In this document: positions 1 through 64,000 of the stretch, in pieces
How the letters are laid out: every line of letters begins with the position of its first letter
Position numbering within the stretch: the first letter of the stretch is position 1
DNA from: Burkholderiales bacterium
Lineage (GTDB): Bacteria; Pseudomonadota; Gammaproteobacteria; Burkholderiales; WYBJ01
Length of the DNA: 64,000 bases
Direction: 5' to 3'
Assembly (NCBI GenBank): GCA_020848435.1
Contig: JADLAC010000043.1
Span: forward strand, 670 to 64,669
The notes under the pieces: model-generated
What the model was told of the DNA's origin: nothing
The model's input: only the letters and a program-made list of their open reading frames with translations
Database searches by the model: none
Program-made: the position numbers and the translations under genes

Positions 1-511
1 CGACGCTCAAGCGCTGGCGTTGCAAATCCTTCTCCGCGTTGATGCCGTAGGCTTCCAGGATCCGCAGCGCCATCACCTCAGTGCCGCTCCCCGGAGAACC
101 CGTGGACACGCGCTTGCCCTTGAGATCGGCGATCTTGTCGATGCCGCGGCCCTCGACGGTCACCACGTGCATCACCAGCGGATGCACCACGGCGATGGTA
201 CGCATAGGCACCTTGTCCTTGAACTTGCCGAGCGCGTTGGCACCTTCCCAGGCCGTGTCGACCATGGAGAAGGCGAGCTCGGTCTTGTTGGTTGCCAGCA
301 GCTTCACGTTGTCGACGCTGCCGCCGGTGACTTCAGCGGTCGCGGATGCGCTCTTCATGTGCTTGGACAGCACGTTGGCCATCGCCCCGCCCATCGGATA
401 CCACACCCCGCCGGTGCCGCCGGTGGAGATCGAGAGCTTCACGTCCTGGGCCTGCGCGCCGCCGATCAGCACGGCACACAGCGCCGCCGCCGTTGCGTAA
501 CGGAACTTCAT
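1..511 (-). CDS. TAXI-family TRAP transporter solute-binding protein, N-terminal ~170 codons (3' end lies outside the window)
   Basis: Absent from the ORF track because it runs off the window edge. My reverse-strand translation from the ATG at 511-509 gives MKFRYATAAALCAVLIGGAQAQDVKLSISTGGTGGVWYPMGGAMANVLSKH.... This is a signal peptide plus the TGGTGGVxYPxGG motif typical of TAXI receptors. AAGGAGGAG lies just upstream. Confidence 0.75.
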   Translation of the reverse strand, partial: MKFRYATAAALCAVLIGGAQAQDVKLSISTGGTGGVWYPMGGAMANVLSKHMKSASATAEVTGGSVDNVKLLATNKTELAFSMVDTAWEGANALGKFKDKVPMRTIAVVHPLVMHVVTVEGRGIDKIADLKGKRVSTGSPGSGTEVMALRILEAYGINAEKDLQRQRLSV

Positions 512-603
512 GCGTCTCCTCCTTGGTTTTCCAGCCGTTCGGATCCGGCCGCTGCCGGCCGGCGTCATTGTAGGGCGAGCGCGCCGCAGCCGAAGCTCAC
601 GCC

Positions 604-1212
604 TCAGATTCGCACCGGCTCGCCCCAGCGCCCCTCGAAGAAACGCTCGGCGAGCGGCTTGCGCGCGCGCGGCGCGAGCTCCTTCTTCCTGGTCTCTTCG
701 TCCAGCACATCGGGGCTCGCCTGGTGGCCCACGGCGATCATCGCCATCGGCATGCAATCGGCCGGGATACCGAATGTCGCGCGCGCTCGGTCGGCGTCGT
801 AGCCCGCCATCTGGTGCGCGATCAGCCCCAGCGCCACGGCCTGCAAAACCAGGCTCATACTGGCCATTCCGGTGTCATACTGCGAATAGCGGTTCGGGCG
901 CCCGCCACCGAGCGGGTCGGCGCTCGCGATCGACAACAGCAGCAGCGGCGCATGCTTGACCCAGCGCTTGTTGGATTCGGTCAGGCAGTCGAATGCGCGC
1001 TCGAATCCCGCCGCATCCTGGGTTCGATCCCACACCAGGAAACGCCACGGCTCGACCCCGTTGCACGAGGGCGCCCAGCGGGCCGCTTCCAGCAGCGAAG
1101 CGAGCTGCGCGCGCGTGACCGGCTTAGCCGCGTCGTAGGCACGCGGGCTCCAACGCCGCGTCATCAGCTCGTGGATCGGGACCGAAGCGGCTGCATTCTT
1201 TTCCAGGATCAT
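604..1212 (-). CDS. Nitroreductase-family protein (202 aa)
   Basis: This is the C-terminal part of tracked ORF 604..1596. The ATG at 1212 (MILEKNAAASVPIHELMTRRWSPRAYDAAKPV...) is preceded by AGGAA. It carries RWSPRAY and WAPSCNGVEPWRF nitroreductase-fold signatures. The 128 codons upstream in the tracked ORF are Arg-rich shadow sequence. Confidence 0.8.
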   Translation of the reverse strand: MILEKNAAASVPIHELMTRRWSPRAYDAAKPVTRAQLASLLEAARWAPSCNGVEPWRFLVWDRTQDAAGFERAFDCLTESNKRWVKHAPLLLLSIASADPLGGGRPNRYSQYDTGMASMSLVLQAVALGLIAHQMAGYDADRARATFGIPADCMPMAMIAVGHQASPDVLDEETRKKELAPRARKPLAERFFEGRWGEPVRI

Positions 1213-1411
1213 GGCCGTGTTCCTAGCGTCGATGGTCGATTTGCATACTGCTGGACTCAGCAGGCGTGCGAGAGATGTCCTAGCTCGCATTCGCCTTCCA
1301 ACCCTGTCCCTGCCGGGTGCGGGAGCGCCGTGCGGAAACCGGCTCGTGCGCCGCGGCCCGCAGCGTCGTCGATCGCGGCCCGCTCGTCCGGCACGGGCCG
1401 CTCGGGTGCGC

Positions 1412-2347
1412 TCACCTGGGCTCCTCCAAGGCGTAACCCGCGTCGCGCCATGCATCGATTCCACCGAGCAAGGGCCGCACCCGCACGAATCCTCGATCCA
1501 GCAGCATACGGGCGACACGCGCCGCACTGACTTCGTTCGGTCAACTGCAATAGACCACGATTTCGCGCTCTCGCGGCACACTCGCGAGCGCGGCATCGGG
1601 GTAATCGGGATCGATCAGCACGGCATTGGGAAGCGTTCGGAGATCGGCGTCAAGCGCAGCCGCGCTGCGCACGTCCAGGATCAGGGGCTCGTCGCCGCGC
1701 TCGATCATCTCGTTGAGCTCCGGCACGGCGATGCGGGCGGCGCGCAACTGCGCGAGGAAGCGATAGCGCTCGAACCATTTGAACGTCATGTAGCCGGCGA
1801 GAAGGATGAGCAGCCCGCCCGCGGCGTAGGTGCCCATGCGCGCAAGCCGGTCGAGCAGCGCATCGATTTGCTGGGAGAGCAGCCAGCCCGCGAGCATCGA
1901 GCCACCGGCCCACAGCGCGGCGCCGATGCCGTTGAAGAGCGTGAAGGTACCGGTACCGAGCCGAATCGCACCGGCGAGCGGCGGCGCGACGGTCGCAAGC
2001 CCGGGAACGAACTTGGCGATGACGAGCGCGCCGGCGCCCCAACGCAGGAACACGCGCTCGGTCTGGCGCACGCACGATTCGGGCGAGAACGACATGCGGC
2101 ACAGCAGGGCGAGAACACGGTGTCCATAGCGCCGGCCGGCGCTATACCAGATCGCATCGGCGATCATGCTCGCGCCCAGGGCCGCGACGAAGGCCTGCAG
2201 GACCGACAGCTGGCCGCCGGCAGCAAGCGCGCCGGCCAGCATCATTGTCGGAATCGCAGGCAGCGGCACGCCGAGCTGGGTGAGCAGCACGTTTCCGAAC
2301 ACGAGCCCGACCCCGTAATGCGCGAGAACCGCCGAGAGCTCGTTCAT
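1412..2347 (-). CDS. DedA/SNARE-associated membrane domain fused to a C-terminal rhodanese domain, interrupted by an in-frame TGA at 1541-1543
   Basis: Tracked ORF 1541..2347 ends ...REREIVVYCS-TGA. The same frame then reads PNEVSAARVARMLLDRGFVRVRPLLGGIDAWRDAGYALEEPR and reaches its own TGA at 1412-1414. That stretch is the missing second half of a rhodanese domain. See findings. Confidence 0.7.
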
Positions 2348-2363
2348 CGATCCCGCGAAGCGC

Positions 2364-4637
2364 TCAGCGAGTGCCGCCCGCGCCCGTGCTGGCGAGCGCG
2401 GTCATGTTGACGATGCGCCGCACCGTGGCCGAGGGCGTGACGATGTGCACCGACCTGGCGCAACCCAGTAGCAGTGGGCCGATGGTGATGCCCCCGCCGC
2501 CGGTGATCTTGAGCAGGTTGTAAGCGATGTTGGCCGCATCCAGGTTCGGCATCACCAGCAGGTTGGCCTCGCCCTTCAAGCGCGAATCGGGGTAGAGCTT
2601 CGAGCGGATGTCCTCGGACAGCGCCGCGTCGCCCTGCATTTCGCCATCGACCTCCAGCTCGGGCACGCGCGCTTCGAGCAGCTCGCGCGCACGCGCCATC
2701 TTGCGTGCCGATGCCGAACGCGAGCTGCCGAAGTTCGAGTGCGAGACCAGCGCGACTTTCGGCGTGTGGCCGAAACGACGCACCTCCGCCGCCGCCATCA
2801 CGGTCATTTCGGCGATCTGCTCGGCGCTCGGATCTTCGTTCACATACGTGTCGCAGATGAATAGCGTCCGCTCAGGCAACAGCAGCACGTTCATCGCCGC
2901 GAAGATATCGTGCCCTTGCGCGCGACCGATCAATCCCGCGATATGGTCTAGGTGCTCTTCATGTGTACCGAAGGTCCCGCACAACATGGCGTCGGCATCG
3001 CCGCGGCGAAGCAGCATGGCGCCGATCAAGGTGGTGTGCTGGCGCACCCGGGCCTTCGCCACATCGGGCGTGACGCCCTGGCGGCCCATGGCGCGGTGAT
3101 AGTCGCTCCAGACCTCGCGGTAGCGCGGATCGCTTTCCGGATTGACCGCTTCGAAGTCCTTGCCGGCCGCGAGGCGCAGGCCATAGCGCTTGATGCGGCT
3201 CGATATCACCTCGGGGCGGCCGATCAGGACCGGCCGGGCCAAGCCCTCGTCGACCACCTGCTGGACCGCCCGCAGAACGCGTTCGTCCTCGCCTTCGGCA
3301 TAGACCACGCGCTTGGGCGCCTGCTTCGCGGCCTCGAACACCGGGCGCATGATGAGGCCCGAGTGATAAACGAACTGCATCAGTTGCTGGCGGTACGCTT
3401 CCCAGTCCTTGATCGGGCGCGTCGCGACACCGCTGTCCATCGCGGCGCGCGCCACTGCGGGAGCGATCTGGATGATCAGGCGCGGATCGAACGGCCGCGG
3501 GATGATGTAGTCGGGTCCGAACTCGGTCTCAGCTTCGCCGTAAGCCATCGCGACCACGTCCGACTGCTCGGCCTCCGCCAGCGCTGCCAGCGCGCGCACG
3601 CATGCCATCTTCATTTCGTCGGTGATCTTGGTCGCGCCCACGTCGAGCGCGCCGCGGAAGATGAAGGGAAAGCACAGAACGTTGTTGACCTGGTTGGGAT
3701 AGTCGGAGCGCCCGGTGGCGATGATGCAGTCGGGGCGCGCGGCTTTCGCTTCCTCGGGCGTGATCTCGGGGTCCGGATTGGCGAGCGCGAGTATGATGGG
3801 CTTGGCCGCCATGCGCTTCACCATCTCGGCATTGAGCACCCCGCGCGTGGAGCAGCCGAGAAACACGTCGGCGCCGTCGATGACATCGGCAAGTGACCGT
3901 GCCGCGGTATCCTGCGCATAGCGCGCCTTGTTGGGCTCCATGTCTTTCTCGCGCCCGCGGTAGATGACGCCGCGGCTATCGCAGACGAACACCTTGCGCG
4001 CATCGAGACCGAGCTTGACGAAAATATCCAGGCAGGCGATGGAGGCGGCGCCCGCCCCCGACACCACGAGCTTCACCTCCCCGATCGGCTTGCCGACGAT
4101 CTTGAGCGCATTGATGAGCGCCGCCGAGGAGATGATCGCGGTGCCGTGCTGATCGTCGTGGAACACCGGGATGTTGAGCCGCTCGCGCAGCTTCTGCTCG
4201 ATGTAGAAGCACTCCGGCGCCTTGATGTCCTCGAGGTTGACGCCGCCCAGGGTGGGCTCCAGCGCGACCACGGCCGCCACGACCGCGTCCGGGTCCTTGG
4301 CCGCGAGCTCGATGTCGAACACGTCGATGCCGGCGAACTTCTTGAACAGGCAGCCCTTGCCTTCCATCACTGGCTTGGCCGCGAGCGGACCGATGTTGCC
4401 CAGACCGAGCACCGCCGTGCCGTTGGTGACCACGCCGACCAGGTTCGCGCGCGAGGTGAGGCTCGCCGCCTGGGTCGCATCGTCGGCGATCGCGAGGCAG
4501 GCGTAGGCAACGCCGGGCGAATACGCCAGCGCCAGGTCGCGCTGGTTGATGAGTCCCTTGGTCGGAGTGACGGAGATCTTGCCGGGCGTCGGGTAACGAT
4601 GGTACTCGAGCGCGTTGATGCGCAGTTGCTCGTCCAT
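2364..4637 (-). CDS. maeB: NADP-dependent malic enzyme (malic enzyme domain plus phosphotransacetylase-like domain)
   Basis: The 759-aa ORF has [23 protein letters not shown] at its N-terminus and a PTA-like C-terminal half, as in MaeB. I prefer the second ATG (4637) because AGGGGA sits 7 nt upstream of it. The tracked start is 4643. Confidence 0.95.
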
Positions 4638-4917
4638 GGACATTCCCCTATGGATGCCCGCGCGTGCTGTTGGAGGGGCCGCGTCGGGCGCCGTGTGAGT
4701 CGACGAGGCATTCTACCCGCCGCCGGGACGATTTACCCGTCCGGTGGTTGGCGTGCAATACGCGCCGCGGCGAATGGGTGCGTCGGCCGCAGGGGCCGAC
4801 ATAGCGCGTCATGAGCCGGACGCACGCGTGCTCGGCGCGATCGATCGAGGTCGCGCGAGCGTGACTCGGGAGAATTCCGGAATGCTTCGGCTGATTTCCG
4901 TCATCGATCGCACCCCG

Positions 4918-7269
4918 TCACCTTTTCCCGTGCTTCCCGCCAGCTGCGCCGGCAGCGCGCAGTGCCTGCCAGACGCGTGCCGCGCTCATCGGCATCTCCA
5001 GATGAAGCACGCCCGCCGGTCGCAACGCGTTCATCACCGCGTTGGCGGCGGCGGGCAACGCGCCGACGCACCCGCCCTCGCCCACCCCCTTCGCTCCGAG
5101 CGGATTGCGCGCGCTCGCAATGGGTCGTTCGTCGTGCGTGATGGTCTGGAGCCACCCCGCGCGTGGCAGGAAGTAGTCGAGCAGGCTGCCGCTTGCCAGT
5201 TGCCCGCTCTCGGGATCGAACGCCACGTGCTCGCCGAAGACCTGCCCGAGCCCCTGCACGAGCGCCCCGTGCACCTGGCCTTCGACGATGGCGCGATTGA
5301 GCACCGTGCCGCAATCGTCGACGACCGTGTAGCCGACGATGCGTGTGACGCCGGTATGGGGATCGATCTCGACTTCAGCGACGTGGCAGGTGTTGGGAAA
5401 GGTCGATCCCACCGACACCTCGGCGGTGAGCGCAAGCGGACTGGTGTCGCGGGCAGAAGCTTGGGCGGCGAGCTCGCCGAGATCGACCATTCGCCCCGAT
5501 TCGCGCTCGACGAAACAGCCGGCACGCGCATCGACCTGCGAAGGCTCGACCTGAAGGACGTCCGCCGCCAATGCCCGGGCACGCTCAAGCAGCTCTTTCG
5601 CGGCGGCGCGGCATGCGCTTCCCGCTCCGAGCGCCGAGCGTGATCCACCCGTGTGATTGCCGACCAGCGCGACATCGCTGACCGACTGGCGCACGCGCAC
5701 ACGATCGTGCGCGATGCCGAGCACATCGGCGGCGATCTGCGCGAACACCGTCTCGTGGCCCTGGCCGGAAGAATGCGTGACCGAAACAAGATCGATGCTC
5801 CCGTCGGGCAACGCTTCGATTCGCACCTGATCCTTGGGAAACACTCCGGCCCAGGTGACCTCGATCGCGGACGCGGTACCGATACCCCGCAGCATGCCGC
5901 TGGCGGCCGAGCGAGCGCGGCGCCGCTCGAACCCGGCGTGATCGGCAAGATCGAGGGCACGCTGCTGCACACCGGCGAAGTCGCAGCGCTCGTATTCGAC
6001 GCCGGATGGTGTGCGATAGGGAAACGCGTCGAGCGGAATGAAGTTGCGGCGGCGCAGCTCGGCCGGGTCGAGGGCGAGCTCGAACGCCGCCTGATCGACC
6101 AGGCGCTCGATCGCATACACACAGTCGGGCCGACCCGCTCCGCGATACGACGCCACCGGCACGGTGTTGGTAAACGCCTGACGCAAGCGTGCATGCACCG
6201 CCGGGATGCGGTAGACGCCGGTTGCACCGGCAACGGGATTGCGCAGGTGGCTCGCGGGACCGCCCGGTGTGGGATAGGCGCCGAGATCGATCGCATACTC
6301 GATTGAAAGCGCGAGAAAGCGACCACTCGCGTCCAGCGCAAGCGTGCCGTCGGCTGCGATCGCGCGCCCGTGGGTATCGGCAAGGAAGCCTTCGCTGCGC
6401 GTCGACACCCATTTCACCGGGCGTCCGGTGCGCCGCGCGGCGAGCATCAGCGCCGCGTACTCGGGATAGGACTGGCTGCGCTGCCCGAAGCTTCCGCCGA
6501 CGTCGCGTGCGACGATCCGGATGTTTTCCTCGGCCACACCGGTGAGCGTCGCCATCTGCAGCCGCATCATGTTGATGCCTTGCACCGGCAGATGGAGCGT
6601 ATAGCCGCCGCCGGCCGCGTCGTAGTGCGCAAGACAGGCGCGCGGCTCGAGCGGATTGGGCGCGACACGCGTGCTCTCGACGCTCAGGAGCGTGACATGG
6701 CTCGCGGCCGCGATCGCCGCCGCGACGGCCTGCGCATTGCCGAGCGCGTAATCGAACGCGAGATTACCCGGCGCCTGCGCATGGACCACTGGGGCGCCGG
6801 CTGCAAGCGCGCATCGCGCCCCCACCACAACCGGCAAGTCCTCGTAGCTCACGCTCAGGTGCTCCGCCGCATCGAGCGCAATCGCTTCGCTGTCGGCCAC
6901 GATCAGAGCGAGCGGCTCGCCGACGTAGCGGACACGGCCGTGCGCAAGCACCGGCCGCTCGGGTTGCACCAGCGCACGGCCATCGAGTCCGACGACGGAC
7001 ATCATCTGGTAGAAACGAACGTAACCCGCCGCGACGGCGTCGGAGCCGGTCAGAACGGCGTGCACCCCGGGCAAGGCCGCAGCGCGAGCGCTGTCGAGCG
7101 CAACCAGCCGCGCGTGCGCGCGGTCGGAACGAACGAATACGCCGGCGAGCATGCCGGGCAAGCGCCAGTCGGCGGCGTACCGGCCCGCACCCGTGACGAG
7201 GCGCGCGTCTTCCAGCCGATTCGCGCGCCGCGGGCGGTCGCGCGCGGATTCGGAATCGGCCAACATCAT
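4918..7269 (-). CDS. Molybdopterin-binding large subunit of the xanthine dehydrogenase / aldehyde oxidase / CoxL family (783 aa)
   Basis: The N-terminus RLEDARLVTGAGRYAADW is typical of the family, and the size and overall composition fit it. The start ATGATG overlaps the stop of the upstream Bug gene by 4 nt. Confidence 0.9.
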   Translation of the reverse strand: MMLADSESARDRPRRANRLEDARLVTGAGRYAADWRLPGMLAGVFVRSDRAHARLVALDSARAAALPGVHAVLTGSDAVAAGYVRFYQMMSVVGLDGRALVQPERPVLAHGRVRYVGEPLALIVADSEAIALDAAEHLSVSYEDLPVVVGARCALAAGAPVVHAQAPGNLAFDYALGNAQAVAAAIAAASHVTLLSVESTRVAPNPLEPRACLAHYDAAGGGYTLHLPVQGINMMRLQMATLTGVAEENIRIVARDVGGSFGQRSQSYPEYAALMLAARRTGRPVKWVSTRSEGFLADTHGRAIAADGTLALDASGRFLALSIEYAIDLGAYPTPGGPASHLRNPVAGATGVYRIPAVHARLRQAFTNTVPVASYRGAGRPDCVYAIERLVDQAAFELALDPAELRRRNFIPLDAFPYRTPSGVEYERCDFAGVQQRALDLADHAGFERRRARSAASGMLRGIGTASAIEVTWAGVFPKDQVRIEALPDGSIDLVSVTHSSGQGHETVFAQIAADVLGIAHDRVRVRQSVSDVALVGNHTGGSRSALGAGSACRAAAKELLERARALAADVLQVEPSQVDARAGCFVERESGRMVDLGELAAQASARDTSPLALTAEVSVGSTFPNTCHVAEVEIDPHTGVTRIVGYTVVDDCGTVLNRAIVEGQVHGALVQGLGQVFGEHVAFDPESGQLASGSLLDYFLPRAGWLQTITHDERPIASARNPLGAKGVGEGGCVGALPAAANAVMNALRPAGVLHLEMPMSAARVWQALRAAGAAGGKHGKR

Positions 7270-8276
7270 TCGACGCGGATATCGGCGGCGCGCGCGATGC
7301 GCTCGTTGCGCATGACCTCCGAGCGCAACAGAGCATTGAACGCATCGGGGTCGCGTGGCGACGGCCGGAATCCGAGTTTGCCAAGCGCCTCCTTGAGCGC
7401 GGGCGACTGCACGATCGCGAGAAACTCACCGGAGAGCCGTCCCATCGCCTCGCGCGGCACGCTCGCTTGGGTCACGGCACCGTACCAGATCGTCCAGTCG
7501 AATCCCGGAATTGCGGATTCCGCGACCGTCGGTACCTCCGGCAGCAGCTCGTTACGTTGCGTCGAGCCTACGGCGAGCGCGCGCAGACGTCCCGTGCGCA
7601 CGTGCGGCGCGACATCCGGTACGTTCGAGAACAGGACGCCGACATGCCCACCCATGACGGCAGTACCGGCTGGAGCGGTGCCGGCATAGTGCACCGCACG
7701 AACATCGATCTTCGCGGTCAGCTTGATCACCTCGGCCGCGAGGTGATGCCCGGCACCGAGGCTTGTGCTCGCATAGTTGAGCTCGCCCGGCCGGCGCCTG
7801 GCCAGATCGATCAGCTCGCGCAGGTTGCGCACCGGCACCGAGGGATGTACCGCGATCACGATCGGCGTATCGGCGATCCCGGCGACAGCGGTGAAATCTT
7901 TCAACGTGTCGTAGGGAAGCTTGGGCCGGATCGCGGGGTTGATCGTGAAGCTGTTGGCCACCAGCAAAACGGTGTGTCCGTCCGCTGGCGCCTTGGCGAC
8001 GTAGTCGGTGCCGATGACCGTGCCCCCGCCTGGCCGATTGTCGACGACCACGCTCTGGCCAAACGCGCGCGACAACGGAGTCGCGAGCGTGCGCGCGACG
8101 ATGTCGAGCGTGCCACCGGCCGGAAAAGCCACGACCAGCCGCACCGGGCGCGCCGGGAACTGCTGCGCGAACGCGCCGCCCGTCCCCACCAGCAGCAAAG
8201 GCACGACAACATACAACGGATGCGCGCGCCGCGCGCCCTCGCGGCGGCGGCCGGTATCAGGATGCTGCCGGTGCAT
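7266..8276 (-). CDS. Bug/TctC-family tripartite tricarboxylate transporter substrate-binding protein
   Basis: MHRQHPDTGRRREGARRAHPLYVVVPLLLVGTGGAFAQQFPARPVRLVVAFPAGGTLD... carries the family motifs. The ATG at 8276 is preceded by GGGAGGGAAG. The tracked ORF begins 14 codons earlier. Confidence 0.9.
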   Translation of the reverse strand: MHRQHPDTGRRREGARRAHPLYVVVPLLLVGTGGAFAQQFPARPVRLVVAFPAGGTLDIVARTLATPLSRAFGQSVVVDNRPGGGTVIGTDYVAKAPADGHTVLLVANSFTINPAIRPKLPYDTLKDFTAVAGIADTPIVIAVHPSVPVRNLRELIDLARRRPGELNYASTSLGAGHHLAAEVIKLTAKIDVRAVHYAGTAPAGTAVMGGHVGVLFSNVPDVAPHVRTGRLRALAVGSTQRNELLPEVPTVAESAIPGFDWTIWYGAVTQASVPREAMGRLSGEFLAIVQSPALKEALGKLGFRPSPRDPDAFNALLRSEVMRNERIARAADIRVE

Positions 8277-8400
8277 GAAACTTCCCTCCCCTGTTATACG
8301 TGTGCGGCGTGATCGCATTCTGCGCCGGGCAGCCTGTCCGCCGCAAGGCAGTCGATTTACCCGTCCGAGTGCTTTGCGTACAATATGCGTCCTGCCAAAT

Positions 8401-8476
8401 GGGTCCCTAGCTCAATTGGTAGAGCAGCGGACTCTTAATCCGTTGGTTCGGGGTTCGAGTCCCCGGGGGCCTACCA
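8401..8476 (+). tRNA. tRNA-Lys (anticodon CTT), 76 nt with encoded CCA
   Basis: I folded the cloverleaf by hand. The acceptor pairs GGGTCCC with GGGGCCT (two G-U pairs). The D arm is GCTC/GAGC. The anticodon stem GCGGA/TCCGT closes the loop CT-CTT-AA. The T arm is CGGGG-TTCGAGT-CCCCG, followed by discriminator A and CCA. Confidence 0.9.
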
Positions 8477-8535
8477 AGTAATTCAAGAACTTACCGCCAT
8501 CATTTGGCGGTCACGATGTCGGAAGGAGCCGCTTC

Positions 8536-9239
8536 GTGTCTATTCGGTGCCTGTTACGATCTTGCTCCGTCTTTGTGAGCAGGCACGTCGCGCGAGTGCT
8601 TAGCACGGTCACACTGGCCGTTGCTTGCATTGCCGCTCATGCAAACGTCATCCTCCTGGATGTCCGCATCGACGGGTACGACATGATCAGCTACGGCGGT
8701 CCGGCCGGCCAACTCAGCGTGCTCCTCCGCGTCGATGCTGACCACGATCAGGACGTGACACCCGACTTCGGGATCTACGGCGCGACATTCGATCTGGGCT
8801 TTGGCGGCAGCACGTACAGCGGCACGCAAGGCTGGCTCAAAGTCGGCAACACGGGTCGCGGCTTCCCCAATGATTTGGTCACATCGCTGATCATTGGGTC
8901 GAAACAATTCCCTGGTGTGAACACCACATCCGAGTTCCCTTACCTCGAAGTGCACTTGGTCGGCGACTCTGATGCTCTGTGGCCTACAGATGCCGTGCCG
9001 ACCGACGCCAGCTTCGCGCCGCACATCACGGGCGCTCGTGTCTTCCGTCAGGTGTTTGAGCCGAGCAACGGCATCACGCGCGTTGTCGAGACGACGCACG
9101 AGGCATCCGCGATCGGCGTATCGTTACCGGCAACGGTTCCAGAACTTCTGCGCTTGCTCTGGCCGGGATTGGCGCACTGTGCGCGCTTCTTTTCAGCCGT
9201 CAGCGCGTGTGCCGTGGAACAGATCAGGCGCGCAAGTAA
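8536..9239 (+). pseudogene. PEP-CTERM-anchored secreted protein disrupted by a 1-nt frameshift inside the VPEP motif (or a sequencing error)
   Basis: A GTG start follows AAGGAG, and a signal peptide is present. Tracked ORF 8536..9414 reads ...LPATVPE then LLRLLWPGL.... Shifting frame after gaa (9142-9144) gives SALALAGIGALCALLFSRQRVCRGTDQARK-TAA (9237-9239), a textbook PEP-CTERM transmembrane helix and basic tail. Only ct remains where a Pro codon is expected. Confidence 0.6.
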
Positions 9240-9649
9240 GCTGTGCGACGCCCGCTCAGTCGTGCACACCCACCCAAAGCCCCAGGCTCCAGTACGAGGT
9301 CGCTTCCAGCGTCTTTCGGATGATCCCGTTGCAGGCAGCGTCGGTCAGGTCCGAGGCTGTTCAGCATTGCCTCGCTTACCCGCGCTCTCAGCGATGCTGA
9401 CTCAGCCTTCGTGATCGGCAGGAGCGACCAATACTGCGGGTCTTCGCCGTCGACGTAGTCGATCATTTCAGCGAACACCGATACGAACTCTTGCCAGCAT
9501 GCGGGGCACTTGAGGATCATGACGTGGAAGTGCGAGTCGTCGATCAGTTCGGCCGCGCGCTTGAGGCGGTCTCGCGCCTCCCACGCCGACTCGGGTTCTG
9601 CCGGGCAGCACGTAGCGCAGCCGAAACGTTCTTCTGCGTCTGCTGGCAT
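9224..9649 (-). CDS. Hypothetical protein with two Cys pairs (141 aa)
   Basis: This is an open frame in the lower-GC islet: MPADAEERFGCATCCPAE...VMILKCPACWQEF. I recognise no family. The 3' third may be non-coding. Confidence 0.4.
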   Translation of the reverse strand: MPADAEERFGCATCCPAEPESAWEARDRLKRAAELIDDSHFHVMILKCPACWQEFVSVFAEMIDYVDGEDPQYWSLLPITKAESASLRARVSEAMLNSLGPDRRCLQRDHPKDAGSDLVLEPGALGGCARLSGRRTAYLRA

Positions 9650-9778
9650 GGTGAATCTCTCGCATGTCAGGGCCCGCGATCTTACCGCAGAGGACTGCCG
9701 CTCTCGTTCGGCTCGGCAGCCAGCCTCAGTACCATGCCATCTTTCGCCGTTTCCACTCCAACCAACTTCAGGGTGAAC

Positions 9779-10078
9779 TCAGGCGGAGATTGCTTCAATC
9801 TCGCGCCGCATGGGGCTACCCCGCTCGAATGAACTGATCGCACGCCGATGGATCAGGTCGCAGTCCCCACGTTTGAACATGAGCCGGTTCTCAATGTAGC
9901 GCTGACGGGTCGCCTGGTACAGTTGTTCGACCGCTTGCGTCCGACCGGCAGGGCGGCCGCCGATGTCCTTCCACTCGCCAATGCCAAATCGGGTAATCTG
10001 TCGACGCAAGTACAAGCTCGCGGAGCGCTCTGTAGGCGATGGGGCAGATTCCGTTGGTGATGGCTTCCTGCGAGTCAT
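9779..10078 (-). CDS. Hypothetical protein (99 aa)
   Basis: The ATG at 10078 is preceded by GGGAG (MTRRKPSPTESAPSPTERSASLYLRRQITRFGIGEW...). I recognise no family. The tracked ORF extends to 10216. Confidence 0.35.
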   Translation of the reverse strand: MTRRKPSPTESAPSPTERSASLYLRRQITRFGIGEWKDIGGRPAGRTQAVEQLYQATRQRYIENRLMFKRGDCDLIHRRAISSFERGSPMRREIEAISA

Positions 10079-10181
10079 GCGCGCTCCCATTCCGCTTCCC
10101 TGGGTGAGAAGCCGAACCGGGCCGGCAGGGAGATCGGCTTCTCGGGCATCAGCCTCGGCGCGGCAGGACTTGCGCAGCGTG

Positions 10182-10502
10182 TTACGCCGCCTTGCGTGCC
10201 GGACGAACGCTGACATCCACCCGACGCCCAGCGTGTGCCAGCATATTCACCAGTGCATCGATCGAGAACTCATCGATGCGCCCCTTCAACGCGAGGTTGA
10301 GGCGAGGCTGCGAGACACCAAAGAGCTTGGCGCCGGCGGTCTGGGTAAGTTTCGCGCGACGATAGATGCGCTGCGCTTCGCTGAGTAGCCGCGCCCGAAC
10401 GTAGAGATTGCCGGCTTCGTCGGGAGGGAAGCCCAGGTCGGCGAAGATGTTGCCGTCCGCCGGTGTGATGTGGGTCGCGCTTCGGCCTAGAAGCTTGTCC
10501 AT
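10182..10502 (-). CDS. XRE-family HTH protein of the small-antitoxin type (106 aa), with no adjacent toxin gene
   Basis: MDKLLGRSATHITPADGNIFADLGFPPDEAGNLYVRARLLSEAQRIYRRAKLTQTAGAKLFGVSQPRLNLALKGRIDEFSIDALVNML. The GNxFADLGF...LTQ..AAK.LGV.QPR...L..G.ID.FS.D.L pattern belongs to an antitoxin family that normally follows a RelE-like toxin gene. Confidence 0.75.
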   Translation of the reverse strand: MDKLLGRSATHITPADGNIFADLGFPPDEAGNLYVRARLLSEAQRIYRRAKLTQTAGAKLFGVSQPRLNLALKGRIDEFSIDALVNMLAHAGRRVDVSVRPARKAA

Positions 10503-10633
10503 ACGTGTTTCCGTGTTTGATCTCGCGTCAATGCGCCTCGATCGGCTGCACCGACAGCTGCAATCCCGTGGCCGCAAGCACTGCGCCTTCAGGATCTCGC
10601 CCGAATGCGGCGGGTTGTGCATGCGTGTTGCCA

Positions 10634-10951
10634 CTACGCCGCAATCTCCTTCAGCACCTCGCGCAGCACCCGCGGGCGTCGGGTGGCCACTGCGATGAGC
10701 GAGTGCGCCGCGCCGGTGGGGATACGCCGGCCCTGTTCCCAGTCCTGGAGCGTACGCACCGACACACCGAGGAGCTTCGCGAACTCCGCCTGCGTGACAC
10801 CCATCAGCCGCCGCGCCTGCGCTGCCGGCGGGATCTCGATCTGCACCTTGCGTCCACGGCCAGCCTTGATATCGCGGATGCTTTGCAGAACCTCGGCAGC
10901 AATGTCTCGCTTGGCGTCACGCTTGAGCAGTTCTTTCTCAGAAAGCGGCAT
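10634..10951 (-). CDS. higA: HigA-2-type XRE antitoxin (105 aa)
   Basis: ...MGVTQAEFAKLLGVSVRTLQDWEQGRRIPTGAAHSLIAVATRRPRVLREVL closely resembles the Vibrio HigA-2 C-terminal HTH pattern (SV.TLRNWEQGRR.PTG.A..LL). It overlaps the upstream toxin gene by 14 nt. Confidence 0.8.
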   Translation of the reverse strand: MPLSEKELLKRDAKRDIAAEVLQSIRDIKAGRGRKVQIEIPPAAQARRLMGVTQAEFAKLLGVSVRTLQDWEQGRRIPTGAAHSLIAVATRRPRVLREVLKEIAA

Positions 10952-11258
10952 CTTGCATCTCCTTCAACAAGGACCTCAGGACGTGCCCGGGAATATTCTC
11001 CTCGGCACTCTTTGCATAGATCGTGAGCAGCCAGATCTCGCCCTGTTTCGTGCGGGCGAAATAGATCACTCTCACACCGCTACTCTTACCGCTGCCAGCG
11101 CGCGCCCAGCGAAGCTTGCGCACGCCGCCTGAGCCCTTGACGAGAGCTCCAGCCTCGGGATCGCTCGCGAGGTAGCGTTGCAGCGCGGCGTACTCGTCGT
11201 CGGCCAGATAGTCATAAACCTGCTTGGCGAAGAGCGGAGATTCGATGAACGTAAACAT
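10938..11258 (-). CDS. higB: HigB-2 / RelE-ParE superfamily toxin (106 aa)
   Basis: MFTFIESPLFAKQVYDYLADDEYAALQRYLASDPEAGALVKGSGGVRKLRWARAGSGKSSGVRVIYFARTKQGEIWLLTIYAKSAEENI matches the HigB-2 pattern (F.ES..F...YL.D.EY...Q..L...P..G....G.GG.RK.R.A..G.GK.GG.R.IY......LLT.Y.K.E). The toxin-first gene order is also HigBA-like. Confidence 0.8.
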   Translation of the reverse strand: MFTFIESPLFAKQVYDYLADDEYAALQRYLASDPEAGALVKGSGGVRKLRWARAGSGKSSGVRVIYFARTKQGEIWLLTIYAKSAEENIPGHVLRSLLKEMQDAAF

Positions 11259-11267
11259 GAACCATCC

Positions 11268-11282
11268 TACGGCACTGCCGTA
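11268..11282. promoter_or_regulatory. Perfect 15-bp palindrome TACGGCACTGCCGTA immediately upstream of the higB ribosome-binding site; candidate TA operator
   Basis: Read directly from the sequence. It lies 10-24 nt upstream of the higB ATG (11258) and adjoins AGGATGG. Confidence 0.35.
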
Positions 11283-11708
11283 TTAGCGTCAAGTGAGCTA
11301 TCTGCGACCGATCGAGCGCACCGCCATCGCCGGCTCATCGAAGTATCGCTCATCGTTCGCAGCCACCAAGCGATCAATGTTCAGGCGCGCAGCGCTCCAC
11401 CCACGAATTCGGAGAAGACCGGCCGCTGCAGGACGGAGCTGTGCGAGTGTTGCCGCTCGTCGCTTTTCTGCGCGGATTGACCAGCGGGCGCGTTCTCAAC
11501 CCGGTGCCCTAGGGTCTTGCGGCGCCGCCGACCGGATGCTCGGACTCCCGTTCGAAGCTGGATCATCCTCGCAGCGAATGTCATAACCGGCAGCGCCGAG
11601 GCGTTCCGTTTTTCGGTACACTCACTGGCACGATCGTGGAAGCGCGCCGAGAGCATCGAGTTTTTGCCCCGCCTCGACGCGCTCTTCGCTGCGCCGAAGG
11701 AGGAGAGC

Positions 11709-12677
11709 ATGAATCCCGTAGCGCTCGTTTCGTTCGGCTGCGTTTCAGCGCTCGGCATGACAACTGCGCTAGCGCAGTCGAGCTATCCGGAAAGGACCGT
11801 GCGGATCATCGTCGGCTATCCCGCCGGCACTCAAATCGACACCATTGCGCGCCTGCTCGGTCCGCCGCTCGCGGATTCGTTCGCCAAGCAGGTGATCGTC
11901 GACAACGTCGCCGGTGCGAGCGGCAACATCGGCGCGGAGCGCTTGGCCAAGACGGTGCCCGACGGCTACACGGTCGGCCTGGTGAACACCGCACAAACGA
12001 CGATCAATCCCAGCCTGTACAAGGTGTCCTACGACGCGACGAAGGACTTCGCGCCGATATCGCTGGTCGCGTCGGCGCCTTTCCTTATCGTGGTGCACAG
12101 CGGGCTGCCGGTGAAGGGCCTTGCCGATCTGGTCAAGCTCGCCCAGGCACGCCCGGGCGAGGTGACCTATGCATCCGCGGGAAGCGGCACAGGCATACAC
12201 ATGACGGCTGAATACTTCAAGTCGGTCGCGAGAATCGACCTGATGCACGTTCCCTACCGTGCCGTGGCGGTCGCGATGCCCGATCTGCTAAGCGGACGCG
12301 TGATGATGACCTTCAGTCCCATCGCTACATCGGTGCCGCTGGTGCGCGAGGGAAAGCTGCGTGCTCTGGCCGTGACCTCGACCCGCCGCAATGCAGCTAC
12401 GCCCGAAACGCCCACGGTTTCCGAGTCCGGCTATCCGGGATTCGAGGCGGCGAACTGGTTCGGACTGGTGGGGCCCGACAAGACGCCGCCCGCGGTCGTA
12501 AGCCGGCTGCACACGACAACGACCAAGGCGCTAGGGTTGCCGGATGTCCGCGCGAAGCTGACGAGTCTCGGCGTCGATGTCATCGGCGGCTCGCCGGACG
12601 ACTTGTCGGCGCTGATAAAGAACGAGGTCCCGCGCTGGGCTAAGCTCATCCGCGAGCGCGGCATCAAGGCGCAGTGA
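11709..12677 (+). CDS. Bug/TctC-family substrate-binding protein (322 aa)
   Basis: The ATG at 11709 follows AAGGAGGAGAG. MNPVALVSFGCVSALGMTTALAQSSYPERTVRIIVGYPAGTQID... The tracked ORF starts 64 codons earlier in non-coding-like sequence. Confidence 0.9.
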   Translation: MNPVALVSFGCVSALGMTTALAQSSYPERTVRIIVGYPAGTQIDTIARLLGPPLADSFAKQVIVDNVAGASGNIGAERLAKTVPDGYTVGLVNTAQTTINPSLYKVSYDATKDFAPISLVASAPFLIVVHSGLPVKGLADLVKLAQARPGEVTYASAGSGTGIHMTAEYFKSVARIDLMHVPYRAVAVAMPDLLSGRVMMTFSPIATSVPLVREGKLRALAVTSTRRNAATPETPTVSESGYPGFEAANWFGLVGPDKTPPAVVSRLHTTTTKALGLPDVRAKLTSLGVDVIGGSPDDLSALIKNEVPRWAKLIRERGIKAQ

Positions 12678-12749
12678 ATCCAGTCCCCGTTCGTTGCGCA
12701 GATCGACGGGCACGGGGCTGGCATGGATCGGCCCGCGCCATGCGGCGCG

Positions 12750-13090
12750 TCAGCCGGGAGTGATTCCCGCCCGCCTGATGATGGGCACCCAGCGCTTCTG
12801 CTCGCTGCCGATGAGCTCACGGTATTGCGCACCGCTCGTGGGCGAGGAGTCGATACCGCTGTCCCTGAGTTGCTGGACGACGTCCGGCGCCTTGAGCGCA
12901 GCCGTGAAATCCCGGTTGAGCCGATCGACGCTGGCCGCGGGCGTCTTCGGCGGCGCGCTCAGGCCGTACCAATTCACCGCCTGGTAGCCTTTGATGCCCG
13001 CTTCGGCCATGGTCGGCACGTCCGGCAGCGCTTCGGGCCCGTGACGGCGATCGGTAGCGGCCGGGTGGGCTACCCGGGGGTGACCGATCC
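12750..13090 (-). pseudogene. 3' remnant of a Bug/TctC-family gene (last ~110 codons only)
   Basis: ...ATDRRHGPEALPDVPTMAEAGIKGYQAVNWYGLSAPPKTPAASVDRLNRDFTAALKAPDVVQQLRDSGIDSSPTSGAQYRELIGSEQKRWVPIIRRAGITPG aligns with the C-termini of the intact paralogs in this window. An in-frame TAA lies at 13125-13127 and no N-terminal two-thirds is present. Confidence 0.7.
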
Positions 13091-13184
13091 GGATGTGCGC
13101 TGCGAAGGTCGCCGCCCAAACACGTTACCCAGTGGCTGCCCGCGCGCGTTGTTGACCGATCCGGATGTGCGCGGCAAAGGTCGC
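13081..13184. repeat. Two copies of a 32-nt core (30/32 identical) spaced 72 bp apart, part of a diverged ~72-bp tandem duplication
   Basis: 13081-13112 is tgaccgatccggatgtgcgcTgcGaaggtcgc and 13153-13184 is tgaccgatccggatgtgcgcGgcAaaggtcgc. The sequences after each core are also partly similar (gtggctgcccgcgcg versus gcggctagcccgcgc). Confidence 0.8.
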
Positions 13185-13206
13185 AACTGCAAGCGCCGGG
13201 AAGCGG

Positions 13207-15054
13207 CTAGCCCGCGCATCCTGCGGCTTCGCGATGCCGCCCCCGGCGTGCCACCGCGCCGACGAGGCCCAGACCCGCGAGCAGCAGCGCGTAGGTCCGC
13301 GGCTCCGGGACCGCCGTGATCGGGGCGAGCGAAGTTACGCCCAGCCCTTGCGGTCCGAACGAGAGGGTCGATCCCGGACGGTTCGGAAATGCCCAAGTGA
13401 AATTGTCGCCGTACTCGATGTTGACGCCGCAGAGCAACGCGCCATCACCGCAGGCAAAGAACTGGATGCCCTGCAGGTCCGCCACCGTGACGCCGGCCCC
13501 GACGAGCAGTTCGACGCGGCCATTGAGCAGGATCGAGCCGTTTACGACGACCTTGTCCCACAACACGCCGCCGGGCGTGGACTCGACTTCCAATTCGAGC
13601 ACGCCGTTCGGGTCGAGCGCGAAGTTGCCGTTGATGGTCATGGTACCTGGGGAATGGCCCGGCGTGAAGATGGCACCGCCCGGGCCGCCGCCGACGAACG
13701 CATCGCCATTGATGACACCGCCGCCCTCCAGCTTGCCACCCAGCAGCACGAGACGCCCACCTTCCCGGTTCCACAGATCACCGTCGACCCGCAGCACGCC
13801 GTCATGGTTCGCGAAGTTCCAGACCTCCGCCACGTGGCCCGCGGGGATCTCGAACTCGCCGCGATTGGCGACGTTGACCAATTCGAGCGAGCCGTCCGTC
13901 CGGTACCCACCCGCCTGGATCCCGCCTTGGAACTTGGCCCCGGCCTCGTTCGAGAAGTTGCCGTGACCGTACATACGCCCCCCAAAGCCGGTGGTCAGCG
14001 TTCCGGTGTTGATCAGGGTGGCGCCGTCCATATGGAGCGTGCCCGTGACCCTCAGCACACCCTGCTGGCGCCATTCTCCGGGCTGCGCGGGGGTTGTGAT
14101 CGCGCGCACGGTCGATCCGGCGATGATCTCGAAGCTTCCGCCGGCGGTCGTCGTGCTTCCGCTGAAGACGTGGGTATCGAAAAATCTGAGCTCGCTGGTG
14201 AACGGGTGCGTGCCCAGCCCGTTCGAATAGAACACGCCGTTAAGGTAGGTGCCGCCGGCTCCGAGCACGAGAATGCCGTCCCAGACCTCGAACTTGCCGT
14301 CCGTATGCACGATCGGAACGTTGATTGCGCTGACGGTCCCTGCGCTACCGCGCTTGATGAACGAACCGCCTTGGTTGACGAGTTGGGTCAGTCCCGAGGT
14401 TGTCTTCATCCCGCGGTCGTTATCGAAGAAGTAGGTCGAACCCGCCGCGGCGACGAAAGTCGTCCTTCCCATCAGCGTGAGCTCACCGGTCCCCGATTGA
14501 GTGAACGTCCCGTGATTCACGACCGTCATTCCCTGAGAATCGAACGGGCTTGCGTTCAAGTACATCCCTTCGGCGGGGTAAGGACCCGTAGGCGCGCCGG
14601 GCACGGTGGTTTCGCCGTAGAAGCGGAAGCTCGTTCCCGGGGACTGGGCGTACCAATGGCTGATCAGGCCGCGAGCGAGTATCGTGGGTACCGCAGTCGT
14701 GCCGGTCGCGGCGACCGAGAGCGCTCGACCGGTGGACGGATCGCCGATGCGTAGCGTGCCGCCGTCCATCTTCAGCGGGCCATAGCACAAGGGGATGCAG
14801 GGGTTGCCGCCACTGATGTCGGCCGGAAAACTGCTGTTGGTCGTGACATCCAGCGTCTCGCCGACGTCAACGATCTCGCTCCAGGCCGGCGTGCTCCACG
14901 CGGCCAGAAGCATGCCGAGGGTCACGGCGATCCTGCGCCCGATCCGGAACGACCATGAGTTACGCGAACGGCCGCGCAGCCGAAAACGAAAAGCAACGCG
15001 CCGCGGCGCGCGCTCGCTCGGCCAGTTCACCACTCGCGAGATTGGCTGATTCAT
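13207..15054 (-). CDS. Large secreted PEP-CTERM protein with beta-helix/autotransporter-passenger-like Gly-rich repeats (~615 aa)
   Basis: The C-terminus ...APITAVPEPRTYALLLAGLGLVGAVARRGRH is a canonical PEP-CTERM sorting signal. The N-terminal region contains the signal-like stretch RRIAVTLGMLLAAWSTPAWSE. The body is rich in G/T/N/V repeats. The start is uncertain: ATG 15054 or the tracked 15123. Confidence 0.8.
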   Translation of the reverse strand: MNQPISRVVNWPSERAPRRVAFRFRLRGRSRNSWSFRIGRRIAVTLGMLLAAWSTPAWSEIVDVGETLDVTTNSSFPADISGGNPCIPLCYGPLKMDGGTLRIGDPSTGRALSVAATGTTAVPTILARGLISHWYAQSPGTSFRFYGETTVPGAPTGPYPAEGMYLNASPFDSQGMTVVNHGTFTQSGTGELTLMGRTTFVAAAGSTYFFDNDRGMKTTSGLTQLVNQGGSFIKRGSAGTVSAINVPIVHTDGKFEVWDGILVLGAGGTYLNGVFYSNGLGTHPFTSELRFFDTHVFSGSTTTAGGSFEIIAGSTVRAITTPAQPGEWRQQGVLRVTGTLHMDGATLINTGTLTTGFGGRMYGHGNFSNEAGAKFQGGIQAGGYRTDGSLELVNVANRGEFEIPAGHVAEVWNFANHDGVLRVDGDLWNREGGRLVLLGGKLEGGGVINGDAFVGGGPGGAIFTPGHSPGTMTINGNFALDPNGVLELEVESTPGGVLWDKVVVNGSILLNGRVELLVGAGVTVADLQGIQFFACGDGALLCGVNIEYGDNFTWAFPNRPGSTLSFGPQGLGVTSLAPITAVPEPRTYALLLAGLGLVGAVARRGRHREAAGCAG

Positions 15055-15658
15055 ATCGCTATCGCTCAAATCGATTCGTCTCAGTGAATATTCGTCCCTT
15101 GGTCGCCGGTCGGCCTTGGGCATCCGCGGGACGCAACAAACAGGTGCCGCTCCCGCAACGGACCGGAAAATTACTCGCGACCCGGCACTTTCTTCCGCAC
15201 ACCCCTCGGACCGTAGGACGTGCGGGCAGAAAGCGGCAATGATGCAAATGTACTAGACGAAATGGGGAGCGTGACAAGATTGGCGCCGCTTGGCGGACTT
15301 CGCGGCAGCGCGAGTGCCGCGGAAACCGACAAGATGCCGTCACGGTGTATGCTGCATGCATCCCGGTTGACCAGAATTGCCAAACCCAAGAACGACCCGG
15401 CTGAGCGCATCTATCGTCGCGCTCTGTGCCGCGATATCCTTGGCCCACGCCCTCAACGGCCTCAACGTCATCGGCTTCGGCGCCGAATCGAGTGCGCTGG
15501 GTGGTGGCTGATATCGGCCTGGCCCGAGACACGGGCGTGCTGAACGCCAATCCCGCGGGGCTCACTGGTGTGGGGTGGTGCGCAGACGTGTATTTCACCG
15601 CGGCGCATGCCATCGACATCGCGCATGCCGGTCTGCTCGGTAACGACCGAGGCGGACA

Positions 15659-16675
15659 TCACTCGTAAATCTGCACCAGCGCGGCGATCTGCGCCTTGTT
15701 CCGCGCCTGAACGCGGCGACAGGCCATCGCCAAGTGGTTGCGCACCGTCGCGGGCGACAGGTTCAGCAGCCGCGCGATGTCCTTGTGACTCAGTCCCTGC
15801 GCGGTGTGCAAGGCGATCTCACGTTCGCGCGCGGTCAATCGATCGATCGGCGTCGCGCGGCGCGCCTGGAGAAGATAGAGATCACGCATCGGTGCGATCT
15901 TGAACACGAGCTTCTGGCCCAGAATCCGCTGCGCCCGTCCGCCCGCGATCGCTTCGCCAAGAAGTTTCGGCAGATAGGGGCCGCTCCAATCCGGCCATTC
16001 ATCCGTCAGCAGTCGAGGAAACTCGCTTTCGGCGTAGTGCAACACGCCGGCGCGGTCTGCCATCGCCGCGGCCCACGGCCCGCCGATCCGCGGCATCGCG
16101 ATTCTTCCCAGATGAGTCAGGCGATTTCGCGTACACGCATCGATCAGATGCGGGAACGCAGCCTGCATGAACAGGCGCTCGTCCTCCGTATAGGGCCGAT
16201 CCCGACCCGCGCGCCATAACGCGATATCGTTGAGCAGCCCGGTCAGGGGCTCGATGTCGCAGGTATTGAGCACATGCTCGATATGGTAACGGCCGACATA
16301 CTCCCTCCAAGCGTCGAGTCGACCGTCGCGCGTATCGGCGATGACCGTAACACCCAGGCTGCGCAGCGAATCTGCGAACACCACGTCGTGGGGCGCGACA
16401 TCGATGTAGTCGACCATCAGCTGTGGCGGCTGTCGATGCAGCCAGTGCGTATGAACGACCGGCACCCCGTCCGCGGTGGCATTTCCGACACCCCAGAACC
16501 CGGAATCAAAGTGGACATACTTCTTGAGTGCCTCGAAGGCCCAGTCGATGAAGGATTCCTCTAGCTGGGACGACGCACCCCGCTGTAGCTCGAGCGCAAG
16601 CGCGCTCAGATCGAAAAGCCGCTGCACGCTACGGTCCAACTGCCTGCTCCCCCCATTGTCCGGCCAGCGATTCAT
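15659..16675 (-). CDS. LuxR-family transcriptional regulator (C-terminal HTH, ~338 aa)
   Basis: The C-terminus is LTAREREIALHTAQGLSHKDIARLLNLSPATVRNHLAMACRRVQARNKAQIAALVQIY. I prefer the ATG at 16675 (MNRWPDNGG...). The alternative ATG 16801 and tracked start 16903 lie in a region of lower GC3 that contains a tandem repeat. Confidence 0.8.
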   Translation of the reverse strand: MNRWPDNGGSRQLDRSVQRLFDLSALALELQRGASSQLEESFIDWAFEALKKYVHFDSGFWGVGNATADGVPVVHTHWLHRQPPQLMVDYIDVAPHDVVFADSLRSLGVTVIADTRDGRLDAWREYVGRYHIEHVLNTCDIEPLTGLLNDIALWRAGRDRPYTEDERLFMQAAFPHLIDACTRNRLTHLGRIAMPRIGGPWAAAMADRAGVLHYAESEFPRLLTDEWPDWSGPYLPKLLGEAIAGGRAQRILGQKLVFKIAPMRDLYLLQARRATPIDRLTAREREIALHTAQGLSHKDIARLLNLSPATVRNHLAMACRRVQARNKAQIAALVQIYE

Positions 16676-16739
16676 CGGGATGCTCGCTGGCGCTTGCGCT
16701 GGCACAACGAAGTATTGCCGCGACGAACGCGCGCAGTCA

Positions 16740-16767
16740 ACGGATCGAATGCCACGGATCGAATGCC
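16740..16767. repeat. Perfect tandem duplication of the 14-nt unit acggatcgaatgcc
   Basis: Read directly: acggatcgaatgcc acggatcgaatgcc. It sits in the divergent region between the LuxR gene and the Bug gene that starts at 16961. Confidence 0.85.
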
Positions 16768-16960
16768 TCGTGTCGGAGTGGAACTGTCGGGTTTGGGACA
16801 TGAATCGTCCGCTCTTGGCGATGATCCCGGACAAGGGATGGTTGCGCCGAGCCTCGAGTGTCTGGGCATCTGGATTCGCTTTCATGCACGCCGTGCCTTC
16901 CATTCCGGACCCCGTTTACTGCACAGCAGTGTATGCTGCCGCCACCGGGAGGAGGATCGC

Positions 16961-17983
16961 ATGGCATTCTCGCGAAGCGCACGAGCAGCAGGCGTTCGCC
17001 CCGCTCGACTGGCGACGTGGCGGCTCTGGATCGTGGCCGCATCGGTCCCGGTGGTGCTCGTCTCGACTGCCGCCTGCGGACAACCGGCATATCCCGTGCG
17101 ACCGCTGCGCCTGGTGGTTCCCTTCCCTCCCGGAGCGAGCAACGATCTGATCGGGCGAACCATCGCCGAGAAGATGCGCGAGGGCCTCGGCCAGCCGGTC
17201 ATCGTCGACAACCGCGGCGGCGCCGGCACAACCATCGGCACCCTGCTCGTGGCCAAGGCGGCGGCGGACGGCTATACGCTGCTGTTCAGCTCAGTGTCCT
17301 ACACGACCAACGCGGCCGTCCAGCCGAAGCTGCCATTCGACCCGATCGCCGACATCGCCGGCATCTCGATGGTCGGTCGAGCGCCGATGCTGCTGGTCGC
17401 GCATCCCGCGCTCGCCGCGAAGTCGGCCGCGGAGCTCATTGCCCTGGTGCGTGCTCGGCCGGGGCAGATCAACTACGCCTCGAACGGCATCGGCGCTATC
17501 CCGCACTTGTTGATGGAGCTGCTCATGCGCGAGGCGAAGCTGTCGATGGTGCACGTGCCCTACAAAGGGCTCGCCGCCGCGCTCACGGACCTCGTGGCCG
17601 GACAGGTGCACGTGCTCATCGCCAGCCCGCCCTCGGTCTGGCCGCAGGTGAAGGCCGGCAAATTGCGCGCCCTGGCGGTCAGCACCGAGAAGCGCTCGGC
17701 GCTCGCCCCCGAGCTACCGACCCTCGCCGAATCGGGTGTACCCGGCTTCACGGCGCAACAGTGGTGGGGCATGTTCGCGCCGGCCGCCACGCCTGCTCCC
17801 ATCATGGCGCAACTGAACGCCGAGATCGGCCGCATCCTCGCCACCGAGGAAATCCGGCGCCGATTGTCGGCCGAAGGCGCCGAGCCTGCACCGCTGCCGG
17901 CGGCGGATTTCAACGCGCTGCTGAAGAACGAAATCGCGCTGTGGTCCAGGATCGTCAAGGAGCGCGGGATCGTGGCGGAATAG
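16961..17983 (+). CDS. Bug/TctC-family substrate-binding protein (340 aa)
   Basis: The ATG at 16961 follows GGGAGGAGGA. MAFSRSARAAGVRPARLATWRLWIVAASVPVVLVSTAACGQPAYPVRPLRLVVPFPPGASND... Confidence 0.9.
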   Translation: MAFSRSARAAGVRPARLATWRLWIVAASVPVVLVSTAACGQPAYPVRPLRLVVPFPPGASNDLIGRTIAEKMREGLGQPVIVDNRGGAGTTIGTLLVAKAAADGYTLLFSSVSYTTNAAVQPKLPFDPIADIAGISMVGRAPMLLVAHPALAAKSAAELIALVRARPGQINYASNGIGAIPHLLMELLMREAKLSMVHVPYKGLAAALTDLVAGQVHVLIASPPSVWPQVKAGKLRALAVSTEKRSALAPELPTLAESGVPGFTAQQWWGMFAPAATPAPIMAQLNAEIGRILATEEIRRRLSAEGAEPAPLPAADFNALLKNEIALWSRIVKERGIVAE

Positions 17984-18080
17984 GCACAGCTCGCGCCACC
18001 GCTCCTCGTGAACGCTGCTCGCCGTGAACCTGGCCCTCGGCGATGCGTTCGCTCAGGCGACCCTCCCTCGGAAAAACCTC

Positions 18081-18485
18081 TTATGGAAGCAACCGGGTTC
18101 GAAGCCCGTAGCGTTCGTAGACTGGCAATGCACGCCGGTCGCAAGTGACCAGCTCCGCATCGAATCCCGCCGCTGTTGCCGCCACGAGCGCGTCGTATGC
18201 GGCTCCCCCAGACACCGATCGCTCGGGCAGTCCAAGGACGAATTCCCTGAAGGTCCGCTCATTCATCCGCAACCACGGCTCGGGAAATCGTAACGTGAGG
18301 AAGTCACGCACCGTTTCACCCGAGGCGCGGTGGGGCGACGGCAACCGGGTGAGCACGGAATAGGTTTCGAGCGCGCAGTGCTCGATCAAGCGCAGCCCGC
18401 TGTCCAGCGCGCGCCTCGCGGCCTCGTGGCTTTCATGCCAGGACGCAAATGCGGCGATCACCAGGCTCGTGTCGGCGGCTCTCAC
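18081..18485 (-). CDS. vapC: PIN-domain ribonuclease toxin VapC (134 aa)
   Basis: (GTG)RAADTSLVIAAFASWHESHEAARRAL...AYDALVAATAAGFDAELVTCDRRALPVYERYG shows the PIN layout (DTS...D...D near the C-terminus). The GTG start overlaps the antitoxin stop as GTGA. Confidence 0.85.
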   Translation of the reverse strand: MRAADTSLVIAAFASWHESHEAARRALDSGLRLIEHCALETYSVLTRLPSPHRASGETVRDFLTLRFPEPWLRMNERTFREFVLGLPERSVSGGAAYDALVAATAAGFDAELVTCDRRALPVYERYGLRTRLLP

Positions 18486-18727
18486 CGCCGAACCCGCTCC
18501 AATGTATCTCGCACTTGCTCGGCGCTCAGCGATGGCAGCGGAGCATCCGGAATCGCGACGACGCCTTTCCCACGCTTCTTCAGCCGCATCGCGGTCGGCG
18601 CGATCTGGATTTCCAATCGCCCGTCGCCTGCTCGGATCTCTACCGTCTGGCCGGCTTTAAGGCCCAAGGCCTCGCGCATTGCCTTCGGCACGACGATTCG
18701 TCCTGCGGCATCGATCGTGGTTTGCAT
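18482..18727 (-). CDS. vapB: AbrB/MazE/SpoVT-fold antitoxin VapB (81 aa)
   Basis: MQTTIDAAGRIVVPKAMREALGLKAGQTVEIRAGDGRLEIQ is the swapped-hairpin AbrB motif. An alternative ATG lies 4 codons upstream at 18739. The tracked ORF continues upstream without a stop through a decayed XRE gene. Confidence 0.8.
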   Translation of the reverse strand: MQTTIDAAGRIVVPKAMREALGLKAGQTVEIRAGDGRLEIQIAPTAMRLKKRGKGVVAIPDAPLPSLSAEQVRDTLERVRR

Positions 18728-18856
18728 GCCACCAAGCATGGCATAACAATGGTATGCGAGCAATACCTCGTCTTCATCCATATGCCGGCGGATCTGCGGT
18801 CGATGAAGCGGGATGTACCGGATAAGCCCGGTCGGTTCGAGTGCGCTCCTTCGCAT

Positions 18857-19113
18857 GCCTCCAGCCTTCTTGACCCGGAGCCGCACCAACATGCCAGCGC
18901 GTGCGGCAACGAGTACGTGTGCATCGAGGCCAAGCGGATCGATCCGGCCGTTGAGCAGCAAGTTAAACCGTGGCTGTGTGAGTCCGAGGCGCTTCGCCGC
19001 TTCGGTCCGAGTCGGCCCGCTCTTGCGGTGGAAGTCCCGATGCGCACTATGAGCTCGGCCCGCAGCTGCAGGTTTTCCGCTCCCCCCCGCGCAGTGCCAA
19101 GGCCCTTGAACAC
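18857..19113 (-). pseudogene. Frameshifted paralog of the XRE antitoxin at 10182..10502
   Basis: The N-terminal half is in one frame (tracked ORF 18640..19113: FKGLGTARGGAENLQLRAELIVRI). The HTH half is in another (tracked ORF 18482..19126: KSGPTRTEAAKRLGLTQPRFNLLLNGRIDPLGLDAHVLVAARAGMLVRLRV). A 1-nt shift near 19020 joins them. The native stop is also lost. Confidence 0.55.
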
Positions 19114-19196
19114 GTTGCCGCCTCATCGAGTGCGCCTCGGTTCCGCGCTCATCTTCCGCGTGTCCTCTAGCGCATCAGCGCTCTGAACCCAGGACC

Positions 19197-20165
19197 TCAC
19201 TGCTGCTCCACCTTCGCCATCTTGACGATCCGGCCCCAGATCTCGAAGTTCCTGCGCATCAATGCGCCCAGCTCCTCGGCGGAGGTCGGCGTCACGTCGT
19301 AGCCCTGCTTGTTCAGCGCGGCCGCGGTCTCCTTGTCGGCCAGGGCCGCATGGAGCGTTCGATTGAGCTTCGCGATCACCGCCGCGGGCGTATTGAGCGG
19401 CGCGAGCACCGCGTGGTAGATCCCGGGCAGGTCGAAGCCTTTCATCCCCGCCTCTTCCATGGTAGGCACCTCGGGCAGGTAGTGATGACGCGCGGTGTCG
19501 GCCACGCCGATGATGCGCAGCTTGCCCGCGCGCGCGTGCGGCAACACGTGTCCCATGCCCGCGAACATGAAGCCGATGCGCCCGCCGAGAAGGTCCGTCA
19601 ACGCCGGACCGCTGCCCTTGTACGGCACATGGATCAGGCGCACCCCGGAGACATGCTGGAGCAGCTCTCCCGCCAGGTGATTGGAAATCCCGACACCGGC
19701 CGAGCCGTAGCTCGCCTTGGTCGGATCGGCGTTGGCCAACGCGAGCAGCTCGGACACCGACTTCACCGGCAGGCCGGCGCTGACCACGAGCACGTTGACG
19801 GTGCTTACGGTCTTGGCGATCGGGGCATACCCCAGTGGATCGTACGACAGCGACTTGTAGATGTGCGGGTTGAGCGCATGGGTGGAGTCCGTGGTCCAGA
19901 ACAGCGTGTAGCCGTCGGGCGCCGCCTTCTGCACGTACTGCGCGCCGATGCCGCTGCCGGCGCCGGGCTTGTTGTCGATGATGACCTGTTGGCTGAGCAA
20001 CGCCGCCAGCTTGTGCGCGACGGTGCGCGCGGCGGTATCGGTCGCGCCGGCGGGATAGGCGACGACGATGCGGATCAGCTTGGCCGGATACTCCTGCGCG
20101 CGGGCGTGCGGCGCGGCCAGCAGCGCCGACAGCACCAAGCCCATTACCCATGTCCTAGCTTGCAT
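19197..20165 (-). CDS. Bug/TctC-family substrate-binding protein (322 aa)
   Basis: The ATG at 20165 follows AAGGAG. MQARTWVMGLVLSALLAAPHARAQEYPAKLIRIVVAYPAGATD... Confidence 0.9.
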   Translation of the reverse strand: MQARTWVMGLVLSALLAAPHARAQEYPAKLIRIVVAYPAGATDTAARTVAHKLAALLSQQVIIDNKPGAGSGIGAQYVQKAAPDGYTLFWTTDSTHALNPHIYKSLSYDPLGYAPIAKTVSTVNVLVVSAGLPVKSVSELLALANADPTKASYGSAGVGISNHLAGELLQHVSGVRLIHVPYKGSGPALTDLLGGRIGFMFAGMGHVLPHARAGKLRIIGVADTARHHYLPEVPTMEEAGMKGFDLPGIYHAVLAPLNTPAAVIAKLNRTLHAALADKETAAALNKQGYDVTPTSAEELGALMRRNFEIWGRIVKMAKVEQQ

Positions 20166-20283
20166 TCCCAGCTCCTTCACGAGATCGATTCGTTTCCAAG
20201 CCCAAGTTGAGATCACTGCGTTTGCGCACGCAGCTTCGGGGGACCACCTCGGCGCCACGCGCAACCGATGCTCAACGCGAGCT

Positions 20284-22827
20284 CTATGCCGGCCCCGCCT
20301 GGGGCGCCTTGCCGCGAGGCAATGGCGGCAACGCCCGCGTCCCGATGACGCCGCGCGCGGCGAGAGCTTCGAGCTCCGAGGCGGACAACCCGAGCAGGCG
20401 CCCCAGCACCTCGGTGTTGTGCTCGCCCAGCGTGGGGGCGGGGCTGCGTACGGCAAAGGGCACGCCCTGCTCGCGAAACGGCGCCGAAGCCTGCGGCTGC
20501 TCGCCTACGTGCTCGCGGCGCACGCTCTGCCAGAAGCCGCGCACGGCGAGATGCGCATCGGAGAGCAGTTCCCCCGGCGACAGCACCGCGCCGGCGGCGA
20601 CCCCGGCGCGCTGCAGCTCGAGCATCGCGTCGGCCTTGGTGCGTCGGCTCGTCCAAGCTTCCACGCGCGCATCGATCTCGTCGTGCCGGGCGCGCCGCCC
20701 ATCGGCATGGGCAAGCTCCGGGTCGCGCGCGAACGCATCGAGGCGCATCACCGCGCACAGTGCGCGCCACATCGCATCATCGGTAACCGCCACCAGCACC
20801 CACTCGTCGGCGCCCTCGCAGCGATAGATGCCCTGCGGCGCGTGCATCGGGTGGCGATTGCCCGCGCGCGGCCCGATGCCGCCGTTGGCCGACTGCTCGA
20901 TCACCCAGGGTGCGGCGAGCGAGAGCATGCACTCGACCTGGGACAGATCGATGAACTGGCCGGCGCCGGTGCGTTTGCGATGCAGGAGCGCGGTCAACAG
21001 GGCCGCGCACGCATTGAGGCCGCTGACGGCATCGCCGTAGGCGACATGGTTCTGCACCGGCGGGTCCTGCGCCCGCCCCGACACGCTCGGCAGCCCCGAG
21101 CCATGCTCGAGCGTCGAACCGTAGGCGCGCAAATCGCTCCAGGCGTTGTTCGCGCCGAAGGCGTTCATCGACACCATCACCAGCGAAGGATTCACCGCGA
21201 CCAGCCGCGCATAGTCGAGGCCGAGCTTCGGCAGCACGCCCGCCGAGTTGTTCTCGATCATCCCATCGGCGAGCGCGACCAGCCGCTTGAGCAGATCGAC
21301 GCCCTCGGGCGCGGTGAGATCGAGCGTGATGCCGCGCTTGTTGCGATTGAGCAGGTTGAAGCGCGAGCTCTTCTCGTAGAGCATCTGTTCATACACCGCC
21401 GCGTGGCGCTCCTGCCCGCGCCACCAGTCGGGGTAGCGCACCGCTTCCACCTTGATGATGTCGGCGCCGAGGTCCCCCAGCATGCGGGTCGCGATGGGTC
21501 CCGCCCAGCCCATCGACAGGTCGATGATGCGCGTACCGGCGAGCGGCAGCGCCGGCGGCGCCACGTCGATCCTGACCGGCGCGAACGGCGAGCGCTCGCG
21601 CGACGCGGCCGCCAGCGCATCGTGCTCAGCGGGCCGCGGCACCACCCCGCCCGCCGAGGGCGGTGTGCGCGTCAGGCGTAGCGGGCAACCCGGCGCGCGC
21701 ACCGTGCGGCTACCCGCGCGCAGCTCGACGAAGCTCCCGCGCTGTGCCCACACCGGCTGCGCCAACAGCTCCGCCATATCGGGGACGATCGCGATCGGCA
21801 GTTTCAATCGCAGCGCATCCTGCAGCCATTCGTGCGCGCTGCGCTGCTCGAAGCGCGCAGCGAGCAGCGACCCCAGCTCGGCCGCGCGCTTGGCCCGCGC
21901 GACCGCGTTGGCGTAATCGGGATGATCCCCGAGCTGCGGCATTTCCAGCAGGGCGCACAAGGCTCGCCACTGGGCGGGCGAATTGCAGGTGACACCGATC
22001 CGGCCTGCCTTGCAGGCAAAGATGCCGAGCGTGCCGCCCGAGGTGAAGAGATTGACCCCAGCGCGACGTTCCTCGTAGCCGGGCACCAGACGGGAGATAT
22101 CCAGCTCCGACAAGGCCGCCGCGGCCTCGTGCACGCTCACCTCGAAATAGCGGCCGCGAGCGCCGTCCACGCGCGCCATCAATGCGGCGACCAGCGCGAT
22201 GAAGGCCGACAAGCCGCCGATGATCCCCGCCTGGTAGTCGGGCAGGGTGAGCGGCGGCCCCTCGACCGGACCCACTAGCTTCACGAGCCCCGCGAGCGCG
22301 CGGCAGACCGCGTCCGTACCCCGGAAGTCCCGATACGGGCCGCTCGCGCCGAACCAGCTTACATCGGCGATCACCAGGTGCGGATGCGCGCGCGCCAGCT
22401 CGGCATGGTCGATCCCCGCCGCCGGCCGGGCGCTGCCGATCGTGCCGTCGACCAGCACGTCGGCGCCGGCCACCAACGCGGCGAGCCCATCCTCGGTCGC
22501 GGCGATGCTGCGCTTGTTGGCATTCAAGAAGGCGAAGAACGCGCTCTCGCGCCGGTCCGCGCCGATGTCGAAGACGGGGAGCGCGCGTCGCGCCGGGTCG
22601 CCTTGCGGGGCTTCCACCTTGATCACGTCCGCACCGAAATCGGCCAGCAGGCGGGCACAGTATGCCGCCGCGGGTAAGGTGCCGAGCTCGATCACCCGCA
22701 CGCCGGCGAACGGCGCCGGCTCACGGCCAGCGGTCGGCTTCGCCATGTCGCGTCGCCGCCCATGCTCGCGCCCTGCGCTGGAAGGCCTCGGCTCACGGCC
22801 AGCGGCCGGCTTCGCCGGCGAGTGCAT
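20284..22827 (-). CDS. Tandem-fused family III (CaiB/BaiF) CoA-transferase with two complete domains in one ~847-aa polypeptide
   Basis: Domain 1 is FAGVRVIELGTLPAAAYCARLLADFGADVIKVEAPQGDPAR. Domain 2 is LAGTRIIDLSMGWAGPIATRMLGDLGADIIKVEAVRYPDWWRG. I prefer the ATG at 22827, directly after GAGGAGAAGGGAG. Alternatives are 22746 and 22845. Confidence 0.85.
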   Translation of the reverse strand: MHSPAKPAAGREPRPSSAGREHGRRRDMAKPTAGREPAPFAGVRVIELGTLPAAAYCARLLADFGADVIKVEAPQGDPARRALPVFDIGADRRESAFFAFLNANKRSIAATEDGLAALVAGADVLVDGTIGSARPAAGIDHAELARAHPHLVIADVSWFGASGPYRDFRGTDAVCRALAGLVKLVGPVEGPPLTLPDYQAGIIGGLSAFIALVAALMARVDGARGRYFEVSVHEAAAALSELDISRLVPGYEERRAGVNLFTSGGTLGIFACKAGRIGVTCNSPAQWRALCALLEMPQLGDHPDYANAVARAKRAAELGSLLAARFEQRSAHEWLQDALRLKLPIAIVPDMAELLAQPVWAQRGSFVELRAGSRTVRAPGCPLRLTRTPPSAGGVVPRPAEHDALAAASRERSPFAPVRIDVAPPALPLAGTRIIDLSMGWAGPIATRMLGDLGADIIKVEAVRYPDWWRGQERHAAVYEQMLYEKSSRFNLLNRNKRGITLDLTAPEGVDLLKRLVALADGMIENNSAGVLPKLGLDYARLVAVNPSLVMVSMNAFGANNAWSDLRAYGSTLEHGSGLPSVSGRAQDPPVQNHVAYGDAVSGLNACAALLTALLHRKRTGAGQFIDLSQVECMLSLAAPWVIEQSANGGIGPRAGNRHPMHAPQGIYRCEGADEWVLVAVTDDAMWRALCAVMRLDAFARDPELAHADGRRARHDEIDARVEAWTSRRTKADAMLELQRAGVAAGAVLSPGELLSDAHLAVRGFWQSVRREHVGEQPQASAPFREQGVPFAVRSPAPTLGEHNTEVLGRLLGLSASELEALAARGVIGTRALPPLPRGKAPQAGPA
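22717..22816. repeat. 28-nt direct repeat (27/28 identical) spaced exactly 72 bp (24 codons) apart in the 5' end of the CoA-transferase gene
   Basis: 22717-22744 is cggctcacggccagcggTcggcttcgcc and 22789-22816 is cggctcacggccagcggCcggcttcgcc. They encode the duplicated peptide AKP(A/T)AGREP. Confidence 0.85.
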
Positions 22828-23042
22828 CTCCCTTCTCCTCGACACGCGCAGCCTGCGACCACATGGTGGCGCTTGCGCCGCTCGCGCTCTACTCCCGGCG
22901 CGCTCGACGCAATCTCATCCTTCAGCGAAACGACGCCATGGCGGTCGCACGCCGTGACCACAATGCGAAATCGCGATCGCGCTTCGCCTGTGAATACTGG
23001 ACGATGTGCGGGGATTGTGCAACCATCGCCGCTGAGGGAGCC

Positions 23043-26000
23043 ATGAAGAAGACAGGCACGCAAGCAATCGTCGCCGCCGTGCCGAACTGTTCACGCATAC
23101 TGATCGCCAATCGCGGCGAGATCGCGATCCGCATTGAGCGCGCCGCCGCCGACCTCGGGCTCGCTGCGGTCGCCGTGTACGCGAGCGACGACGCCGCCTC
23201 GCTGCACGCGCTGCGTGCGCGCGAATCGGTCGCGCTACAAGGCAGCGGCGCGCGCGCCTATCTCGACATCGACGCGATCATCGCCGCGGCGCGGGCGAGC
23301 GGCTGCGATGCCGTCCACCCCGGCTACGGCTTCCTGTCGGAGAACGCCGCCTTCGCGCAGGCCTGCCAGGCGGCCGGGCTCACCTTCATCGGCCCGCCGC
23401 CGCAGGTGCTCGACGTCTTCGGCGACAAGAGCCGCGCGCGCGATCTTGCGCTCAGCCAAAGCGTGGCGGTGTTGCCCGGGACCCACGGCCCCGCGAGCCT
23501 AGGTACCATCCAGCGCTTCTTCGCCGAGCTGCCGGCGGACTGCGGCATGGTGATCAAGGCGCTGGGCGGTGGCGGCGGGCGCGGCCTGCGCGTCGTTCGT
23601 GCCGCGCACGAGATCGAGCCCGCCTTCGCTGCCTGCACGCGCGAAGCCCTGGCGGCCTTCGGCGACGGCGGCGTCTATGCCGAGCGCCTGATCGCCAATG
23701 CGCGTCATGTCGAAGTCCAGATCGCGGGCGACGGTACGCGCGTCATCGCACTGGGCGATCGCGATTGCAGCTTGCAGCGGCGGCATCAGAAGATCGTCGA
23801 GATCGCGCCGGCGCCTGAGCTGCCGGCAGCGCTGCGCGAAGCGCTGCATGCCGCGGCGGTAAGGCTCGCCGCGGCGGTGAGCTACCGCAGCCTCGGCACC
23901 ATGGAGTTCCTGGTCGACGCGAGCCGCGGTGAATACGCCTTCATCGAGTGCAACGCCCGCCTGCAAGTGGAGCACACGGTCACCGAGGAGGTCACCGACA
24001 TCGACCTCGTGCAGCTTCAGATCGCGCTCGCCCAGGGCCGCACGCTCGCTTCGCTCGGGCTCGATGCGACGCCGCCTTGCCGCGGTTACGCGGTGCAGGC
24101 CCGCGTCAATCTGGAAACGCTGGCCGCGGACGGCACGGTGCGCTCCGAATGCGGGCGCCTGAGCGTCTACGAGCCGCCGAGCGGGCGCGGCGTGCGCGTC
24201 GACGGCTACGGCTATGCGGGCTACGACACCAGTCCCAACTACGACTCGCTGCTCGCCAAGGTGATCGCGCGCGGTGCGAGCTTCGCCGAAGCGGCGGCGC
24301 GCTGCGAGCGGGCGCTGGCCGACTTCCGCATCGACGGCGTGCCAACCAGCATCGCCCTACTGCGTGCGCTGCTCGCCGATCCGGCGGTGCTCGCCGCTCG
24401 CGCCAGCACGCGTTACATCGAAGAGCACGGCGCGGCGCTCATCGATGCAGCATCCAAGCTTGCGCCGCCTCGGCTCGCGGCCGGTGCCGCCCCCGCCGCG
24501 CAGCCGTCGTTCGAGACGCTGGCCGGGGCCACGGCCGTGATCGCGCCACTGCAGGCGACGCTGATCGCGCTGGAAGCCGCCGAGGGCGACCTGGTGAGCG
24601 CGGGCCAGACCGTCGCGGTGCTGGAAGCAATGAAGATGGAGCACGTGATCGGCGCGCCGGTGAGCGGGCGCATCGCGCGCATGGCCGCGGCCGTCGGCGC
24701 GATCGTGCGACGCGACCAGCCGATCGCCTTCATCCTGCCCGCTGAGGTCGAGATTGCCGACTCGGACGAAGAACGCGAGATCGATCTCGACCACATCCGC
24801 CCGGACTTGGCCGAAGTGCTGGAGCGCTGGCGCATGACCCGCGACGAGGCCCGCCCGCAGGCGGTTGCCAAGCGCCGCGCGCGCAACCAGCGCACCGCCC
24901 GCGAGAATATCGACGACCTGCTCGATCCCGGCAGCTTCATCGAATACGGCGCGTTCGCCATCGCCAGCCAGCGCAGCCGCCATTCCGTGGAGCACCTGCT
25001 CAAGATGAGCCCGGCCGATGGGCTCATCACCGGCGTGGGCACGGTCAACGCGGCGCTGTTCGGCGCCGCGCAGGCGCGCATCGCCGCGCTCGCCTACGAC
25101 TACACCGTGCTCGCGGGTACCCAGGGCGGTATCAACCACTACAAGACCGATCGCATTCTCGGCATCGCGCTGGAGCACAAGCTGCCCATCGTCTGGTATA
25201 CCGAGGGCGGCGGCGGCCGCCCGGGCGACGATCGCAGCGGTCCGGGTCACCGCACCTTCGGCGCGATCGGCGAAGTCTCGGGCGAGGTGCCGATGATCGC
25301 GATCGCCTCGGGCTATTGCTTCGCCGGCAATGCCTCGGTCGCCGGCATGTCCGACATCCTGATCGCCACCAAGGGAAGCAATCTCGGCATGGCGGGCCCG
25401 GCTATGATCGAGGGCGGCGGCATGGGCATCGTCAAGGCCGCCGACATCGGCCCGCTGCACGAGCAAGTGGCCAACGGCGTGGTGGACATCGTGGCCAACG
25501 ACGAGGCCGACGCCACACGGCTCGCGAAAGAAGCACTGTCCTATTTCCAGGGTCGCACCACCGGTTGGGCGTGCGCCGACCAGCGCCTGCTGCGCAACGC
25601 GATTCCCGAGAACCGGCTGCGCGCCTTCGACGTGCGCGCGCTGATCCGCACGCTGGCCGATACCGGCTCGATGCTGGAGCTGCGCCCCGAGTTCGGCCGC
25701 CCCATAATCACCGCCTTAATCCGCATCGAGGGCCGCCCCGTCGGTCTGATCGCGAACGACAACCACCACTTGGGCGGCGCCATCGACTGCGATGGCGCCG
25801 ACAAGGGCACGCGCTTCATGCTCCTGTGCGACAACTACGGCATCCCGGTGTTGAGCCTGGTCGACACCCCGGGGTTCATGGTCGGGTTGGAGAGCGAGCG
25901 CAAGGCGGCGGTGCGCAAGACCTCGCGCATGTTCCTCGCCGGCGCCAAGCTCGGCGTGCCCTTCCTCGCCGTGGTGCTGCGCAAGTGCTACGGCCTGGGC

Positions 26001-26327
26001 GCGAGCGGCATGACCGGCGGCTCGCGCATGGACCCGATGTTCTCGGTCTCCTGGCCCACCGGCGAGTTCGGCCCGATGAACCTCGAAGGCGCGGTGCAGC
26101 TCGCCTATCGCAAGGAGCTCGCGGCGCAACCCGACGACACCGCCAGGAAGGCGCTGTACGACAAGTTGCTCGGCAACCTGTACGCGCTGGGCAAGGCGAC
26201 CGAGCACGCCACGCACCTGCGCATCGATGCGGTCATCGACCCGGCCGACACCCGCCGCTGGATCATCGCCGGCCTGGACGCCGCCAAGCGCAAGCACCCC
26301 AGCCGCCGCTGGGTGGACGCATGGTAG
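23043..26327 (+). CDS. Single-chain biotin-dependent acyl-CoA carboxylase: biotin carboxylase, BCCP and carboxyltransferase fused (1094 aa)
   Basis: The ATG at 23043 follows GAGGGAG. The BC domain is ILIANRGEIAIRIERAA...MVIKALGGGGGRGLRVV. The BCCP carries the biotinylation motif VLEAMKMEH. The C-terminal ~520 aa are a PccB/AccD-like carboxyltransferase. The tracked ORF starts 127 codons early. Confidence 0.9.
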   Translation: MKKTGTQAIVAAVPNCSRILIANRGEIAIRIERAAADLGLAAVAVYASDDAASLHALRARESVALQGSGARAYLDIDAIIAAARASGCDAVHPGYGFLSENAAFAQACQAAGLTFIGPPPQVLDVFGDKSRARDLALSQSVAVLPGTHGPASLGTIQRFFAELPADCGMVIKALGGGGGRGLRVVRAAHEIEPAFAACTREALAAFGDGGVYAERLIANARHVEVQIAGDGTRVIALGDRDCSLQRRHQKIVEIAPAPELPAALREALHAAAVRLAAAVSYRSLGTMEFLVDASRGEYAFIECNARLQVEHTVTEEVTDIDLVQLQIALAQGRTLASLGLDATPPCRGYAVQARVNLETLAADGTVRSECGRLSVYEPPSGRGVRVDGYGYAGYDTSPNYDSLLAKVIARGASFAEAAARCERALADFRIDGVPTSIALLRALLADPAVLAARASTRYIEEHGAALIDAASKLAPPRLAAGAAPAAQPSFETLAGATAVIAPLQATLIALEAAEGDLVSAGQTVAVLEAMKMEHVIGAPVSGRIARMAAAVGAIVRRDQPIAFILPAEVEIADSDEEREIDLDHIRPDLAEVLERWRMTRDEARPQAVAKRRARNQRTARENIDDLLDPGSFIEYGAFAIASQRSRHSVEHLLKMSPADGLITGVGTVNAALFGAAQARIAALAYDYTVLAGTQGGINHYKTDRILGIALEHKLPIVWYTEGGGGRPGDDRSGPGHRTFGAIGEVSGEVPMIAIASGYCFAGNASVAGMSDILIATKGSNLGMAGPAMIEGGGMGIVKAADIGPLHEQVANGVVDIVANDEADATRLAKEALSYFQGRTTGWACADQRLLRNAIPENRLRAFDVRALIRTLADTGSMLELRPEFGRPIITALIRIEGRPVGLIANDNHHLGGAIDCDGADKGTRFMLLCDNYGIPVLSLVDTPGFMVGLESERKAAVRKTSRMFLAGAKLGVPFLAVVLRKCYGLGASGMTGGSRMDPMFSVSWPTGEFGPMNLEGAVQLAYRKELAAQPDDTARKALYDKLLGNLYALGKATEHATHLRIDAVIDPADTRRWIIAGLDAAKRKHPSRRWVDAW

Positions 26328-26381
26328 GCGTGCAACGAAACAGCCCCACGAAAGGATGATCTCGAATTGGATGCGGATCGC

Positions 26382-27872
26382 ATGCAGGCAGACGTGGTCG
26401 TGGTGGGCGGGGGCGGCGCCGGGCTGGCCGCGGCCATCGGTGCGCGCCAGGCCGGCGCCGATGTCGTCTTGTTGGAGAAGAACCCGATCCTCGGCGGCAC
26501 CACGGCCCGATCCGTGGGATCGATCAGCGCCACCGGCACGGCGCACCAGCGCCGGCACGGAATCGCCGACACGCCCGAGGAGCACTACCGCGACATGCCG
26601 CTGTTCGCCGACGGCAAGCATCCGGACAACGACGAGCTGCGCCGCGTGCTCACCGACAACGTGCCGGAGACGTTCCGTTGGCTCGGCGCCGCAGGGGTGG
26701 AGTTCTTCGGGCCGTCGGAGGAGCCGCCGCACACCAAGCCGCGCATGCACAACGTGCTGCCGAATTCGCGCGCGTACATCTTCCATCTCGAGAACACGGC
26801 GCGGCGGCTGGGCGTTCGCATCCTGACGCAAGCGCGCGCGCGCCGACTGGTCACCTCCGGCGGCAGAGTGAGCGGGGTAGAGCTCGATCGCGGCGCGGCC
26901 GCGGGCGCCGTCGTCGAGGCCGGGCGCGGCGTGATCCTGGCTGCCGGCGACTACGCCGCCAACGTGGAGATGAAGCGCGCTCTGATCGGCGAAGCGGTCG
27001 CCATCACCGAGCCGACCAATCCGACCAGCACCGGCGACGGCATCCGCATGGGACTCGAGCTGGGCGGCAGCATCATCAACGGCGAGCGCTATTCCGGCGG
27101 CATTCGATTCGTGGCACCCACGAAACCGTCCTGGCTCACCGGGCTGCCGCCGTCGCGCTGGCTCATGCGCCCTGCCGGCCTCGCTTTGCGCCGCGCCCCG
27201 TCGGCGCTGGTGCGCAAGTTCCTGATGGGCTTTCTCACGACCGTGCTGGTGCCCTCGGCGCGGCTGTTTTCCGACGGCGCGATCCTCGTCAACGCCAATG
27301 GCGAGCGCTTCGCCGAAGAACGCCAGAAGATGGTCGCGGAGCTCGCGTACCAGCCCAGCGGGGTCGCGTACATCGTATTCGACGGCGCTCTGGGCGAGCG
27401 CTTCATGCGCTGGCCGAACTTCATATCGACCGCGCCCGGAATTGCGTACGCCTACCTCGACGACTACGAACGAAACCGTCCGGATCTCTTTCACAGAGCC
27501 CGCAGCGTCGAGGCCCTCGCGCGCGATCTGGGCATGGACCCGTCGCATCTGAGCGCGACGCTTTCGGCGTACAACGAGACCGCCGGGACGCTCGCAGGGG
27601 CATCGCCGCGCGGCGATCGACCGGCGCTCGCGGCGCCACCGTACTATGCGCTCGGGCCGGTCAAGAACTTCATCAACTTCACCGACGGCGGCCTGGCGGT
27701 GAATACGCGGCTGCAAGTGCTCGACCAAGCCGGCGCGCCCATCGCGGGGCTTTATGCCGCCGGATCGAACGGCCAGGGCGGCTTATTGCTCGACGGCCAC
27801 GGCCATCACCTGGGCTGGGCCTTCACGTCGGGACGCCTCGCCGGCGCCTACGCCGCCGCGAACGGCGCGTAG
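26382..27872 (+). CDS. FAD-dependent oxidoreductase (fumarate reductase / KstD / TcuA-like flavoprotein fold)
   Basis: MQADVVVVGGGGAGLAAAIGARQAGADVVLLEKNPILGGTTARS is a dinucleotide-binding motif, with ...GLYAAGSNGQGG near the C-terminus. The start is either ATG 26382 or TTG 26367. Confidence 0.8.
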   Translation: MQADVVVVGGGGAGLAAAIGARQAGADVVLLEKNPILGGTTARSVGSISATGTAHQRRHGIADTPEEHYRDMPLFADGKHPDNDELRRVLTDNVPETFRWLGAAGVEFFGPSEEPPHTKPRMHNVLPNSRAYIFHLENTARRLGVRILTQARARRLVTSGGRVSGVELDRGAAAGAVVEAGRGVILAAGDYAANVEMKRALIGEAVAITEPTNPTSTGDGIRMGLELGGSIINGERYSGGIRFVAPTKPSWLTGLPPSRWLMRPAGLALRRAPSALVRKFLMGFLTTVLVPSARLFSDGAILVNANGERFAEERQKMVAELAYQPSGVAYIVFDGALGERFMRWPNFISTAPGIAYAYLDDYERNRPDLFHRARSVEALARDLGMDPSHLSATLSAYNETAGTLAGASPRGDRPALAAPPYYALGPVKNFINFTDGGLAVNTRLQVLDQAGAPIAGLYAAGSNGQGGLLLDGHGHHLGWAFTSGRLAGAYAAANGA

Positions 27873-27889
27873 TCGGCTCGATCGGCGTC

Positions 27890-28879
27890 TCACTCGCCGC
27901 GGATGTTGGCGTCCTTGATCAACTTCGCCCACAGCGCCATTTCCGTGCGCCGGATGTGCGCGTATTGCTGCGGCGTGGTATCGGCCGGCAGGTAGCCGAT
28001 CTTGCTCATCAACGCGACGACATCGGGCATGCGCACCACCTTTGCCGTCTCCTCGTACAGGCGCCGTACGATTGCCGGCGGGGTGCGCGCCGGCGCCTCG
28101 AAGCTGCTCCAGGCCTGGACGTGAAATCCGGGGAAGCCCGACTCGATCATCGTCGGCAGCTCGGGCATCAGCGCGGAGCGTTCCAGGCCGGTGCCCGCCA
28201 GCGCGCGCAGCCTGCCCGCGCGCACGTGCGCGAGGGAAGCCGCGAAGCTGCCGAAGATCATCTGCGCCTCGCCGGCGAGCACGGCGGTGGCGGCAGGAAC
28301 GCCGCCCTTGTAGGCAACGTGCACGATGTCCACGCCGGCGCGATGCTTGAAGAGCTCCGCCGCGAGGTGCAGCGGGCTGCCGATGCCGCCCGAGGCATAG
28401 TTGAGGCTGCGCGGCTTGGCCCTCGCCAGGGCCACGAGCTCGCCGACGCTCGCGGCGGCGACCGAAGGGTGGACGGCCAGCATGAAGGATGCGGTCGCGA
28501 ACTGCGTGATCGGCGCGAAGTCCCTGGCCGTGTCATAAGGCAGCTTGTACAGGCTGGGCGCGGCGGTCACGCCCGTCGACGAGCCCATGAAGAGCGTGTA
28601 ACCGTCGGGCGCGGAGCGGGCGACGATCTCGGCCGCGAGTACGCCCGCGGCCCCCGGCCGATTGTCGATCACGATCGGCTGGCCCAGCGCCTGGCCCAGC
28701 TTCGGCGCAATCAGCCGTGCCATCGAGTCGGTACCACCGCCGGGCGGAAACGGAAGCACGAGCCGGACCGGCCGCTCGGGGTAGACCTGGGCGGGTGCGG
28801 GATCGATGCCCGCCAGCAACGCGACGGCGAAGGTCGCGAAGCGCACGCACATGCGGCGCCGATAGGAACACGAGTACAT
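27890..28879 (-). CDS. Bug/TctC-family substrate-binding protein (329 aa)
   Basis: The ATG at 28879 follows GGAGGTGATCG. ...FAVALLAGIDPAPAQVYPERPVRLVLPFPPGGGTD... Confidence 0.9.
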   Translation of the reverse strand: MYSCSYRRRMCVRFATFAVALLAGIDPAPAQVYPERPVRLVLPFPPGGGTDSMARLIAPKLGQALGQPIVIDNRPGAAGVLAAEIVARSAPDGYTLFMGSSTGVTAAPSLYKLPYDTARDFAPITQFATASFMLAVHPSVAAASVGELVALARAKPRSLNYASGGIGSPLHLAAELFKHRAGVDIVHVAYKGGVPAATAVLAGEAQMIFGSFAASLAHVRAGRLRALAGTGLERSALMPELPTMIESGFPGFHVQAWSSFEAPARTPPAIVRRLYEETAKVVRMPDVVALMSKIGYLPADTTPQQYAHIRRTEMALWAKLIKDANIRGE

Positions 28880-28943
28880 CGATCACCTCCATGGATGCGG
28901 CACAAGCGAAGCGTACAGCGAACGACCTGCGGTGCAAATCGCA

Positions 28944-29247
28944 CCCGCTCGCGCAAGCAGGCCGATCTCACAATGATCGATACCCGGGGCATGAACGTGT
29001 TCGGCATCGTGCCCGGGGGGGCGATCCCGTCGATGCGGTGGTGATGAATGCGGAAGCGGCCGACATCGACGCCGTGATGGTCGCGGGGCACTTCGTCAAG
29101 CGCGACGGCAAGCTCGCGTTTCCCGAAGCGCGGCTGCACGAGCCGCGCGCGCAGGCGTTGGAATCGCGCCTGCGGCTCATGGCGCAGGCCGATTATGCGT
29201 ACGCGCCGTTTCCGCGCGGTCCGCTGCCCGAGCGTTACCTCGTATAG
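28944..29247 (+). pseudogene. C-terminal remnant (~95 codons) of an amidohydrolase-superfamily gene, frameshifted in a G7 run
   Basis: One frame reads KQADLTMIDTRGMNVFGIVPGG. After the G run at 29015-29021 the next frame reads DPVDAVVMNAEAADIDAVMVAGHFVKRDGKL.... Joined, these form the typical amidohydrolase C-terminus. No N-terminal ~300 codons exist, and the Bug gene start lies 65 nt away. Confidence 0.6.
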
Positions 29248-29447
29248 GAGCCGCATGCGTTCCGTGGCGAGGATGATGATCTGGGCGGCCGGCGTAGTTC
29301 CGCGGGCCAGAGGCGCTTGGTCGTCCTCGATACCCAGCTTCTTCTTCCGCGTGGAAGCCGTTCGCGACGCGAGGCAGCACACGCTCGCACCGCGATCGTC
29401 GCTAGAATAGTCGCATCGGCCGCACAATCCTGGGGAGGACGACATCG

Positions 29448-30917
29448 ATGGGACCGACGCAAGCACTCGCGCAATGGACCGCGGGATTGCGCTACGACGA
29501 CCTGGCGCGGGAGGTCGTCGAGCAGGCCTGCCACATCATCGCGGATACGCTCGGCTGCTGCCTGGCGGCCTTCGCCGAGGACCGGGAGAAGTGCCGCGTC
29601 GCCACCGGCGTAGCGAAGCTCTACGCCGATCCGCGCGGCGCGACCGTGATCCGCGGCCGCGGGCTGCGCGCGCGCCCGGCGTTCGCCGCGCTTGCCAACG
29701 GCATACTCGCCAATGCCGCCGACAACGACGACACCCACAAGCGCGCGCTGCTGCATACCGGCTCGGTGGTCGTGCCGGCCGTGCTCGCGATGGCGCAGGC
29801 GCACCGGCGCTCCGGTGCGGATGCCATCGCGGCACTGGTGGCCGGATACGAAGTCGCGGTGCGCGTGGGCATGGCGGTGATGCCGACGCATTACCGCTTC
29901 TGGCACAGCACAGCTACCAACGGCACCTTCGGCGCTGCCGCGGCCGCCGCCTACGCGTTGGGGCTGGATGCCGGCGGCGTGCAGCGTGCGCTCGGCCTCG
30001 CCGGCACCCAGGCCGCCGGCCTCAACACCTTCTTCGAGTCCGGCGACATGACCAAGAGCATCCATCCGGGTAAGGCCGCGTGCAACGGCATCCTGTCGGC
30101 GGAGCTCGCCCGCCTCGGCGCCACCAGCCCGCCGGCGATCCTCGAGCACCCGAAGGGCTATCTCGCCGCGTTCTCGACCGATCCCGATCCGGCAGCGCTG
30201 GTGCGGGGGCTGGGCACGCAGTGGGAGATCCTGCAAAACGGCTTCAAGTACTTCCCCTCGATCCTGGCGAGCCACTCGCCGATCCAGGCGACGCTGCGAA
30301 TCGTACAGAAACACCCGGTCGATGCGCGTGACATCGTAGCCATCACCAACGAAACCTACAACACGGTGAAGAGCCACTTCAGCAACAAGACGGTCGGCAG
30401 CGTCATGGCGGCGCGCGTTTCAGTGCCGTATTGCATCGCCATCGCGGCGGTCGACCGCGAGCTGACCCAGCGGCAGTTCACGCCGCAACGTTACACCGAC
30501 CCGCTGGTACAGCAGGTGCTCGCGAAGACCGAGGTGGTGGCCGATGAGAAGCTCAACAAGCTCTACCCCGACAAGTTTCCGGCGCGGGTCACCATCCGCT
30601 TGAAGGACGGGACGGCGCTGCAGGAAACCGTGCTGTTCCCGAAGGGCGATCCGCAGGACCCGCTCTCGGCAGCCGAGCTTGAAGCCAAGTTCCGTGACAA
30701 CGCGGCCGCCTGCCTCACCTCCGCCGAGGCCGATGCACTGCTGGATGCGATCTACGCGTTGCCGAAAGCTGGGAGCGTGTCGCGGCTTGCGCGCTTGCTC
30801 GCAGGCGCGCCGGCTTCGAAGCGAATGTTGCCCGCGAAGGCCGCAGGGCGATCGACCAAAGGGCGTGCGAGGCTCGCGCGGCGCACGAAAGCAGCGCGCA
30901 AGCGCGGCTTGAAATAG
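29448..30917 (+). CDS. MmgE/PrpD-family protein (2-methylcitrate dehydratase superfamily) with a Lys/Arg-rich C-terminal tail
   Basis: MGPTQALAQWTAGLRYDDLAREVVEQACHIIADTLGCCLAA... is a typical MmgE/PrpD N-terminus. The ATG follows GGGGAGGA. The tail is ...KAAGRSTKGRARLARRTKAARKRGLK. Confidence 0.9.
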   Translation: MGPTQALAQWTAGLRYDDLAREVVEQACHIIADTLGCCLAAFAEDREKCRVATGVAKLYADPRGATVIRGRGLRARPAFAALANGILANAADNDDTHKRALLHTGSVVVPAVLAMAQAHRRSGADAIAALVAGYEVAVRVGMAVMPTHYRFWHSTATNGTFGAAAAAAYALGLDAGGVQRALGLAGTQAAGLNTFFESGDMTKSIHPGKAACNGILSAELARLGATSPPAILEHPKGYLAAFSTDPDPAALVRGLGTQWEILQNGFKYFPSILASHSPIQATLRIVQKHPVDARDIVAITNETYNTVKSHFSNKTVGSVMAARVSVPYCIAIAAVDRELTQRQFTPQRYTDPLVQQVLAKTEVVADEKLNKLYPDKFPARVTIRLKDGTALQETVLFPKGDPQDPLSAAELEAKFRDNAAACLTSAEADALLDAIYALPKAGSVSRLARLLAGAPASKRMLPAKAAGRSTKGRARLARRTKAARKRGLK

Positions 30918-30958
30918 CGCGCTGCGAATCGATCTTCGCGCGGGCGCTCGCGGGCTGC

Positions 30959-32032
30959 TCAGTTCGCCGGTATCGTGATCAGCGGAAGCTGCGGCACCGC
31001 GCCCGTCTCCGCGATCGACGAAAAGATCCGCAGGAAGGTGAACACCCGTTTGGAGCTCAGATCGCGATCGTCGATCCAGAACCAATGGTCGCGATAGCGC
31101 ACGGCGATGTACGCGTCCTGCGGCGGCGTGACGCTCGAGCGAATGCGCGCGAGCGGGTACTCGCCCGGGCCGGCCGCCGCGGCTGCTGGGTTCGGCTCGC
31201 GCGCGCGCCCTTCCGCCAGGTGCTGCTGCGGGACTTCCACGCCGGCGGAGAGCTCCACCAGCATTTCCATCAGCGAGCGCGTGAGCAGCGTGAGCTCGTT
31301 GTCCCGATGCCGCAACGAGCCGAAGCCGAGCTCCAACTCCTTGACCGCGTCCGGGATGCCGAGCGCCCGCTTGAGGTCCAGGATCGCGGCGCCCAGATCC
31401 GCGTCGACCTGCTCGCGAAAGAAGATGATCGTCACGTCCCCGGCGCGTGTCTTCTGTACCCGCACCCCCAACGCGCCCGCCTGCTGCAGGCGTCGAAACG
31501 CGCGAATCACCCGCTCGAACTCGGGATCGCGAGCGCGGGCGCGAGCGGGCGCGCCCGAATAGTTATAGACATCGTTGATCGCCCGTACGCCGGCCTGCAG
31601 GATGAAGTCGGCTTGGTGGCCCGCCTGGATCATGGCGAAAATCGCCTGCGGCGGGATCGGCCGCAGCAGATGATTGACGAACTTTTCGCCGGCGAGCGGC
31701 GCATATGCGATGGTCGGCCGATCGATATAGATCCCGCTCGCGCCGAGCTCCTTGTAAGTCCCCTGCGGCGCGCTGCGGAAGATGCGCGTGCCCAGCTCCA
31801 CCTGGCTCTGCAAAGTATATGAGCTGATCACCGACGACACGTCGAGGAACACCGGCGGGTCGAAATAGCGCAGCTTGACGATGTTGAGCAGCGCCTGTTC
31901 TTTCCAGGAATCGCCGATGGCGGTCGCGTAGTCGAGCCGATCGCGCTGCACGCTGCCCACGCCGATGGTCTGGCACGCGGACAACATGCCCGCCAGCAGG
32001 ATCAGCGCCGTCGGGTGGATCGATGGGCGCAT
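30959..32032 (-). CDS. Hypothetical lipoprotein (~357 aa)
   Basis: MRPSIHPTALILLAGMLSAC has a lipobox (L-S-A-C). It lies immediately downstream of the CocE/NonD gene: stop 32045-32047, GTG 32044, ATG 32032. I recognise no family. Confidence 0.6.
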   Translation of the reverse strand: MRPSIHPTALILLAGMLSACQTIGVGSVQRDRLDYATAIGDSWKEQALLNIVKLRYFDPPVFLDVSSVISSYTLQSQVELGTRIFRSAPQGTYKELGASGIYIDRPTIAYAPLAGEKFVNHLLRPIPPQAIFAMIQAGHQADFILQAGVRAINDVYNYSGAPARARARDPEFERVIRAFRRLQQAGALGVRVQKTRAGDVTIIFFREQVDADLGAAILDLKRALGIPDAVKELELGFGSLRHRDNELTLLTRSLMEMLVELSAGVEVPQQHLAEGRAREPNPAAAAAGPGEYPLARIRSSVTPPQDAYIAVRYRDHWFWIDDRDLSSKRVFTFLRIFSSIAETGAVPQLPLITIPAN

Positions 32033-32044
32033 GGCGAGATGCAC

Positions 32045-34066
32045 TCAGTTGCCCTTGCGTGCCACGCGCTGGTCGAAGCTGCGGTCGAAGACTCGCGCTT
32101 CGCCTTCGAAGCCCGCGACCCGCGCCGCGATCACGAAATGCCGCGCCGTGCACGTCACCGTCGTACTGCATAACGTGCGAATGCGCCAATCCCCGCGCTC
32201 GAACTCCCACTGGCAATCCATCGCGGCGCTCGCCCGCAGCGGATCGTCCTCGCGCACGCTGTAGCGCTCGGTCGAGCGGGCCTCGGCGATGAGATCGATT
32301 TCATCGTAGCGGATGCGTCCGCCGCGGTCGTCGATCTCGACCACGGTATCGCCGGTGCCAACGTCGGTGTGGATCGAGCGCCGGCGTCCGCCCGTTGTGA
32401 GCACGGTACGCGCCGCCGGCGGCGCGGCTTCCAAGCGCGGGAAGCGCACCGCCTGGTCGGCGCGCAACGGCGGGCGCCGCGGCAGCTCGATGCTGCTCTT
32501 GCCGGTGAAGAGCGTCAGCGTCACGGGCGCGGGCGAGGGCCAGATAAGCGGCCAGTAGGTCGTCGACAGCGCGACCCGGATGCGATGTCCGCGCTCGAAC
32601 GCGTAGCCGGCCGGTGTCAGCGGCACGCGCACGCGATAGCGCTTGCCGGGCACCAGTGGGGTCGGACGCTCGGCGCCGGCGAGATGCGTGAGGTTGAGCA
32701 CGCCGTAAGTCGCGCGCGCGGAGGTGCCGTCGGTGGCCACGTCGCACAACCGCACGCAGATGAACGCCGCCGGGCGATCCACGGCAAGCTCCAGGGTTGC
32801 TATCGGCGCACCGAGGATTTCCAGCCGGCGCGGGAGCGGATCGGAATCGAACACGAGCGACTTGCCGTCGTCGGCACGCTGGTCGCCCGGAAGTTCCGCG
32901 CTCTCGCCGTGTTGGAACCACGGCATCAGCTCGCCGCATTCGAGCCCCAGGGTCTGCGGCGATCGCCATTGCACCCGGCTCACCTTCCCAGCCCGAGCCG
33001 CCAGTCGCCCGCTTGCGTTCAATGCCAAGCGCATCGGCTCGATGCGCGGCGAGGGCCACGTCGCCTCGACCACCCAGCGCCCGGGCGATTGCGCGTAGAA
33101 GGGCTTCGCCGGCACCGGCCCCGCCATCCAGGCGGTGAGCATGGGCTCGCGCAACATGCCGCTATCGCGCCCGCGCATCCATTGGTCGAACCAGCGCAGC
33201 GTCTCCTGCAGAAAGCCGACCGCCGGACCGGGCACGCCCAGGTGGGGAAACCGATGGCCCCACGCGCCGATCAGGCCGCGGCGGGGAACATCGAGCTTCG
33301 CCAACGCTTCGCCCACCGCGCCGACGTAGGCGCCGTCGGCCCAGCCGCTCGCCGCATAGACGGGGCACCGGATCCTGCCGAAATCGATCGCCCGGCTCTT
33401 CCAGTAGGCGTCGTGCGCCTGGTGCTCGAGCGCCGCGATGACCTGGGGCGCATCGTGCTCGAGCCGCTCCAGCCACATGGCGCGCCAGCGTTCGCCGACC
33501 CGCCTGGGGTCGGGCGGGCGCGATTTATAGCCCATCATCTGCGTCGACCAGCGGATCGAGCGCAGCAGCACGCAGCCGCCGCGATACACCTGGCTGTAAA
33601 TGTATCGATCCGGCGCGAACGAGCACGGCACGATCGCCTTGAGCTGAGCCGGGCTGCGGTATGCCGTCTGGATGGCCTGGAAGCCGCCCCAGGAGAGCCC
33701 GAACATCCCGACCTGGCCGTCGCTCCAGGGCTGGGCGGCGATCCATTCCAACACGCTCAAGGTGTCGTCCTGTTCCTGGCGCATCGCGAACACGCCCTGG
33801 TGGCCGTCGGAGTCGCCGGAGCCGCGAATGTCCACGCGCAGACAAGCGTAGCCATGGCCCGCGAAATAGCGGTGGTGCATTGCATCGCGCGGCGCGGAGA
33901 TGTCGCGGCTGCGATACGGCAGCACTTCGATGATCGCAGGCACGCGCCGGCTGCGGGCCATGTCGGGCAGCCAAAGCTTCGCGGCAAGTCGCGCGCCGTC
34001 GGGCATCGGTATCCAGCAGTCGTCGGTCTCGGCCCAGGTGTGCGGAAAGCGTTCGATGGTCTTCAT
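32045..34066 (-). CDS. CocE/NonD-family (S15 X-Pro dipeptidyl-peptidase-like) alpha/beta hydrolase
   Basis: MKTIERFPHTWAETDDCWIPMPDGARLAAKLWLPD...VPAIIEVLPYRSRD...GYACLRVDIRGSGDSDG...VGMFGLSWGG contains the nucleophile elbow GxSWGG. The tracked ORF starts 13 codons earlier. Confidence 0.85.
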   Translation of the reverse strand: MKTIERFPHTWAETDDCWIPMPDGARLAAKLWLPDMARSRRVPAIIEVLPYRSRDISAPRDAMHHRYFAGHGYACLRVDIRGSGDSDGHQGVFAMRQEQDDTLSVLEWIAAQPWSDGQVGMFGLSWGGFQAIQTAYRSPAQLKAIVPCSFAPDRYIYSQVYRGGCVLLRSIRWSTQMMGYKSRPPDPRRVGERWRAMWLERLEHDAPQVIAALEHQAHDAYWKSRAIDFGRIRCPVYAASGWADGAYVGAVGEALAKLDVPRRGLIGAWGHRFPHLGVPGPAVGFLQETLRWFDQWMRGRDSGMLREPMLTAWMAGPVPAKPFYAQSPGRWVVEATWPSPRIEPMRLALNASGRLAARAGKVSRVQWRSPQTLGLECGELMPWFQHGESAELPGDQRADDGKSLVFDSDPLPRRLEILGAPIATLELAVDRPAAFICVRLCDVATDGTSARATYGVLNLTHLAGAERPTPLVPGKRYRVRVPLTPAGYAFERGHRIRVALSTTYWPLIWPSPAPVTLTLFTGKSSIELPRRPPLRADQAVRFPRLEAAPPAARTVLTTGGRRRSIHTDVGTGDTVVEIDDRGGRIRYDEIDLIAEARSTERYSVREDDPLRASAAMDCQWEFERGDWRIRTLCSTTVTCTARHFVIAARVAGFEGEARVFDRSFDQRVARKGN

Positions 34067-34148
34067 CGCGGATGTCCCAGTCTGCAACACAAACGGTCGG
34101 GGCAACGGTTGGGGTCAAACGGTTGGGGTCGAATGCTGCAACGGCACT

Positions 34149-35147
34149 TTAGTCCACGCGGATGTTGAACGCCTTCACCACGGCGCCAATGCGCGCGCGC
34201 TCGGTCTGGATGAACTTGTCGAAGCCGCGCGGAGTGTCGGTGTAGACGTCGAGCCCGAGGCTCGTCTGGCGTTCCTTGACATCGGGCGCGAGCACCGCGG
34301 CACTGATCGCGGCGTTCAGCGCCGCGACGACCGGTGCGGGCGTGGCCGCGGGCGCGACGATGCCGAACCAGGTTCCCCCCTCGTAGCCCTTCAGCCCAAC
34401 CTCGCCGAAGGCCGGAATGTCCGGAAACATGGCGAGGCGCTTTTCGCTGCACACGCCGATCACCTTGAGCTTGCCGTTCTTCATCTGCGGGGCCACCAGC
34501 GCCATGCCCGTGAAATTGAGCAGCACGCGCCCGGCCAGCAGCTCGAGCGTCGCAGGCGCCGATCCCTTGAAGGCGACGTGCAGCAGCTTCACCCCCGCCA
34601 GCAGCTCGAACATGGCGCCGGCGAGATGCCCGGCCGAGCCGTTTCCGGTCGATGCGAACGCCAGCGTGCCGGGCTTCGACCTCGCCAATGCGATCAGCTC
34701 CGCGGGCGCGTTGGCGGCGAGCGATGGATGCGCGGCGACGACGTAGGAATACGCGGTTATGGGCGCGACCGGCACGAAATCCCGAGCGGCATCGTAGGGC
34801 AGGCGGCCGTAGACGTGCGGATTGATCGACATCGAGCCCGCCGAGGCGAACAGCAGCGTATAGCCGTCGGGATTTGCCTTGGCACCGAGCTCGGTGCCGA
34901 TGATGGTGTTCGCGCCGGGACGATGATCGAACACGATCTGCTGCTTCCAGCGCTCGGTGAGCTTGACCGCTATCGGGCGCAACAAAGTGTCGCCGACCCC
35001 GCCCGGCGAGAACGGCACGATGAGCCGTATCGGCCGGCTCGGGTAGTCGGTCGCTTCCTTCTGGGCGTGCGCGGCGCTCACCATGGCGGCCACGACCGCG
35101 CCTGCGACGAATCGAGCTGCTTTCAATGCCTTCACCCTCATCGTCAT
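34149..35147 (-). CDS. Bug/TctC-family substrate-binding protein
   Basis: MTMRVKALKAARFVAGAVVAAMVSAAHAQKEATDYPSRPIRLIVPFSPGGVGD... The start is ambiguous (35147, 35141 or tracked 35186). It lies about 70 nt downstream of the YeeE-like gene on the same strand. Confidence 0.85.
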   Translation of the reverse strand: MTMRVKALKAARFVAGAVVAAMVSAAHAQKEATDYPSRPIRLIVPFSPGGVGDTLLRPIAVKLTERWKQQIVFDHRPGANTIIGTELGAKANPDGYTLLFASAGSMSINPHVYGRLPYDAARDFVPVAPITAYSYVVAAHPSLAANAPAELIALARSKPGTLAFASTGNGSAGHLAGAMFELLAGVKLLHVAFKGSAPATLELLAGRVLLNFTGMALVAPQMKNGKLKVIGVCSEKRLAMFPDIPAFGEVGLKGYEGGTWFGIVAPAATPAPVVAALNAAISAAVLAPDVKERQTSLGLDVYTDTPRGFDKFIQTERARIGAVVKAFNIRVD

Positions 35148-35219
35148 CTTCAAAGTTGGGGTCACGAAGTTCACACAAGTCCACAATGCAATCCGCGAGA
35201 CCTGACCCCAAGTCCACCG

Positions 35220-36347
35220 TCAGGCTTCGCGCAGCATGCGCCAGTACTGGTATTTCATGGTGAGCACGGCGCCGATGACGATCGCGAAGAAGGTGAGAAT
35301 CGAGCCGAGCGCGAAGGTGGAGATGCCGGTGACCCCCTGGCCGATGGTGCATCCCATCGCGAGCACCCCGCCGGTGCCCATGAGCGCGCCACCCAGCACG
35401 TGGTTGCCGAAATCTCCCCACGAGAAGAAACGTTCGACGCGGAAATCTTTCGCCGCAAGGGCATGCAGCAGCGCGCCGAGGATCACGCCCGCGAGCGCGA
35501 CCACGCCGAAATTGACCAGCGACAGCCGGGCAGGGTCCATGAGATAGCGCACGCTGTCGCCCATGGGCGAGATGAAGGTGAAGGATTGCGCCTGCACGCG
35601 GCTCGGGATCTCGGTCGCCATCTCGGCGTATTCCTTCCACGCCTGCCCCATAGGCCCCGCGGTGAGATACCAGCCCGCCACGACGGCGAGGCCGACCACC
35701 GCGCCGCCCAGGATGTGGTCGAAGTCGCCCGTGAAGTCGCGCGACTTGAATACCCACGCGAGCATCGCCACGGCAGCCACGCCGGCCACGCCGAGCTTCG
35801 CTGCCGGGCTCGCCTCGAAGCCGAACATGCCCGCCAGTATCGCGCCCACCTCCTGCGAGGCCATGCCGTGGCGGGCGAGATCGATGCTGGTCGCCTGCAC
35901 CCAGGGCAGAAATGCCTTCTCGTACACGGGTGTCCACAACATGAGGTAGGCGCATAGCGCCGCCACCGCCAGCACCGTCAGCGACTTCACGTTGCCCCCG
36001 CCGATCCGAACCAGCGTGCGATTACCGCAGCCACTCGCGAGCGTCATGCCGATGCCGAACGTGAGGCCGCCGGCAAGATAACGCAGCCACGAGAAACTGG
36101 CGCTGCGATACGGCGGAAAAGTGTCGGTCGAGAGCCTAGCCAGACCCGCCGCCTCCAGCACGATCACGCCGGCGAGCGCGATCGCCATCGCGAACACCCA
36201 GGCGCGCATGCGTCCCGTGTGCCCCATGTTGACCCAGTCGGACACCGCGCCCATGGTGCAGAAGCGCGTCTTCTGACCGACCGCGCCGACCACGAGCGCG
36301 ATGACGAAAACCCAGAGCAGGACTTGCTGATGTATCGTGAAATCCAT
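35220..36347 (-). CDS. YeeE/YedE-family sulfur-compound transporter (SoxT-like), 375 aa
   Basis: This is a polytopic membrane protein with the paired conserved Cys motifs of the family: QKTRFCTMGAV, ASGCGNRTLVR and LAMGCTIGQGVTG. Confidence 0.85.
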   Translation of the reverse strand: MDFTIHQQVLLWVFVIALVVGAVGQKTRFCTMGAVSDWVNMGHTGRMRAWVFAMAIALAGVIVLEAAGLARLSTDTFPPYRSASFSWLRYLAGGLTFGIGMTLASGCGNRTLVRIGGGNVKSLTVLAVAALCAYLMLWTPVYEKAFLPWVQATSIDLARHGMASQEVGAILAGMFGFEASPAAKLGVAGVAAVAMLAWVFKSRDFTGDFDHILGGAVVGLAVVAGWYLTAGPMGQAWKEYAEMATEIPSRVQAQSFTFISPMGDSVRYLMDPARLSLVNFGVVALAGVILGALLHALAAKDFRVERFFSWGDFGNHVLGGALMGTGGVLAMGCTIGQGVTGISTFALGSILTFFAIVIGAVLTMKYQYWRMLREA

Positions 36348-36377
36348 GGCGTTACCTCCGCACGAACGGCTCGTGCC

Positions 36378-38093
36378 TCAAGCGCCGGGCGCGATCCCGG
36401 GATCGGCGCCGACACCGGAAAGCGCCGGCCGGTTCAGCGCCGGCGGGCGAATGGTCTTGCTGTTGCGCAGATACGTGCTCACGACCTCCCACACCGGCTC
36501 GCCGGATGCGCCCTCGGCCACCGGCGCCCAGCTCACGATCTTGTAGCGCTTGCCGGCCTCGATCGGTTGGCCCTTCAGCGTCATGTTGCCGATGCGCTTG
36601 CCCATCGCGGCCGTCGGATCGCAGGCGTAGCGCATGCCGCCGATGCGCACCATGTCGCCGCCTTGCTGGTAATAGGGATCGGGGTTGAACAGGTTGTCGC
36701 AGATATCTTCGAGCAGCGCCTTGATGCTCTCCCCGCTCAGCTCGTTCACGGTGACGTAAGGATAGGTGATCGCGGTCGCGTTCATGACGTCTTCGGTCGT
36801 GATCGGCGTCCCGGGGAGCACGCTCGTGCCCCAACGAAAGCCGGGCGAGAACGCGATCTCGGCGCCCTTCACCGCGAGCAGCGCATCGAGAATGACCTGG
36901 TCCAGCGTGCCATTGAAATTCCCGCGCCGGTAGAGCAAGCCCTCGCTCACGGCGAGCTTTTCGCCGAGCTTCGCCGCGTACGGTGCGCGGTACTTGCGAA
37001 TGAGCGCCTCCATGTCGGCATCGGCGGGGAGCGCATTGGCGAATACCGGCAGCAGGCGGTAGTCGTAGCCGCTCACCCCGGCGCGCGTGACCTCCAGGTC
37101 CAGCACGGCGAGAAACTTGCCGTTCGAGCCCGCGTTGGTGACCAAGGTCGTGCCGCTCGCGTTCTTCACGACAACCGGCCGGGGCACCGCGTCGTGCGTG
37201 TGACCGCCGAGAATGGCGTCGATGCCGGTCACGCGCGATGCGAGCTTCAAATCGACATCCATGCCGTTGTGCGAGAGCAGGATCACGGCCCAGGCGCCTT
37301 TGGCGCGCGCCTCCGCGACCGTCTTCTGCAGCCGCTCTTCCTGGATGCCAAAGGTCCACTCGGCGACGAAGTGGCGCGGATTCGCGATCGGCGTATACGG
37401 AAACGCCTGGCCGATGATGGCGACCGGCACGCCGTTGAGCTCGCGCAGCGAGTACGCCTTGAAGACGGGATCGTCGAAATCCGCGCTGCGCACGTTCTGC
37501 GCCAGGAATTCGATGCTGCCGAGATCCTCGGCGAGCGCCTGCTTCACGCGCGCCGCGCCATAGGTGAATTCCCAATGCGCCGTCATCATGTCCACGCCGA
37601 GCGCGCGGCAAGCGGCACGCATGTCGGCGCCCTGGGTCCACAGCGCGGTCGCGGAGCCTTGCCAAGTGTCACCGCCATCGAGCAGCAGAGCGCCGGGACG
37701 CTGCGCGCGCACTTGCTTCACCAGCGTGGCGAAGTGCGCGAAGCCACCGACCTTGCCGTACCTACGCGCCGCTTCGACGAAATCGAGGTGGCTGTAGGCG
37801 TGCGCGAGCGCCGTGCCTGGCGAGATGCCGAAATGGCGCAGCAACGCCTCGCCGACGAGGTGCGGCGGTTTGCCGCGCGCCTCCTTGACCCCGATGTTGA
37901 CGTCCGGCTCGCGAAAATAGACCGGCAGGAGCTGCGCGTGGCAGTCGGTGAAATGCAGTAGCGTGACCTGGCCGCGCCGCTTCGGCAGGACGTAGAGCGC
38001 TTGCGGCTCGCTTGCCGCGCGCGTCGCCAGCGGCAATCCGGCCGCGAGCGCGGCCGCCAGGACCTCGAGAAACTCGCGCCGCGTCATCGACAT
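36378..38093 (-). CDS. soxB: Thiosulfohydrolase SoxB
   Basis: Tat signal MSMTRREFLEVLAAA, then VTLLHFTDCHAQLLP...DGGDTWQGS...LLSHNGMDVD...GGHTHD. These are the dimanganese metallophosphoesterase motifs of SoxB, and the protein is 571 aa. Confidence 0.95.
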   Translation of the reverse strand: MSMTRREFLEVLAAALAAGLPLATRAASEPQALYVLPKRRGQVTLLHFTDCHAQLLPVYFREPDVNIGVKEARGKPPHLVGEALLRHFGISPGTALAHAYSHLDFVEAARRYGKVGGFAHFATLVKQVRAQRPGALLLDGGDTWQGSATALWTQGADMRAACRALGVDMMTAHWEFTYGAARVKQALAEDLGSIEFLAQNVRSADFDDPVFKAYSLRELNGVPVAIIGQAFPYTPIANPRHFVAEWTFGIQEERLQKTVAEARAKGAWAVILLSHNGMDVDLKLASRVTGIDAILGGHTHDAVPRPVVVKNASGTTLVTNAGSNGKFLAVLDLEVTRAGVSGYDYRLLPVFANALPADADMEALIRKYRAPYAAKLGEKLAVSEGLLYRRGNFNGTLDQVILDALLAVKGAEIAFSPGFRWGTSVLPGTPITTEDVMNATAITYPYVTVNELSGESIKALLEDICDNLFNPDPYYQQGGDMVRIGGMRYACDPTAAMGKRIGNMTLKGQPIEAGKRYKIVSWAPVAEGASGEPVWEVVSTYLRNSKTIRPPALNRPALSGVGADPGIAPGA

Positions 38094-38142
38094 GCTGGCT
38101 AGCGAATGGTGTCCGCCGCGCTGAGTTTGGCCTCGCCGCGAG

Positions 38143-38778
38143 CTAGCGGTTGAGCGGCGATTGCGGGTCGATCAGGTACGCGACCAGGTGCGTGATCTGA
38201 TCGCTCGTGAGATGCTTGTTCGCGCCGAGGCGCGGCATGTTCGAGCACGGGAAGTACAGCCAACTGTTGTAGACCTTTTCGTAGACGTACTTCGCCGTCT
38301 CCGGCGAATTGCCGCGCTTGGTGCCGAATCCGGTCAGCGCGGGGCCCACGTTGCCAACGTTGATCTCGCCGCGTGCGAGGGCATGACAGTTCTGGCACAG
38401 GCCGCCATTCTCCTTGCGCTTTTCCAGCACCCCGCGAGCGATGCGATCGCCCGCCCCGTCGTGCGCCAGCGCTTCGCCGATCTTCCAGTTGCCGACCAGC
38501 TTGCCCGAGGCAGGATACTGGATCGAGGTGCGAGCGAGCTCGATGACCTCGGCGGCCTCTTCCTGCGTCAGGGCGGCATCCTCCACCTTGCTACAGAGGC
38601 GTTGCGCGCGATCCTGCTCAAGGCGCTTGAGCAGCTGCGGCGATGGGGCGGTAAAGCTCGCGCTGACGATCTTCTCGGCGCTCGCCCGGGTCTCGGCGGC
38701 ATCCGGAAAGGTCGCGCAACCGAGCGCCAGCGCGGCAGGCACGCTAGCGGCAATGCATTTCCACCATCCAGCTCGCAT
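38143..38778 (-). CDS. soxX: Monoheme cytochrome c SoxX
   Basis: There is a single CQNCH heme motif followed by ...NVGPALTGFGTKRGNSPETAKYVYEKVYNSWLYFPCSNMPRLG. It sits between soxA and soxB. Confidence 0.85.
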   Translation of the reverse strand: MRAGWWKCIAASVPAALALGCATFPDAAETRASAEKIVSASFTAPSPQLLKRLEQDRAQRLCSKVEDAALTQEEAAEVIELARTSIQYPASGKLVGNWKIGEALAHDGAGDRIARGVLEKRKENGGLCQNCHALARGEINVGNVGPALTGFGTKRGNSPETAKYVYEKVYNSWLYFPCSNMPRLGANKHLTSDQITHLVAYLIDPQSPLNR

Positions 38779-38787
38779 GTTTGCTCC

Positions 38788-39597
38788 TCAGCGCTTGAAC
38801 CCGGGCACCTCGATGACGGCGCCGTGGCCTTGCCGGTGCAGATAGGTCGTGAGCGCGATCGACACATCCGAAAGATAAGTCAGCTCCGGCAGGCGCATCT
38901 GCCAGAAACAATCGTACAGCCGCCACTGCATCGTGCGCACCACGCCGTGCGAGCCGCGATAGGCTGGCCAGCTCGACACCACCCCCTGAATCCCGGCCGG
39001 CTCGGTCATGTTGATCAGATCCTGCAGACGGATGCGTTTGCCCGATTCGCCATGGCAGGTGACGCAGGCGAAATCGGTCTGCCCCGAGCGGCGGTGGAAC
39101 AGATACTCGCCCATCTTGTACATCTCGCGCTCCTTCGCATGCGCGAGCGGCGGATCCATCTTCATGCCGTTCGAGCGCGAGGTGACGTACAAGGCGAGCG
39201 ATTCGATATCCGAGCCGTCGCTCAAGGGCGCGCTGATCGCGCTCTTGGCCAGGGCCGCTTGATCGAAGCCCTGCAAGCGCACCATGCAAGTGACCAGGCG
39301 CGATTCGAGGTCCTGCACCCGATCGGTATCGGCGAAATAGCGCGGCAGCCGGGCCGCGGCGCCCGCCAGCTTGCCGGGGCCGAGCCCGAAGTCGCACTGC
39401 TCGAGGCTCGCCTGTTTCGGGCCGCGCTTCTCGTGGTAGAGGCGTTTGCCGCGATCGAGCCACAGCTCGCCCGGGTTGTCCTCCACCAGCATCTTGCGGC
39501 CGATTTCGAGTCCCTCGCCCGGGCTTTGCGCGCTGCTCGCGGCCGAACACAGGCACGCGAACGCGAGCGCCGCCACGCGAATGGGTCGTGTGGGCAT
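38788..39597 (-). CDS. soxA: Cytochrome c SoxA (single-heme type)
   Basis: There is one CVTCH motif. The conserved distal Cys lies in WRLYDCFWQMRLP. The N-terminal heme site is absent (EQCDFG). The protein is 269 aa with a signal peptide. Confidence 0.9.
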   Translation of the reverse strand: MPTRPIRVAALAFACLCSAASSAQSPGEGLEIGRKMLVEDNPGELWLDRGKRLYHEKRGPKQASLEQCDFGLGPGKLAGAAARLPRYFADTDRVQDLESRLVTCMVRLQGFDQAALAKSAISAPLSDGSDIESLALYVTSRSNGMKMDPPLAHAKEREMYKMGEYLFHRRSGQTDFACVTCHGESGKRIRLQDLINMTEPAGIQGVVSSWPAYRGSHGVVRTMQWRLYDCFWQMRLPELTYLSDVSIALTTYLHRQGHGAVIEVPGFKR

Positions 39598-39628
39598 GCT
39601 CCTCCTCCTATGCTTGGACTGTGTACGA

Positions 39629-39949
39629 TCAGGAGGGCGGCGCGACCGTTGCCTCGTCGGAACGCTTGTCGCCCTTGTTGTCGGTCCAGGTCACCATGAT
39701 TTTGTCGCCGGCCTTCGCGCCCTTGATGCGCAGCCCGAGAAACGGATCGCGCGACACCGCCTGACTCCATTGCGCGTCGAATACCGTCTTGCCGTTGTGG
39801 CTCACCACCACGTTCTGAATGAAATGCAACGGAATGACCTGCCCCTTCGCGTCCTTGCGTTGCCCGGTTTCCATCGGATGGCGCATGAGGATGCGCACAT
39901 CGGCCACGTCGCCCTGCAGCGTGGCTCTGATTCTCATCGGCTCAGCCAT
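39629..39949 (-). CDS. soxZ: Sulfur carrier complex subunit SoxZ
   Basis: MAEPMRIRATLQGDVADVRILMRHPMETGQRKD...HFIQNVVVSHNGKTVFDAQWSQAVSRDPFL is typical SoxZ. Confidence 0.9.
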   Translation of the reverse strand: MAEPMRIRATLQGDVADVRILMRHPMETGQRKDAKGQVIPLHFIQNVVVSHNGKTVFDAQWSQAVSRDPFLGLRIKGAKAGDKIMVTWTDNKGDKRSDEATVAPPS

Positions 39950-39985
39950 TACGGCATTCTCCCTGGTCGCGTCGCAGCGAGCGTA

Positions 39986-40450
39986 TCAACCGCATCCGCC
40001 GACGGTGACCTTCACTTCCTTCACCGCGGTGTAGAACTTGCCGTCGGCCTTGACGATCGCGCGCACATTCGAGGTCTGGCCCATCTTCAGGCGCACCGAG
40101 GCGTAGCCCTCGGCGCCGCTGCCGAAATCGAACGTCGCCGCCAGCGGGAACGGATTCTTTTCCGCGATGATGGAAATGCTCTGGGTATTGGGCAGCTTGC
40201 TCGTCACCGCGATCGGCACGACCGCACCGTTTTCCGCGATGTCCGGAGCCGTGATGATGATGTCCTTCGACTCGAGCGCATCGGTCGCGCCCAGGTGCTT
40301 GACCGCTTCGGCCGCCGCCTTGGAGTCGAACCCGGCCGCGTTGCGCGCGGCCCCGGCCGGCATGACCGCGATCAGCCCGAGCGCAGCGGCCGCTCCCCAT
40401 GCCGCGGTGCCCGCGCTTGCTTCGAGAAAACGCCTGCGTGAACGCTTCAT
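39986..40450 (-). CDS. soxY: Sulfur carrier protein SoxY
   Basis: It has the Tat signal MKRSRRRFLE. The invariant C-terminal swinging arm ends ...VKVTVGGCG. Confidence 0.95.
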   Translation of the reverse strand: MKRSRRRFLEASAGTAAWGAAAALGLIAVMPAGAARNAAGFDSKAAAEAVKHLGATDALESKDIIITAPDIAENGAVVPIAVTSKLPNTQSISIIAEKNPFPLAATFDFGSGAEGYASVRLKMGQTSNVRAIVKADGKFYTAVKEVKVTVGGCG

Positions 40451-40530
40451 GAACCCTCCTCGCTAAACGGTTGCGTCCGGCGTGCATTCGCGCCTGCTGC
40501 CGGCAATCGCACCGGCGCGCCTCGCCGCGC

Positions 40531-40557
40531 GAAAACATAATATATGAAAAGGCGAAT
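40531..40557. promoter_or_regulatory. The only AT-rich patch (gaaaacataatatatgaaaaggcgaat) in the 107-bp divergent soxY / plus-strand-array intergenic region; candidate promoter or operator
   Basis: Read directly. It contains CATA-N3-TATG dyad symmetry and a TATAAT-like stretch in an otherwise very GC-rich spacer. Confidence 0.3.
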
Positions 40558-41661
40558 ATGATTACAATGGCCGGGTTTCGGCTTGCAGCTAGACTTGGCG
40601 CCATGCACGTCGACGTGTTCCTCGAATTCGCCTCGCCGCCGGCGGCAGGCCATCGCCTGGACGAGGTTTTCGGCAACGGTCTCGCGGCTGCCCGCGCCGC
40701 CGACCGGGCGGGCTTCGGGGCCGTCTGGCTCGCCGAGCACCATTTCCTCGGCGACTATTCGAACGCGGCCGCACCCGAGATGCTGGCCGCGGCGATGGCG
40801 CGCGAGACCCGGCGGATCGGCCTGGGCTTTGCCGTGATCCCGCTGCCGCTGCACGACCCCGTGCGCGTCGCCGAGCGGCTCGCGACGCTCGATCTGCTCT
40901 CGAACGGACGCGCGTTATGGGGCGTGGGCCGTGGCGTCACAGCGGCCGAGCTGCACGCTTTTGGCGTCGAGCCCGCGCACAGCCGCGGCGAGTTCCTGCG
41001 TCGCTACGCGGAGCTGGCCGCGGTGCTGCGCAGCGGCGACGTCGTGCGCGGGGGTCGCGCGCTGAAGCTTCGCCCCGCCCCCGCGGCGCGGCTCGCGCAG
41101 GGCTGGATGGCCGCGGTGAGCCCCGAGAGCTACACCCTTGCCGCCGAGCTCGGCCTCGACGTGATGGCCGGTCCATTCAAACCCTGGCGCTGGGTGCGTG
41201 CCGATTTGGCGCGTTATCGCCTGCTGCGCCCGCAAGGGCGAACCTCGTTCACGCTCGCTTGTTATTGCGAGCGCGACCATGCCGCGGCGCGCAGGCGCGC
41301 CGGCCCAGGCATCGTCTGGGCGTTCCGCCATATCGTCGAGGTCGCGCGCCCGTTCCTGAGCACCCGCACCGGAGGTTACGAGTATTACCGCCGTCTGGGC
41401 GTCGCTTCCATGCTGATGGAGCAGCGGCTGAGCCTGCCCCTGCTGGAGCTGCTCGGACTGGCCGCGGTCGGCGATCCGGCGCACGTCGCGGCGAAGCTCG
41501 CCCGGCTCGCCGCGTCCGGCTTGGACCGGGTACAGCTCGTCATTGGCGGCGGCGACCTGGCTGCCGCGCAGCTCGAAGCCTGTATCGACCTCCTCGCCGA
41601 GCGCGTGCTGCCCGCGCTTGCCGCGGCGGGGCCTTCAGCCGCAGTCGAGGAGGCCGCTTGA
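40558..41661 (+). CDS. Luciferase-like (LLM-class) flavin-dependent oxidoreductase
   Basis: ...MHVDVFLEFASPPAAGHRLDEVFGNGLAAARAADRAGFGAVWLAEHHFLGDYSNAAAPEMLAAAMARETRRIGLGFAVIPLPLHDPVRVAERLATLDLLSNGRALWGVGRG is the canonical LLM TIM-barrel N-terminal pattern. The start is ATG 40558 (after AAAAGG) or ATG 40603. Confidence 0.8.
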   Translation: MITMAGFRLAARLGAMHVDVFLEFASPPAAGHRLDEVFGNGLAAARAADRAGFGAVWLAEHHFLGDYSNAAAPEMLAAAMARETRRIGLGFAVIPLPLHDPVRVAERLATLDLLSNGRALWGVGRGVTAAELHAFGVEPAHSRGEFLRRYAELAAVLRSGDVVRGGRALKLRPAPAARLAQGWMAAVSPESYTLAAELGLDVMAGPFKPWRWVRADLARYRLLRPQGRTSFTLACYCERDHAAARRRAGPGIVWAFRHIVEVARPFLSTRTGGYEYYRRLGVASMLMEQRLSLPLLELLGLAAVGDPAHVAAKLARLAASGLDRVQLVIGGGDLAAAQLEACIDLLAERVLPALAAAGPSAAVEEAA

Positions 41662-42518
41662 GCACGACGCTCGCCAGGATCCATCGGCGCGCGGCGCGTT
41701 ATCGCGATCCGCTCGCCCTGCTGGATTTTTCCGTGGCCGACCCCAAGCTGCCCTGGATTCCGTACGAGCTTCTGAGCCTCGCTGCCTTGCCCGAGTATGC
41801 GGCGATGTCGCAGGCCGAGCGCGTGCGGCTGAGCCGGGTCGATTTCGCCCGCCTGTGCGCAACCGGCGTGTGGCTCGAGGGCCTGCTCATGAGTCGCGCG
41901 ACCGCGCGCGGCTTCGTCGGCGCACCGATCGACGAGGCGTGCGTCATGCTGCAGGAAGTGCGGGAGGAAGCCGGACACAGCTTGATGTTCTTGCGCATGA
42001 TCGAGCGCGCCGGCATGTCCGCTGTGCCGCTGCTCGGACCGACGCGGCTTCTGACGGCGTTCGCGCGCCGGCTCGCGCCGGATCAAGCCGAGTTCTGGGC
42101 CATGGTCTATCTCGGCGAATCGGTCACCAACACTTTCGCCGCCAAGGTGCTGCGGGCAGCGGCCGCGGGCGCGGCACTGTGTCCACTGGCGCGCCAAGTG
42201 ATGGCATTGCACCATCATGACGAAGCGCATCATCTCGCCGCGGCACGCGCGCTGTTGGAAGCCCGCATTGCCGGCCTGGGGGCCCTGCGCCGGCACGCGT
42301 TTGCCGGGCTCGTGCGCGCGCTGCTGCGCCGTTTTCTCGAGGCCACGCTCTATCCCACGCCGGCGAGCTTACGCTCGCTCGGCGTCGATGACGCGGACGC
42401 CCTGGCGCGGCGGGTGCGGCAATCGCGCGAGCGCCGCGCGCTCGCCGAGGCTTGTGCCGCGCCCGCGCTCGCCTTTTTGACCCGCACCGGGCTGCTCGGC
42501 GCGACGGAGGCAGCATGA
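41658..42518 (+). CDS. AurF-like diiron oxygenase family protein (286 aa)
   Basis: A TTG start follows GAGGAGG and overlaps the LLM stop as TTGA. There are two E-x-x-H ligand motifs (VREEAGHSLMF and HHHDEAHHLAAA) in a helical protein, plus the family-typical N-terminus YRDPLALLDFS...PWIPYELLSL. This is the last 286 codons of tracked ORF 40917..42518. Confidence 0.7.
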   Translation: MSTTLARIHRRAARYRDPLALLDFSVADPKLPWIPYELLSLAALPEYAAMSQAERVRLSRVDFARLCATGVWLEGLLMSRATARGFVGAPIDEACVMLQEVREEAGHSLMFLRMIERAGMSAVPLLGPTRLLTAFARRLAPDQAEFWAMVYLGESVTNTFAAKVLRAAAAGAALCPLARQVMALHHHDEAHHLAAARALLEARIAGLGALRRHAFAGLVRALLRRFLEATLYPTPASLRSLGVDDADALARRVRQSRERRALAEACAAPALAFLTRTGLLGATEAA

Positions 42519-43576
42519 CCGAACGCAACCACGCCGGGCACGATTGGCGTGCCGCCAGCGCGCGAATCGAGCCCTTCGAGGATGCGCCATTCGATGCGGC
42601 GCTCATCGCCGAGTGCGAGCGCGAGGCGGCGGCCATAAGGCAGCGTCCGCTCAAGGTCTCCACGCCGACGTTCAAGACCTTCGACAGCGCCGACATCAAG
42701 GGCTGCTCGAAGATGAGCTTCCCCGCCTTCTCGATCACCGGCGGCGGCTGTGCGCTCATGTGCGACCACTGCCAGGCGAAGATACTCGAGCCCATGATCC
42801 CGGCGACCAGCCCGGAGATGCTCGAGCGCAAGGTGCGCGACCTCGTCCGGCTGCAGGACCTGCGCGGCTTTCTCCTCTCGGGCGGATCGAATCGCCGCAA
42901 CGAAGTGCGTTACGAGCGCTTCCTCCCGGCGATCGAGCGGCTGAAGCGGGAGTTCCCTTATCTGCGGATCGCGGTTCACAGCGCGCTGCTCGATTCGGCG
43001 CGCGCCAAGCAGCTCGAAAGCGCCGGCATCGATACGGCGATGATGGACGTGATCGGGGCCGAGGCGACCATCCGCGAGGTCTATCACCTGGAGCGCTCGG
43101 TCGAGGATTTCGAAGACACCCTCGCGGCCTTGTGCGCGACCCGCATGCAGATCGTCCCGCACATCGTCATCGGACTGCACTACGGCCGCCTGCTAGGCGA
43201 GGAGAACGCACTCGCGATAGTCGCCCGGCAGCGCGTGCACGCGCTGGTGCTGGTCGTCGTCATGCCGTTCTATGCCAAGGCCGGGACGTTCGCGACCCCC
43301 GAGCCGGCCGCGGCCGGGCGCATTTTCCTGGCCGCGCGCCGCATGCTGCCCGCGCAGGACGTGCTGCTCGGCTGCGCCCGTCCCGCGGGGATGGACAAGC
43401 GTCTGACCGATGCCTATGCGGTCATGGCCGGTCTCGACGGCATCGCCTTCCCTGCCGAAGGCGCGGTTGCGCTCGCGCGCGCGATCGGGCGGCCGATCCA
43501 CCAGGAGCACGCCTGCTGCGCGGTCAAGCTCGGCGCGCGCGCGCGCTCGGCCTTCGGCGGGGCCTGCGCGGCATGA
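42515..43576 (+). CDS. Radical SAM protein, LipS-type (sHdr-associated lipoyl synthase component; LipS1 by synteny)
   Basis: The ATG follows GGAGG and overlaps the diiron-oxygenase stop as ATGA. The CX3CX2C cluster motif is GGGCALMCDHCQAK. Confidence 0.8.
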   Translation: MTERNHAGHDWRAASARIEPFEDAPFDAALIAECEREAAAIRQRPLKVSTPTFKTFDSADIKGCSKMSFPAFSITGGGCALMCDHCQAKILEPMIPATSPEMLERKVRDLVRLQDLRGFLLSGGSNRRNEVRYERFLPAIERLKREFPYLRIAVHSALLDSARAKQLESAGIDTAMMDVIGAEATIREVYHLERSVEDFEDTLAALCATRMQIVPHIVIGLHYGRLLGEENALAIVARQRVHALVLVVVMPFYAKAGTFATPEPAAAGRIFLAARRMLPAQDVLLGCARPAGMDKRLTDAYAVMAGLDGIAFPAEGAVALARAIGRPIHQEHACCAVKLGARARSAFGGACAA

Positions 43577-44640
43577 CGCCCGCGATCGACGTGCTCGTGG
43601 TGGGGCTCGGGCCGGCGGGCAGCCGCGCTGCCTGGGCAGCCGCGCGCGCGGGCTTGAGCGTGCTGGCCATCGAGCGCAAGCCGCGCATCGGCGAACCGGT
43701 GCAGTGCGCCGAACTGGTCCCCATGGCCCTCGAGCAGGAGCTGCCCCAGCTCGGCCGCGCCACGGTACAAAGCATCGAGGCCATGCACACCTATATCGAG
43801 GACGGCGCCTGCGACGTCGCGCCGCATTTTCCCGGCGCCATGCTCGATCGAAGGCGCTTCGATGCCGCGCTCGCGGATGCGGCACGCACGGCGGGCGCGG
43901 ATTGCCGTTGCGGAATCGCTTTTCAGTCACTGGAGCAAGGCGGTGCCGTGCGCTTGAACGATGGCAGCCGCATCCATGCCGGCGTGATCATCGGCGCCGA
44001 CGGCCCGCGCTCGCGCATCGGGCGCTTGGCCGGTCGCAGCAATCGCGAGCTGTTGGAAGCGCGGCAAGTCAGCGTGCCGCTCACGCACCGGCACGCGGCC
44101 ACCGATATCTTCCTGTCATGCAATATTCCGGGCGGCTACGGCTGGTTGTTTCCGAAAGGCGATGTCGCCCACGTCGGCGCCGGCGTGGCGCCGGCGGCGC
44201 GGGCGCAGTTGCGGAAAATCGTCGAGCGGCTGCACGCCAAGCTGGCCGCGCAAGGCCGCGTGGGCACATCGGTCCTGGAGCGCACCGGCGGCGCCATCCC
44301 GGCGAGCGGAATGCTCGATCCGATCGCGCGCCTGGGGGAGACACCCGTGCTGCTCGCGGGCGATGCAGCCGGCCTCACCAACCCGGTGACCGGCGCGGGC
44401 ATCGCCGCGGCGGTGTACTCCGGCGCGCTCGCAGGCGAGGCGGCCGCCGCATGGCTAGCAGGCAAGCGTAACGCCTTGCACGACTACCGCGACGAGCTGC
44501 AATGCATCTTCGGCGCCGCGCTCGAACGCGCTCTGTCGCGCCGGCGCGCGCTCGCGCAAGCGCAGCGCAACGGCGAGGTTCTCTCGCGCGCGGCGCAGCG
44601 CCGCGGCTGGATCGCCTATCCCGAGTACTGGACGGCCTGA
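43573..44640 (+). CDS. lipT: Geranylgeranyl-reductase-family FAD-dependent oxidoreductase (LipT-like)
   Basis: MTPAIDVLVVGLGPAGSRAAWAAARAGLSVLAIERKPRIGEPVQCAE...IIGADGPRSRIG...LLAGDAAGLTNPVTGAGI. The ATG overlaps the upstream stop as ATGA. The symbol is assigned by synteny only. Confidence 0.75.
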   Translation: MTPAIDVLVVGLGPAGSRAAWAAARAGLSVLAIERKPRIGEPVQCAELVPMALEQELPQLGRATVQSIEAMHTYIEDGACDVAPHFPGAMLDRRRFDAALADAARTAGADCRCGIAFQSLEQGGAVRLNDGSRIHAGVIIGADGPRSRIGRLAGRSNRELLEARQVSVPLTHRHAATDIFLSCNIPGGYGWLFPKGDVAHVGAGVAPAARAQLRKIVERLHAKLAAQGRVGTSVLERTGGAIPASGMLDPIARLGETPVLLAGDAAGLTNPVTGAGIAAAVYSGALAGEAAAAWLAGKRNALHDYRDELQCIFGAALERALSRRRALAQAQRNGEVLSRAAQRRGWIAYPEYWTA

Positions 44641-44664
44641 TCGATAACGACGAGGAGAAGCGCC

Positions 44665-45924
44665 GTGGCGTGCGTCACCCCGGACAATGCCCTGCCCCGA
44701 GCGAACGCGGCGGGCACGCTCGACTTCAACCCCTACGGCGCGATGCAGCCGCGCGCCTCGCCGCCGGTCCCGCAGGCACTGCGCAACGGGGCGCGCGTGA
44801 AGTCGCACAACGTCGCGCCCGCCGGGGCCTACATCCCGGACATCAATATCCTCACGCCCCACATGCGCTCGCCGCAATACGTGCAGATGTCGCGCGCGGC
44901 CGCTATCACGCTCGGGGTCATGCCCGGCAAGATGCATCGCTGCGAGTGTACGCGCTGCCTCAACCTGCTGCTCACGTACCCGGAGGGATGCCGCGCGAAC
45001 TGCGCCTACTGCGGGCTCGCCCGCCATCGCGAAGCCGAGCGCGATTATGCCGATCGCAATTTCATCCGCGTCGACTGGCCGGCCTTGCCGCTCGAGCAGG
45101 TGACCGCCATGGTCGCCGGCGCGGCCAGTGGCACGCCGTTCCACCGCATGTGCATCAGCATGATCACCCACCCGCGCTCGGACGCCGACACCGTCGCGGT
45201 GCTCCGCAGCTGGACGCGCCGCGTCGATCCGCGCTCGCTCCCGGTATCGATCCTGTCGAATCCGACCACGATGAGCCGCGCCGACGTGCAGCGTTTGAAG
45301 GACCTGGGCGCCGACATCTTCACCGTCGCGCTCGACGCCTGCACTCCGGAGCTGTTCGAGCGCACCCGCGGGCGCGGCGTCCAGTCGCCACATTCGTGGC
45401 GCAAGTACTGGGAGATTCTGCACGACGCGCGCGATATCTTCGGCCGCGAGAAGTTCGGCATGCACCTCATCATCGGCATGGGCGAGAGCGAATTCGAGGC
45501 GCTCTCGGTGGTGCAGCGGCTGGTCGATCTCGGCGGCCACAGCCACATGTTCTGCTTTTTTCCTGAGCAGGGTTCGCTCATGGATCACCTGCCGGCCACG
45601 CCGCGCGACCAATGGCGCCGGGTGCAGCTCGCGCGCTACCTGATCGACTACCGCGGCGTGCGCCTCGAGCACATGCGCTTCGACGAGCTCGGCCGCGTGA
45701 GCGATTTCGGCCTGCCGCGCTCGGAGCTCGACGCCATCGTCGATGCCGGCATCGCCTTTCGCACCTCAGGTTGTCCCGGCAAGTTTCGCGACGACGTCTC
45801 GGCCTGCGACCGGCCGTACGGAGACTCGCCGCCGTCGAACATCGCCAGCTACCCGTTCCAGCCGCTCGGCCGCGACATCGTGCGCATCCGGCGCGATCTC
45901 GCCATGCGCAAGCGCGCGCGTTGA
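44665..45924 (+). CDS. Radical SAM protein, LipS-type (LipS2 by synteny), biotin-synthase-like
   Basis: The GTG start follows GAGGAG. The CX3CX2C motif is YPEGCRANCAYCGLAR. The protein is 419 aa. Confidence 0.8.
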   Translation: MACVTPDNALPRANAAGTLDFNPYGAMQPRASPPVPQALRNGARVKSHNVAPAGAYIPDINILTPHMRSPQYVQMSRAAAITLGVMPGKMHRCECTRCLNLLLTYPEGCRANCAYCGLARHREAERDYADRNFIRVDWPALPLEQVTAMVAGAASGTPFHRMCISMITHPRSDADTVAVLRSWTRRVDPRSLPVSILSNPTTMSRADVQRLKDLGADIFTVALDACTPELFERTRGRGVQSPHSWRKYWEILHDARDIFGREKFGMHLIIGMGESEFEALSVVQRLVDLGGHSHMFCFFPEQGSLMDHLPATPRDQWRRVQLARYLIDYRGVRLEHMRFDELGRVSDFGLPRSELDAIVDAGIAFRTSGCPGKFRDDVSACDRPYGDSPPSNIASYPFQPLGRDIVRIRRDLAMRKRAR

Positions 45925-45931
45925 GCTCGCC

Positions 45932-47008
45932 GTGGCGACGGCGTTCGGCGTCATCGATACCGGCCTGCGCGAGGGCCGGGCCAATATCGCCTTCGACGCC
46001 GCGCTGATCGAGGCGCGGCGCACCGGCGTGATCGGGGACACCATCCGCTTCCTCAGCTTCGCGCCGAGTGCCCTGGTCGGCAGGCACCAGGCCATCGGGC
46101 GCGAGATCAAGCTCGACTATTGCCGCGCGCACGGCATCGGGCTGGCGCGTCGCATCACCGGCGGCGGCGCGATCTACTTCGATCCGGGCCAGCTCGGCTG
46201 GGAGCTGGTGTTCGAGCGCAAGAGCCTGGGCCTCGACTCGCTGGCCGAGACCACGGCGGCGATTTGTTCGGCAGCGGCGAAAGGGCTGCAACGCCTGGGT
46301 GTCGCCGCGGCGTTTCGGCCGCGCAACGACATCGAGGTCGAGGGTCGCAAGCTCTGCGGCAGCGGCGGGTTCGTCGACGCTGACGTGGTGTTCTTCCAGG
46401 GCACGCTGCTGATCGAGTGCGACCTGGCTGCGGTGGTGCGTGCGCTCAACGTGCCGCAGCCCAAGCTCGCCAAGCGCGGTCTCGAAACGGCAGCGCAGCG
46501 CATGGTGACCTTGCACGAACTGCTCGGCGTCCGCCTGCCGAGCCCGGATCGGATCAAGGCGGCATTGCTGGCGGGCTTCAGCGAAGGGCTCGACCTCGAT
46601 GCCCAGTGGCGCCGCGTGAGCGAAACCGAGGAAGCGATCGCGCAGCGCCTGCTGGAAGAGGAGATCGGCACCGACGCTTTCGTGTTCGACATCGACGATC
46701 CGGCGGCCGACGGCGCGGCCGCGGCAGGCACCCGCACGACCCCCGGCGGCACCATCACCGCGTACCTGAAGCTCGAAACCGCGGGGACGCCGCGGGTCGG
46801 CGAAGCGCTTGTGACCGGCGACTTCTTCGCCGCCCCTCCGCGCCTCGTTCTGGACCTTGAAGCCGCGCTACGGGGAGCTCCGGTGCAGGATATCGGCGCG
46901 GCCGTGGAGCGGTTCTTTGCCGGGCGGCACGTGGAGGTGCTGTCGGTGACGCCGGCGGATTTTCGCGCGGCCTTGGAGCAAGCCGCCGACGCAGCCGGGC
47001 AGCGTTGA
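45932..47008 (+). CDS. Lipoate-protein ligase, sLpl(AB)-type (358 aa)
   Basis: The start is GTG 45932: (V)ATAFGVIDTGLREGRANIAFDAALIEARRTGVIGDTIRFLSFAPSALVGRHQAIGREIKLDYCRAHGIGLARRITGGGAIYFDPGQLGWELVF. This is the LplA/LipB/BPL catalytic-fold pattern, including RR.TGGGA.Y.D. Confidence 0.8.
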   Translation: MATAFGVIDTGLREGRANIAFDAALIEARRTGVIGDTIRFLSFAPSALVGRHQAIGREIKLDYCRAHGIGLARRITGGGAIYFDPGQLGWELVFERKSLGLDSLAETTAAICSAAAKGLQRLGVAAAFRPRNDIEVEGRKLCGSGGFVDADVVFFQGTLLIECDLAAVVRALNVPQPKLAKRGLETAAQRMVTLHELLGVRLPSPDRIKAALLAGFSEGLDLDAQWRRVSETEEAIAQRLLEEEIGTDAFVFDIDDPAADGAAAAGTRTTPGGTITAYLKLETAGTPRVGEALVTGDFFAAPPRLVLDLEAALRGAPVQDIGAAVERFFAGRHVEVLSVTPADFRAALEQAADAAGQR

Positions 47009-47014
47009 ATCGCC

Positions 47015-47740
47015 ATGGCGCCCGCACGCCCGAGCTTCTATGTTTTCCAGCCGACCGATGCCGAATACCTCGGCCTCATCGAGGACCACCTGGAAGGCCG
47101 CGGCATCGGCTTCACCTACCTGCGCCCGCACGTCGCCGGCGCGAGGCTGCCGCAGAACACGCGCGCGGCCTGCGGGCTGATACTGCTCGGCGGGGGTCCC
47201 TACGGCGCTCTGGGTCCCCCGCAACTGCCCGGGCGCGATGTCGCCGTGCGGCTTGCGCGCGATGCGTTCGAGCGCGGCAAACCGGTGATCGGCATCGGTC
47301 TCGGCGCACAGCTCCTCGCCATCGCGGCCGGGGGCAGCGCGGAATCGGCGCCTTTGCGGTTCACGGTCGGACGCGCGACCCGCACCGACGATACTGCCCT
47401 GAACGGCCTGCTGCCGCCCGACTATCCCCTGGTGGTGTACATGCGCGATCGGCCGCAGCCGCCGAGCTATGCGCGGATACTGGCGCGCGACGAGGCGGGC
47501 GAGAGCGCGCTGTTCCAGGTCGGCCCCCATGGCCTTGGCTTCAGCGGGCATCCCGGCATCAAGTCCGCCATGGTCGAGGATCTCATCATGGAATTCGACG
47601 ACGCCCCCGCGGATACGGCTACAGGGCTCGCCAAGTTGCGCGGCCTCCAGTCACAAATCGAAGATGCCCTTGTCGGCATCATGGCCGGCGTGCTCGCCAG
47701 CGCCGGGATCGCGGCGCCGGAGGTGACGCGGGACGCTTAA
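47015..47740 (+). CDS. Class I glutamine-amidotransferase-like protein lacking the nucleophile Cys (241 aa)
   Basis: KPVIGIGLGAQLLA replaces the canonical G-I-C-L-G-H-Q-L-L elbow (Cys to Gly). GFSGHPG replaces Q-F-H-P-E (Glu to Gly). The fold-typical spacing is retained. Confidence 0.7.
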   Translation: MAPARPSFYVFQPTDAEYLGLIEDHLEGRGIGFTYLRPHVAGARLPQNTRAACGLILLGGGPYGALGPPQLPGRDVAVRLARDAFERGKPVIGIGLGAQLLAIAAGGSAESAPLRFTVGRATRTDDTALNGLLPPDYPLVVYMRDRPQPPSYARILARDEAGESALFQVGPHGLGFSGHPGIKSAMVEDLIMEFDDAPADTATGLAKLRGLQSQIEDALVGIMAGVLASAGIAAPEVTRDA

Positions 47741-47800
47741 ACATATTCGATTTGCGTTATATGATCAGGCCGGGTATCGTTGCCGCGAAGGATGCCGACA

Positions 47801-48178
47801 ATGAGCAAGAAGCTGGTAATCGTGATGGTGAACACCGATACGCGTAACGGCGAGGAGCTCGGCGCGCCGCTGTTCCAGGCGAGCGTCGCGGCCGCGATGG
47901 ATTACGAGGTCGAAGTGATCTGCACGGCGACCGCCGGGCGGCTCATGAACAAGGGCGTCGCCGAAAACCTGGTGGTGAAACCGGGCTCGCCCAAGACCGT
48001 GTACGATTTCATCAAGGACGCCCACGAGGCCGGGGTGAAGTTCTACGCCTGTTCGCCCAACCTGGAGCTGTTCGGCGTGACCGAGGCGGACCTCATCCCG
48101 GAATGCGCGGGTGTCGTCGGCGGCGCCTACCTGATCGAGCAGGTGATGGAAGGCGACTGCAAGGTCCTAAGCTACTGA
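47801..48178 (+). CDS. dsrE: DsrE/DsrF-family sulfur-relay protein (125 aa)
   Basis: MSKKLVIVMVNTDTRNGEELGAPLFQASVAAAMDYEVEVICTATAG...VKFYACSPNLELFG contains the conserved active-site Cys context. It lies directly upstream of shdrC1. The subtype (DsrE3 and so on) cannot be resolved by eye. Confidence 0.8.
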   Translation: MSKKLVIVMVNTDTRNGEELGAPLFQASVAAAMDYEVEVICTATAGRLMNKGVAENLVVKPGSPKTVYDFIKDAHEAGVKFYACSPNLELFGVTEADLIPECAGVVGGAYLIEQVMEGDCKVLSY

Positions 48179-48186
48179 GCACCGCC

Positions 48187-48933
48187 ATGCACGCCACGGC
48201 CAGCCGCAAGCAGCAGCACATCGGCGATCCGCTGTCGCCGCAGCCGGTGCTCGATCGGGCGCGGCTCGAAGCGATTTTCAACGACATCCAGGCCGACGCC
48301 CGCTACGACCACGAGCTGAACGGGTGCTTGAACTGCGGCATCTGCACCGCGACCTGCCCGGCGGCGCAGTACTACGATTTCAGCCCGCGCGAAATCGTCC
48401 AGCTCCTGTGGACCGAGAACCTGGAGGGCATCTACGACGCGATGCAGGAAAAGATCTGGGCCTGCGCCCAGTGCTATACCTGCGCCGCGCGCTGCCCCTT
48501 CCGCAATTCGCCCGGCAGCCTCATCATGATCATGCGCGAGGTGGCGATCAAGCACGGGCTGCAATCGGCGAAAGACGTGCTGCGGCCGTTCTCGCGCGTG
48601 ATGCTGAAGCTGATCTCGACCGGCAACCAGCTCTCGCCCGACATGATCACCGCCGATCACTTCGCCGACTGGGGGCCGAACATCTCCAAGATCGATGCGC
48701 CGCTCAAGCTGTTGCGCCAGGCGATCCCCATGCCCACGCTCAACACCATGCAGACGGCTTGGGAGGTCAACCTCAAGACCTCGATCGAGCTCTATACCAT
48801 ATGGGAGATGACCGGCGTGCTGAAGCAGCTCGAGATCATCGACGAAAACCTGTTCGACGTGATCACCGACATCATGGACGAGAAGCGCGAGGACTACGAG
48901 GACTGGCGCGAGTCGCAAGACGGCAACGAGTGA
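48187..48933 (+). CDS. shdrC1: Heterodisulfide-reductase-like subunit C1 (two 4Fe-4S ferredoxin motifs)
   Basis: CLNCGICTATCP and CAQCYTCAARCP motifs are present. The position and size (248 aa) fit sHdrC1. Confidence 0.85.
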   Translation: MHATASRKQQHIGDPLSPQPVLDRARLEAIFNDIQADARYDHELNGCLNCGICTATCPAAQYYDFSPREIVQLLWTENLEGIYDAMQEKIWACAQCYTCAARCPFRNSPGSLIMIMREVAIKHGLQSAKDVLRPFSRVMLKLISTGNQLSPDMITADHFADWGPNISKIDAPLKLLRQAIPMPTLNTMQTAWEVNLKTSIELYTIWEMTGVLKQLEIIDENLFDVITDIMDEKREDYEDWRESQDGNE

Positions 48934-48961
48934 CGGCGCTGGACGCCGGCGGAGGCATGGC

Positions 48962-50305
48962 ATGAACGACATCGAGGGCACTCGTTTCACCGGTCACGGA
49001 CCGGAGTGGAAGGACGCGAAGCTCAGCGCGCGGGATGCGCGGGCCGCGACCGCCTGGGTGGAGGCGAAAGTCGACCGCGCGGCCTTGACCGGCAAGGATC
49101 GCGTCGAGGACGTGCGCGATCGCATGCGCGAGCTGGAGCGCGACGGCGAAATCGTCGTGCACCGCATCCGCGACGAGCACGCACCGGTCGAGGCCAAGAC
49201 GCTCTACGGCTGGACCAAGCGCATCCCCACGGCGCAGCTCTGGCATCACAAGTCCTGCGGCCAGTGCGGCAACATTCCGGGCTACCCGACCTCGCTGCTG
49301 TGGCTCATGAACCAGCTCGGCACGGTCTACCTGGACGAGACCGACCAGACCTCGTGCACCGCCTGGAACTACCACGGCTCGGGCATCGGCAACCTGGAGA
49401 GTCTCGCCTGCGTCTTCCTGCGCAACTTCCACCAGGCTTATGTCTCGGCGCGCGCGCAAGGGCTGCCCGATGGCTACTATTTCCCGCTGGTTCACTGCGG
49501 CACCTCCTTCGGCAATTACAAGGAAGTGCGCGCCTACCTGCTGCGCTCGGCGGAGCTGCGCGAGAAAGTGAAGAAGGTGCTGGCGAAGCTCGGCCGGCTG
49601 GTCGACGGCAAGCTGCTCATTCCCGAGGAGGTGGTGCATTACTCGGAGTGGCTGCACGTCATGCGCAGCCGTATCCGCGCGATCCAGACCATCGATGTCG
49701 GCAAGCTGCGTGCCGTCATCCACCCGGCATGCCACGTCTACAAGATGGTCCCCGAGGACGCGATCTACGACGATGAAGTGCTCGACGGCAACCGGGTCGC
49801 GGTGTCCACCGGCCTCGTCCAGGCGCTCGGCGCGCAGGTGATCGATTATTCAACCTGGTACGACTGCTGCGGCTTCGGCTTCCGCCACATCATCTCCGAG
49901 CGCGAATTCACCCGCTCGTTCGCCATGGACCGCAAGGTCAAGGTCGCGGTCGAGGAAGCGCACGCCGACGTGATGATCGGTCACGATACCGGTTGCATAA
50001 CCACGCTCGACAAGAACCAGTGGATCGGCAAAGCGGCCGGCAAGCACGCCGAGATCCCGATCGTCGCCGATTGCCAGTTCGCCGCGCTCGCCTGCGGGGC
50101 GCACCCGTACAAGATCGCGCAGCTGCACTGGCACGCCTCGCCGGTCGAGAAACTGCTCGCGCAGATGGGCATCGACTGGCAGCGGGCCAAGGCCGAATTC
50201 GAGAGCTATCTCGAAGCAGTGCGCAATGGCCGTGGCGAGCATCTGTACGACCCGCGCCGCGCCATTACCTCCGGGCCGGGCGCGCGCAAACCCGTGATGG
50301 CGTAA
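48962..50305 (+). CDS. shdrB1: Heterodisulfide-reductase-like subunit B1 (CCG domain)
   Basis: The ATG follows GGAGG. Motifs: HHKSCGQCGNIPGY, TSCTAWNYHGSG, HPACHVYK and YDCCGFGFRH (CCG motif). The protein is 447 aa. Confidence 0.85.
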   Translation: MNDIEGTRFTGHGPEWKDAKLSARDARAATAWVEAKVDRAALTGKDRVEDVRDRMRELERDGEIVVHRIRDEHAPVEAKTLYGWTKRIPTAQLWHHKSCGQCGNIPGYPTSLLWLMNQLGTVYLDETDQTSCTAWNYHGSGIGNLESLACVFLRNFHQAYVSARAQGLPDGYYFPLVHCGTSFGNYKEVRAYLLRSAELREKVKKVLAKLGRLVDGKLLIPEEVVHYSEWLHVMRSRIRAIQTIDVGKLRAVIHPACHVYKMVPEDAIYDDEVLDGNRVAVSTGLVQALGAQVIDYSTWYDCCGFGFRHIISEREFTRSFAMDRKVKVAVEEAHADVMIGHDTGCITTLDKNQWIGKAAGKHAEIPIVADCQFAALACGAHPYKIAQLHWHASPVEKLLAQMGIDWQRAKAEFESYLEAVRNGRGEHLYDPRRAITSGPGARKPVMA

Positions 50306-50310
50306 CGACC

Positions 50311-51354
50311 ATGACCATACTCGTAGTGGGTGCCGGCCCGGCCGGGTTGGCGGCGGCGTATGCCCTGGCCCGGGTCGGCCAGCCGGTAACGCTGGTGGAC
50401 AAGGCGCAGCGCCTGGGCGGCGCGCCGATTCTTTCCGGCTATGCGAAGCTGATTCCCTCGGGCGAATGGGCGCGCGATGCGATCGGCGGCATGGTGCGCC
50501 GGGTCGAAGAGGCGGCCCTCGTGAGCGTGGAAACGAACACCACGGTGAGTGCATTCGACGGAGAGGCGGGCAAGTTCACCGCCCGTTTGAGCAACGGCAA
50601 GAGCGTGCCATGCGCTGCCGCCATCCTGTGCACGGGCTTCACCCACTTCGATTCGGTGAACAAGCCCGAATGGGGCTTCGGCACCTATCCCGATGTCGTG
50701 ACCACGACCCAGGTGGAGCAGATGATCTCCTCTGGCCAGGGCGTACGCTGCCCCTCGGACGGCCGCAAGCCCGAGCGCGTCGCCATCCTGCTGTGCGTCG
50801 GCTCGCGCGACCGGCAGATCGGCCGCGAATGGTGCTCGAAGGTATGCTGCACCGTGTCGGCGAATCTCGCCATGGAGATTCGCGAAGAGCTGCCTCAGTG
50901 CCATGTGTACATCTATTACATGGACATCCGCACCTTCGGCTTGAACGAGGACCTGTACTACTGGCGCAGCCAGGAACAGTTCAAGGTCAAGTACATCAAG
51001 GCACGGATCGCCGAGGTCACTTCCGACGGCCAGCGGCTGGTCGTGAAGGGCGAGGATACGCTGGTTAAGCGCCCCATCACCATACCGTTCGACCTGGTCG
51101 TGCAAGCGATCGGCATGGATCCCAATGTCGACAATCGCGCGCTGGCCGCGGTGTTCGGAGTCGGTCTGCAGCACCACGGCTACGTCGCGCGCGCCAGCGC
51201 GTATGCCGGCATGGCGCTGTCGACACGTCCCGGGGTGTTCGTGGCGGGTGCGGCTACCGGACCGGAGACGATCGACGACTCGATCGCCCAAGGCGAAGCA
51301 GCGGCGATGGCCGCCCTCGGCGTGGTGCGCGCCAGCGCCGCGCTGGCAGCGTGA
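50311..51354 (+). CDS. shdrA: Heterodisulfide-reductase-like flavoprotein subunit A (short sHdrA type, 347 aa)
   Basis: MTILVVGAGPAGLAAAYALARVG is the FAD motif. ILLCVGSRDRQIGREWCSKVCCTVS is the HdrA 4Fe-4S Cys pattern. GVFVAGAATGPETIDDSIAQG lies at the C-terminus. Confidence 0.9.
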   Translation: MTILVVGAGPAGLAAAYALARVGQPVTLVDKAQRLGGAPILSGYAKLIPSGEWARDAIGGMVRRVEEAALVSVETNTTVSAFDGEAGKFTARLSNGKSVPCAAAILCTGFTHFDSVNKPEWGFGTYPDVVTTTQVEQMISSGQGVRCPSDGRKPERVAILLCVGSRDRQIGREWCSKVCCTVSANLAMEIREELPQCHVYIYYMDIRTFGLNEDLYYWRSQEQFKVKYIKARIAEVTSDGQRLVVKGEDTLVKRPITIPFDLVVQAIGMDPNVDNRALAAVFGVGLQHHGYVARASAYAGMALSTRPGVFVAGAATGPETIDDSIAQGEAAAMAALGVVRASAALAA

Positions 51355-51358
51355 TCGC

Positions 51359-52210
51359 ATGCGAGCAGCAAGCGTCGCGGCGCCGGCCTCGGTTGCGCAC
51401 CCCACGCTGCACCTGAGCGGTCCCAAGCTGCGCACTGCGCTCGAGCGCCTGCTCGCCGGCACCGAGGCCGCCGGCGGCATCGAGCGCTGGGTCGGCGGAC
51501 TGAAGCTCAAGGCGGCGGTGTTCGAACGCTCGCTCCACAACTCGCAGCTCGGCGCGCTCGACGAGCATACCTTCCTCGGCGTGTGCGCGCTGATGCCCAC
51601 GGTGCGCCGGCGCATCGCTGCGTGGCTTTCGCGCACGGGCTTCGATGCCGCGCGCAGGCTCTTGCGAGAGCTGCTCGACGAAGCGCGCGACGCAGCGAGC
51701 ACGGATGATCGCATTGCCACCTTCTGCGCCGGGTTTCCGGCCGATCGCGAGCATCGCTACGCGCGCGATCTCGCCGCCGAGCTGCTGCACTGGAGCGCGC
51801 TCGAACGCCATCCTCTCATGACGCGCTGGGTGTGGGACCAGGCGGCGGATAGCGGCGTCCTGCGCGAGATCTGGCACGACGCTGCGGACCCCGCGCTGAA
51901 CCGCATCGCCGATGGCCGCGACACCTTCCTCGTCCTGCGCGCAGAGCTCGCACAATACCTGACCGACAACGGCTTCTTTCGCGACGTACCGCTGTACGTG
52001 GACCTGCTGTGCGCGCAAGTCTATGCGAGCTACATCGCGGAACAAGGCGGGAGCTACTTGCGTGCCGACTTTTCATCCGAGCACGATCCCATGCAGTACG
52101 TCCGCCGCATGTTGGGGCTCGATGGCATCGATATCGACAGCGGCCTGACGCGCTTGAAGCTCGCCGACGGCCGCGCGTATGTGTTGCACCCCGCGGCGCA
52201 CCAGACCTGA
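51359..52210 (+). CDS. shdrH: Conserved hypothetical protein of sHdr clusters (sHdrH position), 283 aa
   Basis: It has no recognisable motifs. The assignment rests on its invariant position between shdrA and shdrC2 and a 4-nt gap to shdrA. Confidence 0.65.
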   Translation: MRAASVAAPASVAHPTLHLSGPKLRTALERLLAGTEAAGGIERWVGGLKLKAAVFERSLHNSQLGALDEHTFLGVCALMPTVRRRIAAWLSRTGFDAARRLLRELLDEARDAASTDDRIATFCAGFPADREHRYARDLAAELLHWSALERHPLMTRWVWDQAADSGVLREIWHDAADPALNRIADGRDTFLVLRAELAQYLTDNGFFRDVPLYVDLLCAQVYASYIAEQGGSYLRADFSSEHDPMQYVRRMLGLDGIDIDSGLTRLKLADGRAYVLHPAAHQT

Positions 52211-52225
52211 TGCGCGACCGAGCCC

Positions 52226-52993
52226 ATGCCGATCCATGAGAAATCGCTGATCCGCCCCGAGAACCTCGTCACGCACGACCAGCTCGTGCTCGACGGGGTC
52301 GACGTGTCGGGGCATTGGAGCACCTTCATCCAGCCGCGCGCGCTCACCGACTACAACGAGCGCCTGCAGGAAGAGATCGCCGCCCTCGACGGCGGCGAGA
52401 ACATCCACCGCTGCTGGCAATGCGGGTCGTGCACCAACGCGTGTACCGTCAACGCGATCAATCCGGATTTCAATCCGCGCTACTGGATCTACCTCATCCG
52501 CTTGGGGATGGAAGCGGAGCTGGTGCGCGACAAGGACATCATCTGGCAGTGCGTGTCGTGCCACAAGTGCACCTACGCCTGCCCGCGCGATGTCGTCCCG
52601 GAAGGCGTGATGAAGGCGACCGCGCACTGGCTCGCGCTCAACGGCCACACGCCGAAGTCGCCCGCCGCGCACTTCGACGAGGTGTTCACGAGCCAGATCG
52701 TCGCCACCGGCCGGATCGAGGAAGGCCGTGTCATACGCCAGTTCTTCGACCGCACCGGCCAGCCGCTCAAGCAGGATTGGCTGCTGGAGATGGCGCGACG
52801 GCTGCTCGCCAAGCTGCCGCTCACGCTGATGATCAAGATGGGGCTTGCCGCAGTGTTCCGCCCGCGCACGCGGCGCTGGGGGAAAGTGCGTGCGGCGCTC
52901 GCGCAACACCTGGCCGAGCACGAGCGCAATGCGCGCTCGGCGGGCACGGCCAGGGCTGCGGCAGGCGCGCCGATGAAAGGCTCGGAGGGCTGA
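52226..52993 (+). CDS. shdrC2: Heterodisulfide-reductase-like subunit C2
   Basis: CWQCGSCTNACT and CVSCHKCTYACP ferredoxin motifs are present. The protein is 255 aa. Confidence 0.85.
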   Translation: MPIHEKSLIRPENLVTHDQLVLDGVDVSGHWSTFIQPRALTDYNERLQEEIAALDGGENIHRCWQCGSCTNACTVNAINPDFNPRYWIYLIRLGMEAELVRDKDIIWQCVSCHKCTYACPRDVVPEGVMKATAHWLALNGHTPKSPAAHFDEVFTSQIVATGRIEEGRVIRQFFDRTGQPLKQDWLLEMARRLLAKLPLTLMIKMGLAAVFRPRTRRWGKVRAALAQHLAEHERNARSAGTARAAAGAPMKGSEG

Positions 52994-53012
52994 CGCCGTT
53001 GACGAGGCAGCA

Positions 53013-53939
53013 ATGACGAACAAATACCGCAAGGTCGCCTATTACCCCGGCTGTGCGCTGGAGGGTAGCGGCCACGCCTACCATCGTTCCACCAAGGCGC
53101 TCGGCAAGGCGCTCGGCCTCGACTTGGTCGAAGTGAAGAACTGGAACTGCTGCGGCGCGATGGAAGCGAAGAATATCGATCCGAAGCTCCAGACCTACCT
53201 GTCGTCGCGCGTCATGAGCATCGCCGCCGGCGAAATGGGCTTCGACACCGTCATGGCGCCGTGCAACGGCTGCTATCACAATCTCAAGAAGGCCGAATAC
53301 GATCTCGCGCACGATCCGGCCAGCGTCGAAGTCGTCGAGAAGCTCGCCCGCAAGGGCGGCCACGAGCCGTATCGCAGCGGCTCGCTCGAGACCATACACG
53401 CGCTCGACTGGATCAAGGAAGCGATTGGCGAGGACGGCATCCGCAGCCGCGTGAAGAAGTCGCTCGCCGGCATCCGGATCGCGAACTACTACGGCTGCCT
53501 GTATACGCGCCCGCGCCACATCTTCCCGGAGAAGGACAAGGGCCCCGGCAGCGAGTCGACCGCGAAGCCGCACTTCATGGACGACATCCTGCGAGCGGCC
53601 GGCGCCGAGATCGTCGAGTTTCCCTTGAAGACAGCCTGCTGTGGCGGCGCGCACACGCTCTCGGATTCGGATACGTCCACCAAGCTGGTGCTCAACATCC
53701 TGGAAGCCGCCGAGATGTGCGGCGCCGACATCATCGCAACCGAGTGCCCGACCTGCCATTCGGGCCTGGAGATGCACCAGGTGCGCGCGGAAAAGAACTT
53801 CGGCCGCAAGACGGCCGTGAAAATGCTCTACTTCACGCAGCTTCTCGGGATCGCGCTCGGCCTGCCCCCGCGCCGACTCGGCGTGCAGGAGAATGTTTCC
53901 GACGCCCGGGCGCTGCTCGAAGCGAAGGGACTGGCATGA
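53013..53939 (+). CDS. shdrB2: Heterodisulfide-reductase-like subunit B2 (two CCG domains)
   Basis: YYPGCALEGSG, NWNCCGAME, APCNGCYHN, YYGCLYTRP, KTACCGGAH and ECPTCHSG together form the classical HdrB double-CCG layout. The protein is 308 aa. Confidence 0.9.
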   Translation: MTNKYRKVAYYPGCALEGSGHAYHRSTKALGKALGLDLVEVKNWNCCGAMEAKNIDPKLQTYLSSRVMSIAAGEMGFDTVMAPCNGCYHNLKKAEYDLAHDPASVEVVEKLARKGGHEPYRSGSLETIHALDWIKEAIGEDGIRSRVKKSLAGIRIANYYGCLYTRPRHIFPEKDKGPGSESTAKPHFMDDILRAAGAEIVEFPLKTACCGGAHTLSDSDTSTKLVLNILEAAEMCGADIIATECPTCHSGLEMHQVRAEKNFGRKTAVKMLYFTQLLGIALGLPPRRLGVQENVSDARALLEAKGLA

Positions 53940-54358
53940 GAACGCTGGCCGAGCTCGAAACCGCCGCCGTGCGCGTTCGCGACGGCGAAGCGGCGCCGGT
54001 GGAACGCTCGGAGGCGTTGCTCGCGCTCGCCGAAGCGACCTTGGAGCACTGGCTGCTCGCGCACGACCTGATGCCGACCGGCGCGAAGCGCGAAGGATTC
54101 CGCTTGCTCGCATTGCATCGCCAGGGCAGTCGGGACGATCCCAGCTTCAACGCCTGCCGCGAAACCTGCCGCGAGATCGTCTACCATCACAATGTCATCG
54201 CCGCCGAGCGCGTCTCGCCCGAGGCGCCCCGGCAGGCGCGATTGATGGCGATGCTGGTGCTGCACCTGATCCTGTTCGTGGGCGGCAAGCTGCAGAACGC
54301 CAAGCTGGGCGAGTTCTGCTGCTCGGCACGCCCGCTGCACGCCGAGACCAACTGCTAG
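53936..54358 (+). CDS. Hypothetical Cys-containing protein (140 aa), translationally coupled to shdrB2
   Basis: The ATG overlaps the shdrB2 stop as ATGA. MRTLAELETAAVRVRDGEAAPVERSEALLALAEATLEHWLL...FNACRETCREIVYHH...EFCCSARPLHAETNC. I recognise no family. Confidence 0.6.
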   Translation: MRTLAELETAAVRVRDGEAAPVERSEALLALAEATLEHWLLAHDLMPTGAKREGFRLLALHRQGSRDDPSFNACRETCREIVYHHNVIAAERVSPEAPRQARLMAMLVLHLILFVGGKLQNAKLGEFCCSARPLHAETNC

Positions 54359-54376
54359 GAACAGCGGAGACGAGCG

Positions 54377-54817
54377 ATGCCTATTGTGCGCGGGTGCAAT
54401 CTGCCCGATGAGCTGCTGTACGATGTCGACAGCCATATCTGGTTCACCGAGCTGCCCGACGGCAACGTACGCCTGGGAATGACGGCGGTCGCGACCGCCT
54501 TGGCGGGACAGGTCGTCGCGGTGACACCGAAGAAAGTCGGCCGCTCGGTCGATGCCGGCAAGTCGTGCGCCACCATCGAAAGCGGGAAATGGGTCGGCCC
54601 GGCGAAGAGCGCGGCTGCCGGCGAGATCGCCGCGGTCAATACCGCGGTCGCGGCGCGGCCGGCGCTCATCAACGACGATCCCTACGGACAAGGCTGGCTG
54701 GTCGAAATCAAGCCGAGCGATTGGCCGAGCGTCAAGGCAACGCTGACGCCGGGCACCGCGGTCGCCGCGAAATACGAGGCCAAGATGCAGGCTGACGGCT
54801 TTCAAGGCTGCAAGTAG
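54377..54817 (+). CDS. lbpA: GcvH-like lipoate-binding protein LbpA
   Basis: MPIVRGCNLPDELLYDVDSHIWFTELPDGNVRLGMT...GKSCATIESGKWVGPAKSAAAGEI...DPYGQGWLVEI shows the GcvH fold pattern, with the lipoyl-Lys in ESGKW. It lies at the end of the shdr genes, and the ATG follows GGAGACG. Confidence 0.85.
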   Translation: MPIVRGCNLPDELLYDVDSHIWFTELPDGNVRLGMTAVATALAGQVVAVTPKKVGRSVDAGKSCATIESGKWVGPAKSAAAGEIAAVNTAVAARPALINDDPYGQGWLVEIKPSDWPSVKATLTPGTAVAAKYEAKMQADGFQGCK

Positions 54818-54860
54818 TCCCGGTATGAGCTAGCGTCACGCTCGCCGTCCGTGCGTCGCA

Positions 54861-54870
54861 TCGATATCGA
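54861..54870. promoter_or_regulatory. Perfect 10-bp palindrome TCGATATCGA ending 3 nt before the ArsR-type regulator ATG
   Basis: Read directly. It occupies the position where a Shine-Dalgarno sequence would be expected. Confidence 0.3.
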
Positions 54871-54873
54871 ACC

Positions 54874-55302
54874 ATGGTCCAGGGTGTAGACAAGCGCCTG
54901 CTCGCCACCAGCGCACGGCGCGCGAGCCGGTTCTTGAAGGCGCTCTCCAACGAGCACCGCTTGCTCGTGCTGTGCAACCTGGTGGAGGCCGAGAAGACGG
55001 TGCGCGAGCTGGAAGCCATCCTCGGCATCAGCCAACCGACGCTGTCGCAACAGCTTGCGCGCCTGCGTGCCGATGGACTGGTCACCACGCGCCGCGACGG
55101 CAAGTCGATTCACTACTCGCTGGCAAGCGAGGATGCGCGGGCGCTGATCGGCCTGCTTTACCAGCGCTTCTGCGCCCCCGCGCAGGCACCGAGGGCGGCG
55201 CGGATTCGCCGTTCGCGCGCGCCGTCCGCGACGGCCGCGCTGGCGAGCCCGAGCGCTCACCGGAGCGTGAGGAATAACGCGCACGCCAAGCCAATGCCGT
55301 AA
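54874..55302 (+). CDS. ArsR/SmtB-family transcriptional regulator (sHdrR/SoxR-like), 142 aa
   Basis: FLKALSNEHRLLVLCNLVEAEKTVRELEAILGISQPTLSQQLARLRADGLVTTRRDGKSIHYSL is a winged HTH. One Cys lies in the alpha2 helix region (VLCNL) and a second after the wing (RFCAP). A low-complexity tail overlaps the convergent UbiA-family gene by 46 nt. Confidence 0.85.
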   Translation: MVQGVDKRLLATSARRASRFLKALSNEHRLLVLCNLVEAEKTVRELEAILGISQPTLSQQLARLRADGLVTTRRDGKSIHYSLASEDARALIGLLYQRFCAPAQAPRAARIRRSRAPSATAALASPSAHRSVRNNAHAKPMP

Positions 55303-56252
55303 ACATGCGCGGCGAGCAGCGTACTTTTGATCGCGGGCAGCAGCAGGCTTACTGGTTGTTTCGCGCTAAAGCGCAACAGCCTCCATGCCGCGAACAGCGA
55401 GCACGGTGCCGCGAGCAGCCCGTACCAGGCAAGCCGCGGCAGGGCGCCGCTCGCGATCGCGGCCGCCAAGCCGGAGTAGGCGGTGATCACGACACCGAGG
55501 TATACCCAGCGGGCCGCCTCGGTCCCCAGCTTGACGACCAGGGTGTGCTTGCCCGCGGCTGCGTCCGCGCTACGGTCGGGGAATTCGTTGACGATCAGGA
55601 TGGCCGCAACCAGCAAGCCGAACGGCATGGCGGCAGCGGCGGGGGCGAGCGCCCATGTTCCGCGCTGAACGAGATCCGAGCCCACGACGAGCACCATCCA
55701 AGCGAGCGCCACGGCCAGCTCGCCGCAGCCGCGTCCCGACAAGCGCAAGGGCGGTGCCGAATACACGATGGCGAGCGCAATGCCGATCGCCCCGATCGAG
55801 AGCAGCTCCAGTCGCCCCGACAATGCCAGCGCAAGGCCCACGGCGGCAGCCGCCGCAATCATGGCGTAGCCGTAGAGCGCGATCGTGCGCGGCGCGAAGC
55901 GGCCTTGCGCGATCATGCGGCTGCCGCCGGTGTAAGGGGGGAGAGCCTCGTCGTTCACCGCGTCGGCGTAGCGGTCGTGGTAGTCGTTGACGAGGTTGGC
56001 ACCGGCGTGCAGCGCCAGCGCGGCAACCAGGGTGAACGCGGCACCCGCGTAGGACAACGCGATGCCCTCGCTCGCCGCGGTTGCCCATCCGAGCACCACC
56101 CCCGCGATCGTCATGGTCAGGAATTGTGGGCGCGTCGCCGCGACCCATGCTGTCCAGCGCTCACGAGGGTGCAGGGGACGTTCTGCTCGCCGGCTTGCCG
56201 CGATACGGCCGGGCGGAGCTTGGTTGCGTGGGCCGCGACTTGAACCGCGCAT
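55257..56252 (-). CDS. UbiA-superfamily prenyltransferase (MenA-like)
   Basis: This is a polytopic membrane protein with HAGANLVNDYHDRYADAVND (first Asp-rich motif) and NEFPDRSADAAAGKHTL (second motif). The start is uncertain: ATG 56252 or tracked 56291. Confidence 0.75.
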   Translation of the reverse strand: MRGSSRGPRNQAPPGRIAASRRAERPLHPRERWTAWVAATRPQFLTMTIAGVVLGWATAASEGIALSYAGAAFTLVAALALHAGANLVNDYHDRYADAVNDEALPPYTGGSRMIAQGRFAPRTIALYGYAMIAAAAAVGLALALSGRLELLSIGAIGIALAIVYSAPPLRLSGRGCGELAVALAWMVLVVGSDLVQRGTWALAPAAAAMPFGLLVAAILIVNEFPDRSADAAAGKHTLVVKLGTEAARWVYLGVVITAYSGLAAAIASGALPRLAWYGLLAAPCSLFAAWRLLRFSAKQPVSLLLPAIKSTLLAAHVYGIGLACALFLTLR

Positions 56253-56341
56253 GATCTTTGTCAATGTCCGAACCCCAAAGGAGCGCATCATGGCCGTGTT
56301 GTCGCTCGCAAGGGCAGTGTACCTCGATCAAGGAGCACACC

Positions 56342-56788
56342 ATGTACAAGCACATTCTGCTGGCATACGACGGGTCCGAGCTTTCGGACAAGGCGCTCAA
56401 CGAAGGCATCGCTTTGGCCAAGGATGCCGGCGCTAAGATCACGCTCATCTATGTCGTGACGCCGCACCACCTGCTCATCGGCGGCGGTCGCCCGGTGCCA
56501 GGCCTCAAGCGCCTGGAGAGTCAATACGCCGAGGACATCAGGCAGGACGCGAAGCAGATGCTGGACAACGCCTGCCAGCGCGCCGTGGCCGCCGGACGCA
56601 CGGCCGAGGTGTTGATCGAAGACGGCACTCATCCGTACGAAAACATCGTCGAGGCCGCCAAGCGCCTGAAAGCCGACGTCATCGTCATGTCCACCCACGG
56701 TCGCGGCAATATCGCCGGCCTGATGGTCGGATCGCAGACCTTGAAGGTGCTCACGCACTCGAGCGTGCCGGTCCTGGTCGTGCGCTGA
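56342..56788 (+). CDS. Universal stress protein (UspA family), 148 aa
   Basis: The ATG follows AAGGAG. MYKHILLAYDGSELSDKAL...ADVIVMSTHGRGNIAGLMVGSQTLKVLTHSSVPVLVVR. Confidence 0.9.
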   Translation: MYKHILLAYDGSELSDKALNEGIALAKDAGAKITLIYVVTPHHLLIGGGRPVPGLKRLESQYAEDIRQDAKQMLDNACQRAVAAGRTAEVLIEDGTHPYENIVEAAKRLKADVIVMSTHGRGNIAGLMVGSQTLKVLTHSSVPVLVVR

Positions 56789-56804
56789 ATCCGGGAGATC
56801 GTTG

Positions 56805-57233
56805 ATGCCGATATCCGCCATCAACCACTATAACGTCATGGTGAGTGACCTCGAACGCTCGGTGGAGTTCTACGCCGAGGTGCTGGGCCTCGACCCGGGC
56901 GATCGCCCGCCCTTCTCGACCCACGGGGCTTGGCTGTACCTCGGCGAGCAGCCCATCTTGCACCTGTCGACCAGCCGCAAGGCGACATCGCAGAAGTCGG
57001 ATGCGTTCGATCACATCGCGTTCACGGCATCCGACGTCGCTGCCTTTCGCGCCAAGCTCGCGCAGCGCGGCGTCAAGTTCGACGAGTTCGCGGTGCCCGA
57101 TCGGGAGCTGCATCAACTGTTCTTTCGCGATCCCGACGGCGTCGAGATCGAGCTCCAATTCGCCGGTGAGGACGCCCGCGCGGCGCGCGCAGCCGGGGCA
57201 AAAGTCGATTCGAGCCGCGGCCGCAATACCTGA
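56805..57233 (+). CDS. VOC/glyoxalase-family protein
   Basis: MPISAINHYNVMVSDLERSVEFYAEVLGL...FDHIAFTASD...QLFFRDPDGVEIEL. The ATG follows GGGAG. Confidence 0.85.
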   Translation: MPISAINHYNVMVSDLERSVEFYAEVLGLDPGDRPPFSTHGAWLYLGEQPILHLSTSRKATSQKSDAFDHIAFTASDVAAFRAKLAQRGVKFDEFAVPDRELHQLFFRDPDGVEIELQFAGEDARAARAAGAKVDSSRGRNT

Positions 57234-57297
57234 TCGCGGCGTGCGGCGTTTCGCCCGTGTTACCATCGGTCGCAATAGTCTCGTGTCGAGCGCGAAC

Positions 57298-58029
57298 GTG
57301 ACCGAAGCGCTGTTTCAAGACGACGCCTACCTCGCCGAATGCAGCGCCCGGATCGTGCACTGCGACCAGCGCGGCATCGAGCTCGATCGCACCGTCTTCT
57401 ATGCGGCGAGCGGCGGCCAGGCGGGCGATAGCGGCGCGCTCGTGCTCCCCGACGGCAGCGAAATCCGGATCGCCGATACGCGCAAGGGCGAGGCACCGGG
57501 ACAGCTTCTGCACATCCGCGACGCCTCATTCGCCAGCGAGGGCGCGCTCCCCGCTGCGGGTACCCCGGTGCGCGCGGCGATCGATTGGCCGCGGCGCTAT
57601 CGCATGATGCGGCTGCATACATGCATGCACTTGCTGTGCGCCGTGGTGCCGGCCGCGGTCAGCGGCGGCGGCATCACCCCCGAGCGCGCCCACCTCGATT
57701 TCGACATCGACATGGAACGGCTGCGCAAGGACGAGATCGAGGCGAAGCTCAACGCGCTGATCGCGGCAGGCCACCCGGTCGTGCCGCGCTGGATCAGCGA
57801 CGAAGAACTGGCGGCGCGTCCCGAGCTCGTGCGTACCATGTCGGTGAAGCCGCCGCTCGGTAGCGGGCGGGTGCGCCTGCTCGACATCGCCGGCGTCGAC
57901 CTGCAACCGTGCGGCGGGACTCACGTCCGCAACAGCGGCGAGATCGGGCCCGTCGCCGTGACTCGCATCCGTAACGAAGGCCGGCGCAACAAGCGCGTGA
58001 TCGTCGCCTTCGCGAGCGAGCGCGCGTGA
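57298..58029 (+). CDS. Alanyl-tRNA editing protein (AlaX-type, Thr/Ala-tRNA synthetase SAD domain)
   Basis: (GTG)TEALFQDDAYLAEC...RMMRLHTCMHLLCAV...DLQPCGGTHV carries the HxxxH and CxxxH zinc/editing motifs. An alternative GTG lies at 57283. Confidence 0.8.
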   Translation: MTEALFQDDAYLAECSARIVHCDQRGIELDRTVFYAASGGQAGDSGALVLPDGSEIRIADTRKGEAPGQLLHIRDASFASEGALPAAGTPVRAAIDWPRRYRMMRLHTCMHLLCAVVPAAVSGGGITPERAHLDFDIDMERLRKDEIEAKLNALIAAGHPVVPRWISDEELAARPELVRTMSVKPPLGSGRVRLLDIAGVDLQPCGGTHVRNSGEIGPVAVTRIRNEGRRNKRVIVAFASERA

Positions 58030-58105
58030 GAGCGCAGCTCGCGCAGGCGCTGGCGAGGGGCCGCGGCGCGGCCCGCTAACGCCGCGCTGGCATCGGCCGC
58101 ACGCC

Positions 58106-59290
58106 ATGACCGGCTCGACACGACGCCCGGCGAATGACGTGCACACCCGCCTGGTACACGCGGACAGTGGGCTCGATGCCGATACCTCGGTCGCCCCACC
58201 CGTCTATCCGAGCGTCACCTATCGCGCCGACAGCGCCGAGCAGTTTCGCGACATGGCCACGCAGGCGCGCCATCCTCGTTTCTACGCCCGCTACGGCAGC
58301 CCCACGCACGCGCGGGTCGAAGCGCTGCTCGCGGACCTCGAAGGCGCCGAAGCGGCCCTGCTGCTCGCATCCGGCATGGCCGCCATGGCGAGCACCGTGC
58401 TGGCCCTGGTCCGAAGCGGCGACCATGTCGTCGCCCAGCGCTCGCACTACATGGGTACCACGCAACTCGTGGGGAGCGTGCTGGAGCGTTTCGGAGTCGC
58501 TGCGACCCTCGTCGACCAGACCGATCCCGCGGCGTTCGCCGCGGCGCTACAGCCGCACACGAAGCTGCTGGTGGTCGAATCGCCGTCCAATCCGCTGCTG
58601 CGCTTGACCGATCTTGCCGCCGTTGCGCGCATCGCCCGCGAACGGGGCGTAACGACCGTTGCGGACAACACTTTCGCCACCCCGATCAACCAGAATCCGA
58701 TCGCGCTCGGCATCGATGTGGTCGTGCACAGCGCCACCAAGTTTCTCGGTGGCCATCACGACCTGCTCGCGGGCGTCGTCGCCGGCAGGCGGGCTACGAT
58801 CGAGCGCATCTGGGACATGTCGCTGGTGCTCGGCGGCAACCTGGGGGCGTTCGAAGCCTGGTTGCTGCTGCGCGGCCTGCGCACGCTCGCGCTGCGGGTC
58901 GAGCGCCAGAACGCTACCGCGCTCGCCGTTGCCCGATTCCTCGCGACGCACCGGGCGGTGGCGGCGATCCACTATCCGGGGCTCGCGAGCCACCCACAAC
59001 ACGCGCTCGCCCAGGCGCAAATGCGCGGCTACGGCGGGGTGCTGTCGTTCGCGCTGCGCGGCGGCGGCGATGCCGCCGCGCTCATGCCGCGCTTGAAACT
59101 GTTCGCCCAGGCGGTCAGCCTGGGCGGCATCGAAGCGCTCGCGATGCACGCTGCCACCACCTGGGCGGGCACGCTCACCGAAGCGCAGATGCGGGCTTCG
59201 GGCGTCGACCCGGCGCTGGTTCGCATCTCCGTCGGGCTCGAAGAGGCGGGGGACCTCATCGCCGATCTCGACCAGGCGCTGTCGGGCTGA
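58106..59290 (+). CDS. Cys/Met-metabolism PLP-dependent enzyme (cystathionine gamma-synthase / beta-lyase family)
   Basis: ...YARYGSPTHARVEALLADLEGAEAALLLASGMAA...VVHSATKFLGGHHDLLAGVV includes the PLP-Lys in SATKF. The protein is 394 aa. Confidence 0.9.
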   Translation: MTGSTRRPANDVHTRLVHADSGLDADTSVAPPVYPSVTYRADSAEQFRDMATQARHPRFYARYGSPTHARVEALLADLEGAEAALLLASGMAAMASTVLALVRSGDHVVAQRSHYMGTTQLVGSVLERFGVAATLVDQTDPAAFAAALQPHTKLLVVESPSNPLLRLTDLAAVARIARERGVTTVADNTFATPINQNPIALGIDVVVHSATKFLGGHHDLLAGVVAGRRATIERIWDMSLVLGGNLGAFEAWLLLRGLRTLALRVERQNATALAVARFLATHRAVAAIHYPGLASHPQHALAQAQMRGYGGVLSFALRGGGDAAALMPRLKLFAQAVSLGGIEALAMHAATTWAGTLTEAQMRASGVDPALVRISVGLEEAGDLIADLDQALSG

Positions 59291-59380
59291 ATGCCCGCCA
59301 GCCGCCGAAGTCGAAGGCTCACACAGCTCGAGATCGGGTCGCTGCCGGGTTGACCCCGGTGCAGCGCCCACGGCAACAGG

Positions 59381-60010
59381 CTACTTCTTTTCCGCCGTAC
59401 CGAACTTCGCCCGCGCCGCGTCGTTGATGGTCCAGTAATAGACATCGCGGCCTTCGACCTTGAGGTGCTTTTCCGGCTCCCATTCGGCCATGTCGAAGGC
59501 ATGCGAGACGATGCGGGTGCCGTTCTTCAGCTCGGCGAAGAGCTTGGGACGAAGCTTCACGTTGAGCCGCGGCAGGAGATAAAGCGTGACCACGGTGGCC
59601 TCGCCGATGTCGGTGGTGAACAGGTCGGTCTGCTTGAACGTCACCAGGTGGCTCACACCTTCCTTGCGGGCGTTGTCGTTCGCCTCGGCGATGCGCTGCG
59701 GGTCGATGTCGATGCCGATGCCGCGAACACCGAAGCGCTTGGCGGCGGTGATGACGATGCGACCGTCGCCCGAGCCCAGGTCGTAGAGCACGTCGCCTTT
59801 CTTCACGTTCGCCACCTTCAGCATCTCGTCCACCACCGATTGCGGGGTCGGCACGAAAATCACGTCGGGCGTGCGCGCCGCCGGCGCGGCAGCCTGGGCA
59901 ATGTGCAGGGACGCGGGCTGCGGTTGCTCCGCGCGCGCGGCGCCGGCGAGCGCCGCTGCGATCAAGCCACTGGCGAATAGAACGATTGCGGCGGGGCGAT
60001 TCAGCCTCAT
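59381..60010 (-). CDS. Class I SAM-dependent methyltransferase with an N-terminal signal peptide
   Basis: The ATG at 60010 follows AGGAGAGCAGGA. The signal-like sequence is MRLNRPAAIVLFASGLIAAALAGAARAEQ. Motif I is VLYDLGSGDGRIV. Confidence 0.85.
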   Translation of the reverse strand: MRLNRPAAIVLFASGLIAAALAGAARAEQPQPASLHIAQAAAPAARTPDVIFVPTPQSVVDEMLKVANVKKGDVLYDLGSGDGRIVITAAKRFGVRGIGIDIDPQRIAEANDNARKEGVSHLVTFKQTDLFTTDIGEATVVTLYLLPRLNVKLRPKLFAELKNGTRIVSHAFDMAEWEPEKHLKVEGRDVYYWTINDAARAKFGTAEKK

Positions 60011-60296
60011 TCCTGCTCTCCTGGTTGGTTGCATTGGATTCGAGCCTGCGCGCCTCGGGCGGCTGCGCCGCCGCGCGCGCGGCGCCGTATTCTAGCCGAG
60101 TGGCCATCCATCGCCGCGCGCAGCGCTTCGTCCTCGACCAGCTTCCCCCGCACCCTCGCTCGCCGATGGCGTCGCCTCGGCGTAGCACGCCATCGGGCGT
60201 GTCTGTTGTTTCAGCGCATAGCGCTCGGCCACGGCCGGCGGCTCGGTGCTGCGCACGGCGACGAGACGCGCATCGCTCGACCCGACCGGGCGAGGC

Positions 60297-61265
60297 TCAG
60301 CTCAACGCCGGCGCCGACTCCACCGGCCGCGCAACCTCCTCCAGCAGCCAGTCGGTGAATGCGCGGATCGCGGGCCGCTTGCAGGCGCCAGGCTCGCACA
60401 CGATGTAATAGGCGTAGTCGGCCGGCACCAGCCGCTCGAAAGGCAGAAACAAGCGCCCGGCGGCGATATCGCCGGCAGCGAGCGCCGGCAGGCTCAGGAC
60501 CACCCCCAGGCCATCGATCGCCGCTTCGATCGCGAGGTTGGCATGGCTGAAATGCACTCCGCGCGAGGTGTCGATGCCGAGCGCGCCGACTGCGTCGAGC
60601 CAGCAGTCCCAATTCTGCCGGCCGCTCGCGAAGTAGGCCGTATCGTCGTGCAGCAGCGGGTAGCGCTTGAGGTCCGCCGGGTGCTTCAGCGGACCGGAGG
60701 GATGGGCGAGCTGCGGGCTCAACATCGGCGCCACCGACAAGGTCAGCAGCAGCGTCGCGTCGAGACCAGGGAAATGGCCGTCGCCGAAGCGGATAGCCAC
60801 GTCGGCATCGTCGAGCGAGGTGTCGTTGATGTCCCGGCGCGGCGAACCGTGTGACGCATGCCACAGCGAGCGCATGCGCGCCGACAACCGGACATCGATC
60901 TGCGGATAGCGGCTGACGAAGCGATGCAGCCTCGGCATGAGCCATTTGCCGGCGAAGGAAGGTGCGGCGCTGACCGTCAGCAGGTTGTCCCGTTCACCCT
61001 CACGCAGCTTTTCCACCGCCTGGAAGATGGCTTTGAAGCCCTCGTGCAGGTGCTGGGCCGCGACCCGCGCGGCGGGCGTCAGCTCGACGCGCCGGTTCGC
61101 GCGCCGGAACAGCTTGATGCCGAGGAAGTCTTCCAATGCCTTGAGCTGGTGGCTGATCGCCGCTGGCGTGACGTGCAGCTCCTCGGCCGCCTTGCGGAAG
61201 CTCAGATGGCGCGCGGCCGCCTCGAAAGCGCGCAACGAATTGAGCGGCGGTAACGAGCTGCTCAC
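60297..61265 (-). CDS. LysR-family transcriptional regulator (GcvA-like)
   Basis: GTG start; (M)SSSLPPLNSLRAFEAAARHLSFRKAAEELHVTPAAISHQLKALEDFLGIKLFRR. Confidence 0.9.
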   Translation of the reverse strand: MSSSLPPLNSLRAFEAAARHLSFRKAAEELHVTPAAISHQLKALEDFLGIKLFRRANRRVELTPAARVAAQHLHEGFKAIFQAVEKLREGERDNLLTVSAAPSFAGKWLMPRLHRFVSRYPQIDVRLSARMRSLWHASHGSPRRDINDTSLDDADVAIRFGDGHFPGLDATLLLTLSVAPMLSPQLAHPSGPLKHPADLKRYPLLHDDTAYFASGRQNWDCWLDAVGALGIDTSRGVHFSHANLAIEAAIDGLGVVLSLPALAAGDIAAGRLFLPFERLVPADYAYYIVCEPGACKRPAIRAFTDWLLEEVARPVESAPALS

Positions 61266-61290
61266 GCCATGGACTCATGACAAAAGCTAA

Positions 61291-61329
61291 ACGCAACAAT
61301 GATAACAAGTCATCTGTTGCGACGCAACA
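61291..61329. promoter_or_regulatory. Candidate LysR binding sites: the 15-bp palindrome TGTTGCGACGCAACA (61315-61329) plus an extra half-site ACGCAACA (61291-61298)
   Basis: Read directly. They lie in the divergent region between the LysR gene and the small ORF at 61440. Confidence 0.4.
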
Positions 61330-61439
61330 AAGCGGCCCGAATTCAGTCAATAAGCACTGTAGTCAGCGCAAACGGTGCCGTAAACAACGGTGAGCGGCTC
61401 GAGCGCGAGCTACGTGACTCACACATTCAGGAGCGACAC

Positions 61440-61637
61440 ATGAGTAACGGCAAAAGTCATTTAGGGTTCAATGTCGAGGATAAGCTGAACGAGCTGGATC
61501 TGACCCCATCCCAGCGGGCGCAAGCAGTCGGCGCCATGAAGGTGGCGGAGGACGTGGTCGAAATCGTCGAGGCCCTCGCTCAAGCGGTCAAGCGCATTGC
61601 CGCGGTCGTGTCGCTCAAGCCGAGCATCCGGGCCTAA
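61440..61637 (+). CDS. Small hypothetical protein (65 aa)
   Basis: The ATG follows AGGAGCGACAC. MSNGKSHLGFNVEDKLNELDLTPSQRAQAVGAMKVAEDVVEIVEALAQAVKRIAAVVSLKPSIRA. Two hairpins follow, including a strong intrinsic terminator. Confidence 0.5.
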   Translation: MSNGKSHLGFNVEDKLNELDLTPSQRAQAVGAMKVAEDVVEIVEALAQAVKRIAAVVSLKPSIRA

Positions 61638-61684
61638 GGCCCCAGTCTCCTCCTCCCCTAGAACCTCCTCCTCTAGGGGCTTCG

Positions 61685-61714
61685 AAGCGCGGGCCAGCTC
61701 CCGCGCTTTTTTTT
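61685..61714 (+). terminator. Rho-independent terminator
   Basis: The stem aagcgcggg/cccgcgctt closes a 6-nt loop and is followed by T8 (61707-61714). A second 8-bp hairpin, cccctaga/tctagggg, lies just upstream at 61655-61679. Confidence 0.8.
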
Positions 61715-61820
61715 GTTCCATCCATCCTTTAGCATAGCCCGCGAGTCGCGGCCGGTGCGTTCGCGTCTCGAGCGCGAGCACCTTCATCCTGAACGCCTAC
61801 AACTCGAGGGAGCCCTCACG

Positions 61821-62591
61821 ATGGCCGAGATCAACCCCTATCAGGCCCCACGGGCCGCGGTGGCCGACGTCCAAGCCGCCGAGAGCGGGCTCGCGGCCGA
61901 ACCGAACGCGGTCGATGCGGGCCGTGGTTTGGTCTGGCTCACCCAGGGCTGGGCGATATTCAGGCAAGCGCCGCTCATCTGGGTTGCCATCTGCGTGATC
62001 GGCATCGTCGTCTTCGCGCTGCTGGCGTGGATCCCGATCATCGGTCAGCTCGCCACGACGTTCCTGTCGATTCTGTTCGCCGGCGGTGTCATGCTCGGGT
62101 GCCGTGCCCTCGATCGGGGCGAGGAATTGACGCTTGCTCATCTGTTCGCCGGCTTCCAGAGCCATCGCTCGCCGCTGCTCGTGATCGGCGCGCTGTATCT
62201 CGCGGGCCTGTTCGTGCTCATCGTGGCGGTATCGCTCATCACGGGCGGCACCGCGTTCGCGTTCGTGCGCGGAGGTTTCGATGTCGGCACGGCCTTCACC
62301 AGCATCCTGCTCGCCTTGCTCGCGGTCGGCCTGGTCATCGTGCCCTTGGCGATGGCGATCTGGTTCGCCCCCGGACTGGCGACGCTGAACGACGTGCCCC
62401 CGGTCGAGGCGATGAAGCGCAGCTTCCGCGGCTGTCTGCGCAACGTGCTCGCCTTTCTCGTCTACGGCGTGCTCGGTTTCATGCTCGCGCTGCTGGCGAC
62501 CCTTCCCGCCGGCCTCGGTTGGCTCGTATTGCTCCCCGTGCTGGCCGGGTCGACCTACGCCGCGTACAAGGAAATCTTCCTCCAGCATTGA
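61821..62591 (+). CDS. Integral membrane protein (BPSS1780/DUF-type, 256 aa)
   Basis: The ATG follows GAGGGAG. MAEINPYQAPRAAVADVQ... is followed by about 5 hydrophobic helices. The family call is approximate. Confidence 0.65.
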   Translation: MAEINPYQAPRAAVADVQAAESGLAAEPNAVDAGRGLVWLTQGWAIFRQAPLIWVAICVIGIVVFALLAWIPIIGQLATTFLSILFAGGVMLGCRALDRGEELTLAHLFAGFQSHRSPLLVIGALYLAGLFVLIVAVSLITGGTAFAFVRGGFDVGTAFTSILLALLAVGLVIVPLAMAIWFAPGLATLNDVPPVEAMKRSFRGCLRNVLAFLVYGVLGFMLALLATLPAGLGWLVLLPVLAGSTYAAYKEIFLQH

Positions 62592-62661
62592 GGCTATGGG
62601 GTCGTGGCATCATCGCGCTTGAAGCGTCTGCATACGCCGACGGCGATGGTATGACTAGCGG

Positions 62662-63342
62662 ATGCTAGACACCACGCGCGCTGTCCCGACGCCGGAGGGC
62701 ATCGAGCTCGTGCTGCGTCTCGCGGGCCCCGTGCCGCGGGCGCTCGCCTGGCTCATCGACACGATGCTCAGGCTCGCCGTGCTACTCGTCGCCGGCTGGC
62801 TGCTCGCCATGCTCGGGCGCTTCGGTTGGGGCGTTCTGCTCATCCTCGCGTTCCTGCTCGAGTGGCTCGCACCCGCGGCATTCGAGGTCTGGGCCGACGG
62901 ATCGACGCCGGGCAAGAAATCGCTCGGCTTGATGGTGCTGCACGACGACGGCACGCCCGTCGGCTGGGCCGCGGCGCTGGTGCGTAACCTGCTCCGGGCG
63001 ATAGACTTCTTGCCGGTAGGCTATGGTTTCGGGCTGGTCGCCGCGTCGATCAATCGCGACTTCAAGCGCCTCGGCGACATCGCAGCCGGCACCGTGGTGG
63101 TCTATCGCGATCCCGCGCAGCGGCCGGTTCCGATTCCGGCCGCGGCACCGGTGCCGCCGCTACGGCCCTTGAGCCTGGAGGAACATCGCGCGGTGCTGGA
63201 TTTCGCCGAACGCGCCGCCACCCTGACGCCGCAGCGCGCCCAGGAGATCGCGGAATTGGCCTCACCCATCACCGGCGTCTCGCCGCAACGCGCGACCCAA
63301 CGCCTGCTCGAAGTGGCGAGCTTCCTGAGCGGGCGCAAATGA
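62662..63342 (+). CDS. RDD-family membrane protein
   Basis: PEGIELVLRLAGPVPRALAWLIDTMLRLAVLLV...GSTPGKKSLGLMVLHDDGTPVGWAAALVRNLLRAIDFLP is the RDD domain pattern. Confidence 0.85.
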   Translation: MLDTTRAVPTPEGIELVLRLAGPVPRALAWLIDTMLRLAVLLVAGWLLAMLGRFGWGVLLILAFLLEWLAPAAFEVWADGSTPGKKSLGLMVLHDDGTPVGWAAALVRNLLRAIDFLPVGYGFGLVAASINRDFKRLGDIAAGTVVVYRDPAQRPVPIPAAAPVPPLRPLSLEEHRAVLDFAERAATLTPQRAQEIAELASPITGVSPQRATQRLLEVASFLSGRK

Positions 63343-64000
63343 TGCCGCAAGAGACATTCGAAGCGCGCCACGGCTCGCAATGGCTGGAGTTCGAGCAATG
63401 GCTGGACGCAATGACCGCAAGCCGCACCAAGCGCAGCGCGGCCGCACCCGCGCTGGCCGAGGCTGCGGTCGCCCACCGTTATCGCTGCCTGTGCCAGCAC
63501 CTCGCGCTCGCCCGCGAACGCCGTTACAGTCCGGGACTGGTGGCACGGCTGAACGGCCTGGTCATTCGTGGGCACCAGTTCCTGTACGGCGCTCATCTCG
63601 ACACGGGTCCGGCGCTGGTGCGTTTCTTCGCCCGCGACCTGGCGCGCGCGGTGCGTACGCAATGGCGGCCGATCGCATGGGCCTGCGCGCTGTTCTTCGG
63701 GCCGCTCATCGTGGTCGCCATGGCGATGCAGCAGTACCCGGATCTCGTTCACATGCTCATGCCTGCCGAGCAGATCGCCGCTTACGAGCAGATGTACGAC
63801 CCGGCACAGCGGCGCGCTGGTGAGCGCGGCGCGCAGGTCGACAGCTACATGCTCGGGCATTACATCTGGAACAACGTGCGGATCGGCTTCCAGACCTTTG
63901 CCGGCGGCATGTTGTTCGGTATCGGGACGGTATTCTTCCTCACGGTCAACGGCGTGCTGATCGGCGCGTCCGCCGGGCATCTGATCGAGATCGGCTTTGC
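63339..64000 (+). CDS. Stage II sporulation protein M-like (DUF95) membrane protein, 5' part (continues beyond the window)
   Basis: Absent from the ORF track because it runs off the edge. The ATG overlaps the RDD stop as ATGA. My translation is MMPQETFEARHGSQWLEFEQWLD...HRYRCLCQHLALARERRYSPGLVARLNGLVIRGHQFLYG...YMLGHYIWNNVRIGFQTFAGGMLFGIGTVFFLTVNGVLIG. Confidence 0.7.
   Translation, partial: MMPQETFEARHGSQWLEFEQWLDAMTASRTKRSAAAPALAEAAVAHRYRCLCQHLALARERRYSPGLVARLNGLVIRGHQFLYGAHLDTGPALVRFFARDLARAVRTQWRPIAWACALFFGPLIVVAMAMQQYPDLVHMLMPAEQIAAYEQMYDPAQRRAGERGAQVDSYMLGHYIWNNVRIGFQTFAGGMLFGIGTVFFLTVNGVLIGASAGHLIEIGF

Follow-up and report, generated by a model that had tools for sequence, protein, structure and literature searches.

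Why should genes for two predicted O2-activating enzymes stand at the head of a gene array for lipoate assembly and sulfur oxidation? This question is raised by a 64,000-nucleotide stretch of DNA from a Burkholderiales bacterium (GCA_020848435.1; hereafter, the window), in which genes encoding an LLM monooxygenase and an AurF/CmlI-type ferritin-like diiron oxygenase (hereafter, the pair) directly precede the lip genes of an sHdr locus.

Genomic context of the pair

The pair and the genes downstream of it are co-oriented on the plus strand, in the order LLM-diiron-lipS1-lipT-lipS2-slpl-lipX / dsrE-shdrC1B1AHC2B2-lbpA-arsR. The lip transcription unit opens with the gene for the LLM monooxygenase, a member of a LuxA-like clade (40603..41661, 352 aa), and the diiron oxygenase gene (41658..42518, 286 aa, TTG start). 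These are followed by lipS1, encoding a radical SAM lipoyl synthase component (42515..43576; NF053742 LipS1, E = 1.1e-54; PF04055), lipT for a FAD protein of the geranylgeranyl-reductase family (43573..44640; TIGR02032, 1.7e-56, above cut-off), the radical SAM gene lipS2 (44665..45924; NF053743 LipS2, 2.7e-52), and the lipoate:protein ligase gene slpl(AB) (45932..47008, GTG start; PF21948, 1.5e-42; LplB part, 1.1e-9). The lipoate assembly set is thus complete and syntenic at 42515-47008, with LipS1 and LipS2 scoring below the cut-offs of the curated models (185.9 versus 230 and 178.1 versus 270, respectively). The unit is closed by a gene for a class-I glutamine amidotransferase (GATase)-like protein (47015..47740; PF00117, 1.6e-6; PRK07053, 1.6e-15) of the type named lipX in PMC10332631.

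Further downstream, Pfam and NCBIfam models identify dsrE (47801-48178), shdrC1 (48187-48933), shdrB1 (48962-50305), shdrA (50311-51354), shdrC2 (52226-52993), shdrB2 (53013-53939), and lbpA (54377-54817), with a hypothetical gene (51359-52210) between shdrA and shdrC2. The type I sHdr set shdrC1B1AHC2B2 forms one syntenic cluster (48187-53939), and synteny extends to related loci, whose dsrE-shdr-lbpA genes are 70-90% identical. An ArsR-type, sHdrR/SoxR-like regulator gene follows (54874..55302; PF01022, 2.6e-12). On the opposite side of the pair, sox genes are transcribed divergently (36378..40450, minus strand), namely, soxY (39986-40450), soxZ, soxA, a soxX-like cytochrome c gene, and soxB, as assigned with the Pfam families SoxY, SoxZ, SoxA-TsdA, Cytochrom_C, and 5_nucleotid_C.

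The lip clusters described for sHdr sulfur oxidizers comprise sLpl(AB)-LipS1/LipS2-LipT together with lipX and lipY (PMC6067878; PMC10332631), the latter a further accessory gene encoding a putative fatty-acid transporter (PMC10332631). The window conforms to these clusters in the run lipS1-lipT-lipS2-slpl-lipX, followed by type I shdr genes, lbpA, and an ArsR-type regulator, with sox genes nearby. It differs from them in the LLM and AurF-type diiron genes coupled at the 5′ end of the array; related loci carry, in addition, an extra HDAC-like gene. No mention of LLM, AurF-type, or HDAC-like genes was found in the sHdr/LbpA/LipS papers searched, including descriptions of model-organism clusters, in agreement with the initial annotation, which regarded neither oxygenase as part of the known set. 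The terms luciferase, monooxygenase, diiron, and AurF have zero occurrences in PMC10332631 and PMC6067878, and the mentions of ‘oxygenase’ in PMC11094781 and PMC12423496 concern other enzymes. When the literature was searched for the combination of LLM and AurF, the only match was an unrelated phosphonate inventory.

Translational coupling of the pair to lipS1

The stop codon of the LLM gene (TGA, 41659-41661) overlaps the TTG start of the diiron gene at 41658 (TTGA, 41658-41661), and the stop codon of the latter (TGA, 42516-42518) overlaps the ATG of lipS1 at 42515 (ATGA, 42515-42518), exactly where the initial annotation had located both overlaps; the lipS1 stop and lipT start likewise overlap as ATGA. 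The diiron gene is preceded by a Shine-Dalgarno sequence, GAGGAGG (41645..41651, plus strand), inside the coding end of the LLM gene, and GGAGG at 42505-42509 precedes the lipS1 ATG. The proposed TTG start agrees with the alignment of 28 homologues, all of which have their N-terminal Met in the same column.

Four-nucleotide overlaps are frequent in GC-rich operons, so that the LLM/diiron overlap alone is little proof of a functional connection. Its retention in 29 of 33 orthologous loci, where the start codon is ATG or GTG, and hence in several lineages of alpha-, beta-, and gammaproteobacteria, is evidence that the overlap alone does not give. The sequence and this conservation uphold the claim that the two genes stand first in the lip array, to which their translation is coupled. 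Between 40600 and 47700, no promoter-like or terminator-like sites exceeded shuffle expectation, and an internal promoter or terminator splitting the pair from lipS1 was accordingly rejected. The single terminator-like match (42312-42329) is a weak 5-bp stem within the diiron open reading frame.

Distribution and conservation of the pair

Among species-level genome loci, 33 encode a diiron protein with 48% or more identity to that of the window; in all of them, an LLM gene is located directly upstream of the diiron gene, and lipS1-lipT-lipS2-slpl come next wherever the DNA reaches far enough. The two genes thus constitute a fixed two-enzyme oxygenase cassette, adjacent and nearly always overlapping by 4 nt. 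The carriers belong to Rhodospirillales, Magnetovibrio, Thalassospiraceae, Kiloniellales, Hyphomicrobiales, Ectothiorhodospiraceae, and Burkholderiaceae. Alphaproteobacteria from aquatic or marine habitats (Rhodospirillales and relatives) predominate among them, joined by a few beta- and gammaproteobacterial MAGs. The diiron subfamily itself is small: a search of 1.84e9 representatives gives 62 clusters at E ≤ 1e-30.

When the scan was reversed, with LipS1 as the seed, the pair was recovered in 15 of 49 informative metagenome loci. At other sHdr loci, the pair thus recurs 5′ of lipS1-lipT-lipS2-slpl(-lipX-dsrE-shdr), in 33 genome and 15 metagenome loci, which sustains the original reading of the coupling as a sign of shared function. 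The pair is nevertheless optional: of the lipS1 loci that are closely related, about 30% have it and about 70% lack it. Given its absence from about 70% of related lip-shdr loci, neither lipoylation nor sulfur oxidation needs the cassette, which would be an optional accessory and not a core step. No gene that could be an anaerobic equivalent was found in its place in pair-negative loci. In four loci (L013, L027, L031, and L130), the available DNA contains no shdr genes after slpl and the pair still accompanies the lip genes; two of these (L013 and L031) run on into sox genes. LipT is encoded in all 11 pair-positive versus 20 of 29 pair-negative loci, an association that is only nominally significant (p = 0.04, uncorrected for phylogeny). 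In two further loci (L043 and L060), diverged AurF-like paralogues (35-38% identity) lie directly 5′ of lipS1.

Contexts of more distant AurF-like paralogues (Thioalkalivibrio L055, P0120/L081, and others) were set aside as a clue to the substrate: LLM genes adjoin them in 12 of 46 loci and SDR genes in 11 of 46, and they are uninformative because no neighbour beyond these two is conserved. Cassettes of LLM, SDR, AurF-like, and TetR genes situated away from lip (L032) imply that the ancestral substrate may have been an unrelated small molecule.

An HDAC-like deacylase associated with the pair

In the LipS1-seeded metagenome scan, a gene for a class-I HDAC-like deacylase is a commoner neighbour 5′ of lipS1 than the pair itself, occurring alone in 27 loci and together with the pair in 9. 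In about 22 genome loci, it has the diiron gene on one side and lipS1 on the other. The encoded protein is similar to Aquifex aeolicus HDLP (E = 6.9e-63) and to the class I enzymes HDAC8 (about 1e-43), HDAC1, and HDAC2; class I HDACs are lysine deacylases. In some lineages (L023, L087, and P0241), the diiron and HDAC-like proteins are kept fused as one polypeptide, and the three fusions, each of 659 aa, align with one another without gaps at 64-87% identity. The window contains no HDAC-like gene, and since both HDAC-only and pair-only loci (such as the window) exist, the link between the two modules is not obligatory. We rate this deacylase, which the initial annotation left out, as the best clue to the substrate.

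These patterns bear on the possibility that the pair is a passenger, that is, a mobile small-molecule oxidation cassette lodged between a sulfur-responsive promoter and lipS1, and profiting from co-expression but mechanistically unlinked to lipoate or sHdr. Such an origin would fit the optional nature of the cassette, the paralogous LLM-SDR-AurF-like cassettes that elsewhere possess their own TetR regulator, and the many solitary paralogues. It does not fit the conservation of position and 4-nt coupling over diverse taxa in 48 loci with 48-79% protein identity, nor the extension of the coupling into lipS1 or the HDAC gene, the maintained fusion to a lipS1-linked HDAC-like gene, and the independent placement of a second AurF-like subfamily next to lipS1 (L043 and L060). 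We therefore consider a passenger quite unlikely.

The AurF-type diiron protein

The diiron protein matches the Pfam family PF11583 (AurF; E = 1.7e-34, 119.7 bits versus a cut-off of 29.6). The seven metal ligands E74, E104, H107, E154, H185, E189, and H192 do not vary among 29 sequences and form the pattern Glu, ExxH, Glu, HxxDExxH, that is, the 3-His/4-Glu set of AurF and DnfA; C266 is likewise invariant in these sequences. The AlphaFold2 model (pLDDT 93.3) is closest in Foldseek comparisons to AurF (2jcd, TM-score 0.68) and CmlI (5hyh, 0.64), with R2lox next (about 0.55). The protein thus shares with the arylamine N-oxygenases AurF and CmlI (PF11583; 2jcd, 3chh, 5hyh) the ferritin-like fold (TM-score 0.64-0.68) and an identical seven-ligand pattern of ExxH, HxxDExxH, and two more Glu. 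It departs from AurF in its low sequence identity (about 20%; profile E-value of 4e-7), its length (about 50 residues shorter), the residue before the ExxH Glu (Glu versus Asp135 in AurF), the N-terminal YRDP...PWLP motif and invariant Cys266, which are traits of its own, and the location of its gene outside any aromatic-amine pathway context.

Among the distant AurF-like proteins, the dimetal-carboxylate halogenases CylC and NocO target C6 of a decanoyl chain tethered to ACP, thereby functionalizing an unactivated carbon of a carrier-bound medium-chain acyl group, and provide a useful analogy for a possible action of the diiron protein on octanoyl-LbpA. A CylC-type halogenase as such was rejected: CylC has QExxH, a displaced Glu, and an open halide site, whereas the diiron protein has EExxH in the motif REEAGH (E103-E104-x-x-H107) and retains an invariant E154.

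The characterized PF11583 enzymes of the cited literature N-oxygenate amines, amides, or hydroxylamine, not fatty acyl chains, which was counted against an acyl substrate. A corresponding alternative is that N-hydroxylation by the diiron enzyme takes place on an amide or amine, namely, at the nitrogen of glutamine, of lipoamide, or of the lysine side chain (epsilon-amine or amide), and that LipX and/or the HDAC-like hydrolase handle the product. The precedent is found in DnfA/DnfB/DnfC of Alcaligenes and TsnB7/TsnB9 of the trichostatin pathway, where amide-N hydroxylation is followed by hydroxamate hydrolysis or transfer: the PF11583 enzymes DnfA and TsnB7 hydroxylate the amide nitrogen of glutamine, and the PF00117 GATase DnfC hydrolyses the hydroxamate. 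The window resembles these systems in that a 3-His/4-carboxylate PF11583 enzyme is encoded with a PF00117-type protein (DnfA being compared by description), and related loci add a Zn amidohydrolase. Membership in the DnfABC group does not follow, for the array lacks the DnfB-type FNR/2Fe-2S reductase, with the LLM in that place, and a fused FNR/2Fe-2S reductase occurs only in a distant relative (P0330). Moreover, LipX belongs to the published lip set with or without an AurF-like gene, the latter being no part of that set, and the profile match to AurF reaches only E = 4e-7. In addition, we know of no role for hydroxylamines or hydroxamates in lipoate or sulfur chemistry, and hold this N-oxygenation very unlikely.

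The LLM monooxygenase

The LLM protein matches PF00296 (Bac_luciferase; E = 1.4e-43, 149.9 bits versus a cut-off of 27.9), with residues 1-308 covering positions 1-313 of the 314-position profile. Its top match of solved structure is the homodimeric LuxA of Enhygromyxa salina (8cbb, 4.9e-21), followed by 8k74, PuwE, and Vibrio harveyi LuxA. Alignment to 1brl and 8cbb indicates a LuxA-like core: the LLM keeps EHHF (wlaEHHF versus wllEHHF) and the Arg of GxGRG (GvGRG versus GiCRG), which we take to be, respectively, the catalytic pair His44/His45 of LuxA and a phosphate-binding residue. This closest solved relative converts fatty aldehyde to acid. The likeness to LuxA-type alkanal monooxygenases ends there, given that Cys106 of LuxA is Gly in the LLM and that the locus is devoid of luxCDE; by membership the protein is not a luciferase. 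All NCBIfam equivalog scores fall far below the cut-offs (luciferase_Alph, 54.1 versus 600; SsuD, 28-33 versus 510-518; SfnG, 27 versus 383; NtaA/DmoA, 45 versus 280), and identity as luciferase, SsuD, SfnG, or DmoA was rejected. FMN- and F420-type NCBIfam models each match it weakly.

These scores also bear on a role in substrate feeding, in which the pair would oxygenate an organosulfur compound or protein-bound sulfane sulfur, by C-S cleavage or S-oxygenation of the kind known from SsuD, SfnG, DmoA, and DszA, and the products would enter sHdr, linking the pair to sulfur oxidation rather than to lipoate. The LLM superfamily is rich in C-S-cleaving enzymes and the LLM weakly matches SsuD, SfnG, and DszA; the cassette resides in sulfur-oxidation islands beside sox, rhodanese, YeeE/SoxT, and MBL-fold genes, and diverged paralogues end the shdr-lbpA run in three loci (L046, L072, and L074). 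However, the LLM matches LuxA-type proteins (4.9e-21) far better than SsuD (2.8e-5) or DszA (2.8e-6) and is far under the cut-off of every sulfur-LLM model in NCBIfam, the pair tracks lip rather than shdr where shdr is not adjacent, and the lysine deacylase fusion would have no obvious place. Substrate feeding thus appears unlikely.

As judged from the full AurF 3-His/4-Glu ligand set of the one and the LuxA-type EHHF of the other, both proteins look like competent O2 activators, in line with the initial annotation, which assigned them to O2-activating families. Being predicted to react with O2 and translated just ahead of LipS1, they might scavenge O2 or peroxide and thereby shield the radical SAM and Fe-S proteins that are encoded on the same mRNA and are labile to O2, a function not out of keeping with the mostly aquatic or marine alphaproteobacterial carriers and few beta- and gammaproteobacterial MAGs. 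Yet a protective role of AurF-type enzymes or LLMs is not described in the literature searched, the ligand set is N-oxygenase-like and the fold nearest to AurF and CmlI, not to a peroxidase, and scavenging would leave the strict pairing and the HDAC fusion unexplained. We regard it as highly improbable.

AT-rich elements upstream of the LLM and dsrE genes

The divergent soxY-LLM intergenic region contains an AT-rich promoter/operator-like element, ATATATGAAAAGGCGAATATGATTACAATG (40540..40569, plus strand), in which the WATATGAW box occurs twice, along with a -10-like TACAAT (40562-40567). A near-identical element is present at the same distance 5′ of the LLM start in two related loci (L001 and L082). 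This bears on the start of the LLM gene, which had been placed at 40558 and has to be moved 45 nt downstream, to the ATG at 40603: the ATG at 40558 sits within the conserved AT-rich non-coding element, and its equivalents in the same two loci are out of frame or run into a stop, whereas the start at 40603 yields the 352-aa length of the identical NCBI-derived protein P0121 and of homologues.

WATATGAW occurs at only three sites in the 64-kb window (40541, 40555, and 47758). The third belongs to a second AT-rich element with a promoter-like match, AACATATTCGATTTGCGTTATATGATCAGG (47740..47769, plus strand), 5′ of dsrE. The motif emerged from comparison of loci and not from a repeat search; at seed 6, no inverted repeats were detected in the soxY-LLM spacer. 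In H. denitrificans, sHdrR and SoxR bind upstream of lipS1 and of dsrE3C (PMC12423496), and by analogy both elements may be the corresponding sites, which would make the element upstream of the pair a putative operator.

A possible role in LbpA lipoylation

We infer the probable substrate of the pair from its neighbours and one fusion. The reading we favour, and to which we give an even chance, is that the pair, dependent on O2 and reduced flavin, serves LbpA lipoylation as an accessory. Its target would most likely be the N6-acyl-lysine or the C8 acyl group, which it would help to supply or turn over. Some of the sulfur oxidizers would have recruited the cassette to the front of the LbpA-lipoylation transcription unit, giving [operator]-LLM-diiron-(HDAC)-lipS1-lipT-lipS2-slpl-lipX, and the action of the pair would be driven by O2 and reducing equivalents, the latter plausibly from LipT. 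sLpl(AB) accepts free octanoate or lipoate only (PMC10332631), and the pair could supply one or the other. Alternatively, it could oxidatively process or clear aberrant or oxidized octanoyl or lipoyl arms, such that LbpA would be re-lipoylated under oxic conditions.

In weighing this accessory role we counted in its favour the link to an HDAC-like lysine deacylase, the need of sLpl(AB) for free acids, and the acid chemistry of LuxA; the operator-like motif common to the regions upstream of LLM and dsrE; and the forward and reverse synteny, the conserved 4-nt overlap, the presence of the pair beside lip genes that have no shdr neighbours, the LipT association, and the paralogues of L043 and L060. 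Of the three roles put forward in the initial annotation, those concerning the acyl-lysine arm and its precursor are accordingly favoured, and the feeding of an organosulfur substrate less so, none being proven. A more specific version, in which the diiron enzyme and the LLM would oxygenate a C, N, or S atom of LbpA-bound N6-octanoyl- or lipoyl-lysine, handing it to or receiving it from the lysine deacylase, is unlikely.

Implications

The sLpl(AB)/LipS1/LipS2 route has been described only recently, in 2018-2023 (Cao et al. 2018, PMC6067878; Tanabe et al. 2023, PMC10332631), and the loci analysed here add two optional conserved modules at the 5′ end of its lip unit, namely, the O2-dependent LLM plus diiron pair and the HDAC-like deacylase. 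Both provide genes that are candidates for supplying the precursor or turning over the cofactor in this route, and the sequenced carrier Thalassospiraceae LMO-JJ14 (CP134604.1), which has LLM-diiron-HDAC-lipS1 and the remaining array genes, is a possible test strain if in culture. The deacylase suggests a possible physiological role for the HDLP-type bacterial “histone deacetylases.” Should the pair indeed oxygenate the LbpA-bound acyl-lysine, an AurF-type oxygenase would act on a lipoyl protein, in an O2-dependent editing step or alternative branch beside the radical-SAM lipoate route, and the chemistry of the AurF family would be extended to a protein-bound cofactor.

Gene organization and probable regulation of the array

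The gene for the LLM flavin monooxygenase (40603-41661, + strand) is the first of an array in which it is followed, on the same strand, by genes for an AurF-type diiron protein (41658-42518), lipS1 (42515-43576), lipT (43573-44640), lipS2 (44665-45924), slpl(AB) (45932-47008) and a lipX-type GATase (47015-47740). After an AT-rich spacer of 60 nt come, again on the + strand, dsrE (47801-48178), shdrC1, B1, A, hyp, C2 and B2 (48187-53939), lbpA (54377-54817) and a gene for an ArsR-type regulator (54874-55302); soxYZAXB runs from 40450, divergently to the array. The G+C content of the window is 67%, and NCBI assigns proteins identical to the LLM and diiron products to a Burkholderiales MAG. LipS1 and LipS2 strongly match NCBIfam equivalog models (1e-54 and 3e-52, respectively), yet score 185.9 against a curated cut-off of 230 and 178.1 against 270, so that under these cut-offs the specific names are not earned.

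The diiron gene starts on the LLM stop codon (TTGA, 41658-41661) and ends on the lipS1 start codon (ATGA, 42515-42518), exactly where the initial annotation had located both overlaps. A GGAGG-type ribosome-binding site lies ahead of each, and the lipS1/lipT junction is an overlap of the same kind. The unusual TTG proposed as start of the diiron gene holds, since the N-terminal methionine of 28 homologues aligns to this codon; at 29 of the 33 orthologous loci, a diiron start of ATG or GTG likewise overlaps the LLM stop by 4 bases. The LLM start, previously set at 40558, has to be moved to 40603. A length of 352 aa is shared by the identical NCBI-derived protein and almost every homologue. The ATG at 40558 falls within a conserved non-coding element rich in AT, and its equivalent is out of frame or runs into a stop in two related loci (L001, L082). 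Between the pair and the lip genes, no promoter- or terminator-like signals rise above shuffle expectation.

Within the 64-kb window there are only three copies of the octamer WATATGAW, two in the conserved AT-rich element before the LLM gene (40540-40569) and one in the spacer before dsrE, which holds a second AT-rich element (47740-47769). The ArsR-type (sHdrR/SoxR-like) regulator whose gene lies at 54874-55302 probably uses both elements as operators. Binding sites of the repressors sHdrR and SoxR precede both lipS1 and dsrE3C in Hyphomicrobium denitrificans (PMC12423496); by analogy, the LLM gene would be the first of the regulated lip unit. A related palindrome-like box, ACATATTC(N3-5)ATATGTAAAGTG, precedes the LLM start by 55-90 nt in many alphaproteobacterial loci (L004, L015, L016, L020, L022, L028, L029, L086, L095, L104, L110, L123, L141), and the dsrE-proximal element of the window starts with the same AACATATTCG.

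The pair is an optional module that travels with lip genes

A forward scan, in which each GTDB species was represented by one genome, yielded 257 matched stretches encoding relatives, of which 80 loci were fetched. In all 33 loci with a diiron protein at least 48% identical, an orthologous LLM gene (53-85% identity) lies directly upstream on the same strand, and lipS1-lipT-lipS2-slpl follow wherever the contig continues, usually succeeded by lipX-dsrE-shdrC1B1A-hyp. These loci belong to Rhodospirillales, Magnetovibrio, Thalassospiraceae, Kiloniellales, Hyphomicrobiales, an Ectothiorhodospiraceae MAG and Burkholderiaceae. The absence of the pair from other sHdr loci, an outcome for which the initial annotation had allowed, is therefore contradicted, and the pair combines co-transcriptional architecture with conserved translational coupling and lip synteny.

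The reverse scan, of metagenomes with LipS1 as seed, returned 80 loci (LipS1 64-82% identical), 49 of them with enough upstream DNA. The pair is present in 15 of the 49, nine of which also carry an HDAC-family gene; such a gene alone directly precedes lipS1 in 27 loci, and seven have neither. Thus, the pair is optional, occurring in about 30% of the LipS1-seeded clade. LipT is present in 11/11 scorable pair-positive and 20/29 pair-negative loci (Fisher p = 0.04, uncorrected for phylogeny). The gene is missing between lipS1 and lipS2 in about a third of the pair-negative lipS1 loci (L092, L103, L107, L120, L122, L140, L146, L153, L155 and others).

Four loci (L013, L027, L031, L130) contain LLM-diiron-(HDAC)-lipS1-lipT-lipS2-slpl and, in the available DNA, no shdr genes after slpl; the lip genes are what the pair travels with. 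In two of these loci (L013, L031) sox genes lie further along. A less likely rival explanation is that the pair feeds organosulfur or sulfane into the pathway. In L043 and L060, lipS1 is directly preceded by the gene of a diverged AurF-like paralogue (35-38% identity), which looks like a second, independent association.

Distant paralogues (30-45% identity) are encoded in MAGs and isolates of, for example, Thioalkalivibrio, Sulfuriferula, Thiobacillus, Acidiferrobacter and Thiohalorhabdus. Most are solitary; an LLM gene lies nearby in 12 of 46 loci, 11 of the 46 have an epimerase-family SDR gene between the LLM and AurF-like genes, and three (L046, L072, L074) place the paralogue at the end of shdr-lbpA. 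One Thiohalorhabdus locus (L032:6202-11537) reads LLM-SDR-AurF-like-TetR with a divergent Zn-ADH gene, and L034, L046 and L051 are similar. The LLM-diiron combination is thus also found away from lip operons. It is an old two-enzyme unit that such operons have recruited, and a small hydrophobic molecule may be its ancestral substrate. That the pair is a passenger cassette is a less likely rival reading, its optional occurrence speaking for it and its conserved synteny against.

Catalytic sites of the two enzymes

The LLM protein is a clear PF00296 member (1.4e-43) that reaches no cut-off among NCBIfam equivalog models, and identification as a luciferase, SsuD- or DmoA-type enzyme was rejected accordingly. 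Among solved structures, those closest to it are the homodimeric LuxA of Enhygromyxa salina (8cbb, 4.9e-21), poly(acrylic acid) monooxygenase (8k74), PuwE and V. harveyi LuxA. Because of these relatives and the EHHF motif and GxxRG arginine retained in alignments to them, it is predicted to be a LuxA-clade flavin monooxygenase.

The diiron protein (PF11583, 1.7e-34) has seven invariant ligands (E74, E104, H107, E154, H185, E189, H192), which reproduce the ExxH/HxxDExxH, 3-His/4-Glu site of AurF, CmlI and DnfA. Its confident AF2 model (pLDDT 93.3) best matches AurF (TM 0.68), followed by CmlI (0.64); in sequence AurF is remote (profile E = 4e-7). The subfamily is small (62 clusters at E ≤ 1e-30 among 1.84 billion representatives) and has features of its own, namely an N-terminal YRDP...PWLP motif and an invariant Cys266. 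Given the DnfA-like site and the lipX-type gene of the array, DnfA/TsnB7-like amide N-hydroxylation together with LipX is a less likely rival activity; O2 scavenging is another, the predicted O2-activating sites of the pair being intact.

In two still more distant AurF-like relatives, P0330 (765 aa) and P0338 (594 aa), the fusion partner is an FNR-like/2Fe-2S reductase or an alpha/beta hydrolase, which hints at the electron source of AurF-like enzymes without an LLM partner. A chimeric ORF, P0274 (406 aa), joins the first 145 AurF-like residues to the C-terminal part of sLpl and probably reflects a deletion or misassembly across the lip genes.

In related loci, a lysine-deacylase homologue adjoins or is fused to the diiron protein

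In about 22 genome loci, a PF00850 gene (3.2e-62; 369 aa) stands between the diiron gene and lipS1, here too with a 4-nt overlap. No gene precedes lipS1 directly more often in related lip-shdr loci than this HDAC-like one (for example, L006:10870-11979 and L163:10870-11991 and, among the 27 metagenome loci with it alone, L105, L108, L127 and L157); it was missed initially because the window lacks it. The nearest solved relative of its product is HDLP of Aquifex aeolicus (6.9e-63), with the class I lysine deacylases HDAC8, HDAC1 and HDAC2 also among the nearest. We know of no physiological role for HDLP; its host carries an sHdr system.

Furthermore, the diiron and HDAC-like proteins form a single 659-aa polypeptide in a Kiloniellales MAG (L023:451-2430), a 172-kb metagenome contig (L087:7972-9951) and a Logan contig (L162:157-2136, P0241). 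These fusions are 87% and 64% identical to each other and align with zero gaps, which rules out a sequencing artefact and, on sequence grounds, indicates maintenance by selection. No other observation points to a substrate as strongly as this joining to a lysine-deacylase homologue, which puts the diiron enzyme and an N6-acyl-lysine amidohydrolase into one process.

Proposed role in LbpA lipoylation

sLpl(AB) takes free octanoate or lipoate only, and another accessory, lipY, is a putative fatty-acid transporter (PMC10332631); the pathway thus has genuine gaps, the source of its free precursor and the upkeep of LbpA. We consider the chances about even that the function of the pair lies in LbpA lipoylation, through action on an acyl-lysine or C8-acyl group. 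For supply, the LuxA-like enzyme would turn an aldehyde into the free acid and the deacylase would release lipoate or octanoate from acyl-lysine; for clearance, aberrant or oxidised arms would be processed oxidatively and removed under oxic conditions. LipT may supply the electrons, the association in presence being weak.

As the initial annotation had maintained, neither enzyme type belongs to the published sHdr/LbpA/LipS set: within incomplete literature coverage, we found no paper linking that set to luciferase-like, diiron, AurF or deacetylase enzymes. The lip/sHdr system itself is already known; new to it are the oxygenase pair as an accessory, the HDAC-like gene as a widespread neighbour, and the fusion between them. 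Thalassospiraceae bacterium LMO-JJ14 (L163, CP134604.1, 2923626-2944498), a named strain with a complete genome, bears the pair in the order rhodanese-LLM-diiron-HDAC-lipS1-lipT-lipS2-slpl-lipX-dsrE-shdr, with aprBA-like genes upstream, and is a candidate experimental model. Collectively, the pair and its HDAC-like neighbour constitute no new category of system, yet are worth experiment.

Follow-up and report, generated by a model that had tools for sequence, protein, structure and literature searches.

In Hyphomicrobium denitrificans, lipoate assembly is encoded by lipS1-lipT-lipS2-slpl(AB)-lipX (Hden_0683-0687; PMC10332631, PMC10451225), which adjoin dsrE3C-shdr-lbpA2, and the pathway was established genetically, by deleting slpl(AB) and by experiments with helper plasmids (Tanabe 2023). 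The four corresponding proteins of Thioalkalivibrio sp. K90mix (TK90_0641-0644) were expressed in E. coli and lipoylated LbpA there (PMC10332631). In that organism the order is lipS1-slpl(AB)-lipT-lipS2, with the ligase gene second, and the module is accompanied by lipY, whose product is a putative fatty acid transporter. Archaea typically have the order lipS2-lplA-lplB-lipS1. The lip genes of Thermococcus kodakarensis are unlinked, and its LipS1 (TK2109) and LipS2 (TK2248), acting with LplAB, constitute a two-protein radical SAM lipoyl synthase; both carry an auxiliary [4Fe-4S] cluster in addition to a CX3CX2C motif. The LipB/LipA and LplA pathways of E. coli lead to the same end product, lipoyl-lysine, and share the LplA ligase fold and radical SAM sulfur insertion, but they use a single LipA (Cx4Cx5C/RSSY auxiliary site) in place of two BioB-like proteins, for which C8 comes first (PMC9585515).

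Gene order and junctions of the locus

We analyzed a 64-kb stretch of DNA (the window) from a metagenome-assembled genome (MAG) of an uncultured member of the Burkholderiales. Four intact, tightly packed genes lie on its + strand at 42515-47008. Third-position GC of 0.83-0.89 across all four frames marks them as coding, and their domain matches are far above chance level. The genes are very probably lipS1-lipT-lipS2-slpl(AB) and encode the lipoate-assembly pathway made up of a ligase and two synthase proteins. Direct observations cover the integrity of the genes, their assignment to families, the conservation of ligand residues, the signature of LbpA and synteny. A preliminary description of the window had placed a geranylgeranyl reductase (GGR)-family flavoprotein between two radical SAM genes with an LplA-fold ligase last, which is the arrangement we find. 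It had also equated the gene order with that of known modules in sHdr organisms and some archaea. This holds for H. denitrificans, in which a comparison of gene order shows five lip genes in identical sequence with dsrE-shdrC1B1AHC2B2 directly after them, but not for K90mix, which has the same four protein families in a different order, nor for the typical archaeal arrangement. A lipY gene was not found in the window. Among informative related loci, 43 of 61 have the order lipS1-lipT-lipS2-ligase.

The start codons are backed by homologues from 80 related loci: alignments begin at residues 1-11 for LipS1, at residue 1 in 51 of 66 cases for LipS2, and at residues 1-5 for the ligase. The first two junctions had been described as ATGA overlaps. 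The overlap between lipS1 and lipT is present at 43573-43576; lipT, however, ends with TGA at 44638-44640 and is separated by a 24-nt spacer containing GAGGAG from the GTG start of lipS2 at 44665. The GTG start proposed for the ligase gene, 7 nt past the preceding stop, was borne out (spacer GCTCGCC, start at 45932), and the H. denitrificans ligase gene likewise begins with GTG in a locus with tight junctions. Junctions throughout the operon are overlaps or spacers of 6, 7 or 24 nt, and no terminator signal above chance was found in it. Another ATGA, at 42515-42518, joins lipS1 to an upstream gene for an AurF-like protein, so the unit reaches upstream of the start coordinate given in the preliminary description.

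The two radical SAM proteins

The first gene, lipS1 (42515..43576, + strand), encodes a 353-aa protein whose best NCBIfam family is NF053742 (LipS1; 185.9 bits, E = 1.1e-54), with a full-length match covering model positions 5-268 of 268. The 419-aa product of lipS2 (44665..45924, + strand) has NF053743 (LipS2) as its best family (178.1 bits, E = 2.7e-52). The next-best families score only 24.8 and 38.4 bits for LipS1 and LipS2, respectively. Both CX3CX2C motifs named in the preliminary description could be read: GCALMCDHC (nt 42746-42772) forms LipS1 residues 78-86, with C79, C83 and C86, and GCRANCAYC (nt 44986-45012) forms LipS2 residues 108-116, with C109, C113 and C116.

LipS proteins were formerly annotated as biotin synthases (PMC9585515), and the identical protein at NCBI is named just "radical SAM protein". 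Moreover, both synthases fall below the curated NCBIfam equivalog cut-offs (185.9 against 230 bits for LipS1 and 178.1 against 270 bits for LipS2). These points would suit radical SAM proteins that are BioB-, HydE- or PylB-type or other sulfur-insertion or maturase enzymes, with a merely coincidental ligase neighborhood. We consider this highly improbable. The grouping with BioB, HydE or PylB that had been named as a possible refutation is not seen in the family-model scores: LipS2 reaches 20.6 bits with BioB compared with 178.1 bits with its own model, neither protein matched a HydE or PylB model at E<0.01, and LipS1 had no BioB match at that threshold. A LipA model also failed to match either protein at E<0.01. 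Furthermore, synteny with the ligase gene and lbpA is kept in dozens of alpha- and betaproteobacterial loci. The score shortfall looks clade-wide rather than specific to this locus, because six LipS1 and LipS2 proteins encoded at three related loci, including two in Hyphomicrobiaceae MAGs, are also below the cut-offs at 185-190 bits. The window LipS1 is 65-70% identical to LipS1 of related Hyphomicrobiaceae MAGs.

The conserved cysteines of LipS1 also argue for the LipS assignment. All 81 sequences compared have its C287 and C334-C335, and C287-x46-C334C335 resembles in pattern and spacing the auxiliary-cluster ligands of the T. kodakarensis enzyme, C230-x45-C276C277, which were defined by mutagenesis. 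Two invariant His residues of LipS1 lie near the position of T. kodakarensis H159. In LipS2, C163, C370 and C381 are invariant (64/64), as are C95 and C98 (64/64), and C297 and C93 are present in 63 and 61 of the 64 sequences. Several features set the window proteins apart from those of T. kodakarensis: N-terminal extensions of about 65-70 aa in both, extra conserved cysteines (C64 in LipS1; C93xC95xxC98 and C297 in LipS2), and a C-terminal LipS2 pair spaced CX10C instead of the CX2C of the archaeal enzyme. The last of these counts against the LipS2 assignment.

The flavoprotein, the ligase and LipX

LipT (43573..44640, + strand; 355 aa) is a GGR-family FAD oxidoreductase that scores 192.1 bits with TIGR02032, above the cut-off of 158.8, matches FAD_binding_3 and GGR_cat in Pfam, and carries a GLGPAGS dinucleotide-binding motif at its N-terminus. 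Since TIGR02032 is a generic geranylgeranyl reductase family model and the role of LipT as electron donor for LipS1/S2 stands in the literature as a proposal (PMC10332631), the protein might instead be a true prenyl or quinone reductase with no part in lipoate assembly. A UbiA prenyltransferase gene is close by (55257-56291, - strand), and 8 of the 61 related loci lack a LipT hit between the two synthase genes. This reading is nevertheless very unlikely. LipT scores far below all specific prenyl-reductase equivalogs (102 vs 343 bits for BchP and 57 vs 700 for MenJ), the start of lipT overlaps the lipS1 stop, and 43 of the 61 loci have the gene in this place. Bacterial lipT is, in addition, almost exclusively found in genomes with lipS1/S2 (91%; PMC10332631).

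The product of slpl(AB) (45932..47008, + strand; 358 aa) is a lipoate/octanoate:protein ligase to which an LplB-like C-terminal domain is fused. It matches Pfam LplA-B_cat with 146.2 bits, and residues 288-351 match the LplB model NF053749 (E = 1.1e-9); with the LplA equivalog it reaches 138 bits, short of the cut-off of 280. Its relatives in the PDB are LplA structures (1vqz, 2ars and 3r07), and all 52 sequences compared have the active-site Lys140, which lies in GRKLCGSG. The next gene (47015..47740, + strand) encodes a GATase1-like protein (Pfam GATase, 28.3 bits) and is called lipX after PMC10332631. LipX has no catalytic cysteine, the nucleophile position in GIGLGAQ being Gly in 51 of 51 sequences, and it cannot be a classical amidotransferase.

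The sulfur-oxidation island and the upstream oxygenase genes

The lip genes sit in an shdr-lbpA sulfur-oxidation island and are probably transcribed with it. Genes for the sHdr sulfur-oxidizing complex follow at 47792..54358 (+ strand) and comprise a dsrE3-like sulfurtransferase gene, shdrC1, shdrB1, shdrA, shdrH, shdrC2, shdrB2 and a gene for a conserved 140-aa hypothetical protein, with Pfam and NCBIfam matches to DsrE, Fer4/HdrC, CCG/HdrB and HdrA-like families. Further along the same strand, 7.4 kb downstream of the four-gene module, lbpA (54377..54817, + strand) encodes a GcvH-like lipoate-binding protein (Pfam GCV_H, 108 bits) that falls below both GcvH NCBIfam cut-offs. All 7 sequences compared share Lys71 (in ESGKW), Cys7 and Cys145, and a Lys with two Cys is the LbpA signature (PMC6067878). 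LbpA is the presumed substrate of the lip module.

A general lipoylation system serving GcvH or the E2 of 2-oxoacid dehydrogenases, besides or instead of LbpA, is conceivable, given that sHdr occurs in only 42% of bacteria containing LipS1/S2 (PMC10332631) and that the 64-kb window contains no lipA, lipB or lplA. The window is a small part of the genome, however, and a missing lipA or lipB there says little. The lip genes lie directly between sox and shdr-lbpA, with a lipX-dsrE spacer of only about 50 nt (173 bp in H. denitrificans), and of 51 related loci that extend far enough downstream, 38 have dsrE-shdr after the lip genes in the same order. We therefore regard such a general role as unlikely and favor LbpA as the substrate.

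Downstream of lbpA is a gene (54874..55302, + strand) for an ArsR/BigR-type repressor resembling sHdrR and SoxR (Pfam HTH_5; BigR is the best NCBIfam family, 92.9 bits). Its sequence contains two cysteines, Cys34 and Cys99, and by analogy with described proteins it may act as a repressor here (PMC12423496, PMC10451225). Divergent soxY-soxZ-soxA-soxX-soxB-soxT genes lie upstream (35220..40450, - strand), with Pfam matches to SoxY, SoxZ, SoxA-TsdA_cyt-c, cytochrome c, 5'-nucleotidase C-terminal/Metallophos and Sulf_transp, and would supply sulfane sulfur from the periplasm. The H. denitrificans island likewise contains sox genes and an ArsR-type two-Cys repressor gene, but there shdrR immediately precedes lipS1, with a regulatory region of 177 bp.

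Catalytic steps, substrate specificity and regulation are drawn from characterized homologues. By this route, sLpl(AB) would use ATP to activate free octanoate (or lipoate) and move the acid onto Lys71 of apo-LbpA. LipS2, using SAM and an auxiliary [4Fe-4S] cluster, would insert sulfur at C8, and LipS1 would do likewise at C6 to give lipoyl-LbpA. LipT, as an FAD/NAD(P)H oxidoreductase, would be the probable source of electrons for reductive SAM cleavage. Holo-LbpA and the sHdr complex would then convert Sox-delivered periplasmic sulfane sulfur to sulfite.

The locus also differs from that of H. denitrificans in front of lipS1, where two oxygenase genes are connected through overlapping stop and start codons. 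The first (40603..41661, + strand) encodes a luciferase-like (FMN-type) monooxygenase (LLM; Pfam Bac_luciferase, 149 bits) whose best solved relatives are the alkanal monooxygenase alpha chains 8cbb and 8k74 and LuxA 1brl; homologue alignments start at its ATG at 40603. Its stop overlaps the start of the second (TTGA at 41658-41661), a gene for an AurF-like diiron oxygenase (41658..42518, + strand; Pfam AurF, 119.7 bits) that uses a TTG start after GAGGAGG, at a position where homologues have M. The lip operon probably starts at 40603 with the LLM gene as its first gene. The AurF-like oxygenase belongs to a small, discrete subfamily; all 58 sequences compared share E74, E104, H107, E154, H185, E189 and H192, and its AlphaFold model (pLDDT 94.5) has AurF and CmlI as best PDB folds (TM 0.61-0.67), followed by R2lox. 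Of 71 related loci, 18 have the two genes next to lipS1. We found no published description of them. The lip module of this uncultured bacterium represents an ordinary example of a four-gene kit that has been described before, and its two-oxygenase extension, the one unreported detail, may be new.

Gene layout and assignment of LipS1 and LipS2

The lip module consists of four forward-strand genes at positions 42515-47008. lipS1 (42515-43576) encodes 353 amino acids with GCALMCDHC at residues 78-86, lipT (43573-44640) encodes 355 amino acids with the FAD-binding motif GLGPAGS at residues 11-17, lipS2 (44665-45924) encodes 419 amino acids with GCRANCAYC at residues 108-116, and slpl(AB) (45932-47008) encodes a 358-amino acid ligase with a GTG start exactly 7 nt past the TGA of lipS2. 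All four frames are intact and have a third-position GC of 0.83-0.89, and the four starts are backed by homologue alignments (80 related loci). The gene content, with two distinct CX3CX2C radical SAM proteins whose motifs were both read in the sequence, and the start of the ligase agree with a preliminary description of this DNA, which had also placed ATGA overlaps at the first two junctions. Such an overlap joins lipS1 and lipT. At the lipT/lipS2 junction the claim was wrong: a 24-nt spacer with GAGGAG separates the TGA (44638-44640) from the GTG at 44665. The second ATGA overlap is at 42515-42518, between a gene for an AurF-like diiron oxygenase and lipS1, which extends the unit further upstream than had been described. 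The original observation was therefore partly confirmed, and its interpretation as a lip module is supported.

Both LipS1 and LipS2 contain a Radical_SAM domain (Pfam). The first protein covered the full NCBIfam LipS1 model NF053742 as its best match (185.9 bits, E 1.1e-54), with the runner-up family at 24.8 bits, and the best match of the second was the LipS2 model NF053743 (178.1 bits, E 2.7e-52). These dedicated models settle which radical SAM protein is which, a point that had been left to later alignment. A grouping with BioB, HydE or PylB, which had been named as the alternative, was not found in the NCBIfam profile comparison: the LipS2 protein reached only 20.6 bits against the BioB model TIGR00433 (cut-off 225), LipS1 did not match it, and no HydE or PylB model was matched by either protein. 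Canonical LipA was also rejected, as no LipA model was hit by either protein at E<0.01, and both sequences lack the auxiliary motif Cx4Cx5C and the RSSY that LipA has near its N- and C-terminus, respectively. A PDB sequence search with LipS1 and LipS2 returned no relatives at E<=1 besides spurious lectin matches, so that no solved structure was usable for the assignment. No named member from H. denitrificans was found among the LipS1 clusters.

The scores of LipS1 and LipS2 are below the curated cut-offs of 230 bits (NF053742) and 270 bits (NF053743). Relatives from three loci, in two Hyphomicrobiaceae MAGs and one Microbaculum isolate, gave 185-187 bits for LipS1 and 186-190 bits for LipS2 against the same models. 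Because these relatives score equally low, an aberrant locus was ruled out as the reason, and the shortfall is common to the tested sHdr-linked proteobacterial proteins, which the current NCBIfam cut-offs overlook. It probably also accounts for the NCBI name of the identical protein, which is merely "radical SAM protein".

Predicted metal ligands and partner proteins

The radical SAM motif of LipS1 (C79-x3-C83-x2-C86) and a second set of cysteines (C287-x46-C334-C335) are invariant in 81/81 sequences, and His215 and His221 are at least 95% conserved. Mutagenesis of LipS1 from T. kodakarensis identified C230, C276, C277 and probably H159 as ligands of the auxiliary cluster (PMC9585515). Both proteins have a Cys, an adjacent Cys-Cys pair about 45 residues further on, and a His, and the distance of the two histidines in our protein corresponds to that of H159. 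By pattern and spacing, as distinct from a direct alignment with TK2109, LipS1 is thus predicted to carry the ligands of an auxiliary [4Fe-4S] cluster. In LipS2, the radical SAM motif is formed by C109, C113 and C116, and C163, C370 and C381 are invariant at distances from it comparable to those of C85, C276 and C279 in the T. kodakarensis protein. The C-terminal pair differs, being CX10C in the window and CX2C in the archaeal protein, which also lacks the conserved C93xC95xxC98 and C297. These differences may point to a further metal site, or to one that is ligated differently. Proteobacterial LipS2 has an N-terminal extension of about 70 amino acids, and its CxCxxC immediately precedes the radical SAM motif; the positions concerned are residues 3, 93-98, 297 and 370-381.

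LipT scored 192.1 bits against the geranylgeranyl reductase family model TIGR02032, above its cut-off of 158.8, and contains FAD-binding and GGR_cat domains (Pfam). The ligase matched the LplA/B catalytic domain PF21948 with 146.2 bits, and Lys140, the acyl-AMP-binding lysine, is invariant in 52/52 sequences. Its residues 288-351 gave 38.3 bits (E 1.1e-9) against the LplB model NF053749, under the cut-off of 65. These matches point to an LplA/B catalytic domain with a fused C-terminal LplB-like accessory domain, and among proteins of solved structure the closest are LplA enzymes, one of them the bipartite enzyme of Thermoplasma. From the co-location with lbpA, the gene for a GcvH-like lipoate-binding protein, and from published work (PMC6067878; PMC10332631), we infer that the ligase would act on LbpA, not on GcvH or E2, using free octanoate or lipoate. 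The next gene, lipX (47015-47740, forward strand), encodes GIGLGAQ at residues 93-99 in place of the G-x-C-x-G-x-Q of class-I glutamine amidotransferases, and has H-P-G for the H-P-E of their catalytic triad. Because Gly replaces the nucleophilic Cys in 51/51 homologues, LipX is probably not a classical, catalytic amidotransferase.

Genomic context and relation to the published pathway

Downstream of slpl(AB), the same strand carries in order lipX, a DsrE-family gene, shdrC1, B1, A, H, C2 and B2 for the sulfur-oxidising sHdr complex, a gene for a 140-amino acid protein, lbpA and the gene for an ArsR/BigR-type repressor with two cysteines. Upstream and divergent are soxY, Z, A, X and B and a YeeE-like soxT. 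The 140-amino acid protein (53936-54358, forward strand) has no family match; its gene overlaps shdrB2 by ATGA, and it is conserved (47-59% identity) wherever a related locus reaches that far. The lbpA gene (54377-54817, forward strand) encodes a PF01597 protein (108 bits) that scores under the GcvH equivalog cut-offs. Published criteria for LbpA are a GcvH fold, a strict lipoyl-lysine, and N- and C-terminal cysteines that are missing from GcvH (PMC6067878). That signature is present, with the lipoyl-lysine Lys71, Cys7 and Cys145 conserved in 7/7 sequences. No lipA, lipB or lplA was found among the genes scanned in the 64-kb window.

The remainder of the window includes seven genes for TctC/Bug-family periplasmic receptors, one of them a fragment (7266-8411, 11481-12677, 12750-13124, 16589-17983, 19197-20504, 27890-28882 and 34149-35219). 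Many such genes are typical of Burkholderiales genomes, which fits the taxonomy of the MAG. After a tRNA-Lys(CTT) gene come about 3 kb of lower GC (0.62; 8401-11480 in all) with only HTH/Xre/MqsA-antitoxin-like ORFs among otherwise unassignable ORFs, and this stretch may be a small integrated remnant. Between 20284 and 27872, a double CoA-transferase family III protein is encoded divergently from a single-chain fusion of about 1,100-1,230 amino acids that joins biotin carboxylase, biotinyl and carboxyltransferase domains, and a gene for an FAD-dependent oxidoreductase follows. This is an organic-acid metabolism cluster with no relation to the lip module.

A genome scan returned 216 relatives, and synteny was counted in the best 80. 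Among these, 43 of the 61 informative loci have the order lipS1-lipT-lipS2-ligase, with LipT encoded between the two radical SAM proteins, and dsrE-shdr is downstream in 38/51. In H. denitrificans, Hden_0683-0688 comprise lipS1-lipT-lipS2-slpl(AB)-lipX followed by dsrE3C-shdr, exactly as in the window (PMC10332631; PMC10451225). The statement that the gene order equals that of the known module therefore holds for Hyphomicrobium only, since Thioalkalivibrio and archaea have other orders. For H. denitrificans and Thioalkalivibrio, genetic experiments and heterologous lipoylation of LbpA have established the pathway (PMC10332631; PMC10451225), and the locus is a further instance of this sLpl(AB)-LipS1/LipS2 pathway. 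As inferred from the literature, sLpl(AB) would attach free octanoate or lipoate to Lys71 of LbpA; LipS2 would then add sulfur at C8 and LipS1 subsequently at C6, each using SAM and an auxiliary [4Fe-4S] cluster with electrons probably from LipT, and holo-LbpA would serve the sHdr complex. The lip module proper thus holds no new biology but adds an uncultured, high-GC Burkholderiales bacterium to its hosts.

Accessory genes upstream of lipS1

Two further genes precede lipS1 on the forward strand. The first, for a luciferase-like monooxygenase (LLM; 40603-41661), overlaps by TTGA with the gene for the AurF-like diiron oxygenase (41658-42518), which has a TTG start and runs into lipS1. The operon seems to start at 40603, not at 42515. 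Promoter and terminator consensus scans of 40300-56400 gave counts that were not above shuffled controls, the only inverted repeat found between soxY and LLM was a weak palindrome spanning the start of soxY, and Rfam, tRNA and tandem-repeat scans of 40-56 kb gave nothing relevant. Only two sites, in the spacers before LLM (40533-40562) and dsrE (47739-47765; both forward strand), show the pattern AAACATA-N(13-16)-ATATGAT together with promoter-like hexamers. The pattern is a lead only, as it was built post hoc from these same two sites and its statistic is circular. The site before LLM is kept in one related locus (L001), and the LLM and dsrE spacers were not convincingly aligned by MAFFT. The two putative sites may act as a pair of promoters or as binding sites for a repressor.

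In 18 of the 71 related loci whose upstream sequence is long enough, the LLM and AurF-like genes stand ahead of lipS1. The AurF-like proteins form a small subfamily with a sharp boundary: in its 121 database clusters, near-full-length members share at least 48% identity, after which identity drops to 36-37%. All five independently sampled members were found in the order LLM-AurF-HDAC-lipS1-lipT-lipS2-slpl-lipX with 4-nt overlaps, and a 36%-identical outlier was not in a lipS1 context. A role of LLM and the AurF-like protein in organosulfur oxidation, not in lipoate assembly, was judged less likely, because the subfamily is beside lipS1 in each of these five contexts and the outlier is not, and because both genes remain with lipS1 in two related loci (L009 and L029) in which shdr is not adjacent. 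About 57 of 86 related loci have the HDAC-family (PF00850) amidohydrolase gene upstream of lipS1 and in the same orientation, usually directly adjacent (for example 10870-11991 in L081 and 8799-9863 in L015); it is absent from the window and from H. denitrificans.

In the AurF-like protein, Glu74, Glu104, His107, Glu154, His185, Glu189 and His192 are invariant and form the pattern E, ExxH, E, HxxxExxH; the comparison uses the ligand numbering of AurF. The structural model (pLDDT 94.5) is closest to the solved folds of AurF and CmlI (TM 0.61-0.67, 17-20% identity), and the protein has a ferritin-like four-helix-bundle fold with a seven-residue diiron site. It is doubtful that an arylamine is its substrate in the lip context. 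The nearest solved relatives of LLM are alkanal monooxygenases, a kinship that makes provision of free C8 acid to the ligase one candidate role. The HDAC-family protein could be a lysine de-acylase tied to LbpA maturation.

The searchable sHdr/LbpA literature yielded no mention of the LLM, AurF-like or HDAC families in a lip context, and in the literature on the pathway we found no discussion of where the free octanoate used by the ligase comes from. We tentatively propose, as a possibility more than an expectation, that the three proteins together extend the sLpl(AB)-LipS1/S2 pathway by an accessory, O2-dependent arm, which might supply the free C8 acid or serve de-acylation or repair of the LbpA lysine or cofactor. 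The studied models H. denitrificans and Thioalkalivibrio are without such an arm. Given that the octanoate source is untreated in the literature found, the LLM, AurF-like and HDAC-like genes are concrete and testable candidates for it.
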